From NCBI GenBank assembly GCA_021802545.1, contig JAJZRS010000006.1, forward strand, positions 9,308 to 73,307: 64,000 nucleotides of DNA. Direction: 5' to 3'. The notes under the pieces are model-generated. The model was not told the origin of the DNA, ran no database searches, and worked only from the letters and a program-made list of their open reading frames with translations. The stretch comes from Pseudomonadota bacterium (GTDB taxonomy: Bacteria; Pseudomonadota; Gammaproteobacteria; Burkholderiales; JABEVD01). The position numbers and the translations under genes are program-made. Numbering within the stretch: the first letter of the stretch is position 1; every line of letters begins with the position of its first letter. Shown piece after piece: positions 1 to 64,000 of the stretch.

Positions 1-117
1 AACGTCCGCCGAAATACAGGCGCGCCTTCCCGCTTCCCTGGCCAGTTCGCCGGCGCGCAGGCTGTCGAGCCAGAACCAGGCGAGCAGGGCGAACAGGAAG
101 AGGAAAAAATAATCCAT
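1..117 (-). CDS. DUF3301-like small membrane protein, 5' part only (gene continues past the left edge)
   Basis: Reverse translation from the ATG at 117 gives MDYFFLFLFALLAWFWLDSLRAGELAREAGRRACISADV... This is a hydrophobic helix followed by W-x-DSLRA, a pattern I associate with DUF3301. An alternative ATG lies at 126. It is absent from the ORF track because there is no in-window stop. Confidence 0.45.
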   Translation of the reverse strand, partial: MDYFFLFLFALLAWFWLDSLRAGELAREAGRRACISADV

Positions 118-245
118 CGCTGCCATTCTACCATGCAATATTTTCTCCGGTTTGCGTCACCAAGCCGCAATATCCATCCCGTATATTTCTCCGGCTGCAG
201 ATTTCGAGCACATCGGAAGATTCCTATGCCGCTCCGCGCATTCCC

Positions 246-611
246 ATGAAACAATCAGCTCATGCCGATGTTCCTGAAAATGCATCAGGGTTATTCTGCA
301 GGTGCGTAAATTGGGAAAATTTTGACATGGACATCTTTCTTCAGCCCGGCGAGCTCTATTTCGGCGACAGCGATACCTGCATCAGGACGGTGCTCGGTTC
401 ATGCGTTTCGCTGACTTTCTGGCACCCGAAACTGCTGGGCGGCGGGAACATGTTCCCGAAGCTGAGCGCCGGAAAATACCACATCGGGCTGAACAACATC
501 AGGATGGCGCGCAAGCTCGTCGCTCAGCACGGCTTCAATTGCATGTCGGAGCATCTGGGCGGCACAGGGCACAGGCACGTGATCTTCGACATCGAAAGCG
601 GAAACGTCTGA
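246..611 (+). CDS. cheD: CheD-like protein, internally shortened (probably non-catalytic remnant)
   Basis: It has the CheD N-terminal block PGELYFG..IRTVLGSCVSLTF and the C-terminal block GGGNMF..IGLNNIRMARKLV..EHLGGTGHRHVIFDIESG. The central segment with GGxxH(F/V)MLP is absent. The product is only 121 aa. Confidence 0.5.
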   Translation: MKQSAHADVPENASGLFCRCVNWENFDMDIFLQPGELYFGDSDTCIRTVLGSCVSLTFWHPKLLGGGNMFPKLSAGKYHIGLNNIRMARKLVAQHGFNCMSEHLGGTGHRHVIFDIESGNV

Positions 612-716
612 GTGAAGCATGTCGAGATTGCACGCGAGGCCGACAGGCGCAAGGCTGCCACTGCCTGAGTCCACAGGCAAGACTAGAATGAAATGGCATA
701 CATCGAAAGGATGACG

Positions 717-1700
717 ATGAAAGCCATGATCCTCGATACACCGGGCATGCCCCTGAGGCTCGCCGAAATTCCGATCCCTGAGCCCCAAGAGAACGAAATA
801 TTGCTGAAGGTGCATGCCTGCGGCGTGTGCAGGACGGATCTTCACGTCACCGACGGCGAGCTCGAAAAACCTGCTCTTCCACTCATTCCCGGACACGAAA
901 TCATAGGAACGGTCGCTGAAGCAGGCGCGCATGCGTCCAGGTTCAGGATCGGGCAGAGAATAGGGGTGCCCTGGCTGGGAAAGACCTGCGGGCATTGCAG
1001 ATACTGCAGGAGCGGACGCGAGAACCTGTGCGATGATGCGAAATTCACGGGATATACCCTGAACGGCGGATATGCAGAATATGCGGTTGCGAACGAGAAC
1101 TACTGTTTCCCGATTCCGGACGCCTATCCTGATGCAGAGGCAGCGCCCTTGCTGTGCGCAGGGCTCATCGGCTACCGCGCGCTGCGCGCAGCGGGGGACG
1201 CCGAGAAAATCGGAATATACGGTTTCGGCGCCGCAGCCCACATCGTCGCCCAGGTGGCCAAATGGCAGGGAAGGAAGATCTACGCCTTCGCAAGGCCCGG
1301 GGATAGTGAGGCACGGAAATTCGCGATGGATCTGGGCGCGGTCTGGGCGGGTGATTCGGGTGAGGCGCCTCCGGATGAGCTTGATGCGGCGATCATCTTC
1401 GCTCCGGTGGGTTCCCTCGTTCCGGAAGCATTGAGAAACATTTCGAAGGGCGGAATTGCGGTCTGCGCAGGCATACACATGAGCGACATTCCGGGTTTTC
1501 CCTATTCGATTCTATGGGGGGAGAGGAGGCTTTGCTCGATCGCGAACCTGACCAGAGGCGACGGCGAGGAGTTCTTCGGGATCGCGCGTCAATCCGGCGT
1601 CAGGACGGAAATCGAGACGTTTCCTCTCGTCGATGCGAACGAAGCATTGAAGCGGCTGAAAGAGGGTAAAATCAGGGGAGCTGCAGTCCTCCTCGCGTGA
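717..1700 (+). CDS. Zinc-dependent alcohol dehydrogenase family (MDR) protein
   Basis: It has ACGVCRTDLH and PLIPGHEIIGTV zinc-ligand motifs, a structural-zinc cluster CGHCRYCRSGRENLC, and a GxGxxA Rossmann motif (IYGFGAAAH). The start was moved to ATG 717 (MKAMILD), which is preceded by AAAGGA. Confidence 0.85.
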   Translation: MKAMILDTPGMPLRLAEIPIPEPQENEILLKVHACGVCRTDLHVTDGELEKPALPLIPGHEIIGTVAEAGAHASRFRIGQRIGVPWLGKTCGHCRYCRSGRENLCDDAKFTGYTLNGGYAEYAVANENYCFPIPDAYPDAEAAPLLCAGLIGYRALRAAGDAEKIGIYGFGAAAHIVAQVAKWQGRKIYAFARPGDSEARKFAMDLGAVWAGDSGEAPPDELDAAIIFAPVGSLVPEALRNISKGGIAVCAGIHMSDIPGFPYSILWGERRLCSIANLTRGDGEEFFGIARQSGVRTEIETFPLVDANEALKRLKEGKIRGAAVLLA

Positions 1701-1731
1701 TGTACAATAGCGCTTTCACTTGGACAATGAA

Positions 1732-2028
1732 ATGGCGGATTCGATACCATTCAGGATAGACGGGGACGTCGTGGGGTTCACCGCGGTCGAAGTCAGGCCG
1801 ACAGGCCTGAATTTCTACGGCCCGAAGGGCTTCTTCAGCCCGGCGATGGTTTCCAAAAGCTTCGCCTATATCGACATCGCCGACATCGAGCTCGTCGTCA
1901 ACAAGTTCGGCGCGGACAACGTGACCATCCATTTCAAGGAGGCTTCGAAGCTTCCGTTCATCTTCCAGACCTACAAGGACGCGGGCCCGAGAATCGCTGC
2001 GGCAGTCAAGGCAGTGCTGCAGGACTGA
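1732..2028 (+). CDS. Hypothetical protein
   Basis: This is an intact ORF between two same-strand genes. I recognise no family. The start is uncertain (TTG 1720 or ATG 1732). Confidence 0.4.
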   Translation: MADSIPFRIDGDVVGFTAVEVRPTGLNFYGPKGFFSPAMVSKSFAYIDIADIELVVNKFGADNVTIHFKEASKLPFIFQTYKDAGPRIAAAVKAVLQD

Positions 2029-2104
2029 CGCCTCGCATGCATTTTGCTTGCTTCATCATGTTCAGCCTTTTTTGTCTGAAAAATGACAAGGCGATATTCC
2101 GGAT

Positions 2105-2968
2105 ATGACCATGAAGCATAGCGACGAACTGATCCAGACCCATCCTTCGCTCGGCATTTTCAGGCTGGCTGCGCTTTCCGCATGCAGCGACGGTGCGCTA
2201 GACGAAGAGACGCTGGAGAACATGTTCGAACAAGTGGAAAGCGGCGCGCTCGCCGGCCTGTCGCCGCTCGACGCCTGGGGGGAGATGCGGCCTGGCCTCA
2301 TGGCGCAGAAGCCTTCCAACATGCTGAGCGCACTTTATGCGTGCGGCGCGCTGCAGGAAGTGCTGCCCGAAGTGTCCGCGCTGTTCGGCGTTCCCCAGAT
2401 CGCGGACGATCCGCCCCAGGTCGATATCGGCCTTCATCTGCTGCGCGTGCTGGACCAGGCTGCATCGCACAATGCGCCGCTCTCGGTGCGCTTTTCGGCG
2501 CTCGTCATGAATGTCGGCAAATCGGATTCCCCGCCCGAGCATCTGCCCATCCATTACCGCCACGTCGAACGCGGCCGCCCCAGGATAGAATCGATCTGCA
2601 GGCGCTTCGCCCTGCCTGAAGACTGCCTCGATCTCGCGCTGCTTGCGCTCCAAGAATGCGAACGCGTGCACAGGGTGTCCGAGGTGCGCGCAGGTCCGAT
2701 AGCGGACATGCTGGAGCGGCTCGACGCGTTCGACAATAGAAAGCGCTTCGACCTATTGATGATGCTATGCGCATGCGATTTCCTGGCCTACGGAAAGCAG
2801 GCAAATTATCCCAAGTCAGCCCTGCTTTACGATACGCTGCATGCCTGCTCTGGCATCGACGGGAAGCGGATGGCGCAGGGTTTTCCGCAGGCGGAAGCCA
2901 GGGACGCGCTGCGCCAGGCGAGGGCTGCCGCCATCGCCAAAGCGCTGCGTTCGGAACGCTGGTCCTGA
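2105..2968 (+). CDS. CCA-adding-enzyme (tRNA nucleotidyltransferase) paralog lacking the polymerase head and with a degenerate HD motif
   Basis: It aligns by eye to the neck/body/HD-tail of E. coli Cca (LPEVSALFGVPQ..DIGLHLL..VRFSALV..LDLALLA..HRV..RFDLL). The N-terminal ~140-aa pol-beta domain is missing. The HD residues are replaced (PPQVDIGLH for WHPEIDTGIH; VMNVGK for CHDLGK). Confidence 0.65.
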   Translation: MTMKHSDELIQTHPSLGIFRLAALSACSDGALDEETLENMFEQVESGALAGLSPLDAWGEMRPGLMAQKPSNMLSALYACGALQEVLPEVSALFGVPQIADDPPQVDIGLHLLRVLDQAASHNAPLSVRFSALVMNVGKSDSPPEHLPIHYRHVERGRPRIESICRRFALPEDCLDLALLALQECERVHRVSEVRAGPIADMLERLDAFDNRKRFDLLMMLCACDFLAYGKQANYPKSALLYDTLHACSGIDGKRMAQGFPQAEARDALRQARAAAIAKALRSERWS

Positions 2969-2972
2969 GCGT

Positions 2973-3416
2973 TCAGTATTCCTTGTAGGGAAGGAACTTG
3001 CCGCTCATGACGATGTGCACGCGGTCTCCCTTCGGATCGGGTTCCCTGCTGATGTTCATCGAGAAATCGATGGCGCTCATGATGCCGTCGCCGAATTCCT
3101 CGTGTATCAGCTCCTTGATCGTGCTTCCGTACACGTTCACGAGTTCGTAGAGGCGGTAGATCAACGGATCGGTAGGCACAGCAGAGGGCAGAGATCCCTT
3201 GTAGGGGACTACCTGGAGCATCTCGACCGCCTCGTCGGGAAGCCCGAGCATCTCGCCCGCCTTTTCGGCCTGTTCTGAATTCAGGGTCATCTGCCCCAGC
3301 AAGGCGGCAGTCGTCCATTCCTTGCTTTTTCCGATGCCTTGCGCGAGCTCGGACCACTTGATTCGTTTCCTGTGCTTTGCGGCCAGGACGAGTTCCGTTG
3401 CTTCTTCACGAGTCAT
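2973..3416 (-). CDS. cynS: Cyanase (cyanate hydratase)
   Basis: There is full-length similarity to CynS (..KWSELAQGIGKSKEWTTAALLGQ..PYKGSLP..DPLIYRLYE..YG.TIKELIHEEFGDGIMSAIDF). The start was trimmed to MTREEATEL, giving 147 aa. Confidence 0.92.
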   Translation of the reverse strand: MTREEATELVLAAKHRKRIKWSELAQGIGKSKEWTTAALLGQMTLNSEQAEKAGEMLGLPDEAVEMLQVVPYKGSLPSAVPTDPLIYRLYELVNVYGSTIKELIHEEFGDGIMSAIDFSMNISREPDPKGDRVHIVMSGKFLPYKEY

Positions 3417-3468
3417 ATCTTTCTCCTGAAATCGGATTGCCGAAGAAAAGAACATAACATGGCTGAAT

Positions 3469-3715
3469 TCAGTTGTCCTTGCGGAACCTGTAGGCGATGG
3501 CCGAAATCACTGCGCCCTGAGGATCCTGGATCACGCAGAAACGGCCAACTTCCGGTATGTCGCGGGGAGGCACGATGATCTTTCCGCCGAGCTCCGCGCA
3601 TTTCGCTGCAATCGCATCCGCATCATCCGGTGTAGAACGCCTTGGCCGCTTCCACATCGGTCGTCATCAATTCGCACCAGCTGAAGAAACCTTGTTTCGT
3701 GAACCGTTCGTCCAT
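3469..3715 (-). pseudogene. VOC/glyoxalase-family gene with internal deletion and frameshift
   Basis: The ATG at 3715 has RBS AGGGAGA and gives [30 protein letters not shown] followed by a stop. The C-terminal VOC block [44 protein letters not shown] continues in another frame (track ORF 3469..3657). The middle of the domain is missing. Confidence 0.7.
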
Positions 3716-3833
3716 GCCGTTCTCCCTGTGATGTTTCCCTACAGTATAGGCGCCATGATGCGGATTGAACGGGGATCGCCTGATCGGGTGCTATGATGAT
3801 ATTCATGATCGATGCGCGGGATGGGAGGTATCC

Positions 3834-4379
3834 ATGGGCAAATGCATGCCGGTGTTCCTGTGGGCGAGCCTTTCCGCATCAGCGGCGGGGCCCGTCGTGA
3901 GCACGGCCATTTCGGGACAGGGCATTACGGTCGAAAGCTCGGTCTTCCTGCCTATCGAACCATGCCAGGCCTATTCGATGCTGAGCGACTACGCAGCGCT
4001 CCCGGAATTCATCCCGGGCCTGAAGGAAAGCAGGCCGGTGCGCCTCTCTCCCACCGAGGCCAGCGTTGTCCAGATCGGCGAAGTGCAGGTCTTCATTTTT
4101 ACCGTCAGGATGGAATCGAAGCTGGACATGAGGGAGACGCCGGGGAAGCGCATCACCTTCAGGCAGGTCAGCGGGGATTTCGCATCATACGGAGGGGAAT
4201 GGGATTTTCTCGGCGTTCAGGGTGGAACGCGCGTCAGCTATCGCGCGAGGATGACTTTCAAGCCCTATGTTCCGCTCACCCTTGCCAGGTCTGTGCTTGA
4301 CGAGGACGTCTTGAAGAAGTTCGAGGCGATAGAAAAAGAGGCGGCAAGGAAAGGCGGCTCCCTGTCATGTTCCGGGTAG
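3834..4379 (+). CDS. SRPBCC (START/polyketide-cyclase-like) family protein with signal peptide
   Basis: Start ATG 3834 follows GGGAGG. The N-terminus MGKCMPVFLWASLSASAAG is hydrophobic. The body resembles SRPBCC lipid-binding folds (..YSMLSDYAALPEFIPG..F.QVSGDF..YGGEW.F). Confidence 0.6.
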   Translation: MGKCMPVFLWASLSASAAGPVVSTAISGQGITVESSVFLPIEPCQAYSMLSDYAALPEFIPGLKESRPVRLSPTEASVVQIGEVQVFIFTVRMESKLDMRETPGKRITFRQVSGDFASYGGEWDFLGVQGGTRVSYRARMTFKPYVPLTLARSVLDEDVLKKFEAIEKEAARKGGSLSCSG

Positions 4380-4415
4380 CCTTTTGGTGCTATGATCCCG
4401 CCGAAAGGAGGAGAA

Positions 4416-5255
4416 ATGAATCACGTCGAAGACCTGCTCAAAAGCCTTTTCATCATGGCATCCCTCGTCGAGGCGAGAGACCCTTACACCGGCGGGCATC
4501 TCTGGCGCGTGGCCCAGTTCTCCCAGCTTCTCGCAGCCAAGGCGGGATTGCCGCCCAGAGACATCGCCAGGATAGCGCTCGGCGGTTTCCTGCACGACCT
4601 GGGCAAGATCGGGGTGCCGGATGCCATCCTCAACAAGCCTGACAGGCTGACCGATGAGGAATTCGAAGTGATCAAGACCCATCCTTCCGTCGGAGGCAGG
4701 CTCTTGTCGGGCCATCCGCTCGCTGAATTGGCCAGGGACGCCGTCCTTTCCCATCACGAGCGGCCGGACAGGCAGGGGTACCCCAATGGCCTTGGCGCGG
4801 ATGAAGTCTCGGTCGATGCGAAGATCGTGGGGATAGCAGACGCATTCGATGCCATGACGAGCACCCGTCCCTACCGGCGCGGGATGGCGCTTGAGGCCGC
4901 GCTTTCCATTATCGAAAAATGCCTGGGAACCCAGTTCGACCTGGAACTGGGGAAACTGTTCCTGTCCATGGGAAGGGAAGGGGGGCTCGACCATGTCGTC
5001 GGGCATTCCGACGCAGGCATCCCGCTCCAGGAATGCCCGGAATGCGGGCCGACCATCGTCATCAGGCGCGACCAGGAGAACGGCGATTTCGTCTATTGCA
5101 GGAAATGCGGCTACAAGACGACGGTGATCAGGGAGGACGGAACCTTTTCCATCGCAGAGACGGACGATCACGGCAATGCGGAAGAGCTCGAGCCTGAAGT
5201 CGATGTCGCCCTGATCGACGAGCTCGTCATGGAAGCGGCAAGCGTCATCGGCTGA
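4416..5255 (+). CDS. HD-GYP domain c-di-GMP phosphodiesterase with C-terminal CxxC..CxxC zinc ribbon
   Basis: Motifs are GGHLWRV, FLHDLGKIGVPD and HHERPDRQGYPNGL. The C-terminus is CPECGP..(16)..CRKCGY. RBS AAAGGAGGAG precedes ATG 4416. Confidence 0.85.
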   Translation: MNHVEDLLKSLFIMASLVEARDPYTGGHLWRVAQFSQLLAAKAGLPPRDIARIALGGFLHDLGKIGVPDAILNKPDRLTDEEFEVIKTHPSVGGRLLSGHPLAELARDAVLSHHERPDRQGYPNGLGADEVSVDAKIVGIADAFDAMTSTRPYRRGMALEAALSIIEKCLGTQFDLELGKLFLSMGREGGLDHVVGHSDAGIPLQECPECGPTIVIRRDQENGDFVYCRKCGYKTTVIREDGTFSIAETDDHGNAEELEPEVDVALIDELVMEAASVIG

Positions 5256-5256
5256 T

Positions 5257-6717
5257 TCAGGTCGATATTTCCGGGTGCTTTTCCCTGACGAGATTGTCGA
5301 TCAGGTCCATAACCTCGTTGCTCGCGGATTCCGCACCCTGCATGGCCGAAATGATCTTGTCGTGCATTGAGGTTTTCGTCTTCCACTCGCCTTCCATGGC
5401 ATCCAGCATGCCGCGCACGCAGCCATGCACCCTGCGGTGCGGCTCGAGCAGCTTCCCGTAGGAGGGGAGTTTTCCGAATTTCTGCTTGCCTTCGCCTTCG
5501 TTGTACCATTTTCCCAGGCGGCAGTTGTCGTGGTCGACGCTGACCGCCCGCAGGCTTTCATCGTCGGCATGGTCGATCACGACATAGGCGCGCTGCTTGT
5601 AGACCACGTGGTCGACCTTGACCAGGGACGCGAAACTCAGATCCTGGACGTAGTTCGCGTTCGTCATGGTCTGGGTGGCCGATGCATAGAAGCTGTTGAA
5701 TCCGGACTCCATCTGCCCGATGACGGACTGAGAGGCATCCGCGCTCTCCTTCATTTCCTCCGAATCGGTCAGCATGGAGGCTGCGTCTTTCTGCAGGGTC
5801 AGCATGATCTCGCCTATCGATTCGGAAGCATGCTTGGTGTTTTCGGCAAGCTTCCTCACTTCGTCGGCGACGACGGCGAATCCTCGGCCGGCTTCGCCGG
5901 CCCTGGCCGCTTCGATCGCTGCATTCAATGCGAGCAGGTTGGTCTGGTCGGCGATCGAATTGATCAGCTCGACAGCCTGGCTGATTTCTATGCTTCTCGC
6001 GTTGAGCCTCTCGATCGTGTCGCTCGCCCTGTGGATGCGCTCTGCGATGCCGTTGAGGCGCTCGACAGCTTCCTTCACCAGTTCCTTGCCCGTGTCGGCA
6101 TCGGCGCTGGTCTTGCTTGCAAGCTCCGTGACTTCTTCCATCTTGTTGGTGATGACCTTGAGGTCGTCCTGGCTCGAGGCGAGATTGCGCAGCAGATTGG
6201 AGGTGTTGAGATGGTGGGCGCGCGAGACGAGGCTGGACATCATGGCGTCTCTTTTCTGTTCGGCCATCCCGTCGAGCAGGACGTTCTGGTTCTCGAGCCC
6301 CTTCCTGAAGTCGCCGTGCAGGCCGACAGGCATGGTATGGCGGTAGAATTTCCCTTCCAGGTTGCTCCTGAAGGTGGTTTCCTGCTCCCTGAAGAAGGCG
6401 CCGAGCTGGTCGAGCATGTCGTTCAGGTCCCAGCATAGGCGCCCGATCTCGTTCTTGTCTGACACGCCGGTGATGCGGCTGTTGAAGCGCCCCTGGGCAA
6501 CCTCAGAGATCAGATTGTCCAGCTTGGGCAGGGGATCGAGCCAGCGCCTCACCATGATTCCGCCCGCCGCCGCCGCGATGGCAGTGACCAGGGGGAAGGC
6601 GATCAATATCGGGCTGAAGGCGTGAAAGGCGTAGGCGATGGGAAGTACCGGAAGGGTGAGGGCAGGGGCCGCCCAGAGCAGTCGAACGATGTTAGAGCGT
6701 ATGGATGAATTCGTCAT
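5257..6717 (-). CDS. Methyl-accepting chemotaxis protein: membrane hairpin-HAMP-MA domain-C-terminal CZB zinc-binding domain
   Basis: It has the highly conserved MA hairpin [38 protein letters not shown]. The N-terminal hydrophobic hairpin has no periplasmic domain. The C-terminal [10 protein letters not shown]...HRRVHGC is CZB-like. Confidence 0.9.
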
Positions 6718-7210
6718 AGCTCATTCCTTTTTGCGAAAGAATATCGAGGAGAAGCTTCGTGGAAGCGGCGATGGCGTCCTTTGCGCCTGCGCGCTGCTCT
6801 TCTTCGAGCATGATGCGGTAGACATCGCCCATGGTCTTGACGACGGCAGGATCGGGCTTCCTTCTCACCGAAAAGTAGCCGGTGATGTTGCCCTGATGGT
6901 CGAGCATGGGGGTGACATTGGCGAACACCCAGTAGAAGCTGCCGTCCTTTGCCAGGTTCTTGACGTATGCGCTGCATTCGTCGCCCGAGCTGATGACATC
7001 CCAAAGCAGCTTGAAAACGGCGCGCGGCATGTCGGGATGGCGGATGATGTTGTGCTGCGTGCCGAGCAGCTCTTCCTCGCTGTAGCCCGAGAATTCGATG
7101 AAAATTCGGTTCCCGTATGTGATCCTGCCTTTCAAGTCGGTCATCGAAACGATGAAATCGTTTTCGCGCATGACCTTCTCGACCCCCGTCGGTGATATCT
7201 TGTTCTTCAT
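6692..7210 (-). CDS. Stand-alone Aer-type PAS (FAD-type) sensor protein
   Basis: The segment [65 protein letters not shown] closely resembles the Aer PAS domain. It overlaps the MCP start by 26 nt. The start was set at ATG 7210. Confidence 0.85.
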
Positions 7211-7295
7211 GACCCCTCTTCCTGGAGTTGAATTCGGCATTTTTGCCTACTACAAGGATACCCTATTTTCGTCTAAAGAGTTAATATCATTATCT

Positions 7296-7709
7296 ATGTG
7301 GATACAGAAGGAAATCGGGCTTGAACCGAAGGCGAGGGGCTTTCATCTCGTCACCGGCGAGATACTCGGCGAGCTGCCCGAAATCGGGAATTTCAGGGTA
7401 GGCATGATGAATCTCTTCATCCTGCACACGTCTGCATCGCTCACGCTCAACGAGAACGCGGATCCCACGGTCAGGCGGGATTTCGAGACCTGTTTCGACA
7501 GGATTGTTCCTGAAGGGGACTATTTCCACAGCGACGAAGGGCTGGACGATCTGCCTGCGCACGTCAAGTCAAGCCTGCTCGGCTCAAGCGTCTACATTCC
7601 GATTTCGAACGGCAGGCTGAGGCTGGGCGCATGGCAGGGGATCTATCTGTGCGAGCACAGGAATCATGGAGGCACCCGCCGGATCGTCGTCACCCTGCAC
7701 GGGGAATAG
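7296..7709 (+). CDS. yjbQ: YjbQ/UPF0047 family (secondary thiamine-phosphate synthase) protein
   Basis: The sequence MWIQKEI.L..K.RGFHLVT.EI...LPE......G..NLFILHTSASLTLNENADP.VR.D....RIVPE...Y.H..EG.DD.PAHVKSSLLG.S..IPI..G.L.LG.WQGIYL.EHR is the typical family signature. The product is 137 aa. Confidence 0.85.
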   Translation: MWIQKEIGLEPKARGFHLVTGEILGELPEIGNFRVGMMNLFILHTSASLTLNENADPTVRRDFETCFDRIVPEGDYFHSDEGLDDLPAHVKSSLLGSSVYIPISNGRLRLGAWQGIYLCEHRNHGGTRRIVVTLHGE

Positions 7710-7711
7710 GC

Positions 7712-8284
7712 TCATCGCCAGGCGAGGATGTTCGGGGTCTTTCTCGAGGAAGGCTCTGTTTTCACGGCAGGATATCCGATCACGATCGGGGCGATCGCCT
7801 CGAATTCGGCTGGGATGCCGAGCTCCGTTTTTGAAAGGTTGATCGCATCGACTGAAGAGCCGATGACGCAGGTGCCGATCCCCATTGAGCAGGCGGCGAG
7901 CATCAGGTTCTCGGCGGCGAGCCAGCAGTCCGCTTCAGAGAAGGTCGAGGGCTTCGCGCAGATGACGATCAAGGTGCCAGCGCCGTGAAAGACGTCGAAA
8001 TCAGGATCGGAGAATGAAGCCGGCGCATGGTGAAGCTTTTCGAGGAAGAGCGGCTTTGCCCTGTCGGACAGCGCCTTCAGCAGCTCACGATCACTGACCA
8101 CGACGAAAGCCCAGGGTTCGAGATGCATGGCGCTAGGCGCCCTGACCGCTGCATCCAGCAGCCCTTCGACGGTTTTCCTGGAGATTTTCTCTTCCGAATA
8201 GCTTCTCACCGAAGCGCGAGAAAATATCGACTCGATCGCGCTGCTGTTGTTCGATGCCATGCACATGATTTCCTCCTGCTCCAT
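7712..8284 (-). CDS. Nitroreductase family protein
   Basis: It has R.SVRSY....I.......LLDAA.RAPSA...EPW.FVVV and a C-terminal G.G.C.IG pattern. The exact start is uncertain among three Met codons. Confidence 0.8.
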   Translation of the reverse strand: MEQEEIMCMASNNSSAIESIFSRASVRSYSEEKISRKTVEGLLDAAVRAPSAMHLEPWAFVVVSDRELLKALSDRAKPLFLEKLHHAPASFSDPDFDVFHGAGTLIVICAKPSTFSEADCWLAAENLMLAACSMGIGTCVIGSSVDAINLSKTELGIPAEFEAIAPIVIGYPAVKTEPSSRKTPNILAWR

Positions 8285-8302
8285 CTGAGGATAGCACAGA
8301 GG

Positions 8303-9388
8303 TCAGATTTCTTCTCTTGCGATGCGCAGCGCTTCCGGAACATGGATCGTGGAAGTCGGAAAGGCGACCTCAGCGCCGTGGGCGGACACGATGTCGATGA
8401 CCTTCAGCAGAACGTCCTCCTTGACCTCATGGTACTTGATCCATTCCGTCGTCTTCGTGAAGGTGTAGATGAAGAAATCCATGGAGGAAGGGGAGAACTT
8501 GTCGAAGGCGACGATGAGCGTCTGGCTCTGGTCGATTTCGTCGTGCTCCATCAGCATCTTCCTGACGTCGCGCACGATGGCGCGCATCTTGTCAGCATCG
8601 TCGTATCTCACCCCGATCGTTTCGTGGATACGCCTGTGCGACATGCGCGAAGGATTCTCGACGGCGATGGTGGTGAAGGTCGAATTGGGCAGGTAGAGGG
8701 GGCGCTTGTCGAACGTCCTGATGCGCGTGAGACGCCAGCCGATCTCCTCGACCGTTCCCTCGATGTGCCGGTCGGGAGAGCGTATCCAGTCGCCGACCGA
8801 GAAGGGGCGGTCGAGATGGATCATCAGGCCGCCGAAGAAATTGGCGAGCATGTCCTTCGCTGCGAAGCCGATCGCGATGCCGCCCACGCCGCCGAAGGCG
8901 AGCACGCCTGAAATGCTGAATCCGAGCGTCTCTAGGGCGACCAGGGTGGCCGAAATATTGATGGAAAGCCTGATCAGTTTGGCGATTGCGGCGATGGAAG
9001 CCTTGTCGTGGCTCTCGCCGAAGTTGTCCTCCGAGCGCTTGACGAAGCGGATGAGGAACCATGCGATGCAGAAGATCACTGAAACGTTGCGCAGCGGCTG
9101 GACGATTTCGAAGAGCGCGACATGCGTTTCGTGGCGAACGATGTCGACCGCGAGCGAAATACCGAGGATCCAGATGAGCAATGATACCGGGCTGCGCAAG
9201 GCGTCGACGAAAGAATCGTCCCAGGGATTGGGGGTGAGCTGGAGCTTTTCAAAGAGACGGTCGAGAATCTTTTTCGAAGCGAAATCGAGCAGGAGGGTCA
9301 GGAGGACGATGACGAAAATCTGCGCGGCAAGTCCCCACGAGCTCCCGAGCGATTCGAACCATACCCTGAATTTTTCGAAAGAAGACAT
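8303..9388 (-). CDS. Mechanosensitive ion channel (MscS family) protein
   Basis: It has N-terminal TM helices followed by GGVGGIAIGFAAKDMLANFFGGLMIHLDRPFSVGDWI....IEGTVEEIGWR.TRIRTFDKRP.Y.PNS.F. Confidence 0.9.
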   Translation of the reverse strand: MSSFEKFRVWFESLGSSWGLAAQIFVIVLLTLLLDFASKKILDRLFEKLQLTPNPWDDSFVDALRSPVSLLIWILGISLAVDIVRHETHVALFEIVQPLRNVSVIFCIAWFLIRFVKRSEDNFGESHDKASIAAIAKLIRLSINISATLVALETLGFSISGVLAFGGVGGIAIGFAAKDMLANFFGGLMIHLDRPFSVGDWIRSPDRHIEGTVEEIGWRLTRIRTFDKRPLYLPNSTFTTIAVENPSRMSHRRIHETIGVRYDDADKMRAIVRDVRKMLMEHDEIDQSQTLIVAFDKFSPSSMDFFIYTFTKTTEWIKYHEVKEDVLLKVIDIVSAHGAEVAFPTSTIHVPEALRIAREEI

Positions 9389-9524
9389 GAATGCTCCTGC
9401 TGCAAGACACGCAGCACTTTATCAAAAAATGCGCATCGCGTCGCCTGCGTCACGCTTAATAAAAAGGTAATACTGTACCTATAGAATGTGTCCAAAGCTC
9501 TCATACGCGCGCAAAGGAATACAC

Positions 9525-11381
9525 ATGAGCGACAGCCAGTCCGAGACGGAATGCGCAACTCTCAGCCTACAGGATATTCCCGTCATGAAGATCCTTTTCG
9601 AAAACGACATGCCGCAAGGCGGCGAGCTGGACCGCCTGGTCAAGTTCGACCTGCTCGACGAGATCATCGATAAGTGCGCGCTTTCCGCCGTATTCCAGCC
9701 CATCATCGACATGAAAACGGGCCTTGTCATGGGATACGAGGGGCTGATTCGGGGGCCATCCGACAGCCCGCTGCATGCGCCCATTGCGCTGTTGAGGACG
9801 GCCGAGTCCTGCGGCAGGCTTTTCGAGCTCGAGCGCCTTTGCAGGAAAGTGACCCTCGAGAGCTTCGTGAGGCAGAAGCTCAACGGACAGCTTTTCCTCA
9901 ACATCAGCCCGGAATGCCTGATGGAGCCGCTTTTCAAGGACGGCGAGACGCTCAGGCTGGTCAAGGAGCTTGGCATCAACCCCGACAGAATCATCATCGA
10001 ACTCACCGAAGCGCATCCGACCTACGACTACTGCCTGCTGAGGGATGCGGTCAACCATTACCGCGAGATGGGGTTCAGGGTGGCGATCGACGATTTGGGC
10101 GAGGGATTCTCGAATCTCAGGCTCTGGTCGGAGTTGCGGCCCGATTTCGTCAAGATCGACATGCATTTCATCCAGGGCATCAACCAGGACGCAGTGAAGC
10201 ACCAGTTCGTCAGATCGATCCAGCAGATTGCAGAGAAAACCGAAACGAGCGTCATCGCCGAAGGCATCGAGACCATGGCCGAGCTTGCCGTGATCAAGAA
10301 TCTCAATATTGCGCTCGGACAGGGCTACCTGATCGGCAGGCCGAACGCCAATCCGGTGATCGTGGCTACTCCCGAAATTTCGAGGGCCCTGACCAAATCC
10401 TCGGGCTTGAGGGGGCCGCTCAACAACAGCGCGACGGCGAAAAAAATTCTCAAGAAAGTGTCTCCCGTCACGCCGACCACGCGCAATCAGGACGTCTTCC
10501 AGATATTCACTGAAAACCCCGATCTTTATTCGCTCCCTGTCGTCGACAACATGATTCCCGTCGGGCTCCTGAAGCGGCATCATGTCATCGAGAATTTCGC
10601 GAAGCCGTTCGTGCACGAGCTTTTCGGCAAAAAGTTTTGTGCGACGATGATGGATCCTTCTCCCATGGTCATCGATCAGAACATGGGGTTGCACGATCTC
10701 AGCAACCTGATCGTCTCCTCGGGAAGGCACCATCTCCTGGACGGCTTCGTCATCACAGACCAGGGAAAATATGTCGGCATGGGAAGCGCGCACGACCTGA
10801 TGCGCGAAATCACCGAAATCCAGATCAACATCGCAAGATATGCGAATCCTTTGACCCAGCTGCCGGGGAATGTGCCGATCAACGAGCACATTGACATGCT
10901 GCTCGCTTCTGAAGTGCCGTTCTGCGCCTGCTATTGCGATCTGGACAATTTCAAGCCTTTCAACGACGTCTACGGCTACAGGCGCGGAGACGACATGATC
11001 CAGTTTTGCGGCGAGGTGCTGTCGGACATGTGCGATTTCGAGCGGGATTTCATCGGGCATATCGGCGGCGACGACTTCATCATCCTTTTCCAGAGCCAGG
11101 ACTGGCAAAAGAGATGCAGCGACGCGCTGGTCAATTTCGACGCCATGCGCATCCGCTTCTTCTCCGACGAGCACAGAAGGGATAAGGGATTCACCACGCA
11201 GGACAGGAGAGGCGAAAGGGAGTTCGTGCCGCTTACCAGCCTCTCGATCGGCGCTGTGCCGGTTCTGCCCGGCATGTACCACACACACCATGAAATCGCA
11301 GAGGCGGCCGCCGTGGCCAAGAAGCACGCGAAGAAAACATCGGGAAGCAGCCTCTTCGTCGAGAGGCGCAGAGCGTCCTAG
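9525..11381 (+). CDS. EAL - CBS pair - degenerate GGDEF (GGDDF) signalling protein
   Basis: EAL-domain motifs are FQPI..(E)GLIRG, ELTE, DDLGEGFSNL, KID and EGIE..QGYL.GRP. The middle is CBS-like. The C-terminus is YCDLDNFKPFND.YGY.RGD..I...IGHIGGDDFIILF. The start is ATG 9525 (MSDSQ). Confidence 0.85.
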   Translation: MSDSQSETECATLSLQDIPVMKILFENDMPQGGELDRLVKFDLLDEIIDKCALSAVFQPIIDMKTGLVMGYEGLIRGPSDSPLHAPIALLRTAESCGRLFELERLCRKVTLESFVRQKLNGQLFLNISPECLMEPLFKDGETLRLVKELGINPDRIIIELTEAHPTYDYCLLRDAVNHYREMGFRVAIDDLGEGFSNLRLWSELRPDFVKIDMHFIQGINQDAVKHQFVRSIQQIAEKTETSVIAEGIETMAELAVIKNLNIALGQGYLIGRPNANPVIVATPEISRALTKSSGLRGPLNNSATAKKILKKVSPVTPTTRNQDVFQIFTENPDLYSLPVVDNMIPVGLLKRHHVIENFAKPFVHELFGKKFCATMMDPSPMVIDQNMGLHDLSNLIVSSGRHHLLDGFVITDQGKYVGMGSAHDLMREITEIQINIARYANPLTQLPGNVPINEHIDMLLASEVPFCACYCDLDNFKPFNDVYGYRRGDDMIQFCGEVLSDMCDFERDFIGHIGGDDFIILFQSQDWQKRCSDALVNFDAMRIRFFSDEHRRDKGFTTQDRRGEREFVPLTSLSIGAVPVLPGMYHTHHEIAEAAAVAKKHAKKTSGSSLFVERRRAS

Positions 11382-12542
11382 TTACCAATCCTCTTTGGAA
11401 TCAGTCTCGAAGAAGTCCAGGTGCTCGGCGAGCGCAGGCTTGAGGGACTCGCGTTCGAGCGGCTGTTCGAATGGCGCTTCCATTTTCTTCCTGAAATACA
11501 GGAATGCGCCTGCGCCGATGCCGAGCAGGGCGAGGGCTGCCGCAAGCCAGATCCAGGGGAATGAACTGTCTGCTTTTTCGGCCTTTGCATTGGCGAGCAT
11601 CCTGTCCGCAATCGCGACCTTTCTTCTCAGGTCTGAAAGATTCGCTTCCAGCGTTTTGATCTGCGACTGGAGCTGAAGCAGCTGGACCGTCTGGCTGTCT
11701 GCCTTGGCCACCAGCTGCTCTTCGGTGCGGCTCATATCCACGGCAGCTTTCGGCCCAGGCGCCGCTTCCTGTTTCGGCGCTTCCGACACGATGGCGAGCC
11801 GGAAGGCCGGCTTTTCGACTTTTGGCTTGACTTCAGGAGGCTTGACCTCGGGCGCCTTCGGCTGAGGCGCATGGGCCTTGGCCGCCACCTTTGCTTCGGG
11901 CGCTTTCGGGCCGATGTAGGGAATGCGCAGCTTCGATCCGGCCTCGAGGTGGTTGGGAGAGAGCTCCGGGTTTTCCCTCAGCACGGAAGCGACGAAACGC
12001 CTTTGCGCCATGGTGCTGTAGGGATAGAAATCGTGAGCGATGCCGGACAAGGTATCGTTCTGCCTGACCGTGAGCAGCGTGCCTTCGAATTTCCTGGGCT
12101 GGACGACTTTTTCGGCAGGCTTCGCTTCGATGCGCCTGATCGGGTTGGCGGCAACGGGCGAAACAGGCGCGCTGACAGGATCGAGAAAGGCGGTGAACGC
12201 CTTCTCTACGGTGACGCTGCTGCATCGCAGCTTGAGCTTGAGCGAGACGATGGGTTCGTTGATTCTCTGCGCCGTCGAGATCTTGACGATGCGCGGGCCA
12301 GCCGTGCCGAGCACGTCGAGGCGCGCCGTCTTGATCTGGAACAGTCCGTCGCTGGAAGGAGATGGATCGAGCGCGACGCACGCGGCATCGATCGATTCGC
12401 CATTCGAAGGATTGATGGCGATCATGGCCCTGAACGGCTCGCCGAGATGGGAATCAACCTGCATTTCGCCGATTTCCATCGCGCAGGCGCAGCCTGAGTA
12501 GGCGAGGAGGAAGACGAGCGCTTTCAGTTTTGCCTGACGCAT
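11382..12542 (-). CDS. FimV/HubP-family N-terminal-domain protein (mini-FimV) with LysM-like motif, coiled coil and C-terminal TM anchor
   Basis: It has a signal-like N-terminus and the FimV N-domain IGEMQVDSHLGEPFRAMIAI. A LysM-like block follows (TVRQNDTLSGIA....ENPEL.PNHLEAGSKLRIP). The rest is a P/K/A-rich spacer, a coiled coil and the TM segment WIWLAAALALLGIGAGAFLYF. Confidence 0.75.
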   Translation of the reverse strand: MRQAKLKALVFLLAYSGCACAMEIGEMQVDSHLGEPFRAMIAINPSNGESIDAACVALDPSPSSDGLFQIKTARLDVLGTAGPRIVKISTAQRINEPIVSLKLKLRCSSVTVEKAFTAFLDPVSAPVSPVAANPIRRIEAKPAEKVVQPRKFEGTLLTVRQNDTLSGIAHDFYPYSTMAQRRFVASVLRENPELSPNHLEAGSKLRIPYIGPKAPEAKVAAKAHAPQPKAPEVKPPEVKPKVEKPAFRLAIVSEAPKQEAAPGPKAAVDMSRTEEQLVAKADSQTVQLLQLQSQIKTLEANLSDLRRKVAIADRMLANAKAEKADSSFPWIWLAAALALLGIGAGAFLYFRKKMEAPFEQPLERESLKPALAEHLDFFETDSKEDW

Positions 12543-12586
12543 GGATGCATGAGCGGGTAAGTTGTGTTTAAGTCGGACGCTGCGCC

Positions 12587-14215
12587 TCAGATCTTGAATC
12601 TCGATACCGATTCCTGGAGCTTGACGGCAAGCAGTTCCAGCTGATGGAGCGCCTGGGAAGTCTCGCCAATCGAGGTGGAATTCTCCTTCGCAAAGCCCGC
12701 GATCCTTTCGACGCTTTGCGCGATCTCGTGGCTCGCAGTGCTTTGCTCCTGCGTCGCGCTGACCATGGAACGGATCTTCTCGAGCGTGTTGAGCGCCCCT
12801 TCATTGATCTTGGCGAGCGATTCGGACGCTTCGTTCGTGAGCGAGACGCCCGTGGAAACTTCCCGGCTGCTCGTGTCCATGATGGAGACGGCATGCTCGA
12901 TTTCCTTGCAGAATTCCTCGATCATGCTGGCGATGTCGGTCGTCGCATTGCCTGTCCGCTCCGCGAGTTTCCTGACTTCGTCGGCCACGACGGCAAATCC
13001 TCTGCCCTGTTCGCCCGCCCTGGCCGCTTCGATGGCGGCGTTGAGCGCAAGCAGATTGGTTTGATCGGCGATTTCCTTGATGACCATGACGATCTTGCCG
13101 ATTTCGTTGGAACGGTGCTCGAGCGAGGAAATGAGCTGAGCCGATTCCTTGACGTAACCTGCGACCTTCGTCAGTTCTTCGGCCGCGTTGGTGGCGACCT
13201 TCTGCCCCGCCTTGGACAGCTCCCGCGCGGTATTGGCGATCTCTTCCGTGTCAGTTGCGCTCTGCGCGACTTCCCTGATCTTCGTGCTGATGCCTTCGAC
13301 GCTCATCGAAGTGGACATGGCAGCGGAACTCTGCTGATTGGAGCTTTCCGAAATCCTGGAAGCGGAGCTTGCAAGCTGGGTGGCCGATTGGGAGACATCG
13401 TCCGCATAGTCATGGACCTGCCGCACGATTTTCTGGAAGTTTTCGGCGAGCGCATTGAAGGCCTTCGCTGCCTGGCCGATCTCGTCATTGCTTTCGACCT
13501 CGACGCGCTGGGTGAGGTCGCTGTCCTGCTGCATGCGCATCATGACGGCCTGGAGGTTCTTTGCAGGCTTGATGATCGTGCGGATGAACCAGCCGATGAC
13601 GAAGAAAAGCAGCACCTGGAGGGCAAGCTGGCCGATCCAGAGTCCCATGTTCACCCGCTTGAGTCCCGCATAATCTTCGGACAGATCGAGCACGATGCTC
13701 GCTGCGCCGTTCGAGCTGCCGACTTTGACATGGTGGCACATCAGGCAGTTCGTTCCCCTGAAGTTGGTGCTTTCGATGAACGGGATCACCGCCCTCAAGG
13801 CGGGTTTTCCGTCAGGAAGCGTCGCCCGCTGGAAAATAGGTTTTTCGGAGGCGAGCGCCTGTCTGTCGATGTCGTCCCTGGCCTGCTCTTCGGGCAGACC
13901 CGGCCCGAACTGGTCGGATACCTGCTTGGCGCGGATGATCCTGAGTTCGGCAACGCCGTCGGAGTCGCCCATTTTCCTGACCATCAGCTTGCGATTGGCA
14001 GGATCGGAGATCATTCCGGTCACCATGAGCATGTTCATGCCGTTGAGCAGGCCGTCAGAGGATATCTGGGCGCGATGCTCGGCCTCCTTGAGCATCCTCT
14101 TCTCGAAATGGTCCATCGTCCATCGCTGAGATACCGCAAGCACGATGATCAAGAAGCCCTGTATCAGAATTTGCAGCTTGGCCTGGATACTCAGAGAGTT
14201 CCAAATTTTTTTCAT
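12587..14215 (-). CDS. Methyl-accepting chemotaxis protein with periplasmic DUF3365/Tll0287-like c-type-heme sensor domain
   Basis: A CLMCH heme-binding motif (nt 13733-13747) lies between TM1 and TM2. This is followed by HAMP and then the MA hairpin [37 protein letters not shown]. Confidence 0.88.
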
Positions 14216-14233
14216 GGTCCCTCCCCAGTGTTT

Positions 14234-16075
14234 TTATACTGGCTCAGCCACCCTTTTCGACTGCGTGAAAAGCGTGGACTTCGTCGCCGATTCCCCGGTA
14301 AGCAATTCTTCCATGTCGAGGATGAGGACGATTGAGCCGTCGCCTGAAAGGGTTGCGCCTGCAACGCCTTTCGGCTTGATCCCCTTGAGGGGCTTGATGA
14401 CAACATCTTCCCTGCCGACGAAATTGTTCACGGCCAGGATGAAGGATTTTCCGCCCGATTTCATGAGCACCCCGTAGACCGGCGGGGCATCCTGAGGCCA
14501 GTCGATCATTTCGGCAAGCGCCCTGATCGGGAGCACTTCGTCCCGCACGACCATGGTGGCGCGTCCCGATACCGATTGAACCTGTGCCGGATTGATCGGG
14601 ATGATTTCCCTGACCATGGCGAGCGGAACGGCAAATGACTGTTCGCTGACCTGTACGATCAGGACGGGAAGTATGGCGAGCGTGAGCGGCAGGTAGATCG
14701 AGAAAGTGGATCCCTTGCCCGGCATGGACGAGATTTCTATCCTGCCGTTGAGCTTCTGGATATTGGTCTTGACGACATCCATTCCGACGCCACGTCCGGA
14801 GACGTTGGAGATCTGATCCTTGGTCGAAAATCCTGGCATGAAGATGAGGCCGAGGCTCTGCTGCTCGTCCATGCTGTTGATCGCTTCCTCGTCGGCGATG
14901 CCTTTTTCGAGCGCCTTGCGCCTCAGCGCGGCTGCATTCATCCCGCGGCCGTCGTCCGAGATCTCGATGACGATATGGTCTCCGGCCTGAACAGCCGAGA
15001 GCTTGACGATGCATTTTTCAGGTTTTCCTGCGAGAACCCGCTCCTCGGGGGTTTCGATGCCGTGATCGACGGCATTCCTGATGAGATGCACCAGCGGATC
15101 GGAGAGCTCCTCGATCATGGTCTTGTCGAGTTCGGTTTCCTCGCCGGAAATTTCGAGTTCCATTTCCTTGCCGAGCTGCCTTGCCAGATCGCGCGCCATT
15201 CTCGGGTATTTCTGGAACAGGCGGCCGACAGGCTGCATCCTGGTCTTCATGACCGCATTTTGCAATACGCCGACAAGCAGATCGAGTTCGTTGACGGCTT
15301 CGTCCAGGTCCCTCAGAGTCTGCTGATCATTCTTGCCCTGAAGTATGTTGTTTCTGAGGCAGTTCAGGCGGTTCTTCGTCAGCCCGATCTCGCCCGACAA
15401 GTTGAGCACCTGGTCGAGCCTGGCCGTGTCGATCCTGATCGTGGTTTCCTTCTCGGCGGCGCCCTTGTCCGAATCGCGCCGCGGTGCCTTGGGCGCTTCC
15501 GCTTCGCGCCTTGGGGGCTTGGGCGCCTCAACCCGAGGCTCGGCCGGTTTTGAAGGCTGGGAGACGGCAGGCACGCCGCTGACGCCCTGGTAGAGCGCTG
15601 CCCAGTCTGGTCCTCCGGAAGCGGGAGCTGCTGCAGGCGCTGGCGTTTCAACCTTCGGGGCGGCAGAAGAGGCAGGTGGGGCTTCACCCTTGACGATGGC
15701 CGAGAGCGTGGCGAGCAGCGCAGGATCGGCCGGCTCGGGCTGGGAAAAACGGGAGAGCGAGCTGAACATGTCGCGCACGATGCCGGTGGCCGCGAAAATC
15801 GCGTCCATGATGGCCGGCGTCATCGCCAGTTCGCCGTTCCTCAGCTTGTCGAACAGGTTCTCGGTGAGATGGCAGAGCTTCACCATTTCATTGGCATTGA
15901 GGAAACCCGCGCCACCCTTGATGGTGTGGAAATTCCTGAAGATGTCGTTGAGCAGCTTCTTGTCGCTCGGATCCCTTTCAAGGTCGACGAGCTTGTTGTC
16001 GACATCGGACAACAGATCGCCAGCTTCTTGCAGAAAATCCTGCAGCATTTCCTCGTTGCCAGCAAAGTCGTTCAT
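14234..16075 (-). CDS. cheA: Chemotaxis histidine kinase CheA (no recognisable P2 domain)
   Basis: Domains seen are Hpt P1 (FRNFHTIKGGAGF), P3 (TIRIDTARLD.V.NL.GE), HATPase N/G boxes (HLIRNAVDHGIE, DDGRGM, GFSTK, SGRGVGMDVV) and a CheW-like P5. Residues ~115-215 form an Ala/Pro-rich linker. Confidence 0.95.
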   Translation of the reverse strand: MNDFAGNEEMLQDFLQEAGDLLSDVDNKLVDLERDPSDKKLLNDIFRNFHTIKGGAGFLNANEMVKLCHLTENLFDKLRNGELAMTPAIMDAIFAATGIVRDMFSSLSRFSQPEPADPALLATLSAIVKGEAPPASSAAPKVETPAPAAAPASGGPDWAALYQGVSGVPAVSQPSKPAEPRVEAPKPPRREAEAPKAPRRDSDKGAAEKETTIRIDTARLDQVLNLSGEIGLTKNRLNCLRNNILQGKNDQQTLRDLDEAVNELDLLVGVLQNAVMKTRMQPVGRLFQKYPRMARDLARQLGKEMELEISGEETELDKTMIEELSDPLVHLIRNAVDHGIETPEERVLAGKPEKCIVKLSAVQAGDHIVIEISDDGRGMNAAALRRKALEKGIADEEAINSMDEQQSLGLIFMPGFSTKDQISNVSGRGVGMDVVKTNIQKLNGRIEISSMPGKGSTFSIYLPLTLAILPVLIVQVSEQSFAVPLAMVREIIPINPAQVQSVSGRATMVVRDEVLPIRALAEMIDWPQDAPPVYGVLMKSGGKSFILAVNNFVGREDVVIKPLKGIKPKGVAGATLSGDGSIVLILDMEELLTGESATKSTLFTQSKRVAEPV

Positions 16076-16085
16076 TTTATTCCCC

Positions 16086-16889
16086 TCAGAAGCCCAGGCT
16101 TTCCAGAAGTTCGTCCACCTGCGCCTGGTTGGTCACGACATCGACTCTTCCATCCGCCTTGATCACAGGGCCGTTCATCAGTCCATCAGGAACATCTTCC
16201 TTTTTGGGCATGTTTTCGATCAACAATCCGATGAGCTGCGATTCTACAGACCTGACGATGTCCACCACCTTCTTGATGACCTGTCCTGTCAGATCCTGGA
16301 AATCCTGGGCCATCATGATTTCCGTCAGCTGGGCATTGGTGGCCTTCACCTGGCCGGGCACATCGCCGAGATAATCGCGGGTCTTCACAGCCAGCGACTT
16401 GAATTCCTCGACGGAAAGCTTGTTGTCGAACGCCTTCTGCCATTCTTCGGAAAGCGCACTGGCGCGATCGCCTATTTTTTCCTGGAGGGGCCTTGCGAGC
16501 TCGATGGAATTCAGCACGCGTTCGGCTGCCTGCTGGGTCAGATTGGCGATGTAGGCGAGCCTGTCGTTCGCATCCGGTACCGAATTGACGACCTTCTCGA
16601 TGGATTTGTCATAACCGAGTTCGCGTAGCGCATTGTAGAGCGTGCGCGTGAGCTGCCCGACCTGCGCGAAAACAGGCGCGGTGTCCTCGCCGCTTTTCTG
16701 CACGGCGGCCATTTCCTGGTGCTGCTGTGAGACGGAGTCGAACAGCGCTTCCAGATCAGCCGAATCCTGCTCTGCCGGCTTCTCTTCCTCAGGTGCGGGT
16801 TGGACTTGTGGAGTAGAAGCTTCCGCGTTTCCGGCCTGTACGATCGAATCGAACAGCGCTTCCAGGTCTTCGGAGTCTTCCATTGTCAA
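16086..16889 (-). CDS. cheZ: CheY-P phosphatase CheZ
   Basis: It has the catalytic block [16 protein letters not shown] and the C-terminal CheY-binding peptide [17 protein letters not shown] 4-nt overlap with the cheY stop is present. Confidence 0.92.
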
Positions 16890-17275
16890 ATCCCCATCGT
16901 CTTGAAAATCTTGTTCAATTTCTCGTCCAGAACTGCAGCCGTGAAAGGCTTGACGATATAGCCATTCGCGCCTGATTGGGCCGCCTCGATGATGTTTTCC
17001 TTCTTGGCTTCAGCGGTCACCATCAAAACTGGAAGGTGCTTGAGCGTGGGTTCCTTCCTGATCGACCTCAAAAGCTCGATGCCGCTCATGTTGGGCATGT
17101 TCCAGTCGGATACGACGAACTCGAATCCGCCGCCTTGCAGTTTTTTCAGGGCATCCAGCCCGTCCTCGGCTTCGGTCACGTTGGGAAAGCCAAGTTCTTT
17201 CAGAAGATTGCGGATGATTCTGCGCATCGTCGAAAAATCGTCGACCACCAGAATTTTCAGATCGGCCTTCGCCAT
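16886..17275 (-). CDS. cheY: Chemotaxis response regulator CheY
   Basis: It is a 129-aa single REC domain, [12 protein letters not shown]...[12 protein letters not shown]...R......[15 protein letters not shown]...GA.GY.VKPFT. Confidence 0.95.
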
Positions 17276-17349
17276 AAAGTCTCCATGATCAACCCGTTGC
17301 GCGCCTGCGCAAAATGGGGATTATTCCGAATAAGGGTGTCTTTGGTCAA

Positions 17350-18282
17350 TTATCTTTCCAGATACTGCCGCATCGTTTCGGCCAGGACCGCAGGATTGAA
17401 TTTCGCGACATAGTCGTCCACGCCGACCGTTTTTCCCATCGCCCTGTTCGCTTCAGAAGAAAGCGAAGAGTGCATGATGACCGGAATGCCCGAAAAGCGC
17501 TGGTCCGATTTGATGTTGCGGGTCAGGACATAGCCGTCCATTTCGGGCATCTCGGCATCGACCAAAATCAGCCTGAGCCTGTCGTGCAGCGGCCCTTCCT
17601 TTTCGAGCGCTGCGAGGCCCTGGAGCTTGTCCCAGGCCTCCCTGCCGTTGTTTGCCTGATAGTATTTGACGCCAAGCTTGTCGAGCACCTGGGTGATCTC
17701 CTTGCGGGCGACCATGGAGTCGTCCGCGAAAAAGATCGTTGCTTCGCCGTCCGTCTGCACAGGCGTCACGCTGGGAATGTCCGGCTCGCCGAATGCCTGC
17801 ACGAGGATCTGCTCGACGTCGAGAACCGAAACGAGCCTGCCGTCTTCGAGTTCGGTGACCGAAGTGATGAGGCCTTCGTTTCCCGTCAGCATGGTTTCGG
17901 GAGACTTCATTTTTTCCCAGTCGACGCGGATGATCCGGTCGACGCTTTCCACCAGAAAGCCCTGCGTCTGGCGGCTGTACTCGGTCACCATCATGGTTTC
18001 TCCGACGCCCCGCCTGTCGATATTGAGAAAACTGGCCAGGTTGAGGACAGGGATGATGTTGCCCCTGAGCGAGATGATCCCGACCACGCCCGTGTGCATG
18101 TTGGGCGTTTTGGTGATCGGCGGGGTTTTCGTCACTTCCCTGATCTTGAACACGTTGATGCCGAAGATTTCGTTCGTGCCGAGCGAGAACAGCAGGATTT
18201 CCATCTTGTTCGACCCTGCCAGGGTGGTGCGCGCGTCGATGCTCGCCAGAAGTGTGGTGTCTTGATTGTTGCCGAATTCCAT
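17350..18282 (-). CDS. cheV: CheV (CheW-like domain + receiver domain), copy 2
   Basis: The N-terminal CheW-like domain is LFSLG..EIFGINVFK.REV. The C-terminal REC is FFADDS...R.......D.EMPEMDGY.LT..IK. Confidence 0.9.
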   Translation of the reverse strand: MEFGNNQDTTLLASIDARTTLAGSNKMEILLFSLGTNEIFGINVFKIREVTKTPPITKTPNMHTGVVGIISLRGNIIPVLNLASFLNIDRRGVGETMMVTEYSRQTQGFLVESVDRIIRVDWEKMKSPETMLTGNEGLITSVTELEDGRLVSVLDVEQILVQAFGEPDIPSVTPVQTDGEATIFFADDSMVARKEITQVLDKLGVKYYQANNGREAWDKLQGLAALEKEGPLHDRLRLILVDAEMPEMDGYVLTRNIKSDQRFSGIPVIMHSSLSSEANRAMGKTVGVDDYVAKFNPAVLAETMRQYLER

Positions 18283-18292
18283 CTTGTTTCTC

Positions 18293-19231
18293 CTACGCGA
18301 GCCTGCGCTTCAAGGCGGCTGCAAGCTTGTGGGGCTCGAATTTGGATACGTATTCGTCCACGCCGACAGATTGTCCAAGCTGCTGGTTCGATGTGCCGGA
18401 TAGGGAGGAGTGCATGATGACGGGGATGCCGGCGAAGCGGTGATCGCTCTTGATCATCTTGGTCAGGAGATAGCCGTCCATTTCAGGCATTTCGACGTCG
18501 GTGAGGACCAGCTGGATGAGATCCTTCACCTGCGTGTGGGTTGCTTCGGCGCGGTTCGCGAGATTTTGCAATTCGTCCCAGGCTTGCTTGCCGTTCACGG
18601 CGCTCATGTACTCGACCCCCATCGCCTTGAGGGTGGACTCGATCTGATGCCTGGCCACCGAGGAATCATCCGCGAAAAAGATCGTGCGCTTGGAATTCAA
18701 CGGTTCGATGCCCACGAAAAGGTGGCTGTCGTCGAACCGGCTGGTTTCGGAGAGGATCTTTTCGACGTCGAGCAGCATGACGAGGCGGCCGTCATCGAGT
18801 TCGGTCACGGCAGTGACGAGGCCGCCCATTCTTGCCGTCAGCATTTCCGGCGGAACGCGCATGGCCGACCAGTCGAGCCTGAGGATGATGTCGACCCCTT
18901 CGACCAGAAACCCCTGGGTATGGCCGTTGTATTCGGTGACGATCAGGATTTCTGGCTTTTTTTCCGTCTGGATGCCTGCGTATTTGGCGATGTCGACGAC
19001 CGGGACGAGGACGCCTCTCAGGCTCACCATGCCCTCGACGGCCTCAGGCATGTCCGGAGCGCGGGTGATTGCGGGAGCGCGCATCACTTCCCGAACCTTG
19101 AACACGTTGATGCCGAAGCATTCGTTTCTCCCGCTTCTGAGATCCGTTCCCAGGGAAAACAGCAGAATCTCAAGCTTGTTCGTGCCCGCAAGTTTTGTGC
19201 GCGCATCGATATTTTTCAGTAGTTCGGACAT
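18293..19231 (-). CDS. cheV: CheV (CheW-like domain + receiver domain), copy 1
   Basis: It has the same architecture as the neighbouring cheV and is clearly paralogous (LEILLFSLG..FGINVFKVREV..; FFADDSSVAR..TDVEMPEMDGYLLT). Confidence 0.9.
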   Translation of the reverse strand: MSELLKNIDARTKLAGTNKLEILLFSLGTDLRSGRNECFGINVFKVREVMRAPAITRAPDMPEAVEGMVSLRGVLVPVVDIAKYAGIQTEKKPEILIVTEYNGHTQGFLVEGVDIILRLDWSAMRVPPEMLTARMGGLVTAVTELDDGRLVMLLDVEKILSETSRFDDSHLFVGIEPLNSKRTIFFADDSSVARHQIESTLKAMGVEYMSAVNGKQAWDELQNLANRAEATHTQVKDLIQLVLTDVEMPEMDGYLLTKMIKSDHRFAGIPVIMHSSLSGTSNQQLGQSVGVDEYVSKFEPHKLAAALKRRLA

Positions 19232-19293
19232 GCCGACCGCCTTTTATTTGATTTCAATACGGATCTGCGATGCGTTTATGTCCAGTCGATGCA

Positions 19294-19461
19294 TCAGCAT
19301 TGCTGTAAAGCATACATTTTGCGAAGAAAAGCGTCTACATCGGCGTCATTAAAATCCATCGGTTTTTCATGCGGCTTTTCATGCGAGACGCGATCCGGAG
19401 GAAGTTCTTCGCACTCTTCAATCTGCCATTCCAGCGATTCCATGCACATCATTTTGACCAT
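19294..19461 (-). CDS. Small acidic protein (55 aa), unannotated first ORF of the che operon
   Basis: Hand translation gives MVKMMCMESLEWQIEECEELPPDRVSHEKPHEKPMDFNDADVDAFLRKMYALQQC followed by a stop. GGGAGG lies 5 nt upstream of the ATG. It sits between the candidate sigma28 promoter and cheV and is below the 60-aa cutoff of the ORF track. Confidence 0.45.
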   Translation of the reverse strand: MVKMMCMESLEWQIEECEELPPDRVSHEKPHEKPMDFNDADVDAFLRKMYALQQC

Positions 19462-19491
19462 GATCGCCTCCCAGTCTGGACTATACCCATT

Positions 19492-19518
19492 ATAACGGAT
19501 TAATGGCGAAAAAGTTTA
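19492..19518 (-). promoter_or_regulatory. Candidate sigma28 (FliA)-type promoter for the che operon
   Basis: The minus strand reads TAAACTTT-N11-TCCGTTAT against the E. coli consensus TAAAGTTT-N11-GCCGATAA (7/8 and 5/8 matches). A TATAAT (19489-19494) overlaps it. It lies ~25 nt upstream of the small-ORF RBS. Confidence 0.4.
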
Positions 19519-19543
19519 GATGCGATTTGAAGTTAGCTATAAT
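19515..19543 (+). promoter_or_regulatory. Candidate sigma70 promoter for the GT-B-like gene
   Basis: TTTAGA, a 17-nt spacer and a perfect TATAAT (19538-19543) lie 25 nt upstream of ATG 19569. Confidence 0.4.
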
Positions 19544-19568
19544 CCGCCATTCCGTCGGACACCTGATC

Positions 19569-20618
19569 ATGAAAATCCTCCTCGATATCTCCTCGCACGG
19601 CTTTGGCCATATCGCCCAGACCGCGCCCATCGTCAACGGCCTGAACCGGCCGGATTTCGAATGGACTGTTCGCTCAGGCGCGCAACATGAAATCCTGAAG
19701 AGAAAGCTGGATTTTCCATTCGAGTGGATTTCGGAGGCTACGGATATCGGGATGGCGATGAAAAATGCGATCGACGTGGACGTCATTGCCACGGAAAAAG
19801 CCTATGCTTTTCTTCATCGCGACTGGGAAGCCAAGGTCGAGAAGGAAGCGCAATGGATATCTTCTTTCGACCTGGTATTGTCTAACGTATCCTATTTGCC
19901 GTTGAAGGCCGCGCATCTGGCCGGCGTCCCGGGTGCCGCCTTCTGCTCGCTCAACTGGGCGGACCTTTACTGGCACTACTGCAAGCTCAGCCAGGGGGCC
20001 GAAAAGATCCACGAGCAGATCCTCGACGCCTACCGCAGCGCTCAATTCTTCAGGATCACGCCTGCCATGCCGATGCCTGATCTCGAACAGGCGATAGCGA
20101 TCGGCCCGATCGCAGCCATCGGCGCCAACAGGCGTGATGAGATCAGGCGCATGCTGGGAGTCAAGCCCGGCGTCAAAATAGGGCTGATCTCGATGGGCGG
20201 GCTGCCTTTTCCCATTCCTTTCGAAAAATGGCCGGATCCGGAAAATATCCACTGGATCGTGCCGACGGATACGGGCCGCTCCGGCATGACCGCATACACG
20301 AAGCTTGCCATGCCCTTTTCAGACCTCGCAGCGTCAGCCGATGTGCTGGTGACGAAGCCCGGCTACGGGAGCTTTGTCGAAGCGGCCGCAGCCGGCATTC
20401 CCGTGCTCTACGTGCCGAGGGGAGATTGGCCGGAGGAGGAGTATCTGACGGGCTGGCTGAAGGAGAACGGCAGGTGCCTCAATTTGGACAGGGCGTCTTT
20501 CGAATCAGGAAAGCTGGAAGATGCCTTGGATGCGCTGCTTTCCCAGCCCGAGAAACCCGTTCCTCAAATGAGCGGGGCAGCCGATGCGGTTTCCCGCATC
20601 GGCGCGCTCATCACTTGA
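19569..20618 (+). CDS. GT-B-fold glycosyltransferase-like protein (family unassigned)
   Basis: The N-terminus ILLDISSHGFGHIAQTAPI and the C-terminus ADVLVTKPGYGSFVEAAAAGIPVLYVPR resemble the MurG/MGT-type nucleotide-sugar binding half. The start is ATG 19569. Confidence 0.55.
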   Translation: MKILLDISSHGFGHIAQTAPIVNGLNRPDFEWTVRSGAQHEILKRKLDFPFEWISEATDIGMAMKNAIDVDVIATEKAYAFLHRDWEAKVEKEAQWISSFDLVLSNVSYLPLKAAHLAGVPGAAFCSLNWADLYWHYCKLSQGAEKIHEQILDAYRSAQFFRITPAMPMPDLEQAIAIGPIAAIGANRRDEIRRMLGVKPGVKIGLISMGGLPFPIPFEKWPDPENIHWIVPTDTGRSGMTAYTKLAMPFSDLAASADVLVTKPGYGSFVEAAAAGIPVLYVPRGDWPEEEYLTGWLKENGRCLNLDRASFESGKLEDALDALLSQPEKPVPQMSGAADAVSRIGALIT

Positions 20619-20931
20619 ACACGACCTTGGTGACAATGCCGTGCTCGAAGACGATCGTCGCAAACTGGTCCTGTTTTCCCGTCGCAGGATCGAAGGTGAG
20701 GTTTTTGTACACCCACAGGATGCCGAGCTGCTCCGCATAATCGTTGTCGAGGTAGGGCTTGCCGAATTTGGCCATGACGACGCTGTCCGGTTTGCCCATG
20801 ACGGATTTGGTGAATTCATCCCTGGAAACGGGCTTGTGCGCGACCACAGGGGAAGGCGCTTGCCTGGGCTGATCGCATCCGGAAAGCCCGAATAGACCGA
20901 AGAGCGCAAATGCGAGTAGGAGTTTGTTCAT
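20611..20931 (-). CDS. Small lipoprotein
   Basis: MNKLLLAFALFGLFGLSGC has a lipobox (LSGC). The product is 106 aa. The start was trimmed to ATG 20931. Confidence 0.65.
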   Translation of the reverse strand: MNKLLLAFALFGLFGLSGCDQPRQAPSPVVAHKPVSRDEFTKSVMGKPDSVVMAKFGKPYLDNDYAEQLGILWVYKNLTFDPATGKQDQFATIVFEHGIVTKVVFK

Positions 20932-20960
20932 GATGCAGCCCGATTCCTTTTGAAGCCCCA

Positions 20961-21800
20961 TTATACATCGGCCCCGAACAGATTGAGCAGTCCGTCGAGG
21001 CCGACGTGGTTGAATGCGTAAGTGGCTTTTTCCCTGACGACAGGCTTTGCATGGTAGGCGATGCTGATTCCGGCCTCATGCAACATCTTGAGGTCGTTCG
21101 CGCCGTCGCCGATGGCGATCACCGCCTCCCTCGATAGGGCGAGCTTTTCCCTCACGCTGTTCAGCCAGTCTGCCTTGCCCTGGGCGTCGACGATCTTGCC
21201 GAGCACCTTTCCTGTCAGTTTTCCGTCGATGATTTCAAGCGTGTTCGATGCGGTATAGTCGAGCCCGAGCCTGCCCTTCAGCCTGTCGGTGAAGAAGGTG
21301 AATCCGCCCGAGACGAGCAGCGTCTTGACGCCGTTCGCCTTCAATGCGTCCAGCATTTTTTCTGCGCCCGGGCTCAGCCTCAGGCGCTCTTCGTAGACGC
21401 GCGCCAATGCCGATTCTTCGAGCCCCTCGAGCAGGCCGACCCGGCGCTTCAGGCTTTCCGAAAAGTCGATCTCGCCGCGCATGGCCGATTCGGTGATGGC
21501 GGCGACCGCGGGTTTGATGCCGAGCATGTCCGCGATTTCGTCGATGCATTCGATCGTGATCAGCGTGGAATCCATGTCCATGACGACCAGCCCGAAATCA
21601 GAAAGCTTCAATGATTCGTCGACCTGTGCGAAATCGATGCCAGATTCAGCGCAAAGAATGGGAATTTCAGGGGAGTTTTTCGCACCTCTCAGCCTGTACG
21701 CCTGCTCTCCGATGCGCTCGAACGCATTTGCATTGGCAACCATGACGAACTTCTCGAGCGTCTCCTCGCTGAGTTCTTTTCCATGAAGAATCAGGTTCAT
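20961..21800 (-). CDS. serB: Phosphoserine phosphatase SerB
   Basis: HAD motifs are VVMDMDSTLI..ECIDE, LVSGGF and IAIGDGANDL.ML..AG..IA. ATG 21800 overlaps the upstream stop (ATGA). An alternative ATG lies at 21809. Confidence 0.88.
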   Translation of the reverse strand: MNLILHGKELSEETLEKFVMVANANAFERIGEQAYRLRGAKNSPEIPILCAESGIDFAQVDESLKLSDFGLVVMDMDSTLITIECIDEIADMLGIKPAVAAITESAMRGEIDFSESLKRRVGLLEGLEESALARVYEERLRLSPGAEKMLDALKANGVKTLLVSGGFTFFTDRLKGRLGLDYTASNTLEIIDGKLTGKVLGKIVDAQGKADWLNSVREKLALSREAVIAIGDGANDLKMLHEAGISIAYHAKPVVREKATYAFNHVGLDGLLNLFGADV

Positions 21801-22552
21801 GCTTTCCATTTCTCCAGAAGTTCGACGTCAACGAAATCCTTTCCGAAAGCGTCACCCGCCATCAACCTGAATGGCGCGTCAGGTTCGCCGAGATCGGATA
21901 CGACGGCGACCGCGCCGCTGAAATCCTGATTCTGCGTGTAATCGGACACGGTGACCACGGTCTTCACGCCCGAGGCGAGGCTGGAACGCAGCCCGTTTTC
22001 GGAGTCTTCCACGGCGATGCATGCCTCGGATACTAAGCCAAGCTTGTCCATCGCCCAGAAATAGATATCGGGAGCGGGTTTCTTCTGGGGCACGATGTCG
22101 CCTGCCGCGATGAGGTCGAACCAGCTCACCGCATCCTTGTCCAGGCTGCATTGCAGCAAGGTGGTGACGTTCTCCGGGGTCGTCGTCGTGACCACGGCAA
22201 GCTTCAATCCCTTGTCCATGGCCTCCTGAATGAGCCTTCTTGCGCCGGGGCGCATCGGAATCGCGCCTGATTCGAGTATCTCCTTGTAGAAAGAGGTCTT
22301 TTCCTTGTGCAGCTGGATGACGAGATCGTCGAAATCGGAAGGTTTCACATAGTCCTGCCTGTAATTTTCCACGTAATGCCTGATGCGTTCCTTTCCGCCG
22401 GTGACCTCGAGCAGCTTGCCGTAAAGCGCGACGTCCCATCCCCAATCGAGGCCGAATTTTTCGAATGCCTGGTTGAAGGCTATCCTGTGTCCGTCACGCT
22501 CGGTATCGGCGAGCGTGCCGTCCACATCGAAAAGAATGGCCGTAAGACTCAT
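21797..22552 (-). CDS. HAD-family phosphatase (CbbY-like)
   Basis: The protein reads MSLTAILFDVDGTLADTERDGHR.AFN.AF...GL.W.W....Y..LL.V.GGKER...Y with ..VTT.....; ED S.NG. The start ATG overlaps the mfd stop (ATGA). The longer track ORF N-terminus is non-coding read-through. Confidence 0.82.
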   Translation of the reverse strand: MSLTAILFDVDGTLADTERDGHRIAFNQAFEKFGLDWGWDVALYGKLLEVTGGKERIRHYVENYRQDYVKPSDFDDLVIQLHKEKTSFYKEILESGAIPMRPGARRLIQEAMDKGLKLAVVTTTTPENVTTLLQCSLDKDAVSWFDLIAAGDIVPQKKPAPDIYFWAMDKLGLVSEACIAVEDSENGLRSSLASGVKTVVTVSDYTQNQDFSGAVAVVSDLGEPDAPFRLMAGDAFGKDFVDVELLEKWKA

Positions 22553-25500
22553 GTTTTCTCCTGCAAAAAATTGAACAATGACTTGATTTTCTTGATCCTG
22601 CTCTCCACGTCCTGGAAGCTGCCCTCGGCCTTTAGCTTGTCCTGTCCGGAAAGCTTGATGCCGCGCTCGCTCGCAACCAGAAGGATGATCCTTTCCGGAT
22701 CGATCGGCGGCTTGGGCACGAATTGCAGGACGATCGCCGATTCGCTCGCGTCGATCTTGAGGACGCCGAGCGATTTTCCATGAATTCTGAGCCGGTGTGA
22801 ATCGACAAGCGCTCTCGCAGGGGCAGGGAGCAGGCCGAAGCGATCCACCAGTTCCTGGTAGAGCGCGTCGATTTCCTCGTCGCTTTCGCAGCTGGCCAGC
22901 CGCTTGTACAGGACGAGGCGTTCGTGGATGCCTTCGCAATATTCCTGGGGAAGGAGGGCGGGCGTGTGCAGGTTGATTTCGGTGGTGACGCCGAGGGGGT
23001 TCGCGAGATCGGGCTCGACGCCCTGCTTGAGCGAATTCACGGCGGCTTCGAGCATCGAGTTGTAGAGCGCGAAACCGATCTTCTGCATCTCGCCGCTCTG
23101 GGATTCTCCCAGAAGCTCTCCGGCGCCCCTGATTTCAAGATCGTGCATGGCAAGATAGAAGCCTGCGCCCAGTTCTCCCATGTGCTTGATCGCATCCAGC
23201 CTTTTTTTCGCCTGGGCGGACAGCGCTTCATCGCCAGGCGTCAGAAGATAGGCGTAGGCCTGATGATGGGACCGGCCTATCCTGCCGCGCAGCTGATGGA
23301 GCTGGGCGAGGCCGAAGCGGTCTGCCCTGTCGATCAGGATGGTGTTTGCGGTCGGCACGTCGATTCCCGTTTCGATGATGGTGGTGCAGAGCAGCACATT
23401 GAAGCGCTGGTGGTAGAAGTCCCGCATGACGCGCTCGAGCTCCCGCTCGGGCATCTGCCCATGGGCGATTTCGATGCGCGCCTCCGGCAGCAGCTTTTTC
23501 AGCTTTTCATGGACAGCATCGATGGTTTCGATCTGGTTGTGCAGGAAATAGATCTGTCCGCCCCGCTTCAATTCGCGTGAACAGGCTTCCCTGACGATGC
23601 CGTCGCTGTAGCTGCAGACGAAGGTCTTGATGGCCAGCCGCCTGGCAGGCGCCGTCGCAATCATCGAGAAGTCGCGCAATCCTTCGAGCGACATGGCAAG
23701 CGTTCTCGGAATGGGGGTGGCGGTAAGCGTCAAGACGTCGATTTCCGCCCGCAAGGATTTGATTTTTTCCTTGTGACGCACCCCGAAACGGTGCTCCTCG
23801 TCGATGATGACGAGGCCGAGTTCCTTGAAGGAAACGTCGTTCTGGAGCAGCTTGTGCGTGCCGATGACGATGTCGATTTTTCCAGCCGCAAGTCCTTTCA
23901 GGGCGTCCTGCTGCTCCTTTCCCGAGCGGAAACGCGAAAGCTCTGCGACCTTGACCGGCCATTGCGCGAAGCGCGCGGAAAAATTCTGGTAATGCTGTTC
24001 CGCGAGCAGGGTTGTCGGAACGAGGACGGCAACCTGTTTCCCGCCCATGACGGCGATGAAGGCGGCGCGCAGCGCGACTTCGGTCTTGCCGAATCCGACG
24101 TCTCCGCAGATGAGGCGATCCATGGGCTTGTCCGAGCACATGTCGGCCTCGACCGCGCCGATTGCAGCAAGCTGGTCGGGCGTTTCATCGAAACCGAATC
24201 CATCCGCGAAAGCATCCAGGTCGTGCTGGCTGCAGGCGAAGCGGTGGCCCTTGCGCAGCGCGCGCTGGGCATAAAGGTTGAGCAGTTCGGCTGCCGTGTC
24301 GCGCACCTGCTCGAGCGCTTTGCGCTTCGCCTTTTCCCAGTGCCCGCTGCCGAGCTTGTAGAGCGGCGCCTGTTCGGACCCGCTGTAACGGCTGATCAGG
24401 TGGAGCTGGGAAACCGGGACATAGAGCTTGTCGTCGTCCGCATAACCCAGCATCAGGAATTCCGTTTCGCCGTCGCCGAGATCGAGCGTGACAAGCCCGA
24501 GATACCTTCCCACGCCATGCTGCTCATGCACGACAGGGTCACCTGTGTTGATCTCGGAGAGGTCGCGCAGCACATTGTCCGAAATCGATTTTCTCGGCCG
24601 GTCAACCTTGTTCCTCGCATGATTCGCATAGAGTTCCGTTTCTGTGACGACGGCGATTTTTTCGTCAAGAAGCGAAAAGCCGGTCAGCACGGGGCCCCAG
24701 CCGAGCATGAAGCGTTCGTTTCTCGACAGGAATTCGGAGAAGGATTCGCAGGGGACGGGATCGAGCCCGTATTCCCTGAAGTAATCCAGCATGATCTCGC
24801 GCCGTCCCAGGCTCTCTGCAAGCACCAGCACCCTGCCTTCGAATCCGTCCAGGTACGATTCGAGATGGGCAAGCGGGTTCTCGGCCCTTCTTTCGACCTG
24901 GACGGCAGGCAGAGGCGCGCTTTTCATCGCCTGCTCGCCCTCATCGTGCATCTCGAGGCGCTTGAACCGGGTTATGCCGGAAAAGAAAGCGTCGAAAGTG
25001 AGGAACATGTCCTCTGGGGGAAGCACGGGATGCAGCTTGTCCCCCTTGATGAGCGCATGGCGCGACTTCGTTTCTCGCCAGAAATTCTCGATCGATTTTC
25101 TGACGTCACCGTGCAGGCAAAGGGTCGCATCGTCAGGCAGATAATCGAAAATCGTCGCCGACTTTTCGAAAAACAGCGGCAGATAGTATTCGATTCCGGC
25201 AGGCGCAAGACCGTTGCTGACATCCTTGTAAAGCCTTGTCTTGGATGGGTCTCCTTCGAATTTTTCCCTGAAGTTGCGGCGGAACAGGCTCCTTCCTTCA
25301 TCGTCCATGGGAAATTCGCGCGCCGGAAGCAGCTTGATCTGCTTCACGGGATAGATGCTGCGCTGCGTGTCGACATCGAACGTCCTGATGTTGTCGATTT
25401 CGTTGTCGAAAAGGTCGATCCGGTAGGGAAGGGGGCTGCCCATCGGGAAAAGGTCGATAAGCCCTCCCCTGAAGCTGTATTCTCCAGGGCTCACGACCTG

Positions 25501-25926
25501 GCTCACGTGAGAATAGCCCGCGATCGCCAGCTGATGCCTCAGCTGACTCGGGTCGATGGTTTTCTTCTGCTCAAGAAAAAAGGTATAGGCCGCGAGGAAT
25601 TCGACAGGAGGCAGTTGATAGAGGACGGTGGTCGTCGGCACGACGACCACGTTCAGCTCCCGCTTCATTATCCTGTACAGAGTGGACAGGCGTTCCGAGA
25701 CCAGATCCTGGTGCGGCGAGAAGCTGTCGTAAGGCAGTGTTTCCCAGTCCGGGAAGAGCCCGACCTCGAGTTCGGGGTGAAAATAGCGGATCTCCTCGAA
25801 CAGGCGCTGTGCATCGAGTGCTTTTTCGGCGACGACGACAAGCGGCTTTGCGGCAACTTTCGAAAGGAAAAGGGCGTCGCTCGATCCTGCCGGGACGGCG
25901 TATCTGGCTTTAACTGCTGGTGGCAT
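22549..25926 (-). CDS. mfd: Transcription-repair coupling factor Mfd
   Basis: It is 1125 aa. Motifs include the RNAP-interacting domain, helicase motifs (LICGDVGFGKTEVALRAAF, DEEHRFGV, TATPIPRTL) and the TRG motif (LHQLRGRIGRS). Confidence 0.97.
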   Translation of the reverse strand: MPPAVKARYAVPAGSSDALFLSKVAAKPLVVVAEKALDAQRLFEEIRYFHPELEVGLFPDWETLPYDSFSPHQDLVSERLSTLYRIMKRELNVVVVPTTTVLYQLPPVEFLAAYTFFLEQKKTIDPSQLRHQLAIAGYSHVSQVVSPGEYSFRGGLIDLFPMGSPLPYRIDLFDNEIDNIRTFDVDTQRSIYPVKQIKLLPAREFPMDDEGRSLFRRNFREKFEGDPSKTRLYKDVSNGLAPAGIEYYLPLFFEKSATIFDYLPDDATLCLHGDVRKSIENFWRETKSRHALIKGDKLHPVLPPEDMFLTFDAFFSGITRFKRLEMHDEGEQAMKSAPLPAVQVERRAENPLAHLESYLDGFEGRVLVLAESLGRREIMLDYFREYGLDPVPCESFSEFLSRNERFMLGWGPVLTGFSLLDEKIAVVTETELYANHARNKVDRPRKSISDNVLRDLSEINTGDPVVHEQHGVGRYLGLVTLDLGDGETEFLMLGYADDDKLYVPVSQLHLISRYSGSEQAPLYKLGSGHWEKAKRKALEQVRDTAAELLNLYAQRALRKGHRFACSQHDLDAFADGFGFDETPDQLAAIGAVEADMCSDKPMDRLICGDVGFGKTEVALRAAFIAVMGGKQVAVLVPTTLLAEQHYQNFSARFAQWPVKVAELSRFRSGKEQQDALKGLAAGKIDIVIGTHKLLQNDVSFKELGLVIIDEEHRFGVRHKEKIKSLRAEIDVLTLTATPIPRTLAMSLEGLRDFSMIATAPARRLAIKTFVCSYSDGIVREACSRELKRGGQIYFLHNQIETIDAVHEKLKKLLPEARIEIAHGQMPERELERVMRDFYHQRFNVLLCTTIIETGIDVPTANTILIDRADRFGLAQLHQLRGRIGRSHHQAYAYLLTPGDEALSAQAKKRLDAIKHMGELGAGFYLAMHDLEIRGAGELLGESQSGEMQKIGFALYNSMLEAAVNSLKQGVEPDLANPLGVTTEINLHTPALLPQEYCEGIHERLVLYKRLASCESDEEIDALYQELVDRFGLLPAPARALVDSHRLRIHGKSLGVLKIDASESAIVLQFVPKPPIDPERIILLVASERGIKLSGQDKLKAEGSFQDVESRIKKIKSLFNFLQEKT

Positions 25927-26016
25927 GGCTGCAATGCGGATTTTGACTGCGATGCATCATTCCGCGGGTAAATTGGTTTATTATAAAATATTTCGGCACT
26001 CTGGCGTTACCCGATT

Positions 26017-26502
26017 ATGGATACCAATGTCATTCTCACCTTCGTCGGCATAGCCGCGGCAATTGCCGCGGCCGTCTATCTGGGAGGCTCCAGGCTGATC
26101 GGGAAGAAGCCGGGTCAAGGCGGCGATCTGAAGCGGGTCGAGGACGTCACGAAGGCCTATTTCAGGGAAAGCGACGTCGAAGCCAAGGTGAATTGCGTCA
26201 TCGTCGAAGGCAAGGGACTGGTTGCGCTGATCGAGGTCGATCCCCAGGTGAGGTTCAGGAGTTCCTACATCATCGAGCAGACCTTGCGCGAGCAGATCCA
26301 GCGGCTCACCGGGAATAGTCTTGTGCAGGTTTTCTGGCGTTTTCCCATGATTGAAAAACTTGCCGATGCCACGAATGCCGGTCCTGCCTTTGTTGCTGCG
26401 AAGGGGAAGGCCGTCGATCCCCATTACGACATCGGAGAGGTTTCCTGGGAGGAATACGAGCGTGCGATGAAAGGCGAGCCGGTCAGCCAAGATATTGGCT
26501 GA
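26017..26502 (+). CDS. Hypothetical membrane-anchored protein
   Basis: It has an N-terminal TM helix (VILTFVGIAAAIAAAVYLGG). I recognise no family. Confidence 0.45.
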   Translation: MDTNVILTFVGIAAAIAAAVYLGGSRLIGKKPGQGGDLKRVEDVTKAYFRESDVEAKVNCVIVEGKGLVALIEVDPQVRFRSSYIIEQTLREQIQRLTGNSLVQVFWRFPMIEKLADATNAGPAFVAAKGKAVDPHYDIGEVSWEEYERAMKGEPVSQDIG

Positions 26503-27109
26503 ACCAGTTGCGCGCATCGATCGCAACCTGCTCCAGTTTTCCCGGCTCCTCGAAGAGGTGAGTTGCACCAGGGATGATCTTCATTTCCTTTTCACAGGCA
26601 AGAGATGCGAACGCGCGTCTGTTGAGCTCGATGACGACATCGTCGTTCCCGCCGACGATCAGGAGGGTGGGGGACGACACCTTGCCGAGTTCCTGAATGC
26701 TTGCCAGATCGGGACGGCCGCCCCGGCTGACGACGGCATGGATGGTTTTTCCGAGCCTGGCTGCGGCCTTCAGCGCGGCTGCAGCCCCGGTGCTTGCCCC
26801 GAAATAGCCGATTTTCAGATCCTTCGTCCGCTCGTCACGCTGCAGCCAGCCGGTCGCGTCCTGTAGACGCTCGGCGAGCAGCATGATGTCGAAACGCATA
26901 TCGTAATCGAGATCTTCCTCGCGGGTCAGCAGGTCGATGAGCAGGGTTGCGATGCCTGCATCGTTGAGGGTTTTCGCGACGTAGTTGTTGCGCGGACTGA
27001 ATCTGCTGCTGCCGCTGCCATGGGCGAACAGGACGATGCCCTTCGCGCCATGAGGCAGAACGAGTGTGCCCTCCAGGTCTGCATTACGCGCATTGACGAT
27101 GACGTCCAT
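26483..27109 (-). CDS. Dienelactone-hydrolase-type alpha/beta hydrolase
   Basis: It has GIVLFAHGSGSSR.SPRN and the nucleophile elbow GYFGASTGAAAAL. The start lies 2 nt downstream of the radical-SAM gene stop. Confidence 0.75.
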   Translation of the reverse strand: MDVIVNARNADLEGTLVLPHGAKGIVLFAHGSGSSRFSPRNNYVAKTLNDAGIATLLIDLLTREEDLDYDMRFDIMLLAERLQDATGWLQRDERTKDLKIGYFGASTGAAAALKAAARLGKTIHAVVSRGGRPDLASIQELGKVSSPTLLIVGGNDDVVIELNRRAFASLACEKEMKIIPGATHLFEEPGKLEQVAIDARNWFSQYLG

Positions 27110-27110
27110 T

Positions 27111-28178
27111 TCATCCCCCTATCCTGACCGGAATCCGTTTTCTGCCGAATCCGCCCGGCGTCTCGTCGAACCGGCCGGCGACCTCCGTTCCGCAATCCGG
27201 GCATCTTCCATCAGCCGTCGTGCGGTATTCGACGAGTTCATGCCAGTCGCGCACGATGAGGCTTGTCCTGCAGGATGGACAGGAAGTCGTTCCGCCCGAC
27301 CTGTCGTGAACGTTTCCAGTATAGACGTATTTCAGGCCGGCATCCTTCGCGATCCTGCGCGCTTTCTCGAGCGTCTCGTGAGGCGTTCCGGGAATGTCCT
27401 GGAGTTTGTACTCTGGATGGAATGCGGTGAAATGGATCGGGACTTCCGCGCCCAGATTTTCCAGGATCCATGCGCACATGGCCGAGAGCTCTTCGGCAGA
27501 ATCGTTCATGCCGGGGATCAGGAGCGTGGTGATCTCGAACCAGACATCGGTTTCGCGCTTGAGATAGATCAGGGTATCCAGGACGGGCTCTAGATGCGCG
27601 CCGGTCAGCTTGAAATAGAATTCATCCGTGAAGGCCTTGAGGTCGACATTGGCGGCGTCCATTTTCGAATAGAAATCACGCCTCGCCTCGTCGTGCATGT
27701 AGCCCGCCGTCACTGCGACCGTCTTGACGCCATGTTCGTGGCAGGCATCGGCGACGTCCATCGCGTATTCGGCGAAGATGACCGGATCGTTGTAGGTGAA
27801 GGCGACGCTTTTGCAGCCGGACCGCTTTGCCGCGACGGCGATCGCTTCCGGGGAAGCCTGGTCCATCAGGCGGTCCATGCTCGATGACTTGCTGATGTCC
27901 CAGTTCTGGCAGAATTTGCAGGCGAGATTGCATCCTGCCGTGCCGAAGGAGAGCACGCTCGATCCGGGATGGAAATGGTTGAGCGGCTTCTTTTCGATGG
28001 GATCGATGCAGAATCCGGAAGACCGGCCGTAGGTGGTGAGGATCATCCTGCCATCCTGATGCTGCCTGACGAAGCAGGCGCCGCGCTGACCTTCCCGAAG
28101 CCTGCAATCGCGCGGGCAAAGGTCGCACTGGATGCGCCCGTCTTCGATTTTGTGCCAATAGCGGCCTATTCCTTCCAT
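27111..28178 (-). CDS. AmmeMemoRadiSam system radical SAM enzyme
   Basis: It has a CNLACKFCQNW CxxxCxxC cluster, the N-terminal Cys motif CDLCPRDCRL and the C-terminal CPSC...CPDCG. It is adjacent to AMMECR1 and Memo genes. Confidence 0.88.
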   Translation of the reverse strand: MEGIGRYWHKIEDGRIQCDLCPRDCRLREGQRGACFVRQHQDGRMILTTYGRSSGFCIDPIEKKPLNHFHPGSSVLSFGTAGCNLACKFCQNWDISKSSSMDRLMDQASPEAIAVAAKRSGCKSVAFTYNDPVIFAEYAMDVADACHEHGVKTVAVTAGYMHDEARRDFYSKMDAANVDLKAFTDEFYFKLTGAHLEPVLDTLIYLKRETDVWFEITTLLIPGMNDSAEELSAMCAWILENLGAEVPIHFTAFHPEYKLQDIPGTPHETLEKARRIAKDAGLKYVYTGNVHDRSGGTTSCPSCRTSLIVRDWHELVEYRTTADGRCPDCGTEVAGRFDETPGGFGRKRIPVRIGG

Positions 28179-28699
28179 TTGTCGACCCCGTACCTGAAAA
28201 GCTGCACTTCATCGGACCAGAAGCCTGCGGGCAATCCGGCCTTGCGCTTCAAATGGGAGAGAAATTCGGCGGGTTCCGGCAGGCTTTCCCAGACCTGGGG
28301 AAGAAAGGTGCTGCGCCTCCCCAAGCATTCGAAAATGACGCCGTCGATTCCGGGGCGGAGGGAAGAGAGCGCATCCGTTTCATCCGCAAAATGCATTCTG
28401 GCAGGCTGCGAGAGGAGGGAAACTTCGATCTTCACAGAAGGCCATTCTGCAACGGAGAGCGGCATGAATCTTGGGTCGGAGAAGGCTGCAGAGAGGGCAT
28501 TCTGCCGCGCATCGGCGTGAATGGGGCGATATGCTTCAAGCGTGCCTATGCATCCCCTGAGTTCTCCGCCCATGGTCAGCGTGACGAATGTCGCGCCCCA
28601 TGCTTCGAATTCGGGAGGAAGGTCGGGATCGGGACAATCGATGCCAAGCCCCCTGGAAATCGATGCGCGCGCGATTTTCAAAAGCGATTCGCCGTTCAA
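28166..28699 (-). CDS. AmmeMemoRadiSam system protein A (AMMECR1 domain)
   Basis: It reads GATFVTL...GELRGCIGTLEA.RP......NA..AAF.DPRF.PL. I propose a TTG start at 28699 preceded by GGGGAGG and overlapping the upstream stop (TTGA). The longer track ORF N-terminus is rejected. Confidence 0.82.
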   Translation of the reverse strand: MNGESLLKIARASISRGLGIDCPDPDLPPEFEAWGATFVTLTMGGELRGCIGTLEAYRPIHADARQNALSAAFSDPRFMPLSVAEWPSVKIEVSLLSQPARMHFADETDALSSLRPGIDGVIFECLGRRSTFLPQVWESLPEPAEFLSHLKRKAGLPAGFWSDEVQLFRYGVDKWKE

Positions 28700-29481
28700 G
28701 CCGCCTCCCCGAAAGTGAAGGAGGCATAGCCCACCACGCGCCTCTTGTCCCCGGCCGTGTCCCCGGAATTTTTGATGTCGACGAGCCTGGGCGCAAGTTT
28801 TCTGCGCTTCGCTGAAATCAGCAGGCCGTTGACCGGTGTTGCGCCGCATGCCTGCTCGTGATCGATCGAAGGATCGAGCGCCATGATCGCATCCGCAGTG
28901 ATCCTGTCGATTTTGACCGCCTTGTCGTAATCATGGAAATGCGAAAGGTCGGAGCTTGCCAGAACGAGCGTTCCCGGCTCGCCCAGGAACATGTCGATGA
29001 CTTCGGAAACGGCGGCGGGATCCGCATCGCCTACCAGGAGCGGGATCAGGGTGAAATTTCCGAGGACATGCTGAAGAAAGGGAAGCTGGACTTCGAGCGC
29101 ATGCTCGAGCCGGTGCGCTTCCACGCTTTCGATGAAGCCTTCCCGGCGCGCAAGTTCATTGCAGACAGGGTCCAGCGGAACGCATCCGAGCGGCGTTTCG
29201 AAGTGCGTTGCGCAAGGCAATGCGATTCCCCTGAACCAGAGGCGGTGGGCCGGTCCCAGCAGGACGATCTTGTCGAATTTGCGTCCTCTGAGCTTCGTAT
29301 AGGCAGCTCCGGCCACCGCGCCGGAATAGATATAGCCGGCGTGCGGCACGATCATGGCGAGCGGATCGCCATGACCTTCTGGGGTCAATGCGTCGACTGC
29401 CGATTCGAGATCTCTCCCGTCCGAAGGGTAGAAGGAACCGGCGCAGGCTGCAGGTCTGATTTGTGGCATGAGATTCCTCAA
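28696..29481 (-). CDS. AmmeMemoRadiSam system protein B (Memo-like)
   Basis: It reads RPAA.AGSFYP...L......L.........A.IVPHAGY.YSG..A...Y.........V.LGP.H with DLSH.H and GA. Confidence 0.85.
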   Translation of the reverse strand: MRNLMPQIRPAACAGSFYPSDGRDLESAVDALTPEGHGDPLAMIVPHAGYIYSGAVAGAAYTKLRGRKFDKIVLLGPAHRLWFRGIALPCATHFETPLGCVPLDPVCNELARREGFIESVEAHRLEHALEVQLPFLQHVLGNFTLIPLLVGDADPAAVSEVIDMFLGEPGTLVLASSDLSHFHDYDKAVKIDRITADAIMALDPSIDHEQACGATPVNGLLISAKRRKLAPRLVDIKNSGDTAGDKRRVVGYASFTFGEAA

Positions 29482-29493
29482 TGGTTTCGCGAT

Positions 29494-29548
29494 TTGACAG
29501 CATTTTCTAGAATAAATTCAATCGCAATGCGGTTTTACTCCATTGCGA
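29494..29548 (+). promoter_or_regulatory. Candidate promoter (TTGACA-17-TTCAAT) followed by an 8-bp-stem inverted repeat
   Basis: TTGACA lies at 29494-29499 and TTCAAT at 29517-29522. The inverted repeat TCGCAATG/CATTGCGA lies at 29522-29529 and 29541-29548, upstream of the 1414-aa sensor gene. Confidence 0.3.
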
Positions 29549-29587
29549 ACTGAAGTATGATATGGGGATGGAGAGTAGCCAAATCAA

Positions 29588-32500
29588 ATGACCGACATCC
29601 GTGAAGCGCTGCAAGAATCGTCGGACAGCGAGGCGATCTTCCGGACCGTCATCGAATCCACTCCCTTTCCCATTGCACTCAAAGACAAGGAAGGGCGAAT
29701 CGTCTATCTCAATAGCGCCTTCATCAGGACGATAGGTTACACGCTTCTAGACATTCCCGATTTGGCGACTTTTCATATGCTCGCCTATCCGGATAGCGCC
29801 TATCGGCAGAAGGTGACCGAGGATTGGCAGAAGAATCTGGATGCGGCCATCGGAACAGGAGCCCCCTCCGCTCCGACGGAAGCCGACATCGTCTGCAAAG
29901 ACGGCCGGGTCAGGACATTCGACGTGAGCACAGCTTTTCTCGGCAATCATTTCGAAGGCGCGTATCTTATCGCTCTGTACGACGTCACGGAAAGAAGGCG
30001 GCTCGAAGAAGGGATACGTTTTCAGCAATTCGGGCTCGACCATGCGGGGGAGGAGATCCTCTGGATTGGATGCGACGGCCGCATTCTGGAAGCGAACGAA
30101 ACGGCCTGCCTGAAGCTCGGTTATACGAAGGAGGAGCTGTGCGCGCTGACTGTCGGTGACATCGATCCCCAGTTTCCCTTCGAGCAAGCATGGGGCGCGC
30201 ACTGGCAGCAGCTCAAGCAAAGCAAAGTGCTGCGCCTCGAATCCCAGCAGCAGCGCAAGGACGGGAAGATTTTTCCGATCGAGGTGGTGGCCAACTATTT
30301 CGAGTACGGCGGGAGCGAATACAATTGCGCGCTGGTGCGCGACATATCCGACCTCAAGATTTCGGAGGAAAGAAACCGCGTCCTCGTGGAGATGGCGCCA
30401 GAGGCGATCACCGTGCTCGATGTGGATATGAACCGCTTCGTCGATGCCAATGCCAATGCAGAGCGCCTTTACGGCTGCAGCAAGGAAGAATTGCTGAAGC
30501 ATTCCCCGTTCGACTTCTATCCCCCCGATCAGCCCGATGGCCGCTCCATACAGGAATCCATCGATGCTCACAAGGCGCTTGCGCTTGCCGGAGAGGAGGT
30601 GGTGTTCGAGCGCATCGTGAGAAATTGCCAGGGCAGGCTCGTTCCGTGCGAGGTACGCCTCGTCAAGCTGCCTTCGATAGAGCGCAGGCTGATCCGCGCC
30701 AGCATCATCGATATCACGGGCAGGAAGAATGCGGAAGCCAGAATCGAACGCCTCAGCAAGCTTTACAAGGCGCTCAGCGAAATCAACCAGGCCATCGTGC
30801 GCATGGACGAGGAGGCGGAGCTTTTTCCGCTGGTGTGCAGGATGGCGGTGGATTTCGGCGGCGTGAAAATGGCCTGGATAGGCCAGCTTGGCGCAGAGAA
30901 CAGGATCTTGCCCAGCGTGCGTTACGGCAGCGGCATCGAGTACCTGGAAGGCATCGTCATTTCCTCGGACGAGAGCGTGCCCGAAGGGCGCGGGCCGACC
31001 GCCATCGCTTTCAGGGAGAACCGCGGTGTCGTGGTCAACGATTTTGCGTCGAGCGGCATGACCCAGCCCTGGAAAGCGCGGGCCGAGCGCTTCGGACTCA
31101 TGGCGAGCGCGACTTTCCCGATTCCAAAAGGCGGCAAGCCTTTTGCCGTGCTGACCGTCTACCATGACAGCCGAAATGCATTCGACGCCGAAATGATCGA
31201 TCTGCTCGACGAGATGGCGAGGGACATATCCTTTGCGCTGGACAGTTTCGACAGGGAGCGCGAAAGGGCGCTGTCGAAGGAAGAGCTGGCGGCCAGCGAG
31301 CGCCATTTCAGGGCCTATTTCGAACGCGCCATGGTGGGCATGGCTGCGACGAGCACGGAGAAGGGGTGGATCGAAGTCAACGATGCGCTGTGCAACATGC
31401 TCGGCTATTCCAGGCAGGAGCTGGCCGGCATGACTTGGGCGGAGCTCACGCACAAGGATGATCTGGCCGAAAACGAGTCGCTCTTCAACCGGATATTGCG
31501 CAATGAGATAGACGGGTACGTGTTCGACAAGCGATTCATACGCAAGGACGGCTCGCTGCTCTACGTGCACATTGCGATCAGGGCGGTGAGGAAGGCCGAC
31601 GGATCCCTCGACTACACCGTGGCGATCGTCGAGGACGTCAGCAGGAGAAAGCATGCCGAGGGCAGGGAGAGGCTGAGAAACCGGGCGCTCGAATTGCTTG
31701 CAAAGGGGACGCCGCTCGACGAGATCATGGAATTCGTGGTGAAGGGCGTCGAGGATGAAAATCCTTCCATGATCTGCACCATTTTGCTTCTGGACAAGGA
31801 AGGGAAGCATCTTCTGAAGGGGGCGGCTCCCAGCCTGCCCGCATTTTACAGCGAAGCCATCCATGGGGCCGAGATCGGGCCGGAAGCAGGCTCTTGCGGC
31901 ACGGCCGCCTATCTCGCGCGGCGGGTCGTCGTCGAGGATATCGCCACGCATCCCTATTGGAAAAACTACCGCGAGCTCGCAGCGCGGGCGAACGTCGCCT
32001 CATGCTGGTCGGAGCCGATTTTCGGTTCGTCCGGAAAGGTGCTCGGCACCTTCGCCGTGTACAGAAAGACGCCGAGCGCACCCGGGGAAAACGATCTTGC
32101 GCTCATCGAAAGCATGGCCAGCCTCATCGGCATCGCCATCGAGCGCAAGCGCATCGAGGACGAACTGCAGCTTGCCTCCATGGTATACAACCATACGGGC
32201 GAGGCAACCATGGTCACGGACGAGCAGAACAGCATCATCGCAGTCAATCCGGCATTCACGCACATCACGGGCTACAGCCAGGACGAGGTGCTGGGAAAGA
32301 ATCCGAAAATACTGAGTTCGGGCAAGCATGACAGCGATTTCTACAAGGTCATGTGGGAAGAAATCAGGACTTCGGGAATGTGGCAGGGCGAAATATGGAA
32401 CAGGAAGAAGAACGGCGAAATCTATCCCGAATGGCTGACCATCAATACAATCCATGATCGGGAAGGTCAGCTGCATCGCCATGTCGCGTTCTTTTCCGAC

Positions 32501-33832
32501 ATCACCGACAAGGTGAGAAGCGATGAGCTGATCTGGCGCCAGGCCAACTTCGATCTGCTCACAAGCCTGCCCAACAGGCGGATGTTCTACGACAGGCTCG
32601 AACAGGAGATCAAGAAATCGAACAGGAGCGGATTGCCGCTCGCGCTGCTCTTCATCGACCTCGATCGCTTCAAGGAAGTCAACGATACGCTCGGCCACCA
32701 GAAGGGAGACATCCTGCTCGTCGAGGCGGCGCGCCGCATCGTTGCCTGCGTGCGCGAATCGGACACGGTTTCGCGCCTGGGAGGAGACGAATTCACCGTC
32801 ATTCTGTCCGAGCTTGCCGACACGGACCATGTCGAGACGATCGCCCAGCACATCATTTCGAGTCTCGTCGAGCCTTTCGTTCTCGAAAGCGAAATCGCCT
32901 ACGTTTCGGCAAGCATAGGCATCACCTTCTATCCGAACGATGCTCGCGACGTCGAGCAGCTTCTGCGGAATGCCGATCAGGCCATGTATGTTGCGAAGGA
33001 TACGGGGCGGAACCGGTTCTCCTATTTCACCCGAACGCTGCAGGAGAAAGCGCAGTCGAGAGTGAGAATGCTCAACGACCTGCGCGGCGCGCTGGGCTCG
33101 AACCAGTTCGAGCTCCATTTCCAGCCCATCGTCGATCTTTCCACCGGATTGGCCAGAAAGGCCGAGGCGCTGCTGCGCTGGCGCCATCCCGACAGGGGAA
33201 TGGTCAGCCCGCTGGAATTCATATCCCTTGCCGAGGAAACAGGGCTGATCATCGACATCGGGGATTGGGTTTTCAGGGAAGCTGCCCGCTGGGCGGGCCG
33301 CTGGACAGCGCTTTGCGGCGGCAATTTCCAGATCAGCGTGAACGAATCGCCGGTGCAGTTCCAGAACGAATCGAAAAACATCGACGCCTGGCTGGACCAC
33401 CTGGAAGCGCTCGGCATTTCAGGGCAGAACATCGTCATCGAGATCACGGAGGGGCTGCTGCTCAATGCCGATTCCGGCGTCACCGACAAGCTGATCCATT
33501 TCAGGGATGCGGGAATAGGCGTGGCTATCGACGATTTCGGCACGGGGTATTCCGCCTTGTCATATCTCAAGAAATTCGACATCGATTTTCTGAAGATCGA
33601 CCAGTCCTTCATCCGCGATCTTTCGACCGATCCGAGCGACATGGCGCTGGCGGAGGCGATCATCGTCATGGCGCACAAGCTCGATCTGAAGGTCATTGCA
33701 GAGGGGGTCGAGACGAGCGAACAGCAGCGCCTGCTGCAGATGGCGGGATGCGACTTCGCCCAGGGTTATCTTTTTTCGAAGCCGCTTCCCCCCGATGAAT
33801 TCGAGGCATTTCTGGAGGCTTGGGTCCCATGA
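29588..33832 (+). CDS. Multi-PAS / GAF / GAF / PAS - GGDEF - EAL signalling protein (1414 aa)
   Basis: It has several PAS S-box repeats, two GAF-like blocks, intact GGDEF ([10 protein letters not shown]) and intact EAL ([32 protein letters not shown]). Confidence 0.92.
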
Positions 33833-34509
33833 CGAAGCTTTATGCGCTTGTTCCCGCAGCCGGAACGGGTTCGCGCATGGGGGAAGGCATTCCCAAGCAA
33901 TACAGGATGCTTGCAGGAAAACCCATGATCCGGCATGCGCTTGAGGCATTCTGTTCTCATCCCGCCATCGAGCGCGCCTATGTCGTTTTGGCCGAGGACG
34001 ATGCGCATTGGGGAACATTCGACTGGTCGCCTCTTTCTGAAAAACTCGCCGTCCTCCATTGCGGAGGGCAGACGAGGGCGGCGAGCGTCTACAACGGGCT
34101 CGAGCGCATGGGAGCTGGTGACGATGACTGGGTGATGGTGCACGATGCGGCCAGGCCCTGCATCGACAGGAATTCTCTGGACAGGCTGGTCACCGAACTC
34201 AGCGATGACGAGGTGGGCGGGCTGCTCGCGCTGCCCGTCGCCGATACGCTGAAAATGGACGACGGCGGAAGAAGAGTATCCAGAACGGTTCCCAGGGAGG
34301 GGCTTTGGCAGGCACAGACACCGCAGATGTTCCGCAAAAAGCGGCTTCTTGAGGCATTGAGGCTCGCCCCTGACAGGACGGACGAAGCCGGTGCGGTTGA
34401 AGCGCTGGGGCTTTGCCCGAAACTCGTTCCGGGCGACCCGAGGAATTTCAAGGTGACCTATCCGGGAGACATTGCATTGGCTGAAACGATATTGAGGGAA
34501 AGAGAATGA
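33829..34509 (+). CDS. ispD: 2-C-methyl-D-erythritol 4-phosphate cytidylyltransferase IspD
   Basis: It reads [18 protein letters not shown]...PKQY. ATG 33829 overlaps the sensor gene stop (ATGA). Confidence 0.92.
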
Positions 34510-34979
34510 GGATAGGACAGGGTTACGACGTGCATGCGCTCGTTCCGGGGAGAAGGCTGGTCATCGGCGGCGTCGAAATTCCCTTTGACAAGGGTCTCCT
34601 GGGACATTCGGATGCGGACGTGCTGCTTCACGCGATATGCGATGCGCTGATCGGCGCAGCAGCGCTCGGCGACATCGGCAGGCATTTTCCGGATACGGAC
34701 AAGCATTTCGAGAACGTGGACAGCAGGATACTCCTGCGCCGCGTCGGCAAGCTCCTCGAGGATTCAGGGTTCAGAATCGTCAATATCGACGCCACGATCG
34801 TGGCCCAGGCGCCGAAAATGGCACCCCATATTCCGCTCATGGTCGAGCGCATCGCAGAGGACCTGCGCATTCCCGCCCGCGACGTCAACGTCAAGGCGAA
34901 AACCACGGAGCGTCTCGGCTTTGCAGGCAGAGGGGAAGGCATGGCCGCCGAAGCGGTAGCCCTCATCGAAAACGCCTGA
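34506..34979 (+). CDS. ispF: 2-C-methyl-D-erythritol 2,4-cyclodiphosphate synthase IspF
   Basis: It reads [21 protein letters not shown]...[19 protein letters not shown]...GDIG..FPDTD. Confidence 0.95.
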
Positions 34980-35488
34980 TGCGCGTATTCTTTGCCGTCT
35001 GGCCGGACGAGCCCTCGCTGATACGGCTGGAAGAAGCAGGCAGCAGGCTTTTCGCAGCCTGCGGCGGGAAGAGGACGAGAAGGGAATCGATCCATCTCAC
35101 CCTGGCCTTCGTCGGTGAAATCGAGGAAGGCGAGCTTGGCAAGCTGAAGGAAGCAGCGTGCAGGGTGTCGGCAAGCGCTTTCGAGATCGTGCTGGACAAG
35201 CTGGGCTACTGGAAGCACAACAAAATCGCCTGGGCGGGATGCATGCAGGTCCAGAGGCCGCTTCTCGAACTCGTCTCCTTGCTCGAGGCGGAGCTGAAAG
35301 CGTCAAACGTTGCGCTCGATGCGCGCCCCTATGTTCCCCATGTCACGCTGCTGAGAAAAGCCGAGCGTCCGGAAACCATTCCCGACATTCCCGACATTTC
35401 ATGGGCCGTTTCCGAATTCACCCTGACGGCGTCATCGCCTTCCGGTTACCAGAATCTGGCCAGCTGGCCGCTAAAGGTAGATGCATGA
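34979..35488 (+). CDS. thpR: RNA 2',3'-cyclic phosphodiesterase ThpR (2H phosphoesterase / LigT)
   Basis: It has two HxT motifs (HLTLAF, HVTLLR). The start ATG overlaps the ispF stop. The product is 169 aa. Confidence 0.85.
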   Translation: MRVFFAVWPDEPSLIRLEEAGSRLFAACGGKRTRRESIHLTLAFVGEIEEGELGKLKEAACRVSASAFEIVLDKLGYWKHNKIAWAGCMQVQRPLLELVSLLEAELKASNVALDARPYVPHVTLLRKAERPETIPDIPDISWAVSEFTLTASSPSGYQNLASWPLKVDA

Positions 35489-35911
35489 CTCGAGATGCCC
35501 GGCCAGGGCTCTCTCGTCGAGCTTGGTGTAATCCTTCTCGAAATGGTCGGACATCATGCCCATCAGCGCCTGAGAAGCATTGTTCTTGATGAGGCCCATG
35601 AACTGGGGCGGGGCGATCAGGATCAGCCGCTGGAATTCGTTTCCAGTCCTGCCCTGTTCGAGTTCCCTGGCGAGCTTCAATGCGAATTGCTGAGCCTCGT
35701 TCTGTTTGGGGTCGGTAGGCGGCACGTAGGAACCATGCCCGTTTCCTGCGCTCCTGTTGTGTCCTGGCCTGTCCGAGACCAGATCGGAGGCTTTTTCCCG
35801 GCTCGCGCCATGCTCGTATTCCCTGAGTTTCTCGAGGCCGCGCTTGGGGCCATTGTTCATGTAAAGATTGGCTGAGCTTGCATTGGCGACGAGGATCCAC
35901 GTCGTGGTCAT
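35471..35911 (-). CDS. Host-attachment-protein family (Host_attach) protein
   Basis: The N-terminus MTTTWILVANASSANLY is characteristic, and the protein has a central Gly/His-rich segment. RBS AAAGGAGAAAA precedes ATG 35911. Confidence 0.7.
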   Translation of the reverse strand: MTTTWILVANASSANLYMNNGPKRGLEKLREYEHGASREKASDLVSDRPGHNRSAGNGHGSYVPPTDPKQNEAQQFALKLARELEQGRTGNEFQRLILIAPPQFMGLIKNNASQALMGMMSDHFEKDYTKLDERALAGHLESCIYL

Positions 35912-35984
35912 GATTTTCTCCTTTTGAAACGAGGCGGGCAACTTCACAATTCCATTATAATACAGGCTTCATGGAGTCCAGGTT

Positions 35985-36650
35985 TTGAACATACTCGCTT
36001 TCGATACGTCCAATGAATACTGCTCGCTCGCTCTTTTGAGGGAGGGGCATATCGCCGTGCGCGAGACTCTGGCCGGCCAGAATCATTCCGAGATGATCCT
36101 CGCCATGCTCGAGGATGTGCTGCAAGAGGAGGGGATGCCGATGAGCGAAATCGATGGCATCGCTTTCGGCGCAGGCCCTGGCTCCTTCACCGGGCTCAGG
36201 ATCGCCTGCGGCGTGGCTCAGGGGCTTGCATTCGGATCGGATATACCGGTTGCCGGAATCGGAACGCTTCACGCCATGGCGTCAAGCATGGAAGGCGAAA
36301 GAATAGTCGCCTGCCTGGATGCGAGAATGGGCGAAATCTACCATGCGGCATTCGAACGGATTGATGGGAAACTCGTCTGCGTCAGCGAGCCCGGACTCTA
36401 CCGGCCCCATGAAGTGCCCCTGCTCGATGGAGCGGGCTGGTCAGGCTGCGGGAACGGATTTTCTGTGGATGGCCTGCTCGATCGCTATCGGGGATGCATG
36501 GCCAGGGTGGACGAAAAAGTGCGCCCGCATGCGCGGGAAATCGCTTGTCTGGCATTGGAGGAATTTGAAAGCGCTCGCGGGACGGATGCCGCGCTGGCCG
36601 CCCCGCTCTATGTCAGAAACAAGGTGGCGCTGAAGGAGTCAGAGCGTTGA
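35985..36650 (+). CDS. tsaB: tRNA t6A biosynthesis protein TsaB (YeaZ)
   Basis: It reads MNILAFDTS.E.CS.AL with GPGSFTGLRI....AQGLA. Confidence 0.9.
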   Translation: MNILAFDTSNEYCSLALLREGHIAVRETLAGQNHSEMILAMLEDVLQEEGMPMSEIDGIAFGAGPGSFTGLRIACGVAQGLAFGSDIPVAGIGTLHAMASSMEGERIVACLDARMGEIYHAAFERIDGKLVCVSEPGLYRPHEVPLLDGAGWSGCGNGFSVDGLLDRYRGCMARVDEKVRPHAREIACLALEEFESARGTDAALAAPLYVRNKVALKESER

Positions 36651-37096
36651 GTTTCGATCTGTCCTTTCGCCCGATGGGATTCGATGACCTCAACAGGGTG
36701 ATGGAGATCGAGAATGCAGTCTACGAATTTCCATGGACGCGCGGCAATTTCGCGGACTCGATCGAAGCAAATTACCATTGCGTCGTCATGGAAAGCGGGA
36801 CATTTCTTGCGGGGTACGGCGTGATGCTGCTGGCGGCAGGCGAGGCCAATCTGCTCAACTTGAGCGTGGCGAAGAACTGGCAAGGAATGGGCATGGGCAG
36901 GAAACTGCTCGATCATTTCGTCGGCATGGCGAAAGCGCAAGGGGCGAGTGCCTTCTATCTCGAGGCGAGGCTTTCGAACAACGTTGCTATCGGCCTTTAT
37001 TCGAGTTCCGGCTTCATTGAGCTTTGCGTCAGGCCCAACTATTATCCTTCGGCTCAAGGGCGCGAAGATGCAGTCATGATGAGGAAGATGCTTTGA
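36647..37096 (+). CDS. rimI: Ribosomal-protein-alanine N-acetyltransferase RimI
   Basis: It has a GNAT fold with a Q/RxxGxG/A motif ([11 protein letters not shown]). It overlaps the tsaB stop, which is the canonical tsaB-rimI pairing. Confidence 0.85.
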
Positions 37097-37116
37097 AGGA
37101 AGCTGCGCTCGAAGAA

Positions 37117-37743
37117 ATGGGGCTCCTCCCCGTCTGGAAAAGGCGGGTCTTTGAGGAGAAGAAGCTTGAGGAGGCGGTCTCAGGCCTCATGGGATGGGAT
37201 GAAATCCGTACCGCGATCGAATCCTGCACGGCCTGTCCGCTGTCGAAGGGGCGGAACAAGGTCGTGGTCGGCGTCGGCAACAGGCAGGCGGACTGGCTCT
37301 TCATCGGCGAGGCTCCTGGGGCGGAAGAGGACATCAAGGGAGAGCCCTTCGTCGGCCAGGCTGGAAAGCTGCTCGACAACATGCTGTCCTCGATCGGGCT
37401 GTCCAGGCAAAGCAATGTCTATATCGCCAATACGGTCAAATGCAGGCCGCCCGGCAACAGGAACCCGGAGCCCTCGGAGATGGCGGCCTGCCGCCCGTAT
37501 CTCGTGAGGCAGATCGAGCTCATCGAACCCAAACTGATCGTGGTCATGGGCCGGGTCGCCGCACAATCCGTCCTGGATTCAGAGGCGTCGATTTCCGCTT
37601 TGCGGGGGAAGGTCCATGCCTTCGGAAAAATTCCCGCCATCGTCACCTACCATCCGGCCTATCTTCTGAGGAATCCTTCGGACAAGGCGAAAGCCTGGGA
37701 AGACCTCCGCTTCGCATTGAAAACGATGGAGCCGCTCAGGTAG
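37117..37743 (+). CDS. Uracil-DNA glycosylase, family 4
   Basis: It reads C.AC.L...R...V.G.G...[25 protein letters not shown] with HPAYLLR. The start is either ATG 37117 or a TTG at 37093 overlapping the rimI stop. Confidence 0.85.
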
Positions 37744-38908
37744 TGCTGGCGAGGTATTTGCGGGAAAATCCGTAGATGAGCGCCATCGACGTGCTGATGA
37801 AGACGCCGAACAGGACGATGATCCAGTCGATGTTCACTTCCCATTTGACCATGCCCGTATAGAAGCCGAGCAGGAGCAGTATTCCGATGTTCTCGTTGAA
37901 ATTCTGCACGGCGATGGAGTGACCCGCACCCATCAGCACATGTCCCCTGTGCTGCAGCAGGGCGTTCAGCGGGACCACGAAGAAGCCGCCGAGCGCGCCG
38001 ATGAAGAAGAGCGCGACCGAGGCGATCTGCCAGTTCGTCATGAAGCTGATCGAAATCACGAGCAATCCCATCATGACCCCGGCAGGAAGCGATCTGGCCG
38101 ACTGCTCGAGCTTGATGAAGCGCGCAGCCATAAGAGAGCCCACTGCGATGCCGAAGGCCACGATGGCCATCAGATAGCCCGCTTGCTTCTCGGAGAAGCT
38201 GAGCACCTGGCCGGACCAGCTGATGACGACGAACTGCAGGGTTGCGCCCGCGCCCCAGAAAAGCGTCGTCACGGACAGGGAAACCTTGCCTTCCTTGTCC
38301 TTCCAGAGCAGCTTGAAGACATGCCAGAAATCGTGCAGGGCGAAGGCCAGCGTCTTCTTCGGCATCCTGTGGTCGATCGGGACATGGGGAATGAACAGGT
38401 TGAAGACGGCCGCTATCGCGTAGAAACCGATGATCATCTTGATGGCAAAGTAGGGATCGACGGCGGAAAGCACGCCCCCGACGATGAAGCCGATGATGAT
38501 CGCAACGACCGTCGATCCTTCCATCCATCCGTTCGCCGTGACGAGCATGCTGGGCGGCAGTATTTCCGTCAGGATGCCGTATTTTGCAGGCGAATAGGCT
38601 GCGGCGCCAATGCCGACGATGCCGTATGCGTAAAGCGGGGGCATGCCGAAGAGCATCGTCCCGCAGCCGAGCAGCTTGATCGTGTTGCTGGCGAGCATGA
38701 CGCGTCCCTTCGGATAGGCGTCTGCAAAGATGCCGACGAAGGGGGCGAGCAGAATGTAGGAAAAGACAAAGAATTCCCTGAGGAGCGGTTCGTGCCATTC
38801 AGGCGCAGCCAGGAGCTTGAGCAGGGCGATGGCGGCAAAAAGCAGAGCATTGTCGGCGAGCGCTGAGAAAAACTGGGCTGAAAGTATGATGTAGAAACTG
38901 CGCTTCAT
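37736..38908 (-). CDS. lplT: Lysophospholipid transporter LplT (MFS)
   Basis: It has the N-terminus ILSAQFFSALADNALLFAAIALL and about 12 predicted TM segments. It sits next to alr, as in many proteobacteria. Confidence 0.8.
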   Translation of the reverse strand: MKRSFYIILSAQFFSALADNALLFAAIALLKLLAAPEWHEPLLREFFVFSYILLAPFVGIFADAYPKGRVMLASNTIKLLGCGTMLFGMPPLYAYGIVGIGAAAYSPAKYGILTEILPPSMLVTANGWMEGSTVVAIIIGFIVGGVLSAVDPYFAIKMIIGFYAIAAVFNLFIPHVPIDHRMPKKTLAFALHDFWHVFKLLWKDKEGKVSLSVTTLFWGAGATLQFVVISWSGQVLSFSEKQAGYLMAIVAFGIAVGSLMAARFIKLEQSARSLPAGVMMGLLVISISFMTNWQIASVALFFIGALGGFFVVPLNALLQHRGHVLMGAGHSIAVQNFNENIGILLLLGFYTGMVKWEVNIDWIIVLFGVFISTSMALIYGFSRKYLASTT

Positions 38909-39012
38909 CTGATCTGTTTTCGTTGTGGTTCGGATTTATACCATGAAAGAAGCGGGCTGCGAAGAGATGCAGCTACACGGCAATCCGGATTTGTGGTTGA
39001 ATTACGGTATCT

Positions 39013-40074
39013 ATGAGCAGACCCATCCAAGCCAGAATCAACCTCGACGCGCTTTCTGAAAATCTTGCCCGGGTCAGGCGCTATGCGCCGGGATCGAAAG
39101 TGCTTTCAGTGATCAAAGCCAATGCATACGGACACGGACTCATCCGGACGGCGGGCGCGCTTTCCGCATCCGACGGCTTCGCGCTGCTCGATCTCGAGGA
39201 TGCGGTGCGGCTCAGGCAGGCGGGGTTCGGTCAGAAGATCGTGCTATTGGAAGGCTGCTTCTCAAGCGATGAGCTTCATGCGGCTTCACGTTATTCAATC
39301 GATATCGTCGTCCATTGCGTTGAGCAGATCGACATGCTCGAGCATGCTCAGCTCGAACAGAAAATCGGCGTTTTCGCGAAATGCAACACCGGCATGAACA
39401 GGCTTGGCTTTTCCCCTTCCGAATTTCCGGATGCGGTATCGAGGCTGGAGAAAAACGCCAATGTCTCGGACATCGTTCTGATGACCCATTTCTACGGCGC
39501 GGACGGCAATGAAGGGGTGACCGGGCAGATGGAGGTTTTCGGGAAGTTCAAGCTGAACCATCCCCGCAGCCTCGCCAATTCTGCAGCGCTGATCCGCTAT
39601 CCCGAGACGCGCGGTGAATGGGTGAGGCCAGGGATCATGCTCTACGGTTCTTCCCCTTTTTCAGAGACGAGCACGCAAGGCCTGGGACTGAAGCCCGTCA
39701 TGACGCTCATCTCCCGCATCATTGCCGTCCAGGAAATCAGGGCAGGGGATGGCGTGGGCTACGGGCCGATCTTCAGAGCCGGGCAGGACATGCGCATCGG
39801 CATCGTCGCATGCGGTTATGCGGACGGTTTTCCGCGCCATGCGCCGAACGGGACGCCGGTGCTCGTTCAAGGAAGAAGGACAGCGACCGTCGGGCGGGTT
39901 TCGATGGACATGCTCTTTGTCGACATTTCAAATATCCGGGATGCGGGAATCGGTTCGGAGGTCGTGCTGTGGGGCGAGGGGAACCCCGTGGAGCAGGTGG
40001 CGCAAGCCTGCGGGACGATCAGCTACGAGCTCCTCTGCGCGGTCGCGCCCAGGGTTCCCGTTTCATATTGCTGA
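39013..40074 (+). CDS. alr: Alanine racemase
   Basis: It has the PLP-lysine motif VIKANAYGHG and the C-terminal block SMDM..VD. Confidence 0.92.
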   Translation: MSRPIQARINLDALSENLARVRRYAPGSKVLSVIKANAYGHGLIRTAGALSASDGFALLDLEDAVRLRQAGFGQKIVLLEGCFSSDELHAASRYSIDIVVHCVEQIDMLEHAQLEQKIGVFAKCNTGMNRLGFSPSEFPDAVSRLEKNANVSDIVLMTHFYGADGNEGVTGQMEVFGKFKLNHPRSLANSAALIRYPETRGEWVRPGIMLYGSSPFSETSTQGLGLKPVMTLISRIIAVQEIRAGDGVGYGPIFRAGQDMRIGIVACGYADGFPRHAPNGTPVLVQGRRTATVGRVSMDMLFVDISNIRDAGIGSEVVLWGEGNPVEQVAQACGTISYELLCAVAPRVPVSYC

Positions 40075-40075
40075 C

Positions 40076-41422
40076 ATGGCCAAGCAGAAAACAGCCTACA
40101 CCTGTACCGAATGCGGCGGATCGAGCCCGAAATGGCAGGGGCAATGTCCCCAATGCGGGGCATGGAACACGCTCGTCGAAACCGTCCTGGAGCCCGCATC
40201 ACGGTTCTCTGCGCTTTCCCAGACGAGCTCGATCAGGCGCCTCTCGGAGGTCGAAGCGGCCGATTTTCCGCGTTATCCGACGGGCATCGCTGAATTCGAC
40301 AGGGTGCTGGGCGGGGGGCTGGTCGAAGGCGGCGTGGTGCTGATCGGAGGAGATCCCGGCATCGGAAAATCGACGCTGCTGCTCCAGGCGCTCTGCCTCA
40401 TGAGCGCTTCGATGCGGGTGCTCTACGTGAGCGGGGAGGAGTCCGCGCAGCAGATCGCGCTCAGGGCGAAAAGGCTGCAGGTCGATGCGGGCTCGGTCGA
40501 AATCCTCGCCGAGATCCAGCTCGACAAAATACAGGGCGCGCTGCTTTCCCATCAGCCGAGGATCGCGGTGATCGACTCGATCCAGACGCTCTATTCGGAT
40601 GCGCTGAGTTCGGCGCCGGGTTCGGTTGCTCAGGTGAGGGAATGCGCGGCCCAGCTCACCCGGCTTGCAAAGCAATCCGGCATCACCGTCGTCCTGGTCG
40701 GACATGTCACGAAGGAGGGCGCAATCGCGGGCCCGAGAGTGCTCGAGCATATCGTCGATTCCGTGCTTTATTTCGAGGGAGATACCCATTCGAGCTTCAG
40801 GCTGGTGCGGGCGTTCAAGAACCGCTTCGGCGCGGTCAACGAAATCGGCGTCTTCGCCATGACGGACAAGGGGCTGCGCGAGGTGAGCAACCCTTCTGCC
40901 CTTTTTCTTTCACAGCATGAAAAGGACGTGGCGGGCTCGTGCGTGATGGTGACGCAGGAAGGAACGAGGCCGCTGCTCGTCGAGATCCAGGCGCTCGTCG
41001 ACGAGGCGCATGCGCCCAATCCGAGGCGGCTTTGCGTGGGACTCGACCAGAACAGGCTGGCGATGCTGCTCGCCGTGCTGCATCGCCATGCGGGGATCGC
41101 CTGCTTCGACCAGGACGTATTCGTCAATGCCGTGGGCGGGGTCAGGATCATCGAGCCCGCATCCGACCTTGCGGTGCTGCTGGCGATCGTATCCAGCCTG
41201 AAGAACAGGGCACTGCCAAGGGAACTCGTGGTATTCGGCGAAATCGGGTTGGCAGGGGAAATCCGCCCCGTCCAGCGGGGGCAGGAGCGCCTCAAGGAAG
41301 CGGCCAAGCTCGGGTTTTCGCGCGCCATCATACCCAGGTCGAACAGGCCGAAGGGCGGGATCGCCGGCATGGAAATCATCGCGGTCGACCGTCTGATCGA
41401 TGCGATCGATCATTGCCGCTAG
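40076..41422 (+). CDS. radA: DNA repair protein RadA
   Basis: It has the zinc finger CTECGGSSPKWQGQCPQCGAWNT, Walker A GGDPGIGKST, the KNRFG motif and a Lon-like C-terminus. The longer track ORF N-terminus is rejected. Confidence 0.95.
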   Translation: MAKQKTAYTCTECGGSSPKWQGQCPQCGAWNTLVETVLEPASRFSALSQTSSIRRLSEVEAADFPRYPTGIAEFDRVLGGGLVEGGVVLIGGDPGIGKSTLLLQALCLMSASMRVLYVSGEESAQQIALRAKRLQVDAGSVEILAEIQLDKIQGALLSHQPRIAVIDSIQTLYSDALSSAPGSVAQVRECAAQLTRLAKQSGITVVLVGHVTKEGAIAGPRVLEHIVDSVLYFEGDTHSSFRLVRAFKNRFGAVNEIGVFAMTDKGLREVSNPSALFLSQHEKDVAGSCVMVTQEGTRPLLVEIQALVDEAHAPNPRRLCVGLDQNRLAMLLAVLHRHAGIACFDQDVFVNAVGGVRIIEPASDLAVLLAIVSSLKNRALPRELVVFGEIGLAGEIRPVQRGQERLKEAAKLGFSRAIIPRSNRPKGGIAGMEIIAVDRLIDAIDHCR

Positions 41423-43126
41423 CTACCAGGGCGGGCCGGAAGAAAACCCGAGCGTCTCGATCGCGTCCACGTAAAGCAGGAAGAAATTCACCAGGATCGA
41501 GACGGCGGCCGTGAGCTTCCACGCAGCCAGCCTGTTCCTGCTTGCCAGCGGGGTTTTTCTTGGCGGAGAAATTCTCGCGTCCTCGCCGCGCTCGAGTTCG
41601 AGCAGGAGTTCCTCGGGCATTTCGAAACGCCTGGCAGGATCTTGCGCAACCGACTTCATCAGGATGTTCTCGAACCATGCGGGAATGTCGGGCCGGTATT
41701 TCGTCGGCAGGACGGGATCGGCAAACGAAGGAAATTTTCCGTCTGCTATTTCTCCGTACGGATATTGCTCCGTCAGAAGAAAATAGAGTGTGACGCCCAG
41801 CGCATAGAGATCGCTCTGGATTCCTGCTTCTTCCCCGGCAAAGAGTTCCGGCGCCCTGTAGTTCGGGCTGCCTGAAAATTGAATGTTTTCCATCGCAGGT
41901 GAAGAAGCCGATCCAAGATCCAGGATGCGCACTTTCCCGTCCTTGCCGAGATGCAGGTTCTCCGGTCTGATGTCGCGGTGAACGATGTCGAGGCGATGGA
42001 TCGCCCCCAAACCCTTCGCGATCTTCATGCCGATCTGGGCCACCTCGTTCACGCTGAAGTGATGCCTATCCTCGATCATGGAGGCCAAGGTCTTGCCTTC
42101 GTGCCAAGTCGACAGGATATAGAGAAAATGGCGATTTTCGGGCGTGACATACTGGGGAAGATTGCTCGACACCGCTCTCTTGCCGAGCCATTCCTCCATC
42201 ATGAGGTTGTTTCTCGCCTGATCGTCCAGGACGAATTCAGGACTCAGCGTCCTGAGCACCAGGACGCGCTCGCCGGATGCTTCCTTCACCTTGTAGGCGA
42301 GCTTCTTTCCCGCTGCGTGAAGCACGTCGAGCACTTCGTAATTGTCCACTTTCTGCCCCTTGACGAGCATGGGCGGCAGGGGAAGGCAAGACCCTTCGAG
42401 CAGCATGTCCCGCAGGTTGCCTTCGGCCACTTCCTCGATTCTCAATACCTGGGCGGTGATGTTGCCTTCGCTCCCCGCTTTCAGGGCTTCATCGATCATG
42501 ATTTGTGCGGCTTCTTCCGGATCGGTATGCTTCATCAGCAGGTCCTGCATCCTTTTTTGCCCGAGCGCTTCCCATGCACCGTCGGATGCGAGCAGGAAGA
42601 TGTCCCCTGGATTCAGCTCGCCTTCCGAATAATCGACGACGAGATGGAGATCCAGTCCTACGGCGCGCTTCAGCACGTGCTTCCCTGCGTCTTCCCTGAC
42701 ATGGTCGCGCGTGAGGAGCTGGAGCTCGTTTCCTCTCAGCCTGTAGATTCTCGTGTCGCCGACATGAGCGATGGCATAGCGGTTGCCGCGCAAGACGAGC
42801 AGGCTGAGCGTGCTCGCCATGCTCGCGAATTCCCGATGGGCGGCGCCCTGGGCGAGCAGCCATCTGTTGGCCGAGGCGAGCAGTTTGCCGAGGGCATGCG
42901 GGATGTCCCAGGTCTCGGGCGTGTCGTAATAGTCGCTCAGCACGCTGAGCACGGCATATTCCGCAGCCTCTCTCCCGCCGGCGTTGCCTATGCCGTCAGC
43001 GACAGCGGCAACGATTCCCTTGCTGGCAAGAAGCTCTCCTTCAGGCGCGACGAGTCCGAAGAAATCCTCGTTTTTTTCCTTTACTCCGGCATCGCTGACT
43101 GCGCCGAATGCAATTCTCAGCGGCAT
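41423..43126 (-). CDS. Bifunctional PP2C phosphatase / Ser-Thr protein kinase with C-terminal TM anchor
   Basis: The N-terminus is PP2C (SD.G..KE.NED.F, VADG.G, LASDG). The Hanks kinase core follows (VHRDIRPENL, DLGSA, APE). A C-terminal hydrophobic helix is present. RBS AAGGGGAAAA precedes ATG 43126. Confidence 0.85.
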   Translation of the reverse strand: MPLRIAFGAVSDAGVKEKNEDFFGLVAPEGELLASKGIVAAVADGIGNAGGREAAEYAVLSVLSDYYDTPETWDIPHALGKLLASANRWLLAQGAAHREFASMASTLSLLVLRGNRYAIAHVGDTRIYRLRGNELQLLTRDHVREDAGKHVLKRAVGLDLHLVVDYSEGELNPGDIFLLASDGAWEALGQKRMQDLLMKHTDPEEAAQIMIDEALKAGSEGNITAQVLRIEEVAEGNLRDMLLEGSCLPLPPMLVKGQKVDNYEVLDVLHAAGKKLAYKVKEASGERVLVLRTLSPEFVLDDQARNNLMMEEWLGKRAVSSNLPQYVTPENRHFLYILSTWHEGKTLASMIEDRHHFSVNEVAQIGMKIAKGLGAIHRLDIVHRDIRPENLHLGKDGKVRILDLGSASSPAMENIQFSGSPNYRAPELFAGEEAGIQSDLYALGVTLYFLLTEQYPYGEIADGKFPSFADPVLPTKYRPDIPAWFENILMKSVAQDPARRFEMPEELLLELERGEDARISPPRKTPLASRNRLAAWKLTAAVSILVNFFLLYVDAIETLGFSSGPPW

Positions 43127-43364
43127 GATTTTCCCCTTGTCGAAAATGGCGAACTTTCTGTTCAGATTCGACAAAGCAACTAGCATGCCAAAAAATAACG
43201 ATTGATTATAAAAAGAATTTTATACGCGGGCAGGAAATTGTGCACCGAAAGGGTGCAAAATCAGATCGGCATTCATGCCGTTGAACCGGCAGCCTCCTGG
43301 AGACGCTATCGCCATTGTTGCTTTATTGTGTCAAACTGACCCTAAAAATCTATAAGGAGGGGAC

Positions 43365-43949
43365 GTGAGCGAACTTGATCATGAAGGCTACGAACAACTC
43401 GGTCATCTGGTGCGCCAGCTTCACGGCACGCTGAAGGAATTGGGCTGCGAGGAATCCATGCAGAAGATCGCGAGCGATCTTCCCGATACCCAGGACAGGC
43501 TCAATTATGTCGTCCAGATGACGGAACAGGCTGCGCAGCGCGTGCTTGAATCCGTCGAGAAGGCGATTCCCATCCAGACCGAACTCGAAGCCCAGGCTGC
43601 ATCCCTGTCCAACGAACTGAAAAACGCAAAAGATCCCGCCAGCCTCTCCGGAAAAGTGCAGGATTTTCTGGACAGCATTCCGAAATTCGCAAGCGAAACG
43701 TCATCTCATCTGACAGACATCCTGATGGCGCAGGATTTCCAGGATCTCACCGGCCAGGTGATCAAGAAGGTCACGCGGCTCGCTCAGGAAATGGAGCATC
43801 AGCTCGTCAACATCCTGCTCATCAGCAGGGGAGATTCTCGCAGCGAAGAAGGCCTGATGAACGGCCCCGTTGTGAAAAACGAAGGGCGAAGCGACATCGT
43901 CACGAACCAGCTCGAGGTCGACGACCTGTTGAGCAGCATGGGTTTCTGA
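43365..43949 (+). CDS. cheZ: Short CheZ paralog (orphan)
   Basis: The GTG start follows AAGGAGGGG. It shares [16 protein letters not shown] and the C-terminal VTNQLEVDDLLSSMGF with the che-operon CheZ. It lacks that protein's acidic N-terminal extension. Confidence 0.85.
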   Translation: MSELDHEGYEQLGHLVRQLHGTLKELGCEESMQKIASDLPDTQDRLNYVVQMTEQAAQRVLESVEKAIPIQTELEAQAASLSNELKNAKDPASLSGKVQDFLDSIPKFASETSSHLTDILMAQDFQDLTGQVIKKVTRLAQEMEHQLVNILLISRGDSRSEEGLMNGPVVKNEGRSDIVTNQLEVDDLLSSMGF

Positions 43950-44079
43950 GGATTTTGTATCGTATTTAAAACGATACGAAGGCCCGCCCGCGGGTTTTTG
44001 AAGCTGCCGGCGATTTTTCCAAGGATTGCGGTAAATCCCCTCAATCTGCTGTATTAAATGAAATATTTCGTCTTTCCTG

Positions 44080-44111
44080 TTGACATTCGTATGGAAAATG
44101 GCAATATTGCC
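44080..44111 (+). promoter_or_regulatory. Candidate sigma70 promoter with overlapping 12-bp perfect palindrome
   Basis: TTGACA (44080-44085), a 17-nt spacer and AATATT are present. GGCAATATTGCC (44100-44111) is a perfect palindrome spanning the -10 element, 24 nt upstream of ATG 44135. Confidence 0.4.
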
Positions 44112-44134
44112 AAAAACATTACGAAGGGGGCGAA

Positions 44135-44422
44135 ATGAGCAGCAGGAACGTCGTGATCACCAGCGCGGGGTTGAGGGCGCTTCAGGACCATGCCATGACC
44201 CGGGTGGCGAATCAGGTGCTCTGGCATCTGGTCAACGAACTGCCTCCGAACGGAGAAATCGTCTCGAAAGCTGCGCTCGAGGAGAAGCTTTCGATCACGC
44301 GTCCCCAGCTCAGCAACACGATCAAGTTTTTATGCCAGGCGGGTTTCCTGGCGCGCGGCGCCCGCCACGGGCTTTCCTACCATTACAAGCCCAATCCGGT
44401 CTTCTTCCGCATTCTGGCCTAG
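44135..44422 (+). CDS. Small winged-helix (MarR-like) DNA-binding protein
   Basis: It is 95 aa. The segment SKAALEEKLSITRPQLSNTIKFLCQAGFLAR resembles HTH + wing. RBS GAAGGGGG is present. Confidence 0.45.
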   Translation: MSSRNVVITSAGLRALQDHAMTRVANQVLWHLVNELPPNGEIVSKAALEEKLSITRPQLSNTIKFLCQAGFLARGARHGLSYHYKPNPVFFRILA

Positions 44423-44694
44423 GCGTCGGCAAGCACTTCGAAATCCCCGGCAGGATATTCGGATGCATCGAGCACCTCGATTTTTTCCACCCTGGACAAG
44501 GGCGGTCCGATCCTGGCCCAATCGAGCATGAGCTCGATTGCCTCGGGCGCGCCGCACAGATACGCCTCGACGGTGCCGTCGCGCCTGTTCCTGACCCAGC
44601 CGGAAAGACCGATCCTGAAGGCTTCGTCCTGCATGGAACTGCGGTAGTTCACGCCCTGGACCTTTCCGTATATTCTCGTCATTTTGGCGGCCAT
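44419..44694 (-). CDS. acyP: Acylphosphatase
   Basis: It reads YGKVQGVNYRSS....A...GLSGWVRNRRDGTVE and is 91 aa. Confidence 0.88.
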   Translation of the reverse strand: MAAKMTRIYGKVQGVNYRSSMQDEAFRIGLSGWVRNRRDGTVEAYLCGAPEAIELMLDWARIGPPLSRVEKIEVLDASEYPAGDFEVLADA

Positions 44695-44745
44695 GGTCCT
44701 TTATAACCGATTCGTTCGGATTCTTCAATGCGGTATAGTCATGCC

Positions 44746-45378
44746 ATGAAAACCACCATGTGCTTCATCAGACACGGCGAGACTGACTGGAACGTCGAGA
44801 AGCGGATACAGGGCCAGACCGACATTCCGCTCAACGAAACAGGAAGGCGGCAGGCGCTCGCGATGGCCTTCAATGCTGCGCATCACGAATTCTCGGGGAT
44901 TTACAGTTCCGATCTCTCGCGAGCGCTGGAGACTGCGAAGATGCTCGCGCAAAGGCGCGATCTCGAAGTGTCCTCTTGGGATGCGCTGAAGGAGCGGCAT
45001 TACGGGATATTCCAGGGAATCACGGGCGAGGAGGGAAAAATCCGCTATCCAGAGGCCTATTCGAAATACAGCGCGAGGGAGTCAGGATACGATTTCGAAA
45101 CCGGAGAGAGCCTCGATGCATTCGAGAAAAGGGTGGTCGATGCGGTCGAACAACTGCGGCATCGTCACAAAGGCGAAACGATCGCGGTGGTGAGTCATGC
45201 CGGTTTTCTCGACATCGTCTACAGGCGGTCGACCGGCAGGGCGCTCTCGGCCCAGCGGGACTTCAAGATTCCCAATTGCGCCCTCAACTGGTTCAGCTTC
45301 GACGAGCACGGCTGGCATCTCGACAGGTGGGACGACCATCACCATCTTTCGACCGTGCTGACGGAATCCGCCGAATGA
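44746..45378 (+). CDS. Histidine phosphatase family (phosphoglycerate-mutase-like) protein
   Basis: It has FIRHGETDWN and a downstream SH.G motif (VVSHAGF). Confidence 0.85.
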   Translation: MKTTMCFIRHGETDWNVEKRIQGQTDIPLNETGRRQALAMAFNAAHHEFSGIYSSDLSRALETAKMLAQRRDLEVSSWDALKERHYGIFQGITGEEGKIRYPEAYSKYSARESGYDFETGESLDAFEKRVVDAVEQLRHRHKGETIAVVSHAGFLDIVYRRSTGRALSAQRDFKIPNCALNWFSFDEHGWHLDRWDDHHHLSTVLTESAE

Positions 45379-45409
45379 AATGGCAGAAAAAAATGGCTGG
45401 CCTGAAGGA

Positions 45410-45877
45410 TCAAAACCACCTTCCCGTTTTCAACTTGTATTCGAGATAGGGCTTGCCGAATTTTACCTCGAGGTATTTCTCTTCCTTCAGAATCACCCCG
45501 TAGTGCATGAGAAAAATGAGGGGAAACAGGAATGAGAGCGGCCAGAAGCTGTTCAGAAGCAAGCCAGCCCCGACGTAGAGCATCGTCATGGCAAGATAGA
45601 TCGGGTTTCGGCTGATTCTGAAAGGGCCGCCTGTTGCAAGCGCCATCGAGCTTTTCCTCGGGTCTGCGCTCGTGCCCATCCTTTTCATCGTGACGAAGGA
45701 CCAGCGCGCGATAAAGGCGCCGGATGCGGCGAGAAGGAACCCGAGCACCTGGAGCATGTGCGGGGCATCCAGGAGCGGCCAGGGAAATAACAGGTTCAGG
45801 GCAGCGCCTGACGCGAGCGATCCGAGATAAAGCAGGGGAGGGGGGGCGATGACTCCCGCCGTGTCGGAATTTTCCAT
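45410..45877 (-). CDS. Isoprenylcysteine carboxyl methyltransferase (ICMT/PEMT) family membrane protein
   Basis: It has multiple TM helices and GPFRISRNPIYLAM......EE..L...FG..Y..Y. Confidence 0.75.
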   Translation of the reverse strand: MENSDTAGVIAPPPLLYLGSLASGAALNLLFPWPLLDAPHMLQVLGFLLAASGAFIARWSFVTMKRMGTSADPRKSSMALATGGPFRISRNPIYLAMTMLYVGAGLLLNSFWPLSFLFPLIFLMHYGVILKEEKYLEVKFGKPYLEYKLKTGRWF

Positions 45878-45883
45878 CGTTCC

Positions 45884-46198
45884 CTAGACCGGGACGACTG
45901 CAATGAGATCGTCGCCGTATTTCGCGATCAGATCGTCTTCGTCGGGCTCCCTGCCGAAGACCACGAGCTCGCAATGCGGGCCTTTCGTCACCACCCATGC
46001 GACATAGGCATATCCGTCCCTGTAGGCCTCCGACTTGATGTGTTCGATCGCATTCTTCATCGTCGAACAGGCTGGGCATGCGATTTCCTTGATGACATGC
46101 TCGCCGGTAGATTTCAGGCAGGGCGGGGTTTCGCCTTCTTCGAGCGCATGGGACTTCATGCAGGGCAGCTCAGACAATGCCCATTTCCGCTCATCCAT
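45884..46198 (-). CDS. Hypothetical Cys-rich protein (104 aa)
   Basis: This intact ORF lies 6 nt upstream of the ICMT-family gene on the same strand. It contains CxxC (CPAC) plus further Cys/His residues. I recognise no family. Confidence 0.4.
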   Translation of the reverse strand: MDERKWALSELPCMKSHALEEGETPPCLKSTGEHVIKEIACPACSTMKNAIEHIKSEAYRDGYAYVAWVVTKGPHCELVVFGREPDEDDLIAKYGDDLIAVVPV

Positions 46199-46251
46199 GT
46201 CCGCTCCGCAGTCGAAAACTCCAGTTTAGCGTATTTCTTCCTGATGCGCGC

Positions 46252-46280
46252 TTGACACTGGAAAGTCACTTGAACATAAT
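46252..46280 (+). promoter_or_regulatory. Near-consensus sigma70 promoter
   Basis: TTGACA (46252-46257), a 17-nt spacer and CATAAT (46275-46280) lie ~88 nt upstream of the small ORF at 46369. Confidence 0.5.
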
Positions 46281-46368
46281 AAACCGCACCACAGACATGG
46301 ATATATAACCATGCCATTGGTAATGTTAACGCGTAGAAATTCAATATACTTCATAAGGGAGGTTTGGA

Positions 46369-46467
46369 ATGGATATGTCGGCATACTGGCATTTTGGAAT
46401 CATCTGGGCAGTGGTTGCAGGGTTTTTCATTCTCAGCACCTGTTATCTCAAGAACAAGCAGGGCTGA
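46369..46467 (+). CDS. 32-aa hydrophobic peptide (type-I-toxin-like or small membrane protein)
   Basis: Hand translation gives MDMSAYWHFGIIWAVVAGFFILSTCYLKNKQG followed by a stop. AAGGGAGG lies 6 nt upstream of the ATG. It is bracketed by a promoter and a terminator and is below the ORF-track length cutoff. Confidence 0.55.
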   Translation: MDMSAYWHFGIIWAVVAGFFILSTCYLKNKQG

Positions 46468-46501
46468 CCTCCGGCGGGCCGACCGGCCTGCCGCATTGAA
46501 A

Positions 46502-46529
46502 AGGGCTGCGATGATTCGCAGCCCTTTTT
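46502..46529 (+). terminator. Rho-independent terminator
   Basis: The hairpin is GGGCTGCG-ATGATT-CGCAGCCC followed by TTTTT. Confidence 0.75.
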
Positions 46530-46688
46530 CATTTGGTGCGGATTTTGGGGCTTTCAGGTGCGCAATTTGCTTGCCTGCCGGGAATACCTTTAAGAAGGGC
46601 ATTCCTGTCGTGTTTCCTACATTCCGTTTCACCATTCCTGCGATTTCCGGGAGAACCTTTTTCCGCTGCGGCAAGGCATTGCGGGAGA

Positions 46689-47210
46689 ATGAACATGCAT
46701 GACGCATGGAAAAAAGAAGAATGGGTCATCTGGAACGGCTATTACGGCATCGTCACGGTGGGGACGCTGGGCAGGATAGAGGTGAATGAGGAGGGCAGAA
46801 GCGCATGGATGGATCTGCCCTACGACATGCTGGGGCCGTTCAAGCTGGACGAGCTCGAGTCGCACGGCAGGATCGAATTCGCCGCCTGCATCGTCATGTC
46901 GCGCAAAAGATGGCATGAAGACCAGGATGAGCTTCGCAGGGAATCCCTGGAAAAGCGCAGGGCTGCCCAGGCGCGCATGAACGATGAATTCTCGAACTTC
47001 TTCGGCGGGCATGGCGGCAAGCGCAAGTCATTCGACGAGAAGCAGCATCGGGAGGCACTGAATCTGCCGCTTGATGGGAAGCTCGATCCTTCCCAGATCA
47101 AGGCCGCTTTCAGGAGGCTCGCCCAGAAGGTCCATCCTGACATGGGAGGGACGGACGAAGCCTTCGTGCGCATCACGGAAGCGCGCAACGCGCTGCTCGA
47201 ATGGTCCTGA
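46689..47210 (+). CDS. J-domain (DnaJ-like) protein with C-terminal J domain
   Basis: The C-terminal LDPSQIKAAFRRLAQKVHPDMGG...F..I.EA...L carries the HPD motif. The start ATG 46689 follows GCGGGAG. The upstream part of the track ORF is rejected. Confidence 0.7.
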   Translation: MNMHDAWKKEEWVIWNGYYGIVTVGTLGRIEVNEEGRSAWMDLPYDMLGPFKLDELESHGRIEFAACIVMSRKRWHEDQDELRRESLEKRRAAQARMNDEFSNFFGGHGGKRKSFDEKQHREALNLPLDGKLDPSQIKAAFRRLAQKVHPDMGGTDEAFVRITEARNALLEWS

Positions 47211-47212
47211 AA

Positions 47213-47247
47213 ACCGGCAGCTCATAAGCCGATTCTGCCGGTTTTTT
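47213..47247 (+). terminator. Rho-independent terminator
   Basis: The hairpin ACCGGCAG..(14 nt)..CTGCCGGT followed by TTTTTT lies immediately after the J-domain gene stop. Confidence 0.7.
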
Positions 47248-47275
47248 CATGGTGCTGAACAGCCCTTTCCAGCAA

Positions 47276-47326
47276 GCGATAAAGCAGGCGATAAAGATTG
47301 AATTATCAACTCCGTTTCGGCATACT
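47276..47326 (+). promoter_or_regulatory. Tandem 9-nt direct repeats abutting a candidate promoter
   Basis: GCGATAAAG occurs at 47276-47284 and 47288-47296. TTGAAT (47298-47303), a 17-nt spacer and CATACT (47321-47326) follow. A CA-rich leader and the RBS AAGGGG lie downstream, before GTG 47375. Confidence 0.35.
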
Positions 47327-47374
47327 GGACAAAAGCAAAAGCAACAAAACAACAATTAAGTAAGGGGTTTTGCC

Positions 47375-49390
47375 GTGCATGAGACGTACAACAATTGGCT
47401 CAATGCCGAGCTTTCGGCTGCGCCTTTCGAACGCCAATCGCAAGACCCGAATCAGCTGCGAAATTCCCTGCTCCGTTTTCCGGCCGGAAGTCGAATCCAG
47501 AACTTCGCCAACTTTGCGTCCGCCATCGTCAAATCGGCCGGCCTGGCGCTTGCGCTCGCCGGCTGCGCAGCGCAAACCCACAACTTCATCGGGAGCGCAG
47601 ATCAATCGCAGCATGGGCAACAGCCCTTCGCGAACATGGTGGGCAAGCTCGATCCGAATCCGCCAAAGGGTGCATCGGAATCGCAGGTAAAGGCTGCAGA
47701 GGCAGTGCGCTTCATAGAGCAAGCGAAGCTGGCGGAAGCGAGCAAAACGATCAATGCCGCCTTGCAGCTGGACGATCGCAATTCCTATCTGCATTTCCTC
47801 AACGGGTTCATTTACCAGCTGCAGGCCAGGCAGGGCGATGCGCAAAAGAACATGATGGCCATCGAGGGGTACCGCCTGGCGCTGCGGCTTGATCCGGGCA
47901 ACTGGATCGCGCAGGAGTTCCTGGGACTGGCTTACATGGACATGAAACAGTTCGCGCAGGCAAAGGAGCAGTTCACGCAAGTGCTGCTCATGTCCCCCGA
48001 CAGCAAGGTCGCCATGAACGGGTTGATGCTCGCCTCCTATCTGACGGGTGATGTGGGCACGGCCTGCGCCATGGCCGATCAGTTCAGGCGGCACGCAGCG
48101 GCGCTCCCGCCCGAGTTCATCCGGTCGAGCGTTTCCGTGTACGCCTCATGCGGCGAATTCGGGAAGGCTGACCGCATGCGGGACGAGTTGGGCAAGCTCT
48201 CCACCGATCCCGATCTCGTTGCGGGAGTGAACCGTCGCCTATCTCAATGGAAGGATTACTACGGCGGGCGTCTCGAGCAAGTTGCGGATGCGTTTTCGAT
48301 AGTGAGCCGGCCGGCGCAGGACAAGAGCGAACTGCCTGCCGCACCACCGATGCCTGCCCCGACCCAGCCTGCTGCGCCATCAGAGCAGCCCCCTTCGCCC
48401 GTCGACCGCGCGCCTCAACCGGAAGGCAATCATGGCATGGTCCTGGTCGATGTGGTGATGCTGTCCACGCTGGAAACGATCACCACGTCCACAGGCGTCA
48501 ACCTGCTCAACGCGTTGACGCTACAGCTCGGCTCCGCGACGGCACCCGCATTTTCCAAAACCTTCAGCGGCTCCTTCGACGGGACGACGAACACTTCCAA
48601 CACGCAAATCACCCGGGCGGTGACGATCCCGGCGCTCTCTTATTCCCTGAACATCGCCAATGCGGTAAACAACGTGAACGAGGTGCTGGCAAGGCCAACG
48701 CTTGCCGCGATAGAAGGGCAGCCCTCCGAGTTTTTCGCTGGCAGCAATCTCAGCGCTGGCGTGCTTTCGACCACCACCCTGGGCAGCCCTTCGGTTGTTC
48801 CGGTGGACAAGCGGTTTGGCGTGCAGCTCGCAATCACGCCATCCTTCGAACCGAATGGAATGATCAAGCTGAAGGTCAACGCAAAGCGCACTTTCCTGAA
48901 TGCAACGCCGAACACAGGCAATTTTGCCTACCAGTACGACATCGACGAGACCTCGACCGACGCGAACGTGGTGATGAGGATGGGCGATACGCTGGTCCTC
49001 AGCGGCCTGAGCGAGAAGGAGACCACAAGCTCACGCAACGGCGTGCCGGTGCTGCAGGATGTGCCCATCGTCCAGTATCTCTTTTCAACGAAGCGCGACA
49101 TCGACTATCAGCGCTCGGTGCTGATACTGATCACGCCGCGCGCGCCTGTCTACGCCGACAAGGCCGAGCCGAGCCCAACCGGCCGCACGAGCGAAAGCCT
49201 GAAAGCCCTGCGCAGGAGAATGGGCTTTTCCGGCGCAATGCCTTCCAACATCGATTCCATCGTGAACCACATGAAAACAACTGATTTCTACAGGCAGTTC
49301 CGGCAAACGGACGTCGTCATGGAAAAATGGGATCGCAGCCGCACGACTGCGGATCGGCTGCGCCAGGCGCTCGATTTTCTCTACTACTGA
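47375..49390 (+). CDS. TPR-repeat lipoprotein fused to a secretin (type II/III secretion system family) C-terminal domain
   Basis: It has a lipobox LALAGC (Cys codon 47564-47566) and TPR-like repeats (residues ~100-290). A Pro-rich linker leads to the secretin core (MVLVDVVMLS..., GVPVLQDVPIVQYLFS...SVLILITPR). GTG start 47375 has an RBS, but the signal peptide is unusually far from it. Confidence 0.75.
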   Translation: MHETYNNWLNAELSAAPFERQSQDPNQLRNSLLRFPAGSRIQNFANFASAIVKSAGLALALAGCAAQTHNFIGSADQSQHGQQPFANMVGKLDPNPPKGASESQVKAAEAVRFIEQAKLAEASKTINAALQLDDRNSYLHFLNGFIYQLQARQGDAQKNMMAIEGYRLALRLDPGNWIAQEFLGLAYMDMKQFAQAKEQFTQVLLMSPDSKVAMNGLMLASYLTGDVGTACAMADQFRRHAAALPPEFIRSSVSVYASCGEFGKADRMRDELGKLSTDPDLVAGVNRRLSQWKDYYGGRLEQVADAFSIVSRPAQDKSELPAAPPMPAPTQPAAPSEQPPSPVDRAPQPEGNHGMVLVDVVMLSTLETITTSTGVNLLNALTLQLGSATAPAFSKTFSGSFDGTTNTSNTQITRAVTIPALSYSLNIANAVNNVNEVLARPTLAAIEGQPSEFFAGSNLSAGVLSTTTLGSPSVVPVDKRFGVQLAITPSFEPNGMIKLKVNAKRTFLNATPNTGNFAYQYDIDETSTDANVVMRMGDTLVLSGLSEKETTSSRNGVPVLQDVPIVQYLFSTKRDIDYQRSVLILITPRAPVYADKAEPSPTGRTSESLKALRRRMGFSGAMPSNIDSIVNHMKTTDFYRQFRQTDVVMEKWDRSRTTADRLRQALDFLYY

Positions 49391-49434
49391 CAACTGACGC
49401 GCCAATCGCATACCGTTAAAAAAGAGGGGAATGA

Positions 49435-52134
49435 ATGAAGATCCGAACAGCATGCCTGGCCGCATTGTTCAATCTGGCCTTGCTCGCCACGCCGATGGCC
49501 CATGCGGACACATCGAGTTCCAAGGCGCCAATCAGCGACAACCTGAAGAAGATACTCTCCCTGATACCGGTACCCGGCATCAAGGGGGCGATGAACGGCC
49601 TGGTCGACGGGCTGAAGAAAGGTCAAAACGGCGGCTACGCCGCGAAAGCGACCGCGAACGGCGTGCCGCTGCAGCTTTATTTCTTCGGCAGCGGCGTGAG
49701 CCAGGCGGCCCTGCTGGTGGTGGACCACGAGATCGATGTGCCGCCCGTCTTCAACAACAAAGCATGGAAAAAACTGGCGGGCGCAAAGCTTTCAGGCACC
49801 ATCTTTTCCTTTTCAACGACAGACTTCGCACTGGATGTGAGCCAGATGCCGGCCGACTTCAGGCAAGTCGTCGCTCGCGACTACTTCAACGTGAGCTCGC
49901 TCAATTTCTCAAGCGGCGCCCAGGTCGCGGCCAGGATTGCGCTGGGCGGCGACATGAAGAAGGTCGTCGAGCAGGACCTGCATTTCACCGTGAAAGATTT
50001 CACGCTGCGCGCAGGCGTCGTTGTGCCGGTTCCGACCGATGCTGCCGGCAGCGCATCGCTCGTTGCATCGATGCTGGCTGACCTGAAGAATGTGGACAAG
50101 ACGCTGAAGGACCAGCCTGACTTTTTCGTCGAGTTCCAGCCGGCTCCGGGTACCCGCATCCAAGCTCCGCTCGGCATGAGCCAGCTGGTGCTCACGGACG
50201 CGACGATTTCGCTCACCGGCCATCTCGTGCTCGGCTTCCGGGGCAACATGTTCGTGCCGAGCGGAAAGAAATTCATCACCTTCTTCAATACGCCCCTGAC
50301 CCCGGCGGGGGTCATGGATTTCGGGGACTTCGAGTTCGGCATGGCTGCCCAGACCGCCACGCTGAGGGAGTTGGCCGAGTTGAGCCTGTGCCTGAACCCC
50401 GCGAGCCCCAAAGTGCCTGGCGGCAGCTTCATCAAGGGCATCGGCACATACAGGAACCAGCTCAATGCGCTGCTGAAGCCCCTGTCGGTGTTCGAGATCG
50501 AGAATCCCAACCAGGTCGGGGAATACGAGTTCGGCAACAAGAACAAGCCTTTCCCTCCCAAGAGCGCGTTCAACATACTCGTGCTCGGCCCGCTCGCCAG
50601 CTCGACAGATTCCAACGGCCAATCGCTCTCCGGACCGTATCTCCAGGCCCTCGGCAACGTGAGCGTGCTGAAGCAGAAGATGGGCAGCTTCAGGCTCACG
50701 GTGGGCCAGACCGGGCTGCACGGCTGGGTCGCGTCGGGACTCAATCTCAAGATGGGGCCGCTCGGCAGGCAGAACATCAGCATGCGGGCGAGCGCAGACA
50801 TCACCCAGGACAAGCAGCTGATGCTCGTGCATGGCGATCTGCTGGGCCGCAAGCTTGACGTGAGCATGGACGCCAACAGCCTCTCCATCGACAGCCCTGC
50901 GACCTGCGCCACGCCATTCGAGCTCGAAGAGCATCTCGACTTCCAGTCCGTGGCCACCCCGGATCTCTCGGCCCTGCTCGACAATCTACCCGGCGTGAAC
51001 GTCGACCCGTCGAAACTCGCCGGCTGCGTCGGAGCCGACCTGAAGAGCGCGTACCAGTGGGTGGCCGGCACCGGCAGCTCCCTCGGGGGATATACTGCGA
51101 ACCAGGCCAATCAGCAGCTGAAGAACATTGCCGATCAGGAAGCTGCAGCAGCGAAGGCCGCCCAGGATGCGTACAATGCCGCGAAGGATGCGGCCCGTCA
51201 GAAGGCGAACCAGGCAACGAACGATGCCATGAACGCCTTCAGGGATGCCGGCAACGCATTCAGGAAGCTGGGGGGCAAGAAGCACAAGCACCACAGCGGC
51301 CCCGATCCGAGATTCGCTGAGTCGGTTTTCAACTGGAGTTACTACTACGACCACAATCCCGATCTCGTCAAGGCTGGGGTCGACCTGGCGACGCATTGGC
51401 GGGACCATGGCTTCCAGGAGGGAAGGCAGGGCAGCCTCGAATTCAACGCCAGGTATTACCTCAGCCGTTATCCTGACGTGCAGCAGCAGTGCGGAAGCGA
51501 TTTGCTGTGCGCAACCAAGCATTGGCTATTCGGCGGCGGCATCGACCAGGGCCGTCAGGGCAGCCCCGATTTCAACGTCTATGACTACCTCAACCGGTAT
51601 CCTGACCTGCAGCAGGCATTCGGCCGGGACAATTATGCCGATGCGCTGGATCACTGGATCAATCATGGCCACGAAGAAGGACGCGACGGCAGCCCGGCTT
51701 CGTCCTACGCCGGCCCGGTTTCGGCGCCGGTGATCGCGGGAGGCGGCAGAGGCAACGACTGGAGCGATGCCGACGTGTGCGCGGGCTCGTTTGTGTCCGC
51801 AATCCACATGCGCTCGGCCCGCAACATCGATGGCATTGAATTCGGCTACGCCGGCCGCGGCTGGGCGCCCCCCCGCGGCTATACGGGGGGCAATCCCACA
51901 GCAGACGTGTATCTCGGGCCTGGCGAATATATCGTCAGGGTGGACTATGGCGGCCTCAATCCCATCGATTACCTGAAGTTCACGAGCAACCTCGGAAAAG
52001 TCTACGGGCCTTACGGATCGGGAAGTCCCGCGGGCAGTTACGAGGTGACGCCTGGGGAGAAGCTGGGCTGTGTGTCGGGGCGCGACGACAAGCACATCGA
52101 ACGACTCATCTTTTCTTCGACCGGGCCCCACTGA
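49435..52134 (+). CDS. Large secreted mosaic protein: unknown N-domain, Ala/Gln coiled segment, 3 short repeats, C-terminal jacalin-like lectin domain
   Basis: It has a Sec signal MKIRTACLAALFNLALLATPMAHA. A three-fold repeat Y..(R)YPD(L/V)QQ..G......H(W)...G..EGR.GS is present. The C-terminus GGG.GNDW....I..I......IDGIEFGY......G..GG......L.PGEYI..V......I..L.F.SN.G...GP.G resembles jacalin-type lectins. Confidence 0.7.
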   Translation: MKIRTACLAALFNLALLATPMAHADTSSSKAPISDNLKKILSLIPVPGIKGAMNGLVDGLKKGQNGGYAAKATANGVPLQLYFFGSGVSQAALLVVDHEIDVPPVFNNKAWKKLAGAKLSGTIFSFSTTDFALDVSQMPADFRQVVARDYFNVSSLNFSSGAQVAARIALGGDMKKVVEQDLHFTVKDFTLRAGVVVPVPTDAAGSASLVASMLADLKNVDKTLKDQPDFFVEFQPAPGTRIQAPLGMSQLVLTDATISLTGHLVLGFRGNMFVPSGKKFITFFNTPLTPAGVMDFGDFEFGMAAQTATLRELAELSLCLNPASPKVPGGSFIKGIGTYRNQLNALLKPLSVFEIENPNQVGEYEFGNKNKPFPPKSAFNILVLGPLASSTDSNGQSLSGPYLQALGNVSVLKQKMGSFRLTVGQTGLHGWVASGLNLKMGPLGRQNISMRASADITQDKQLMLVHGDLLGRKLDVSMDANSLSIDSPATCATPFELEEHLDFQSVATPDLSALLDNLPGVNVDPSKLAGCVGADLKSAYQWVAGTGSSLGGYTANQANQQLKNIADQEAAAAKAAQDAYNAAKDAARQKANQATNDAMNAFRDAGNAFRKLGGKKHKHHSGPDPRFAESVFNWSYYYDHNPDLVKAGVDLATHWRDHGFQEGRQGSLEFNARYYLSRYPDVQQQCGSDLLCATKHWLFGGGIDQGRQGSPDFNVYDYLNRYPDLQQAFGRDNYADALDHWINHGHEEGRDGSPASSYAGPVSAPVIAGGGRGNDWSDADVCAGSFVSAIHMRSARNIDGIEFGYAGRGWAPPRGYTGGNPTADVYLGPGEYIVRVDYGGLNPIDYLKFTSNLGKVYGPYGSGSPAGSYEVTPGEKLGCVSGRDDKHIERLIFSSTGPH

Positions 52135-52160
52135 CCAGAATGTGATTCCTGGAAAGCAGC

Positions 52161-52194
52161 AAGGGGTTGATCGGAAGATCAACCCCTTGTTTTA
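52161..52194 (+). terminator. Rho-independent terminator
   Basis: The hairpin AAGGGGTTGATC-GGAA-GATCAACCCCTT is followed by GTTTTAT. Confidence 0.7.
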
Positions 52195-52215
52195 TCTGGC
52201 TCCCCGACCTGGACT
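52195..52215 (-). repeat. tRNA-Asn 3'-end fragment A (att-like direct repeat)
   Basis: TCTGGCTCCCCGACCTGGACT is identical over 21 nt to 61344-61364 (tRNA 3' end plus 2 flanking nt). Confidence 0.8.
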
Positions 52216-52364
52216 GGTTGGCGATTAAACGGCCGGCATCCGAATCGTGCAACCGGCGCTTGCGCGCAACATCCCGTTCCAAGACGGCCGGAAGATTCGC
52301 TGCAATTTACAGCGCTGCAATCGCTGGGGTACGATGAATCCATTTGCAATTTGGAAAATTTCAC

Positions 52365-55262
52365 ATGACGACATCGGGTGAAAGGTTCTCGGACTCCCTA
52401 CCCGACATGGGTTCTCTCGTGCAAGGTTTGTTGGGCGAATCGGACAAGCTTTTGCTTGGATTGCTGAATAATGAGCTGATCGGCATCTATGTTATTCAGA
52501 ACAACCAGTTCCGCTATGTGAACTCGCGTTTCGCAGCGATGTTCGGGTACACGCAGGAAGAACTTTGCTGCGGAATGGGCCCGCTCGATTTAACCGTTCC
52601 GGAATACCGGCTGCTGGCCAGTCAAGAAATTGAGAGGCGTATCCAGAACGAAGCCAAGAGCAGCCACTATTCCTTCGAAAGCTTGCACAAGGATGGCAGC
52701 AGGCTTCATATAGAAGTGTTCGGCTGCCGCACCGAACTGGATGGGCGGCCGGCAATCATTGGCATGCTGATCGACAACACCGAACGTCGCAAGGCCGAAC
52801 TTGAAGTGAAGGAGCAGCTTCATTTCACCGCACAACTGATAGATGCCATCCCCAACCCCATCTTCTACAAGGATGAGCATGGCCGTTATCTGGGCTGCAA
52901 TAGTGCCTTCGAGCAGATGATCGGATGCCGGCGCGATGAAATATTGGGAAAAACAGTCTACGAACTTTCACCCAGGGAGCTTGCGGATGTCTATTATGCA
53001 GCCGACAAGTCATTGTTCGACAACCCGGGTATCCAGCGCTACGAAGCCACTGTCAGGTCCGGCGGCGGCGAACATAGGGACGTGTTGTTCAATAAAGCCA
53101 CCTTCAACAAATCCGACGATAGCCTGGGCGGTTTGGTGGGCATCATACTCGACATTACCGAACGCAAGCATATGGAAAATGCGTTGATGCAGCGCGAGCG
53201 GGAATATCGCACCCTGGTGGAAAACACGCACGATGTCGTGGTGCGATTCGACAGTGATTGCCGCCGCATCTACGTAAACAAAGCCTGGGAACGGGTCAAT
53301 GGCGTTCCTGCATCAGTGGTGCTCGGCAAATCCCCGAAAGAGGCTTCTGTCACCGTAAAATCGATTGCAGGGGATTATGAAAGGGTGGTGCGTGAGGTCA
53401 TTGCAAGCGGGCAGCCCGGCAAGCTGGATTTGACGTGGCGCAGCGAGGAAGGCGAGTTGTTTTGCTTTGCGATGACTGCAATTCCGGAATTCGACAGCAG
53501 CGGCAAGCCAATCACGGTATTGACAGTGGGGCGCGACATCACCAATCGCAAGCGGATGGAGGAAGAATTGGCTGCCCGCGAACAGGAGTGGCGTACCCTG
53601 GTTGAAAACTCCCCTGACACCATTGCCCGTTACGACCGCGATTGCCGGCGCATTTACGTCAATCCTGCATTTTGTGCGTTGACCGAAGGCGGCGCTGATG
53701 CGCTGCTGAACAAGAAGCCTTCAGAGTATCCCGGTGGGGCAATTTCTGTCAGTTACGAGGCCAACATCCGGGAAGTATTTGCGACCGGGAAGGATGCGGA
53801 GTTCGAATTGAACTGGAAAGACAAGACGGGCAACGAACTATGCAGCATCATTCGCCTGACGCCGGAAAAGGATCTGTCAGGCAAGGTGGTGACGGTCATG
53901 GGAGTGGGGCACGACATCTCCGAGCTGAACATGCAGCGCAAGGCAATCCATCAGATGGCGTTCTACGACATGTTGACCCAGCTTCCCAATCGGCGGCTTT
54001 TTCTGGACAGGCTGCAGCACGCATTGAATTCCAGCGCCCGCACCGGTCAGCACGGTTCGCTGCTGTTCCTGGATCTGGATAATTTCAAGACGCTCAACGA
54101 TTCGCTCGGCCATGATATCGGAGACATGTTGCTGCAACAGGTTGCGCAGAAGCTGACAACCTGCGTGCGCGAGTGCGACACCGTGGCGCGCATCGGCGGC
54201 GACGAGTTCGTCATCATCATGGAGAGCCTCAGCAAGGATCCCTTCGAAGCAGCTGCACAAACCGAAACGGTCGCAGAGAAGATACTGTTGTCCTTGAATT
54301 CCCCTTATCGCCTCGACAAGCATGAAGTCAGCACATCCTCCAGCATCGGAATCACCCTGTTCAGCAGTCACGAGCAGAAAATAGAGGAGCTGTGCAAACA
54401 GGCTGATATCGCCATGTACCAGGCCAAAAACACGGGCCGCAACAGCCACCGGTTTTTTGATCCGAAAATGCAGGATGCCGTCAACGCCCGCGTTGCATTA
54501 GGGAGCGAATTACGCAAGGCGATCGAAAATGGCGAGTTTCAGCTTCACTATCAAATTCAGGTTGATCGATCGGGCAGCCCCACGGGAGCCGAGGCGCTGA
54601 TCCGCTGGATTCATCCCGAGCGCGGCGTCGTATCCCCTGCGCAATTTATCCACCTTGCCGAAGAAACCGGCCTGATGCTGCCCATCGGGCAATGGGTTCT
54701 GGAGACGGCATGCGCGCAATTGCGGAAATGGCAGGAGAATGCGCTTACAAGAAACATTGTTCTGGCGGTGAACGTCAGCGCAAAACAGTTCCATCAGCCC
54801 AATTTCGTCGATCAGGTTCGGGAAGCGGTGCGGCGCCATGCCGTCAAGCCGGATCTGCTCAAACTGGAGCTGACAGAAAGCTTCTTTCTGGAGAACATCC
54901 AGGACGCGATCGCCACCATGAATACATTGAAGGAGATCCGCATCCAGTTCTCCCTGGACGACTTCGGCACCGGCTATTCTTCGCTGCAATACCTCAAGCG
55001 GCTGCCGCTTGACCAACTCAAGATCGACCAGTCGTTTGTACGCGACATTGCGGTCGACAGCAGCGACAAGGCGATCGTGAGCACCGTCATCGCGATGGCG
55101 CAAAGCATGAATCTCGATGTCATCGCCGAAGGGGTGGAAACTGAAAACCAGCTGCAATTTCTCCAGGAAAAGGGATGCAACCAATATCAGGGATACTTCT
55201 TCGGAAAACCAGTGCCGATCGAACAGTTCGAAGCATCATTAATACAGGCTTCCCGATCTTGA
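52365..55262 (+). CDS. Multi-PAS - GGDEF - EAL signalling protein
   Basis: It has four PAS-like blocks, GGDEF intact (ARIGGDEFVI) and EAL intact ([36 protein letters not shown]). ATG 52365 is preferred over the TTG at 52344. Confidence 0.9.
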   Translation: MTTSGERFSDSLPDMGSLVQGLLGESDKLLLGLLNNELIGIYVIQNNQFRYVNSRFAAMFGYTQEELCCGMGPLDLTVPEYRLLASQEIERRIQNEAKSSHYSFESLHKDGSRLHIEVFGCRTELDGRPAIIGMLIDNTERRKAELEVKEQLHFTAQLIDAIPNPIFYKDEHGRYLGCNSAFEQMIGCRRDEILGKTVYELSPRELADVYYAADKSLFDNPGIQRYEATVRSGGGEHRDVLFNKATFNKSDDSLGGLVGIILDITERKHMENALMQREREYRTLVENTHDVVVRFDSDCRRIYVNKAWERVNGVPASVVLGKSPKEASVTVKSIAGDYERVVREVIASGQPGKLDLTWRSEEGELFCFAMTAIPEFDSSGKPITVLTVGRDITNRKRMEEELAAREQEWRTLVENSPDTIARYDRDCRRIYVNPAFCALTEGGADALLNKKPSEYPGGAISVSYEANIREVFATGKDAEFELNWKDKTGNELCSIIRLTPEKDLSGKVVTVMGVGHDISELNMQRKAIHQMAFYDMLTQLPNRRLFLDRLQHALNSSARTGQHGSLLFLDLDNFKTLNDSLGHDIGDMLLQQVAQKLTTCVRECDTVARIGGDEFVIIMESLSKDPFEAAAQTETVAEKILLSLNSPYRLDKHEVSTSSSIGITLFSSHEQKIEELCKQADIAMYQAKNTGRNSHRFFDPKMQDAVNARVALGSELRKAIENGEFQLHYQIQVDRSGSPTGAEALIRWIHPERGVVSPAQFIHLAEETGLMLPIGQWVLETACAQLRKWQENALTRNIVLAVNVSAKQFHQPNFVDQVREAVRRHAVKPDLLKLELTESFFLENIQDAIATMNTLKEIRIQFSLDDFGTGYSSLQYLKRLPLDQLKIDQSFVRDIAVDSSDKAIVSTVIAMAQSMNLDVIAEGVETENQLQFLQEKGCNQYQGYFFGKPVPIEQFEASLIQASRS

Positions 55263-55292
55263 CTCGAACCGGGGGCTGAGGATTGACAGTCC
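55247..55292 (-). repeat. tRNA-Asn 3'-half fragment B (degenerate)
   Basis: A hand alignment to the tRNA 3' end through the anticodon arm gives 39 matches over 47 tRNA positions with one gap. It includes GACTCGAACC and GATTGACAGTCC (GATTAACAGTCC in the tRNA). Confidence 0.7.
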
Positions 55293-55724
55293 TATCAGTC
55301 GATCCAGTATTTATGCGGGTTTGAGGCCAACCGTGGCTCCGTGAAATCTAAATGCCCCTTTGTTTTTCAACCCTTTGTTGACTGTGCGGAGCGGCTGAAA
55401 TGTGTCCAATTCCGCTGTTCGCTTCGCCATGGGTTAACCGGCAGCTATCAGAATCGAGCCGACACACAATATGCCAACTCATTGGCAATGCCTCGGTCAA
55501 AGCATCCGGTCGCGGATTATTGCCAACCTTTTCAAGCCAGGCAATTGATAGGGGATATCGCACTAGCTCAAAAGTGGCTCTACCCGTACCTAGGCAAAAG
55601 AATGGTGATGACACCATCAAATAGCATTCCTACAGTTTCACAATTTGATGATCTCCTGTAGAGTCTGAAAGACGTTATTTCAACAAGCTCGAAACTGCCC
55701 ATCAAATTGGAGCGTTTGCCGCTA

Positions 55725-58616
55725 ATGAAATTCAAACCACATATGTGGGTCATTGTCTTAATCCTCCTCTCCACTTGTACGCAGGCAGCCGTCCTGCGCG
55801 TCGTAACCGATGACAATTATCCCCCATACCTTTATCGCAACCCTGAAGGCAAAATCCAGGGTTACGAAGTCGACATATGGAAGTTGTGGGAGCAGAAAAC
55901 CGGCATCAAAGTAGATCTCATGGCGACGCAATGGGCGGATGCGCAACGCAGGCTGCTGGATGGAAAAGCTGATGTCATTGACATGATATTTCGTACACCT
56001 GAACGAGAAATTCTCTATGACTTTTCAAAACCTTATGTGAAGCAATCGGTGGCTATATATGTGGATGCGTCGATTTCGGGAATACATAATATTGACGACC
56101 TGAAAGGTTTTCAGATCGGCGTCGAAGCGGGCGATGCATGCGTCGAAAAACTACATGATTCGGGGGTGCTCGATCTGCGCCTTTACGATAATTATTCCGA
56201 CATGATTGAGAGTGCATCGCGGCAACAGATCAAGATGTTTTGCCTGGACGAAAAACCAGCTAATTACTACCTTTACAAACTCAACCTCTATGAAAAATTC
56301 AACAAGGCATTCGTGCTCTATCAGGCCTCCTTTCACCAGGCCGTGAAAAAAGGAAATTCTGCGGAATTGCGGCTTGTCGAGCAGGGAATGCAAGAAATCA
56401 CTTCCCAGGAAAAGGATGCGTTGAAAAAGAAATGGTATGGCGAAGCCTATCCTCAATTCAAGCATTCAAAAATTCTCGCCGAACTTTTGACCGGCTTGAT
56501 TTTGCTGCTCGCGGCGTCGATGGTATGGCTAAAATCGCTGCGCAGCGCTGTACGATCAAGGACGTCAGAATTGGAGCAGGAACGCGCTCAGCTTCGCACG
56601 CTGGTCGAAAGCAGTCCGGACTTGATCTGGTTGAAAAACGAGGAAGGGGTCTATCTGACATGCAATCAAAAGGCAGCGCTGATGCTCGGCAAGACTCCTC
56701 AGGAAGTCATCGGCAAGACAGATGCTGATTTGATGGATCAGAATATTGCAGACCAACTCAGGAAAGACGATCTGCGAGCGATTCAATCCGGCCAGCTGGT
56801 TTCGGTTGAAGAATGGATGCCTGCCACAGATGGAACCCCCCGCTTGCTTGAGACAGTCAAGTTGCCAATCAGGGGATCAGCGGGAAATTTCATAGGCGTG
56901 CTTGGGGTAGCGCGCGACATCACGGAGCGCCGATCAAACGAGCGTGCATTGGCAAATCAAGCCAGTATGCTCAAGGAAATGAGCGGTTTGGCTCACATCG
57001 GAGCTTGGGAATTCGATCCGGTCACGGGAGACGGGACTTGGACAGAAGAGGTGGCGCTGATCCACGAGGTTGACACGACGGCCTCTACCAACATGTCCTT
57101 TGGTATGAGCTTCTATATTGGGGAGAGCCGGAAAGCCATTGAACAGGCAGTCGATGCCGCAATAACGAGCGGGGCCCCCTACGACCTGGAGCTTGAAATG
57201 GTCACAGCCAAGGGAAATCGCAAGTGGGTTCGTACCATCTGCCATCCTTTGATTGAAGAAGGGAAGGTGATACGGATTCGCGGGACGATTCAGGACATTA
57301 CTGAGCGAAAGCGTGTCGAGGCGCAAGTCGAACACTTGGCATTCCATGATCAGCTGACGAGGCTTCCCAATCGCAGATTGTTCCGCGACCGTCTCGAGCA
57401 GGACATGAAGCGCGTGATTAGAGACAAATCCTCTCTTGCGCTGCTGTTCATTGACCTGGACCGATTCAAGGAAGTGAACGATACGCTGGGGCATGACAAG
57501 GGCGACATTCTCCTTGTCGAGGCAGCAAGGCGGATCAGGCAACATGTGCGGGATTCGGACACCATCGCTCGACTCGGGGGGGATGAATTTGCCATCATTC
57601 TGCCTGACTATGGAGAGACATCGAACATCGATCGAGTTGTGAGGGAAGTGCTGCAAGCCCTCGAAATGCCGTTCGACTTGGGGGACAGGAATGTCGGCCA
57701 CATTTCCGGCAGCATCGGTATCGCCCTCTATCCCCACGAGGCCGAGAGCATCGATGATCTGTTGAGGCACGCTGATCAGGCAATGTATGCAGCAAAAAGT
57801 TCTGGAGCAAACCGTTTCAGCTATTTCACGCGGAAAATGCAGGATGAAGCTCGCAATAAGGTGTGTCTGACCAACGAACTTCGCCATGCACTGGAACTGA
57901 ATCAGCTCGAAGTGTATTTCCAGCCTATCGTGGATACCCGAAGCAGCGAAATCGTCAAGGCAGAGGCATTGCTGCGTTGGCATCATCCTGAACGTGGAGA
58001 CATCAGCCCTGTCATTTTTATTCCACTGGCAGAGGAGTCGGGGCTGATTCTGGAGATTGGCGATTGGGTGTTCAAGGAAGCCTTGAGAAACATCGCAACA
58101 TGGCAGAAAAATACCGGGAAACTGCTTCAGGTCAGCGTGAACAAGTCATCTGCACAATTCATGCGGGAAGATAAGCCACGCTGGCGGGAAAGTTACCTCA
58201 GATCGGGGCTGCCCGAGCACGTCGTCACGGTTGAAATTACCGAAAGCTTGTTGTTGTCCGATTCTGAAAGGGTAAGAAGTTCATTTGATTTTTTTAAGGA
58301 ACATGGCATCGAGCTGTCAATCGATGATTTCGGAACTGGTTTTTCAGCCCTTTCATACCTGCACCGCTTCGATGTCGATTACCTGAAAGTAGACAAGTCT
58401 TTCGTGCAGAAGATGACGACAGACGCCTCCAGCAGGGCATTGACCGAGGCAATCATCATCATGGCGCACAAGCTCAACATCAAGACGATCGCCGAAGGCG
58501 TTGAAACAGAAGAGCAGCGCGATCTGCTTAAAGCATTCGGCTGCGACTACCTGCAAGGTTTCCTTTTTTCCAAACCCGTTCCTGCGAGCGAATTCGAAAA
58601 AATGATTTGTGGATGA
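55725..58616 (+). CDS. Periplasmic SBP(family 3)-TM-PAS-PAS-GGDEF-EAL signalling protein
   Basis: The N-terminal solute-binding domain reads LRVVTDDNYPPYLYRNPEGKIQGYEVDIW. A TM helix and two PAS domains follow. GGDEF is intact (ARLGGDEFAI) and EAL is intact (AEALLRWHHP, EITE, DDFGTGFS, KVDKSF, EGVE, QG). ATG 55725 is preferred over the TTG at 55707. Confidence 0.9.
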   Translation: MKFKPHMWVIVLILLSTCTQAAVLRVVTDDNYPPYLYRNPEGKIQGYEVDIWKLWEQKTGIKVDLMATQWADAQRRLLDGKADVIDMIFRTPEREILYDFSKPYVKQSVAIYVDASISGIHNIDDLKGFQIGVEAGDACVEKLHDSGVLDLRLYDNYSDMIESASRQQIKMFCLDEKPANYYLYKLNLYEKFNKAFVLYQASFHQAVKKGNSAELRLVEQGMQEITSQEKDALKKKWYGEAYPQFKHSKILAELLTGLILLLAASMVWLKSLRSAVRSRTSELEQERAQLRTLVESSPDLIWLKNEEGVYLTCNQKAALMLGKTPQEVIGKTDADLMDQNIADQLRKDDLRAIQSGQLVSVEEWMPATDGTPRLLETVKLPIRGSAGNFIGVLGVARDITERRSNERALANQASMLKEMSGLAHIGAWEFDPVTGDGTWTEEVALIHEVDTTASTNMSFGMSFYIGESRKAIEQAVDAAITSGAPYDLELEMVTAKGNRKWVRTICHPLIEEGKVIRIRGTIQDITERKRVEAQVEHLAFHDQLTRLPNRRLFRDRLEQDMKRVIRDKSSLALLFIDLDRFKEVNDTLGHDKGDILLVEAARRIRQHVRDSDTIARLGGDEFAIILPDYGETSNIDRVVREVLQALEMPFDLGDRNVGHISGSIGIALYPHEAESIDDLLRHADQAMYAAKSSGANRFSYFTRKMQDEARNKVCLTNELRHALELNQLEVYFQPIVDTRSSEIVKAEALLRWHHPERGDISPVIFIPLAEESGLILEIGDWVFKEALRNIATWQKNTGKLLQVSVNKSSAQFMREDKPRWRESYLRSGLPEHVVTVEITESLLLSDSERVRSSFDFFKEHGIELSIDDFGTGFSALSYLHRFDVDYLKVDKSFVQKMTTDASSRALTEAIIIMAHKLNIKTIAEGVETEEQRDLLKAFGCDYLQGFLFSKPVPASEFEKMICG

Positions 58617-58716
58617 ACCAATGAAAACATCTGTTTTCTGATCTCAACTGTCAATTGCAATGTAGTTGGGGATCCTCTAACTGCTTTTCACGAGTTGCGG
58701 ATCGGGGTGAAACGAA

Positions 58717-58751
58717 AAAGGCGTGCAAATCATGCAAGCCTTTGTTTTATT
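58717..58751 (+). terminator. Rho-independent terminator (one mismatch in stem)
   Basis: The hairpin AAAGGCGTGCA-AATCA-TGCAAGCCTTT is followed by GTTTTATT. Confidence 0.55.
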
Positions 58752-58780
58752 TGGCTCCCCGACCTGGACTCGTGACCTGC
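58752..58780 (-). repeat. tRNA-Asn 3'-end fragment C (att-like direct repeat)
   Basis: TGGCTCCCCGACCTGGACTCG (21 nt) is identical to 61346-61366. GACCTGC follows, matching the tRNA after a 7-nt deletion. Confidence 0.8.
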
Positions 58781-58798
58781 CCCCAAAAGGGATACCTG

Positions 58799-58837
58799 AT
58801 GCAAGCCTTTGTTTTATTCGGCTCACCAACTTGAATG
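58799..58837 (-). repeat. Degenerate duplicate of terminator tail + tRNA fragment (67-bp offset from fragment C)
   Basis: ATGCAAGCCTTTGTTTTATT (58799-58818) is identical to 58732-58751. The following 19 nt match fragment C at 12 positions. Confidence 0.65.
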
Positions 58838-58892
58838 AATCAGTGTAACTGGATTTATACCATCGCAATTTGAATATGGTGTGCCTTGAGTT

Positions 58893-59204
58893 TTATTTGT
58901 CAGCAGCATACGTTGAATTTATTTTGGCATTAAATTCTTCTAGTGCCATTGATATAGGTTTTTCATTCTCAGCCAAACCCTTCAACGTGTTTTGACAAAA
59001 TTCGATTAGCGTAGATGTCGGGACAGTTACCTGAAAATTGATTTTACGTAGTTCCTTGCCAGACTTTTCATCTAGCCCAACGGTTGTTTGGATCTGTATC
59101 TTTGATACAGGAATACCAATCATAGCTGATAGCCCATCAGCATAAACTTGAGCAGCAGATGCCATAGACTCAGGTATTACAGAAACGATAGGGGGAGTGC
59201 TCAT
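58893..59204 (-). CDS. Hypothetical protein (103 aa), third gene of the AT-rich operon
   Basis: This intact ORF has a start that overlaps the upstream stop by 4 nt (ATGA). I recognise no family. The composition is strongly AT-rich compared with the rest of the window. Confidence 0.55.
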   Translation of the reverse strand: MSTPPIVSVIPESMASAAQVYADGLSAMIGIPVSKIQIQTTVGLDEKSGKELRKINFQVTVPTSTLIEFCQNTLKGLAENEKPISMALEEFNAKINSTYAADK

Positions 59205-59797
59205 CTCTTTATCCTTGTTGAGTTGTTATCTAGATAGTGTCTTTCATGTGTTGCTACACTCAATTCTGTCATGCTTCCACTTTCTGCAGAGGCTATCGGC
59301 AGTAACTCAATGTTTGTTCTAATGGAGAATGGTGACATAACAGAAATATAGAAAGGTTTATGGTTTCCATTAGTAATATCTTGCGCTACTTCATATGCTG
59401 ATTGCACATGCAATATCGGGAATGTGGTTGTTACTGTTTGAGTCGCATGAGGCGCATCCTTCCAATATGATGTACGTTCCTCAGTTATCTTTCGCGCTGA
59501 AATCACAGGCTCCATACCCATGCCGAGCAAAAGGTCGCTCACGGTATCTATAGTCCAATTGCCGGGTGATCCTAGCCAACGAGTGATTTGTTCAGGTTTT
59601 CGTTTAATTTTTCTAGCAAGTTTTGCACGACTCGTTTTGCCTGCGCGCTCTTGAGCTGCAAATTCCCTTAGCACAAGTTCGTGGAGTTTATTGCTAAAAC
59701 GTCCACGAAAATATGCCAACATTACAGTTGGAATCTCTTTGCCACTTTCTTCAGGCTCAGACGAGGTAGGTATTTGATATACAGGCTGGGTAGTCAT
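59201..59797 (-). CDS. HTH (XRE-like) protein with ~110-aa C-terminal domain of unknown function
   Basis: The segment TSRAKLARKIKRKPEQITRWLGSPGNWTIDTVSDLLLGMGME looks like an XRE-type helix-turn-helix. AGGAG precedes the ATG-ATG pair at 59800/59797. It overlaps the upstream gene by ~41 nt. Confidence 0.55.
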   Translation of the reverse strand: MTTQPVYQIPTSSEPEESGKEIPTVMLAYFRGRFSNKLHELVLREFAAQERAGKTSRAKLARKIKRKPEQITRWLGSPGNWTIDTVSDLLLGMGMEPVISARKITEERTSYWKDAPHATQTVTTTFPILHVQSAYEVAQDITNGNHKPFYISVMSPFSIRTNIELLPIASAESGSMTELSVATHERHYLDNNSTRIKR

Positions 59798-60299
59798 CAT
59801 CGTCTCCTGATGATTTAGGTTCGTAGGTTGGGAGTAGTTTTTTCCACTCCGTTTTGCAGCCGACAATTGCATCCCTCCATGCTCTATCTGTAGGGCCTCC
59901 CAGGTCAGTTCTGTGCCACCAATTCAAAGCGATAAACACATCTCTATCAGCAAATCTTCCCAGTACTCGGATACTAGGCTTCGGGTCTCTGCTTCTAATT
60001 TCCCATACTTCCTCGCGAAATCGAAACAACTGCCTCATGTATGCGTTCTTGCCCCCAAGTAGAGGATGTTCTGCTATTGGAATTATCCCGCCTTGCATAA
60101 ACCGATCGAAATCGGCGCGCAGATAACCACATCGCTCTTCCCATTCTTCGTTATGCCATGGCCCAACAAGAAGAGAATAGATTTCCTCATTAACGTACAT
60201 CTGTCGAGGACTTGCTCCTTCGTCTGGCGCCATTATCGGTTGCAACAAATGAAGTCGCCCCTCTTGTACTCTATTTGTAATTTCAGCTGAAATTGACAT
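59757..60299 (-). CDS. Hypothetical protein (180 aa), possible RelE/Gp49-like toxin core with N-terminal extension
   Basis: The segment EVWEIRSRDPKPSIRVLGRFADRDVFIALNWWHR resembles the '..W E(L/I)R....yR(V/I)ly.f....vv.L..f.K' core of RelE/HigB/Gp49 toxins, but the similarity is weak. ATG 60299 is preferred over the TTG at 60308. Confidence 0.5.
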   Translation of the reverse strand: MSISAEITNRVQEGRLHLLQPIMAPDEGASPRQMYVNEEIYSLLVGPWHNEEWEERCGYLRADFDRFMQGGIIPIAEHPLLGGKNAYMRQLFRFREEVWEIRSRDPKPSIRVLGRFADRDVFIALNWWHRTDLGGPTDRAWRDAIVGCKTEWKKLLPTYEPKSSGDDDDYPACISNTYLV

Positions 60300-60521
60300 A
60301 TAAGTCAATATGTATGTTCGACATATGAATCAATATATTCGTTCTCGAATAGAATCAGTATCTCCCGTCTAAGTAACACGGGGGGCTACAAATACATTCC
60401 CAGCAAATCTATCCTCTTTCCCCTGTTCTGACAATGATCTAGACACATTCCATTTACGCAGCCGAGCACCGCACAGTAAGACAAAGGGGAAGTGAACGCT
60501 GGAGCGTAGGCGCCGAGAAAT

Positions 60522-60917
60522 CTAGCGGGGAGTTTCCTGCATGAACAACGAGCGCATGGAGCGAACGAATTCCTGCGCCTCCAGCACTGATCTGGCAGCA
60601 TCTTCGGGTTCAACGGAGTCACCTTTGTAATCGGCGATGAGACGAAGTTCCTCCGCCCGATTAAGCGCTTTTCCAAGTTCTATCGGCACGCGCTTCGTCT
60701 TGACGAGATTCAGGCTGAATGCGGTGATCAGGCCGTTGTGCGTTCTGGCGATTTCGGGTTGAACATTGGAACGCGATGTCAGCAAGGCTGCCCGGGCAGC
60801 GTCGAACATGGCGTAGTATGCCCGGTTGCAGGCGCCGTCGACATCCCCAGCTTCCAGCAGCAGTTTTGCGGACACAACTGCCTGGTCCGCTTTTGCCATC
60901 AAATCAGCGGCGTTCAC
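60522..60917 (-). CDS. HEPN domain protein (toxin of a HEPN/MNT pair)
   Basis: It is a helical protein with ..A...L.......D.A.NRAYYAMF.AA.A.L and ...THNGL..F. The GTG start overlaps the MNT gene stop (GTGA). Confidence 0.75.
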   Translation of the reverse strand: MNAADLMAKADQAVVSAKLLLEAGDVDGACNRAYYAMFDAARAALLTSRSNVQPEIARTHNGLITAFSLNLVKTKRVPIELGKALNRAEELRLIADYKGDSVEPEDAARSVLEAQEFVRSMRSLFMQETPR

Positions 60918-61261
60918 AGCCGAATGCCGTCACGGTCTATGTTTGCGAGCAGGCGGGGATTGGAATATGCATCCGGATGTACCCATTCCTGTTCCCAGAT
61001 CGGAAGGGGCTGGATGCGGATACCGGTTTCCAGAAGCACTTCATAGGCCAGGTCGCCCATGTCAAGCTTGGTCGACACGAAATTGCCGGGCTGCCCACGC
61101 AGGAGGACGGCCACGTCCGCATCGCTGTCTGGGCGGTGGGCTTTTCTTGCCCGGCTGCCGAAGAGGATGGCACCGGCGAAATCATAGCGATCCGAGACCA
61201 TTGCGATGAAGGAGCGGGTCGCGTTGATGGTTTCTGCGTCGATGTCAGCGAGAGAGCCCAT
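60914..61261 (-). CDS. Nucleotidyltransferase (MNT) domain protein (antitoxin of a HEPN/MNT pair)
   Basis: It has the LFGSRARKAHRPDSDADVAVLL GS-x10-DxD pol-beta signature. ATG 61261 is preferred over the TTG at 61297. Confidence 0.75.
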   Translation of the reverse strand: MGSLADIDAETINATRSFIAMVSDRYDFAGAILFGSRARKAHRPDSDADVAVLLRGQPGNFVSTKLDMGDLAYEVLLETGIRIQPLPIWEQEWVHPDAYSNPRLLANIDRDGIRL

Positions 61262-61268
61262 GCGTATA

Positions 61269-61297
61269 AGAATAGTAAGAGACTTTAGGAGTGTCAA
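61269..61297 (-). promoter_or_regulatory. Candidate promoter giving a (near-)leaderless MNT/HEPN transcript
   Basis: The minus strand has TTGACA (61297-61292), a 17-nt spacer and TATTCT (61274-61269). The ATG at 61261 lies only 7 nt downstream of the -10 element and has no SD sequence. Confidence 0.35.
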
Positions 61298-61302
61298 TGA
61301 AT

Positions 61303-61329
61303 CAAAAAAGCCCGGTCAGTAACCGGGCT
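61303..61329 (-). terminator. Rho-independent terminator of tRNA-Asn
   Basis: On the minus strand, the hairpin AGCCCGGT-TACTG-ACCGGGCT is followed by TTTTTT, 17 nt after the tRNA CCA end. Confidence 0.75.
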
Positions 61330-61345
61330 TTTCCTTCATCGATTC

Positions 61346-61421
61346 TGGCTCCCCGACCTGGACTCGAACCAGGGACCTGCGGATTAACAGTCCGTCGCTC
61401 TACCGACTGAGCTATCAGGGA
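61346..61421 (-). tRNA. tRNA-Asn (anticodon GTT)
   Basis: The 76-nt sequence is TCCCTGATAGCTCAGTCGGTAGAGCGACGGACTGTTAATCCGCAGGTCCCTGGTTCGAGTCCAGGTCGGGGAGCCA. It folds as a cloverleaf by eye with a 7-bp acceptor stem, anticodon loop CTGTTAA and an encoded CCA. It is very similar to E. coli tRNA-Asn. Confidence 0.95.
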
Positions 61422-61457
61422 ATAGAAGAAGAATTTTAAAGGTTGGCGCCTTTCAGG

Positions 61458-62654
61458 TCAAGACCCGAGCGCGTCTGCTATCCTGGAAAGCGCCTTCTCG
61501 AGGTTCTCCATCGAGGTCGCGAATGAAAGCCTCATGTAGCCTTCCAGCCCGAAAGCGGAACCCGGCACGACCGCAACCCCCGCCTTTTCCAGCAGGTATT
61601 CGCAGAAGGCGATGTCGGTGGCTTCATTGATGATGCCCTGTTCGTGCAGATTGGCGATCGCTTCCCTGGAATCCGCAAAGGCGTAGAATGCGCCGCCCGC
61701 GTGCAGGCATTTGAGGCCCGGAATCGAATTGAGCTTCTTCACCACATAGACGTGCCGCTTCCTGAATGCGTCCAGCATGGGCAGGATGCAGGACTGGTCG
61801 CCGTTGAGGGCGGCTTCGGCCGCGACCTGCGAAATCGAGGTCGGGTTAGAGGTGCTCTGCGACTGCACGTTCTCCATCGCCGTGATGAGCTCCGCGGGTC
61901 CCGCGCAATAGCCGATCCGCCATCCCGTCATCGAATAGGCCTTGGAAACCCCGTTCAGCACCATCGTCCTGCCGTAAAGATCGGGACAGGCGTTCAATAT
62001 GTTGACGAATTTCTTTCCCTGAAGGTTGATGTGCTCGTACATGTCGTCCGTTGCGATCAGCACCTGCGGATGGCGCCTCAAGACTTCCCCGAGCGCTTCC
62101 AGCTCCTCGAGGGAATAGACTGCGCCGCTCGGGTTGCTCGGGCTGTTGATCACGACCATCCTGGTTTTTGGCGTGATCGCAGCTTCCAGCTGCTTCGGGG
62201 TGATCCTGAATCCCTGCTCGATGCCTGCCTCGACGATCGCGGGCTTGCCTCCGGCGATCACGACGATGTCCGGATAGGAGACCCAGTAGGGGGCGGGAAT
62301 GACGACTTCGTCGCCTTCGTCTATGGCTGCAAGCGCGAGATTGAAAAAGCTCTGCTTGCCCCCACATGAAACGAGGATCTGCTTCGCTTCGTATTCGAGG
62401 CCGTTGTCGCGCATGAATTTCTCGATGATCGCGCGCTTGAGGCTCGGCGTTCCGCCGACCGCGGTATACTTGGTGAATCCGCTCTCGATCGCAGCGATGG
62501 CTGCATCCTTGATGTGCCTTGGCGTGTCGAAATCGGGTTCACCCGCCCCCAGGCCGATGATGTCGCGTCCTTCCGCCTTGAGCTTCGCAGCTCTTGCGGT
62601 GACGGCGAGTGTGGGGGAGGGTTTGATGGCCTGGACGCGAGTCGAAAGTTTCAC
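61458..62654 (-). CDS. Class I PLP-dependent aminotransferase (aspartate/prephenate aminotransferase type)
   Basis: It reads [31 protein letters not shown] and the PLP-Lys motif [13 protein letters not shown]. The GTG start 62654 ([15 protein letters not shown]) is preceded by TAGGGAA. The longer track N-terminus is rejected. Confidence 0.88.
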
Positions 62655-62702
62655 TTTGTTCCCTATGTTAGAATTGCCCTTTGTTGCAGTCGAATTATAC
62701 CG

Positions 62703-64000
62703 ATGATCGTCACTTTCCCCAATAGCGCATACCGCCTTCATCAGCCTTTCGAGCCTTCGGGAGACCAGCCGGAGGCGATAGGCAAGCTCGTGGCGGGAAT
62801 CGCATCGGGAATGCGTTTCCAGACCCTGCTCGGCGTGACCGGATCTGGCAAGACCTACACCATGGCGAACGTCATCGCGAGACTGGGAAGGCCGGCCATC
62901 GTCATGGCGCCGAACAAGACGCTCGCAGCCCAGCTCTATTCAGAGATGAGGGAGTTCCTGCCGGAGAACGCGGTCGAATATTTCGTCTCCTATTACGACT
63001 ATTACCAGCCGGAGGCTTACGTCCCGTCAAGAGACCTCTTCATCGAGAAGGATTCATCGATCAACGAGCATATCGAGCAGATGAGGCTGTCAGCGACGAA
63101 ATCCCTTCTGGAGCGGCCGGACTGCGTGATCGTCGCGACCGTCTCCTCCATCTACGGCATCGGCGACCCGGTCGACTACCACGGCATGATTCTCCATCTG
63201 AGGGAGAACGAGGAAATCTCCCAGAAGGATGCGGTGAAGCGCCTGGTCGCGATGCAGTACGAGCGCAACGACATGGAATTCAAGCGCGGCGTTTTCAGGG
63301 TGAGGGGAGACATCCTCGACATCTTCCCGGCAGAAAGCGGGGAGCTCGCGCTCAGGGTCTCCATGTTCGACGATACTGTCGAATCGCTCTCGCTTTTCGA
63401 CCCGCTCACCGGGCACGTGAAGCAGAAGGTTGCGCGCTATACCGTCTATCCTTCGAGCCATTACGTCACCCCGAGGAGCACCACATTGCGCGCGATCGAG
63501 ACGATCAAGACGGAATTGCGCGAGCGGATCTCCTTCTTCCAGCGCGAACACAAGCTGGTGGAAGCGCAAAGGATAGAGCAGAGGACCCGTTTCGACCTGG
63601 AGATGCTCAACGAGCTCGGATTCTGCAAGGGGATCGAGAACTATTCGAGGCACCTCTCCGGAAGAAATCAGGGCGAGCCGCCGCCAACCCTGATCGACTA
63701 TCTTCCGCCGGATGCAATCATGATCATCGACGAGAGCCATGTCACCATTCCGCAGATCGGCGCGATGTACAAGGGGGACAGGTCGAGGAAGGAGAATCTC
63801 GTCGAATACGGCTTCAGGCTCCCTTCGGCCCTCGACAACAGGCCGCTCAAGTTCGAGGAATTCGAGCACGTGATGCGGCAGACCGTATTCGTTTCCGCGA
63901 CCCCATCGACCTACGAGGCCGAGCACCAGCAGCAGGTGGTCGAGCAGGTGATCAGGCCGACGGGGCTCGTCGATCCCAAGGTCGAGGTGAGGCCGGCCTC
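62703..64000 (+). CDS. uvrB: Excinuclease ABC subunit UvrB (5' part; continues past the right edge)
   Basis: Hand translation from ATG 62703 gives [58 protein letters not shown]...[15 protein letters not shown]...[19 protein letters not shown]. It is absent from the ORF track because it has no in-window stop. Confidence 0.95.

Follow-up and report, generated by a model that had tools for sequence, protein, structure and literature searches.

The secretins known so far gate the outer membrane for large ATP-driven machines that span the envelope: type II and type III secretion systems (T2SS, T3SS), type IV (T4P) and Tad pili, filamentous-phage export and competence systems. What does a secretin gene do where no such machine is encoded nearby? 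This question is raised by two adjacent genes in the 64-kb stretch of DNA analysed here, which as a whole is referred to as the window. Gene 1 encodes a TPR-secretin fusion and gene 2 a large secreted protein that ends in a lectin domain (Table 1). No T2SS (gspC-M) or T4P gene was found within the window and, as the preliminary description of this DNA had stated, no Tad, T3SS, phage-assembly, ATPase, platform or pseudopilin gene either. A FimV_N-domain protein at 11382-12542, located by a che cluster and 35 kb off, is the one item in the window with a loose relation to such machinery.

Table 1. Coordinates of the gene pair, its domains and its expression signals in the window
Feature	Coordinates	Strand	Basis
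Hairpin and T-run (aaaaccggcag ... ctgccggtttttt), putative end of the upstream DnaJ-like gene	47210..47247	+	Read by eye
Gene 1 SD (AAGGGG) and GTG start	47362..47377	+	SD 8 nt 5' of GTG
Gene 1, TPR-secretin fusion, 671 aa	47375..49390	+	ORF translation, Pfam, AlphaFold, Foldseek
Gene 1 signal-peptide h-region and lipobox L-A-G-C (Cys64)	47510..47566	+	Sequence
Gene 1 TPR domain, 11 helices, aa 102-297	47678..48265	+	Pfam TPR_2, TPR_1, TPR_8; AlphaFold pLDDT ~90
Gene 1 Pro/Ala-rich flexible linker, aa 299-355	48269..48439	+	Sequence; pLDDT <50
Gene 1 N3-like segment and secretin core, aa 356-589	48440..49141	+	PF00263; MshL/GspD/pIV models; RcpA 8odn; Foldseek
Gene 1 conserved C-terminal tail domain (~80 aa, aa 590-671), invariant F-L-Y-Y end	49142..49387	+	Alignment
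Gene 1-gene 2 spacer, 44 nt, with gene 2 SD AAGAGGGG at 49422-49429 and no terminator	49391..49434	+	Sequence
Gene 2, secreted multidomain protein, 899 aa	49435..52134	+	ORF translation, Pfam, AlphaFold
Gene 2 Sec signal peptide, aa 1-24, predicted cleavage AHA/D	49435..49506	+	Sequence; pLDDT <50 at aa 17-28
Gene 2 β-rich body (~530 aa, aa 25-552), no known fold, invariant Cys491/Cys531	49507..51090	+	AlphaFold pLDDT 80-95
Gene 2 Ala-rich long helical hairpin, aa 555-608, then basic linker KKHKHH	51097..51258	+	AlphaFold secondary structure
Gene 2 three ~45-aa helical repeats (YYxxxNPDLxxAGxDxxxHWxxxGxxEGRxGS)	51310..51675	+	Sequence, AlphaFold
Gene 2 jacalin-like β-prism lectin domain, aa 766-895	51730..52119	+	PF01419; Foldseek
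Intrinsic terminator of the two-gene unit	52158..52197	+	Folding -28.2 kcal/mol, z -4.69

Gene 1 is a secretin stripped of machine-coupling domains

The preliminary description had read gene 1 as a lipobox, a TPR block, a Pro-rich linker and a secretin core, and the open reading frame with the quoted motifs is indeed present. The secretin core was recognised by the Pfam model PF00263 over aa 432-589 (E 7.6e-29, 100.9 bits, cut-off 27.5), and the MshL, GspD and pIV models align to gene 1 from aa ~356-370. By sequence, the best solved relative is RcpA (8odn), a partial match with E 6e-14 and 54.7 bits, and Foldseek matched the protein to PulD, ExeD, EpsD and RcpA. The class of the secretin, left open in the preliminary description, was approached by profile, and gene 1 fits none of the curated secretin families. 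It gave 66.9 bits with the GspD model TIGR02517 (cut-off 351.35; model positions 369-588 only), 70.5 bits with PilQ TIGR02515 (cut-off 284), 54.4 bits with MshL TIGR02519 (cut-off 250) and 44.2 bits with HofQ NF010083 (cut-off 554); over the curated GspD, PilQ, MshL, HofQ, SctC and PilN models, the scores lie 4-10 fold under the cut-off. As judged by these profiles, the secretin of gene 1 is outside all of these families. The labels that JGI annotators gave to its homologs vary between CpaC, TadD and PilF. A link to PEP-CTERM/PrsT was rejected, gene 1 scoring 29.6 bits against TIGR02917 (cut-off 312); the C-terminus of gene 2 (...FSSTGPH) has neither a PEP motif nor a C-terminal TM helix.

Secretins contact GspC, PilP or RcpC-type partners through N0/N1/N2, AMIN and CpaC-N domains. 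Pfam found no N0, STN, AMIN, Secretin_N or CpaC-N (PF13629) domain in gene 1, not even an N0/N1/N2-type match at E <= 1, and the N-terminal 300 aa are TPR. Gene 1 is a secretin-family protein stripped of the N0/N1/N2, AMIN and CpaC-N domains that couple a secretin to its machine. A TPR domain on a flexible Pro-rich tether and an FLYY tail stand where these coupling domains would be, and the TPR domain is predicted to be periplasmic. The Pfam TPR matches span aa 117-240, and the linker is variable in length and gapped in the homolog alignment.

The preliminary description had further taken gene 1 for a pilotin-like, self-piloting lipoprotein, a reading that turned out to be weak. The lipobox occurs in only about 16 of 120 homologs, the others carrying ordinary SPase-I signal peptides. 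The TPR domain is of a generic kind: its profile matched generic or consensus TPRs, OGT, APC and PEX5 in the PDB, with TadD, PilF, PilW, BamD and AlgK absent among the best 60 matches and BcsC and PelB likewise not retrieved. The PilW model TIGR02521 gave 38.7 bits, below its cut-off of 154. No homology of the TPR domain to pilotins was found, neither the PDB profile search nor TIGR02521 giving a specific pilotin match.

The C-terminal tail is conserved, with F[LI][YF][YF] found in 120/120 homologs. Assembly of RcpA requires its last four residues in the TPR groove of TadD (PMC10499894), and the aromatic tail of gene 1 plausibly recalls this docking by analogy. In the AlphaFold monomer the secretin core is of low confidence and the tail has a pLDDT <50, and no docking of the tail in the groove is visible.

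The lipobox residues L61-A62-G63-C64 correspond to nt 47555-47566 and are preceded by an N-terminal extension of ~45 aa, which is unusually long and is found in none of the aligned homologs. Because this extension is unique to the window protein and no in-frame canonical start codon was found nearer the lipobox, the true start of gene 1 is uncertain; the source assemblies call the same 671-aa product. Gene 1 is missing from its own homolog matches owing to a database artefact, as a 30-aa fragment stands for its 90% cluster.

Gene 2 and its linkage to the secretin

Gene 2 had been described as an 899-aa protein with a Sec signal and a C-terminal jacalin-like domain, with which the open reading frame, the signal and the PF01419 match agree. 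Its signal peptide is of the classical Sec type (MKIR..., h-region, AHA/D). The body has no match in Pfam, PDB or BFVD and constitutes a closed, well-conserved family, of which distant relatives were also detected. The helical repeat is widespread, with 10,522 matches at E <= 1e-3, and is common to Azospirillum calcium-binding (RTX-type) and M10-C-terminal proteins. The jacalin domain was matched by PF01419 at aa 769-891 (E 1.3e-12, 48.7 bits, cut-off 22) and superimposed by Foldseek on griffithsin, ZG16 and banana lectin with a TM of ~0.8. In the window protein and one relative (P0122) the jacalin loop reads D-K-H-I-E, against G-S-S-I-D in the other family members; the GxxxD motif, which we take to be the canonical sugar-binding loop, is altered in the window's gene 2. 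About half of the family carries a jacalin domain and the others lack it, and one distant relative (P0360) has ricin-B lectins in its place on a gene 2-type body. With its tandem paralogs, its optional or swapped lectin and its repeats as in extracellular RTX-type proteins, gene 2 seems to behave like cargo. As far as its sequence tells, the product is Sec-exported and cargo-like, with C-terminal modules of kinds known from extracellular proteins.

The expression signals of the two genes fit one operon. The hairpin upstream of gene 1 would cut the gene off from upstream transcription; with a loop of 14 nt, it is above the limit of the scanner and was not flagged. Both the 44-nt gap between the genes and the separate SD of gene 2, as noted earlier, are real, the SD (AAGAGGGG) lying 5 nt 5' of the gene 2 start. 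The terminator claimed after gene 2 was missed by the simple consensus scanner and was identified by its folding energy against shuffles: it is a strong 15-bp GC-rich hairpin followed by UUUUAU, which none of 200 shuffles folded as well (z -4.7). Two PAS-GGDEF-EAL genes lie directly 3' of the pair.

Gene 1 has relatives in 147 species-level genomes. Among the cultured carriers are Herminiimonas aquatilis, H. glaciei, Paucimonas lemoignei DSM 7445, Limnobacter sp. MED105 and Piscinibacter gummiphilus. The gene 2 body directly adjoins the secretin in 45 of 80 sampled loci, all 45 among the 62 loci of the clade with at least 49% identity, and most of the sampled loci without a gene 2 neighbour are truncated contigs. 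All 52 gene 2 copies are on the strand of the secretin (52/52), on either side of it and in tandems of 1-3. Even distant relatives (L087, L088 and L089/L090), in which gene 2 is 25-33% and gene 1 29-39% identical, keep the linkage, and the pair is found in Beta- and Gammaproteobacteria, for example in Idiomarina and Pseudidiomarina. Since a co-oriented pair is conserved across so many genomes, the possibility held out earlier, that the two genes are not kept together, fails. No other neighbour family is conserved with the pair, and no ATPase, platform or pilin family recurs across the 80 loci.

The partner itself can be replaced. Some members of the gene 1 family are paired with Tectonin-lectin proteins, and others with a 340-aa secreted family that sometimes ends in jacalin. 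Four loci with full flanks (L024, L034, L044 and L047) have no large partner beside the secretin, and P0360 has no secretin within its own 13.8-kb contig. The clade with at most 48% identity (18 sampled loci) shows a binding-protein/pentapeptide-repeat context instead, which is unlike cargo; a pentapeptide-repeat protein lies 3' of the secretin in 13 loci. The secretin of this distant clade also has a periplasmic binding protein and a symporter as fixed neighbours. Given this linkage, some members of the clade might, as a still bolder suggestion, serve uptake rather than export. No description of this architecture was found in the literature searched for orphan and stand-alone secretins, for self-piloting, for TadD fusions and for secretins combined with jacalin; the eLife paper on a "secretin-like complex" deals with a GspD-like candidate in Flavobacterium.

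Possible roles of the pair

The best explanation, to which we give slightly less than an even chance, is that genes 1 and 2 form a dedicated secretin-cargo module for outer-membrane export or surface display. Both products would enter the periplasm via Sec. The secretin would form multimers in the outer membrane, and the part that a separate TPR pilotin has elsewhere would fall to the TPR domain that it carries itself. This domain would probably grip the invariant aromatic C-terminus, either that of its own chain or that of an adjacent protomer, in the way that TadD holds the terminal residues of RcpA, and in the window's subclade the N-terminal lipid anchor may also aid assembly. The periplasmic gene 2 protein would be recognised by the TPR domain or the secretin vestibule, and would traverse the gate or lodge in it with its repeats and lectin outside the cell. 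Neither an ATPase nor a pseudopilus is present, so the direction of transport would need another source, for example binding to external glycans or matrix. The gene 2 cargo would likely act as a glycan-binding adhesin, a matrix protein or a toxin. No energy source for two-gene export is evident, and we know of no secretin that functions without an inner-membrane partner and an ATPase. Also counting against the module are the unpaired P0360 and the four unpaired secretin loci, the non-cargo context of the distant clade, the generic TPR and the altered jacalin loop.

Tentatively, and with a clearly smaller chance of being right than wrong, the pair might belong to an unrecognised secretin-only pathway, in which a secretin with a TPR module of its own for assembly or docking exports or displays folded, Sec-exported, lectin-bearing proteins with no ATPase, pseudopilus or inner-membrane platform, and in which the cargo genes (gene 2 family, 340-aa family, Tectonin proteins) are interchangeable like cassettes. 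If true, a secretin gate could be operated without a piston or needle, which bears on how secretin gates open. The pair would form a small export cassette of two genes, which could be used for surface display, and the fusion would be a naturally occurring model, in a single chain, of how a pilotin and a secretin interact. Genes of ~150 species that are annotated only as "secretion protein", "TPR protein" or "lectin" would also gain a context, as would the 530-aa domain of gene 2.

The most serious alternative, which we nevertheless consider unlikely, is that gene 1 is an orphan or alternative secretin serving as an extra gate for a T2SS, T4P or Tad machine elsewhere, with gene 2 as the substrate of that machine. 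To our knowledge, all characterised secretins work with inner-membrane machinery, and the host taxa are Proteobacteria, in which T2SS and T4P are common. Gene 1 is weakly similar to the PilQ, GspD, MshL and RcpA models, yet every family-specific model is far under its cut-off and the domains for contacting such machinery are lacking. One homolog (L004) does adjoin a Tad-like cluster, which however has a second secretin of its own. Across the 80 loci no machinery family is co-conserved, whereas the pair is tightly co-inherited across classes.

Alternatively, gene 2 might be a structural accessory such as a periplasmic ring, cap or anchor, whose lectin or repeats bind peptidoglycan, LPS or polysaccharide, the true substrate being something else. 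Secretins are often tightly linked to accessory proteins (TsaP, PilP, pilotins), and the body of gene 2 is both well conserved and inherited together with the secretin. Cyanobacterial PilQ bears a ring of a pentapeptide-repeat protein (PMC12475490), and a protein of this kind is the one found 3' of the distant-clade secretin. A structural subunit would, however, be expected to be single-copy and invariant; gene 2 varies from one to three copies, its C-terminal modules are optional or swapped, and the 340-aa family or Tectonin proteins replace it beside otherwise close secretin homologs, which argues against this role and makes it rather improbable.

A low probability is assigned to an exopolysaccharide nozzle, with the TPR-secretin as exporter of a polymer to which gene 2, as a matrix lectin, would bind; the models for this are the TPR-porin fusions PgaA, BcsC and PelB and the secretin nozzles for slime. 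The arrangement of an N-terminal TPR and a C-terminal outer-membrane channel would mirror exopolysaccharide exporters, and secretins were reported to be necessary for slime secretion (PMC12475490). The two PAS-GGDEF-EAL genes next to the pair, GGDEF neighbours in 8 loci, and GumK-like and GT2 genes within 10 kb in L001 point the same way. On the other hand, the 80 loci share no glycosyltransferase, polymerase or copolymerase family alongside the secretin, none is near the pair in the window, and AlgK, BcsC and PelB are missing from the matches of the TPR profile.

A filamentous-phage or prophage remnant, with gene 1 as a pIV-type secretin for virion export, is effectively refuted: the match to PHROG 1012 (pIV of M13, E 6.9e-15) reflects the common secretin core only, no gene 1 relative was found in 2.9 million viral contigs, phage genes are neither in the window nor conserved at the loci, and in GC content the pair does not fall under the window average.

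Comparison with known systems

Compared with jacalin-related lectins, the C-terminal domain of gene 2 resembles griffithsin, ZG16 and banana lectin and has the PF01419 match, and it differs in having DKHIE for the GxxxD loop. β-Prism and β-trefoil lectin modules are known on secreted bacterial toxins and matrix proteins such as Vibrio cholerae cytolysin and Bap1/RbmC. The gene 2 body, in contrast, has no detectable similarity to these proteins or to griffithsin-type lectins.

The exporters PgaA, BcsC, PelB and AlgK-AlgE likewise combine a periplasmic N-terminal TPR, by fusion or by binding, with an outer-membrane channel at the C-terminus, an analogy that may extend to the c-di-GMP enzymes in the neighbourhood. 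Channels of the PgaA/BcsC/PelB type are monomeric β-barrels of 16-18 strands that carry polysaccharide and are encoded in synthase operons, whereas gene 1 encodes a secretin.

In the TpsB/TpsA system (T5bSS), TpsB belongs to the Omp85 barrels, has POTRA domains, moves its cargo unfolded and uses no ATP at the outer membrane. TpsA-type cargo, frequently a toxin or a large adhesin, is recognised by the periplasmic domain of the transporter. Like the pair, the system could be seen as a two-gene unit of transporter and Sec-exported cargo, an analogy of mechanism only, as TpsB has no homology to secretins.

The T2SS secretins GspD, PulD and XcpQ share the secretin core fold with gene 1, with PulD, ExeD and EpsD as the best Foldseek matches, and the C-terminal extension of gene 1 is at the position of their S-domain. 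T2SS substrates are Sec-exported folded proteins and include lectin-bearing toxins and matrix proteins. The pilotins of these secretins are GspS and AspS, and HxcQ is a self-piloting lipoprotein (liposecretin). Unlike them, gene 1 lacks N0-N2, has no gspC-M in the window and belongs to a family in which the lipid anchor is not conserved.

Compared with RcpA-TadD, gene 1 differs in that TPR and secretin form one polypeptide with the TPR at the N-terminus, that most family members are not lipoproteins, that a VirB9-like or CpaC N-domain is lacking and no tad/cpa genes are nearby, and that its TPR has no specific sequence similarity to TadD, its tail docking being a putative one. Nevertheless, RcpA is the closest solved secretin to gene 1 by sequence (8odn). 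TadD has 11 helices and five TPRs (PMC10499894), and the TPR domain of gene 1 has the same number of helices. As the C-terminus of RcpA is essential in the TPR groove, so gene 1 pairs an invariant aromatic C-terminus with a TPR domain.

Anatomy of the two genes

The ORF listing reproduced the two co-oriented genes of the preliminary description. The GTG start of gene 1 is preceded by AAGGGG, and its hydrophobic stretch closes with the lipobox L-A-G-C (Cys64). A TPR region then follows (Pfam TPR_2, TPR_1 and TPR_8 at ~aa 117-240), modelled by AlphaFold as 11 helices (aa 102-297, pLDDT ~90). Behind it come a Pro/Ala-rich linker, variable in length in the alignment and of low confidence in the model, a secretin core (PF00263, E 7.6e-29, aa 432-589) and a strongly conserved C-terminal tail of 80 aa. 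Hence the lipobox, TPR block, Pro-rich linker and secretin core read earlier all stand. Core and tail are low-confidence in the AlphaFold monomer. The additional ~45 aa before the signal peptide occur in no homolog, and no canonical in-frame start nearer the lipobox was found in the sequence; this segment may be either a wrong start call or an extended signal peptide. Pfam detected no N0/STN, Secretin_N, AMIN or CpaC-N domain in gene 1, even at E <= 1. Because the models of MshL, GspD and pIV begin to align at aa ~356-370, a single N3-like segment is suggested to precede the core.

Gene 2 begins 44 nt past gene 1 with its own SD (AAGAGGGG), as had been described. No terminator lies between the genes, and the one predicted behind gene 2 was recovered as a 15-bp GC-rich hairpin with a U-run (-28.2 kcal/mol, z -4.7). 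The textbook-like Sec signal (cleavage between AHA and D) and the PF01419 match bear out an 899-aa Sec-signal protein with a jacalin-like end, and its AlphaFold model is confident (mean pLDDT 84.7). Compared with griffithsin, ZG16 and banana lectin, the jacalin domain gives a TM of ~0.8. The 530-aa body had no match in Pfam, PDB-sequence, PDB-fold or viral-fold searches; it forms a closed family of ~80 clusters, to which exhaustive HMMER searching added a fringe of distant relatives.

The repeat motif, YYxxxNPDLxxAGxDxxxHWxxxGxxEGRxGS, belongs to a family without a Pfam model that has 10,522 matches at E <= 1e-3 among 1.84 billion representatives and up to 12 copies per protein. It also occurs in proteins of Azospirillum that carry the annotation calcium-binding or M10-C-terminal domain; we take these to be RTX-type extracellular proteins. 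The jacalin loop reads G-S-S-I-D, the canonical GxxxD, in other family members; the window protein has D-K-H-I-E instead, as does P0122, its 88% ortholog. Because of this replacement, the sugar specificity of the window protein may be altered or lost.

Coordinates of features in and around the gene pair
Feature	Window position	Residues	Strand	Basis
Gene 1 ORF, GTG start	47375-49390	671 aa	+	ORF listing
Gene 1 N-terminal extension	47375-47509	1-45		
Gene 2 ORF	49435-52134	899 aa	+	ORF listing
β-rich body of gene 2		~25-552		AlphaFold
Long Ala-rich helical hairpin of gene 2, then basic linker		555-608		AlphaFold
Three ~45-aa helical repeats of gene 2	51310-51675	~626-747	+	AlphaFold
Jacalin β-prism, gene 2 C-terminus				PF01419, E 1.3e-12
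Jacalin loop of gene 2	52059-52088	~876-885		
Terminator after gene 2	52158-52197			
First multi-PAS GGDEF-EAL gene	52344-55262	~970 aa		
Second multi-PAS GGDEF-EAL gene	55707-58616	~970 aa		
FimV_N protein beside MCP, CheA, CheZ cluster	11382-16889	386 aa (FimV_N protein)		
Second CheZ-like gene	43365-43949			
Low-GC segment	~58000-61300			
HEPN/nucleotidyltransferase pair	~60520-61260			Offset from L082, a related locus

Relatives and class of the TPR-secretin

Protein searching yielded more than 620 relatives of gene 1, and the best 120 of them all share the TPR+secretin architecture, under source names no more specific than "secretion protein", "CpaC", "TadD", "PilF" or "TPR protein". The gene 1 product itself was missed in this search because a 30-aa fragment represents its 90% cluster. 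Scanning a single genome of each species gave 147 carriers, mostly Burkholderiales, Gallionellales and Rhodocyclales, with a gammaproteobacterial minority (Idiomarina/Pseudidiomarina, Cellvibrionaceae, Steroidobacter). The same locus as the window's is present in several metagenome assemblies and an NCBI MAG.

As for the secretin class, the NCBIfam scores of gene 1 against their cut-offs were 70.5 vs 284 (PilQ), 66.9 vs 351 (GspD), 54.4 vs 250 (MshL), 44 vs 554 (HofQ), 35 vs 238 (SctC) and 22 vs 288 (PilN). Since all these family-specific scores are 4-10 fold under cut-off, the PF00263 member encoded by gene 1 is, judged by profile, a secretin outside every described functional family. RcpA of the Tad system is the solved secretin nearest in sequence (E 6e-14), with T2SS secretins next; the top fold matches are PulD, ExeD and RcpA.

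A branch of TPR-secretins at <=48% identity (L056, L057, L059-L062, L065, L066, L068-L070, L072, L081; e.g. L060:8805-12599) contains gene 2 in none of its loci. It carries a fixed trio: a periplasmic binding protein of the NMT1_3/TAXI-like kind, the TPR-secretin itself and a pentapeptide-repeat protein that is secreted. On the 5' side of the trio there is often a symporter of the SDF family, along with small secreted proteins that bear a C-x(4-6)-C-K motif at the N-terminus. As the binding protein and symporter are linked, this branch hints at uptake, not export. A still more distant lipoprotein TPR-secretin is located on the alphaproteobacterial Asticcacaulis sp. AND118 plasmid (NZ_CP084912.1, 38344-45239; L092). 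The sole annotation of this 549-aa protein is 'tetratricopeptide repeat protein'. Its gene is one of five in a same-strand block; the others encode a second TPR protein and three hypothetical proteins, and the block contains no ATPase or pilin.

Conservation and surroundings of the pair

Whether the two genes travel together was one of the checks left by the preliminary description, and tblastn placed a gene 2 body directly beside the secretin in 45 of 80 loci, upstream in 32 and downstream in 13, with all 52 copies on the secretin's strand. One copy was present in 39 loci, two in five and three in one (Herminiimonas aquatilis). Within the clade at least 49% identical to gene 1 the fraction was 45/62; the remaining 17 are mostly contigs cut beside the secretin, or have another secreted partner in place. 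This substitute is a ~340-aa family without a Pfam match (L003:10799-11818, L006:7247-8218, L019:8865-9887, L002:14131-15528, L053:13124-14710). Its members have a signal peptide, then a half that is helical, then a Gly-rich β half whose last residues are ...YTLLIGKF; in L002 and L053 they also carry a jacalin domain. The ...YTLLIGKF end resembles an outer-membrane β-signal. Other TPR-secretins pair with Tectonin-lectin proteins, and every partner seen has a signal peptide. Among five distant gene 2 body relatives from the exhaustive HMMER search, three (L087, L088, L089/L090) adjoin a divergent TPR-secretin or lie within 3 kb of one, the contig of L091 stops too early to judge, and no secretin was found near P0360, which bears ricin-B lectins.

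Clustering of all neighbouring ORFs across the gene-2-type loci revealed no other common family and no co-conserved ATPase, polytopic platform protein or pilin. Likewise, Pfam annotation of the whole window showed no T2SS, T4P, Tad, T3SS or phage-assembly component, in agreement with the earlier reading; its content is chemotaxis, c-di-GMP enzymes, Mfd, RadA, housekeeping enzymes and a HEPN/nucleotidyltransferase pair. In one MAG (L004:2548-6675), alone among the 80 loci, the TPR-secretin adjoins pilus-type genes; they form a Tad/Cpa-like cluster that includes a second secretin of its own (tblastn match 4396-4890).

Directly downstream of the pair lie the two GGDEF-EAL genes, the second with an N-terminal SBP_bac_3 domain, and GGDEF-type neighbours were seen in 8 of the related loci; a c-di-GMP or biofilm connection is possible, not established. 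FimV-family proteins aid PilQ secretin assembly in Pseudomonas; the FimV_N protein of the window, 35 kb off, is probably unrelated to the pair. The low-GC segment (0.45 vs a window mean of ~0.57), with ORFs lacking Pfam matches and the toxin-antitoxin-like HEPN/nucleotidyltransferase pair, may be a small acquired islet.

Possible function of the pair

Judged from its sequence, gene 2 behaves as a cargo or effector rather than a machine part, because its homologs occur as tandem paralogs, its lectin is optional (on about half of members) or swapped (ricin-B in P0360), and its repeats are shared with the Azospirillum proteins. We tentatively read genes 1 and 2 as a dedicated secretin–cargo module, at a little short of an even chance. 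This rests on what was observed: how the two proteins are built, the signals of an operon, the inheritance of both genes together, the lack of machinery genes linked to them, and a variability of the kind that cargo shows. In such a module the secretin would multimerise in the outer membrane, the TPR domain would clasp the secretin tail for assembly, and the partner would be recognised in the periplasm and would pass the gate or lodge there, with direction given by an energy-independent bias, e.g. external ligand binding.

Alternatively, gene 1 could be an orphan gate serving a T2SS or T4P encoded elsewhere, an unlikely reading against which its lack of N-domains speaks. It is improbable, too, that the gene 2 partner is a structural accessory of the secretin, though odd accessories do exist: PilQ of cyanobacteria was recently reported to bear a ring formed by a pentapeptide-repeat protein (PMC12475490). 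That the pair is an EPS nozzle and its matrix lectin is a poor prospect; the top 60 TPR-profile matches included no EPS-export TPR. A phage remnant can be practically dismissed, with no gene 1 relative among 2.9 million viral contigs.

Neither a TPR–secretin fusion nor a secretin–lectin gene pair was found described in the searched literature, and the preliminary description likewise named no such system; public annotations of the family are generic. Within that literature, neither the architecture nor the genomic setting of this secretin has been described. If the secretin–cargo module were autonomous, which is possible but rather doubtful, it would be a new secretion route.

The analogy behind a self-piloting fusion is with PilF/PilW, to which TadD can be added; all are TPR lipoprotein pilotins. 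The lipobox and TPR domain hold, but three tests weaken the idea in that form. In the alignment the lipobox is limited to one subclade (~16/120 homologs), the remainder having ordinary signal peptides; the PilW model scores 38.7 vs a cut-off of 154; and the TPR profile retrieves only consensus or generic TPRs (designed CTPRs, OGT/SPINDLY, APC subunits, PEX5), with no pilotin or BamD in its top 60. A modified form of the idea still has appeal. The final four residues are F-[LI]-[YF]-[YF] in 120/120 homologs, unlike the partner C-termini, which vary between variants. In the Tad system, the last four residues of RcpA sit in the TPR groove of TadD and are essential for assembly (PMC10499894). TadD has 11 helices, as does the TPR domain of gene 1, and by analogy the invariant aromatic C-terminus would be the obvious candidate ligand of the fused TPR domain.

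Follow-up and report, generated by a model that had tools for sequence, protein, structure and literature searches.

The tRNA-Asn gene and the copies of its 3′ end

The window, by which we mean the whole stretch of 64,000 nucleotides that was analysed, contains an intact tRNA-Asn(GTT) gene on the minus strand (61346-61421; ARAGORN; Rfam tRNA, 67.6 bits). It is the sole tRNA-Asn(GTT) called and is the integration target, on the attL side of the locus. Upstream of it are found the aspartate aminotransferase gene (61458..62654, minus strand; Pfam Aminotran_1_2, 6.5e-74), a conserved chromosomal neighbour, and, further out, uvrB. The linkage of the aminotransferase gene with tRNA-Asn is kept across many beta- and gammaproteobacterial loci. 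Downstream, an array of about 9 kb is made of units of 0.9-3.5 kb that carry no integrase.

Partial copies of the tRNA 3′ end are found in this array, all on the same strand as the tRNA (minus). Fragment C (58715..58780 with its flank and hairpin) is identical to the last 21 nt of tRNA-Asn at 58752-58772. Close by, the seven nucleotides GCAGGTC (58774-58780) correspond to tRNA positions 42-48 and lie beyond a deletion that removes the 5′ strand of the T arm. On the other side, C continues into a AATAAAACAAAGG flank and a hairpin. A repeat search revealed an additional copy, fragment C′ (58802-58840; 69% to A), which lies 67 nt from C and has the tRNA 3′ end and flank in decayed form; its GTTGGTGAGCCGAATAAAACAAAGGCTTGCAT, compared by reading, shares 29 of 32 positions with C. 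Fragment A (52163..52215 with flank and hairpin), the distal boundary of the array, comprises 19 exact tRNA nucleotides plus GA at 52195-52215, beyond which come a ATAAAACAAGGGG flank and then a strong hairpin. A, C and C′ share homologous flanks (RATAAAACAARGGSTTG plus hairpin). Fragment B (55236..55292) is a degenerate copy of about 48 nt, the same length as the 45-48-nt blocks of integrase-bearing viral contigs. It starts at tRNA position 29, within the anticodon arm, with 39 of 48 columns matching over 55247-55292; the similarity extends about 10 nt beyond the tRNA end, to 55236, and the fragment overlaps the stop codon of a PAS(x4)-GGDEF-EAL gene.

In an earlier note, made from the sequence alone, four copies had been described. 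Alignment agrees with the exact matches and the tRNA orientation of A and C, and all listed copies stand, but their number rises to five with C′. The degenerate B does reach the anticodon arm, with 39 matches over 48 columns rather than 47, and the deletion in C is present, with a size of 6-7 nt instead of 7 nt.

When the tRNA with 14 additional nucleotides was aligned locally against the whole window, the scores were 53 for B and 42 for both C and A, and no other match exceeded 28. In 30 Markov-simulated windows, the mean maximum score was 25.4 and the overall maximum 31. The scores of A, B and C are far above chance. With up to 3 mismatches, the tRNA 20-mer was present in the window only at the tRNA and fragment sites (0.03 expected). 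This bears on a reading in which a dispersed short repeat, or chance similarity, would account for the matches without any relation to the tRNA. The sole point in its favor is that A and C are short (19-21 nt); the matches are confined to one 9-kb part of the 64-kb window, on a single strand, with scores far above the simulated maxima, and we give this reading practically no credence. The terminator hairpins previously proposed at A and C are significant, with z values of -7.6 (-23 kcal/mol) 3′ of A and -3.3 3′ of C. The hairpin 3′ of the intact tRNA reaches -22.2 kcal/mol (z -5.7), while that flanking B was not significant when tested for stability. Significant hairpins also occur 3′ of the intact tRNA in contig L081 and of scars f48 and f30 in contig L147. 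Hairpins 3′ of the tRNA, C and A are the expected look of former tRNA ends that kept their own terminators.

Cargo genes of the array

Adjacent to the tRNA, the left arm of the first cassette (61262..61345, minus strand) contains the tRNA terminator hairpin, then a promoter-like site for MNT-HEPN (TTGACA-17-TATTCT, 61297-61269). It precedes an MNT nucleotidyltransferase gene (60914..61261, minus strand; 115 aa; Pfam Polbeta, NTP_transf_2; weak match to NCBIfam MntA; PADLOC PDC-S09, 3.8e-51), which overlaps by 4 nt a gene for a HEPN protein of UPF0332 type (60522..60917, minus strand; 131 aa; Pfam HEPN, 2.3e-15; 3437 homologues). MNT is the antitoxin-like partner of HEPN. A three-gene operon on the same strand follows. 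Its first gene, p180 (59757..60299), has only 66 homologues, and searches of Pfam, PHROG and NCBIfam gave no match. Its AlphaFold2 model (pLDDT 90.8) finds its best PDB matches in the HigB toxins 6af3/6af4 (E 1e-3, prob 1.0), HigB2 and ParE1, and p180 is therefore predicted to have a HigB/RelE-like toxin fold. The second gene, p198 (59201..59797), shows weak family matches (PHROG HTH, E 0.013; PADLOC PDC-M64C) and is a putative HTH antitoxin or regulator. The third, p103 (58893..59204), has no family match in Pfam, PHROG or NCBIfam; by position alone, homologous p180 operons have a third gene of 100-216 aa at the same place. Gene order is conserved in these loci. The operon, described as unknown in the earlier note, is present as stated and is probably a HigBA-like toxin-antitoxin (TA) module. 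No scar was found between HEPN and p180. The stretch between the tRNA and C probably joins two units, one with MNT-HEPN and one with the three genes.

On the plus strand, convergent with the tRNA, a gene for a 963-aa SBP_bac_3-PAS-GGDEF-EAL protein (GGDEF-EAL 2, 55725..58616) is positioned between C and B, with identical calls in L083, L146 and L147. Between B and A, another gene (GGDEF-EAL 1, 52365..55262, plus strand) encodes a 965-aa PAS(x4)-GGDEF-EAL protein, found exactly in five contigs. The flank outside the array contains a gene for an 899-aa Jacalin-domain protein (49435..52134, plus strand; Pfam Jacalin) with a secretin gene upstream, and is common to all related contigs. The Pfam assignments agree with the gene content previously noted. 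As the earlier note had stated, the window has no integrase, by Pfam on the main ORFs, by tblastn or by a profile HMM of 121 integrases run against all six frames; the profile revealed no remnant either. Overall, the surviving elements lack an integrase and carry cargo of addiction or defence type (MNT-HEPN and the HigB-like toxin operon) together with two c-di-GMP signalling genes.

The GC profile agrees with an AT-rich interior that is strongest near 58.9-60.4 kb: GC is 0.41-0.47 at 58.5-60.5 kb and 0.44-0.48 at 55.3-56.7 kb, versus 0.58-0.64 in the flanks. The GC of both GGDEF-EAL segments deviates only modestly. It is 0.53-0.56 for GGDEF-EAL 1; the N-terminal part of GGDEF-EAL 2 is at 44-48%.

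Variation among related contigs

Contigs 99.8-100% identical to the window vary at the tRNA-proximal end. L147 is 100% identical to window positions 55188-61379 (6.2 kb of the array), beyond which it has three extra scars of 34, 30 and 48 nt and two extra cassettes, both of TA type: MNT′-HEPN′ and a three-gene HTH cassette. The MNT′-HEPN′ cassette is compact (~0.86 kb), with its own terminator and promoter and only 10 nt from the HEPN′ stop codon to the 34-nt scar. It is 76% identical to the MNT-HEPN unit of the window, left arm included (61262..61345). After the cassettes come genes for an integrase (PF00589), DUF4224, SSB, a methylase and a reverse transcriptase, the tyrosine integrase of this prophage adjoining the 48-nt scar. 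The prophage and the two TA cassettes are presumably stacked between the intact tRNA and the array. A matching integrase is thus present in the population. L081 keeps 99.9% identity as far as 13 nt beyond the tRNA and then continues as a tailed prophage. In addition, four assemblies break at 55328|55329, beside B, which implies an alternative haplotype there.

The tRNA-proximal end is therefore polymorphic and still changing in the population, with a matching integrase, and the earlier description of the array as fixed or decayed holds for its distal part only. Gene order at the tRNA-Asn site is not invariant among related genomes. No empty site, with the tRNA joined straight to the flank of A or C, was found in the same species. 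No presence/absence polymorphism of the two GGDEF-EAL segments was demonstrated among related contigs, and no homologous element was seen elsewhere.

The same design at other tRNA-Asn sites

Five viral contigs (L134, L088, L101, L086, L117) encode homologues of the L147 integrase (46-76% identity) at a distance of 100-170 nt from a tRNA-Asn block of 45-48 nt. In IMG/VR, the terminal 20-mer of the tRNA occurs in 59 contigs, many of which contain only the last 45-49 nt of tRNA-Asn, followed by flanks of the kind RATAAAACAARGGSTTG plus hairpin. The related genome L181 has RATAAAACAARGGSTTG plus hairpin 3′ of its intact tRNA-Asn; in L180 and L182, they follow partial tRNA blocks of 46-49 nt. In a Methylophilus MAG (L162), the p180 operon alone forms a 1.65-kb integrase-less element bounded by tRNA-Asn and an exact 48-nt repeat of its 3′ block. 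Its left arm has TTCCGCAA at +41 and +60, motifs that also occur in the 36-kb prophage which L173 has at this tRNA. The p180 operon was also found away from any tRNA in two other lineages.

Origin of the array

We consider it likely that integrase-less elements resembling CIMEs (cis-mobilizable elements) have accreted in tandem at the tRNA-Asn downstream of uvrB-aspC. The attP-length scars, the L081 prophage, the scars and integrase of L147 and the Methylophilus unit support the repeated site-specific integration at the tRNA 3′ end, with att scars, that the earlier note had proposed. Elements with a terminator and with an attP that reproduces the 3′ part of tRNA-Asn would integrate serially by tyrosine-integrase recombination. 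Each integration would remake the tRNA from the incoming element's own copy and shift the earlier 3′ end and terminator distally, so that C′, C, B and A would be displaced tRNA ends. Scar length would reflect the attP identity block, with an anticodon-loop class of about 48 nt (B) and a T-arm class of about 30-35 nt (C before its deletion). The CIME-like elements may be decayed elements or minimal cassettes, whose movement would require an integrase in trans or a neighbor to travel with en bloc, and their TA modules probably favor retention. Several observations speak against this reading. Neither excision nor integration of a window cassette was observed, and the missing empty site, the GGDEF-EAL segments without polymorphism or related elements, the lack of a scar between HEPN and p180 and the p180 operons away from any tRNA count here too. 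Decay is more advanced in B than in A, the more distal of the two, which is not predicted by simple accretion, where the oldest element is the most distal. In addition, no attP block beside an integrase of the L147 type is as short as A and C (19-21 nt).

The cassettes could conceivably be minimal integrase-less elements that are still mobile rather than dead remnants, a possibility that we regard as doubtful. Such a cassette would combine a TA or defence operon with a terminator, a promoter and an att core, and would use tRNA-Asn phage integrases in trans or hitchhike en bloc, giving an integron-like array anchored on a tRNA. The compact L147 MNT′-HEPN′ cassette has this form, and its 76% identity with the window unit, arm included, points to two related elements and not to a duplication. 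The Methylophilus p180 unit, with its 48-nt repeat and phage-like arm motifs, is similarly minimal. Moreover, the window-type (H1) and L147-type (H2) haplotypes, identical over 6.2 kb, differ by the prophage and two cassettes, implying that these were gained or lost once, en bloc. However, an internal prophage deletion or homologous recombination between 34-nt repeats could look alike, and no circular form or attP junction of any cassette was seen. The MNT-HEPN arms have none of the arm-type motifs (TTTGGCAG) that the local prophage carries, and the 30-35-nt scars lack the anticodon arm, which a 48-nt-class integrase probably requires.

It is a little less likely still that foreign DNA is limited to the part between the tRNA and C, with both GGDEF-EAL genes long resident in the chromosome and A and B very old relics that delimit nothing mobile. 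The order jacalin-GGDEF-EAL 1-GGDEF-EAL 2 is constant in all contigs spanning the stretch, the GC of GGDEF-EAL 1 is near that of the flanks, paralogues occur elsewhere in the window (e.g. 29588-33832), and B is decayed with a non-significant flank hairpin. On the other hand, A, an exact 19-nt copy with an intact hairpin, does not look ancient, the four assembly breaks beside B imply an alternative haplotype, the N-terminal part of GGDEF-EAL 2 is low in GC, and relatives whose AspAT is 74-82% identical have no orthologue of either gene at this site. Decay of tandem tRNA-Asn duplicates into pseudo-tRNAs, with mobile elements uninvolved, is very improbable. Close multiple tRNA-Asn copies do exist in some bacteria (e.g. 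Acinetobacter loci L044 and L052), and B extends into the anticodon arm, but every fragment lacks the tRNA 5′ half, fragment lengths equal those of attP blocks, the bracketed cargo is foreign and AT-rich, sister haplotypes hold a prophage and integrase at the same site, and in Methylophilus the 48-nt repeat matches the tRNA 3′ block exactly.

Comparison with known systems

Like the asn tDNA islands of Enterobacteria, the accretion array uses the tRNA-Asn 3′ end as a hotspot for different islands, flanked by short direct repeats of the tRNA end. The Yersinia HPI is another example of integration at an asparagine tDNA in these bacteria. Enterobacterial islands usually have a P4-like integrase beside the tRNA, repeats of ~17-20 bp and a size of tens of kb, whereas the units here are integrase-less and span 0.9-3.5 kb. 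In Klebsiella, asn tDNAs are known as Enterobacteria integration hotspots (PMC4891358).

The resemblance to integron cassette arrays is one of architecture only: compact cassettes, promoter-poor or self-contained and often TA modules, stand in a row, and one recombinase outside the cassettes serves all. In contrast to integrons, the array has neither IntI nor attI or attC, tRNA fragments serve as its repeats, and recombination would be of the phage attP x attB type.

CIMEs and accretion are defined in PMC5704250, a review that also covers the Streptococcus ICESt1/ICESt3 CIMEs and their site-specific accretion (Pavlovic 2004; Bellanger 2011). As in those CIMEs, integration and transfer genes are lost while att sites are kept, the 3′ end of the target gene hosts such elements in tandem with one that has an integrase, and the composite may move as a single unit. 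The streptococcal elements are ICE derivatives in Firmicutes for which cis-mobilisation was shown experimentally; in the betaproteobacterial metagenome population described here, a prophage is the partner and mobility is putative.

The ssrA arrays of Dehalococcoides include 15 islands without integration modules, proposed to be cis-mobilizable (McMurdie et al. 2011, PMC3146451). They likewise place several islands in tandem downstream of one small-RNA gene (PMC3146451), delimited by direct repeats of the gene 3′ end, strain-variable in content and including module-less members. Their target is tmRNA, their recombinase the serine recombinase DsiB, their repeats a uniform 20 bp and their cargo reductive dehalogenases, whereas the present array has tRNA-Asn, a phage tyrosine integrase in a sister haplotype, scars of several lengths (19-48 nt), and TA or defence modules with GGDEF-EAL genes. 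The tRNA-Asn array is thus of a known kind, and the related strains described here show its ongoing change.

Partial copies of the tRNA-Asn 3′ end delimit the array

The array (52161-61421) ends at the window's only tRNA gene, a minus-strand tRNA-Asn(GTT) at 61346-61421. As in an accretion array, this intact tRNA stands at one end, and the partial copies of its 3′ end, C′, C, B and A (hereafter scars), are significant and co-oriented on the minus strand. C (58752-58772) is an exact 21-nt copy of the tRNA 3′ end; beside it, the tRNA sequence resumes as GCAGGTC (58774-58780), past a 6-7-nt deletion. A (52195-52215) consists of 19 exact tRNA nucleotides and two flanking ones. B (55247-55292) starts from tRNA position 29 and matches in 39 of 48 columns, its likeness extending about 10 nt beyond the tRNA end. 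The earlier note had counted four copies including the tRNA itself. All four are present, and C′ (58802-58840), a decayed copy 67 nt from C that contains a duplicate of C's flank, makes a fifth. Exact att cores are found at C and A, while B and C′ are decayed; the decay of B exceeds that of the more distal A. When the tRNA plus 14 nt was aligned locally to both strands of the window, B, C and A scored 53, 42 and 42, the next best match reached 28, and the highest score over 30 simulated windows was 31, which confirms the tRNA-oriented copies A, B and C.

A, C and C′ have homologous flanks, made up of RATAAAACAARGGSTTG followed by a hairpin. Folding showed that the hairpins 3′ of the tRNA, C and A are significant and that those 3′ of B and C′ are not. 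A simple terminator scan had overlooked the hairpins at A and C, both already proposed from the sequence, and folding then confirmed them. In a population variant (ERZ27237050, L144 14878-14886), a 9-nt insertion and several substitutions map to window 52245-52260, in the spacer that separates A from the first GGDEF-EAL gene; neither A nor its hairpin varies.

GC content is 0.58-0.64 in the flanks but drops to 0.41-0.47 between 58.5 and 60.5 kb and to 0.44-0.48 between 55.3 and 56.7 kb. Hence the enclosed DNA is indeed AT-richer, most strongly around 58.9-60.4 kb, as the earlier note had it.

Cargo of the array

Gene calls and Pfam confirmed the accessory content read from the sequence: two PAS-GGDEF-EAL genes, a three-gene operon and a HEPN/MNT pair. 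The tRNA-proximal unit encodes MNT (115 aa) and HEPN (131 aa). The MNT gene overlaps the HEPN gene by 4 nt, as in HEPN-MNT pairs (Pfam Polbeta/NTP_transf_2 and HEPN). MNT matches the PADLOC candidate system PDC-S09 (3.8e-51), and its NCBIfam MntA match is under the cut-off. Beyond HEPN lies the three-gene operon, encoding proteins of 180, 198 and 103 aa (p180, p198 and p103), followed by C′ and C. An SBP-PAS-GGDEF-EAL gene (55725-58616, plus strand) occupies the interval between C and B, on the strand opposite to that of the toxin-antitoxin (TA) and operon genes. A PAS-GGDEF-EAL gene (52365-55262, plus strand) lies between B and A, its stop codon being overlapped by B. Beyond A are a jacalin-domain gene and a secretin gene; exact look-up of the jacalin protein returned no record and revealed no alternative junction.

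Two further reading frames were noted. Outside the array, a 1414-aa ORF (29588-33832) is a paralogue whose GGDEF-EAL part has about 65% DNA identity to 55725-58616. Between B and the SBP-PAS-GGDEF-EAL gene, an 89-aa ORF (55348-55617, minus strand) has no family match. It is doubtful as a gene: exact-protein look-up found it called in one public contig only, and revealed no alternative junction.

No sequence-family match was obtained for p180, p198 or p103 in the databases tried, Pfam and NCBIfam among them, and p180 has only 66 homologues. The predicted model of p180 (pLDDT 90.8) is closest, among solved structures, to HigB toxins (E 1e-3; target-normalised TM-score 0.57-0.64), followed by HigB2 and ParE1, and it has an extra N-terminal part. 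In p198, an HTH was weakly detected. Taken with this HTH and a gene order that puts the toxin first, the structural matches indicate that the operon is probably a HigBA-like module to which a third gene belongs. The p180 start codon is covered by a 17-nt imperfect palindrome, TTGACTTATATGTCAAT (window 60293-60309; 9513-9529 in the Methylophilus locus described below). The palindrome is identical in the two, whereas the proteins are only 61% identical, and it probably serves as an operator through which the operon regulates itself.

The array contains neither an integrase nor phage genes

The earlier reading of the array as devoid of integrase, excisionase and transposase held in every screen: nothing came from a Pfam search of the main ORFs, from tblastn queries with 121 integrases or from six-frame profile HMM searches. 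As for integrase remnants, the tblastn and six-frame searches returned only noise inside the SBP-PAS-GGDEF-EAL gene. Non-coding space between the array genes is at most 444 nt. The window outside the array was screened by tblastn with the integrase of a sister haplotype (L147, below) only. As in a cis-mobilizable element (CIME), integrase, excisionase and transfer genes are all absent inside the array.

Phage structural, lysis and replication genes, present in the sister haplotypes L081 and L147 only, are absent from 52161-61421, and the bounded DNA was therefore rejected as a prophage. The array was likewise rejected as an integron, since it has no integrase and its repeats are tRNA 3′ fragments, not attC sites. 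The locus is thus neither integron nor prophage.

The tRNA-Asn site varies within the population

Contigs of the same population were found through exact-protein look-ups. Of these, L146/L149, L155 and L083 match the window at 99.9-100% identity. In L081 (GCA_027321055.1), 99.9% identity extends from uvrB to 13 nt beyond the tRNA, after which the contig enters a tailed prophage that encodes lysozyme, tail and baseplate proteins. The 66.5-kb contig L147 (ERZ27237461) reproduces window 55188-61379 at 100% identity, with only a 34-nt scar where the window has the intact tRNA. Past this scar come an MNT′-HEPN′ cassette, a 30-nt scar, a three-gene HTH_3 cassette and a 48-nt scar. The MNT′-HEPN′ cassette has 76% DNA identity to the MNT-HEPN unit of the window, arm included, and its stop codon lies only 10 nt from the 34-nt scar. 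About 115 nt past the 48-nt scar lies a gene for a 362-aa tyrosine integrase, and beyond it are a DUF4224 protein, SSB, a DNA methylase and a diversity-generating retroelement. In the sister-haplotype prophage, this retroelement comprises bAvd and an RVT_1 reverse transcriptase beside the methylase and SSB (L153 1106-2819; L147 12894-13429). Next to the 48-nt scar, the flank shares 89% identity with its counterpart behind the intact tRNA of L081, and carries repeated TTTGGCAG motifs that resemble arm-type sites.

Three occupancy states, at 99.9-100% flank identity, are therefore found at the tRNA-proximal end, where alone variation is demonstrated: the window type (L146, L155), the L147 type and the L081 prophage. 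Variation among related genomes, which the earlier note had made a check on its reading, is thus real. Between the window-type and L147-type haplotypes, 6.2 kb are 100% identical, and the difference consists of the prophage and two cassettes, which implies a single en-bloc event. Either a composite integrated, or the DNA from the tRNA to the 34-nt scar was deleted, whether site-specifically or by short homology.

A tRNA-Asn-specific integrase family

For the L147 integrase, 1400 homologues were found, among them integrases of Burkholderia prophages with about 70% identity. The terminal 20-mer of the tRNA occurs in 59 IMG/VR contigs, many of which contain only the last 45-49 tRNA nucleotides, then a terminator-type flank; a second group has 31-32-nt tRNA blocks. 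In five viral contigs (L134, L088, L101, L086 and L117), homologues of the L147 integrase (46-76% identical) lie 100-170 nt from the tRNA block, in the same geometry as in L147. On this sequence evidence, a tRNA-Asn-specific phage integrase family, with a predicted identity block of about 48 nt from the anticodon stem, is present in the population. According to Williams (2002), the extent of such a block reportedly reflects the sublocation of the crossover.

Scar lengths can be compared with these blocks. B (about 48 nt) and the 48-nt scar of L147 have the 45-48-nt block length seen beside viral integrase homologues. The 31-32-nt viral blocks match the 30-35-nt scars (the 30- and 34-nt scars of L147, and C before its deletion), which cover the whole T arm only and suggest either a second element class or truncation. 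At 19-21 nt, A and C fall below both block classes and below any attP block seen with the integrase. None of the window cassette proteins matched the 59 viral tRNA-Asn loci; across viral contigs, HEPN has one homologue (52%) and p180 none.

The three-gene cassette recurs in Methylophilus

In a Methylophilus MAG (L162), the gene order is uvrB, aspC, a 188-aa gene, tRNA-Asn and a homologue of the three-gene operon (61% identity), followed by an exact 48-nt copy of the tRNA 3′ portion and then by a terminator. The unit is a 1.65-kb element without integrase, and two further assemblies of this population break exactly at the 48-nt block. In its left arm, TTCCGCAA stands at +41 and +60 past the tRNA end. 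The same positions are occupied by TTCCGCAA in a related host with a 36-kb prophage at tRNA-Asn (L173), where the next gene is different. The motif is found again in the right arm of the cassette, once direct and once inverted. Phage-like arm motifs of this type were not recognised in the window. The operon is not always tRNA-linked: two other lineages have it at a distance from any tRNA and without repeats on either side.

The site in other genomes, and assembly breaks

Linkage of the aspartate aminotransferase gene (aspC) to tRNA-Asn is conserved across many beta- and gammaproteobacteria, the best protein matches (82%) being Gallionellales and Nitrosomonadales MAGs. Among 80 such loci, none has a comparable scar array. 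Relatives at or below 82% share no downstream synteny with the window in these loci and leave the ancestral flank undefined. No empty tRNA-Asn site was found: a scan of JGI metagenomes for the A/C junction pattern gave only other organisms; among these, a relative has an A/C-type flank behind its intact tRNA-Asn, and such flanks stand behind partial 46-49-nt blocks elsewhere. In most of the genomes examined, the site seems occupied. In a related genome (L181 1995-2105), the terminator of an intact tRNA-Asn is followed by three or four TGATAGCG repeats, which look like candidate arm-type sites of yet another integrated element.

Contigs of four independent assemblies end at 55328, one of these assemblies being from Logan, with a k-mer presumably much shorter than 141, and two k=141 contigs start at 55188. 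These ends imply a putative alternative haplotype, unseen so far, branching 36 nt upstream of B. The 7-mer GGAGCCA of the tRNA terminus occurs at 55334-55340, by the 55328|55329 branch. In the HEPN-p180 spacer, three sequencing runs yielded Logan contigs that begin at 60400, and one Logan contig stops at 60372. No scar was found between HEPN and p180, only the 17-nt palindrome at the p180 start aligning with Methylophilus, and a search for a second copy of the spacer 31-mer (60372-60402) found none. This segment may be a hidden boundary between the MNT-HEPN and three-gene units.

Discussion

At this locus, co-oriented scars with former terminators enclose AT-rich accessory cargo without integrase, and the site varies between strains. 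A cognate-type integrase stands in a sister haplotype, and one cassette recurs across families between tRNA-Asn repeats. Scars, strain variation, integrase and Methylophilus cassette all support the repeated site-specific integration at the tRNA 3′ end that the earlier note had proposed. Successive Campbell-type integrations at the tRNA would each have displaced the earlier 3′ end with its terminator. The integration genes would subsequently have been lost, or were perhaps never there, and TA modules may have favoured retention of the remnants.

By analogy, the array fits the scenario of accretion and CIMEs put forward for streptococcal ICEs (PMC5704250) and, in Dehalococcoides, for tandem ssrA islands, 15 of which have no integration module (PMC3146451). 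Asn tDNAs are known hotspots in Enterobacteria (PMC4891358). Compared to these systems, the array is distinguished by very small self-contained TA cassettes (0.9-1.7 kb), by the mixing of several scar lengths, and by direct population evidence of stacking beside an integrase-bearing prophage.

A bolder reading, which we hold only tentatively, is that the cassettes are integron-like, tRNA-anchored minimal hitchhikers without integrase, moved by tRNA-Asn phage integrases in trans or en bloc with a prophage. Such a cassette might, in this rather unlikely case, be reduced to a terminator, a promoter, a TA/defence operon and an att core, down to about 0.9 kb. If true, the cassettes, being captured, stacked and moved by phage integrases in trans or en bloc, would constitute a class of att-site hitchhikers spreading between bacterial families (Gallionellales-like and Methylophilus).

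For annotation, tRNA scars alone suffice to recognise and delimit integrase-less islands, units that integrase-based island finders miss. The locus also accounts for the recurrent metagenome assembly breaks there. Overall, the results suggest how a conserved uvrB-aspC-tRNA-Asn hotspot of iron-oxidiser-like betaproteobacteria comes to collect TA/defence modules and c-di-GMP signalling genes. With haplotypes that have or lack the integrase-bearing prophage and extra cassettes, this population is a natural system for the cis- and trans-mobilisation of minimal cassettes.
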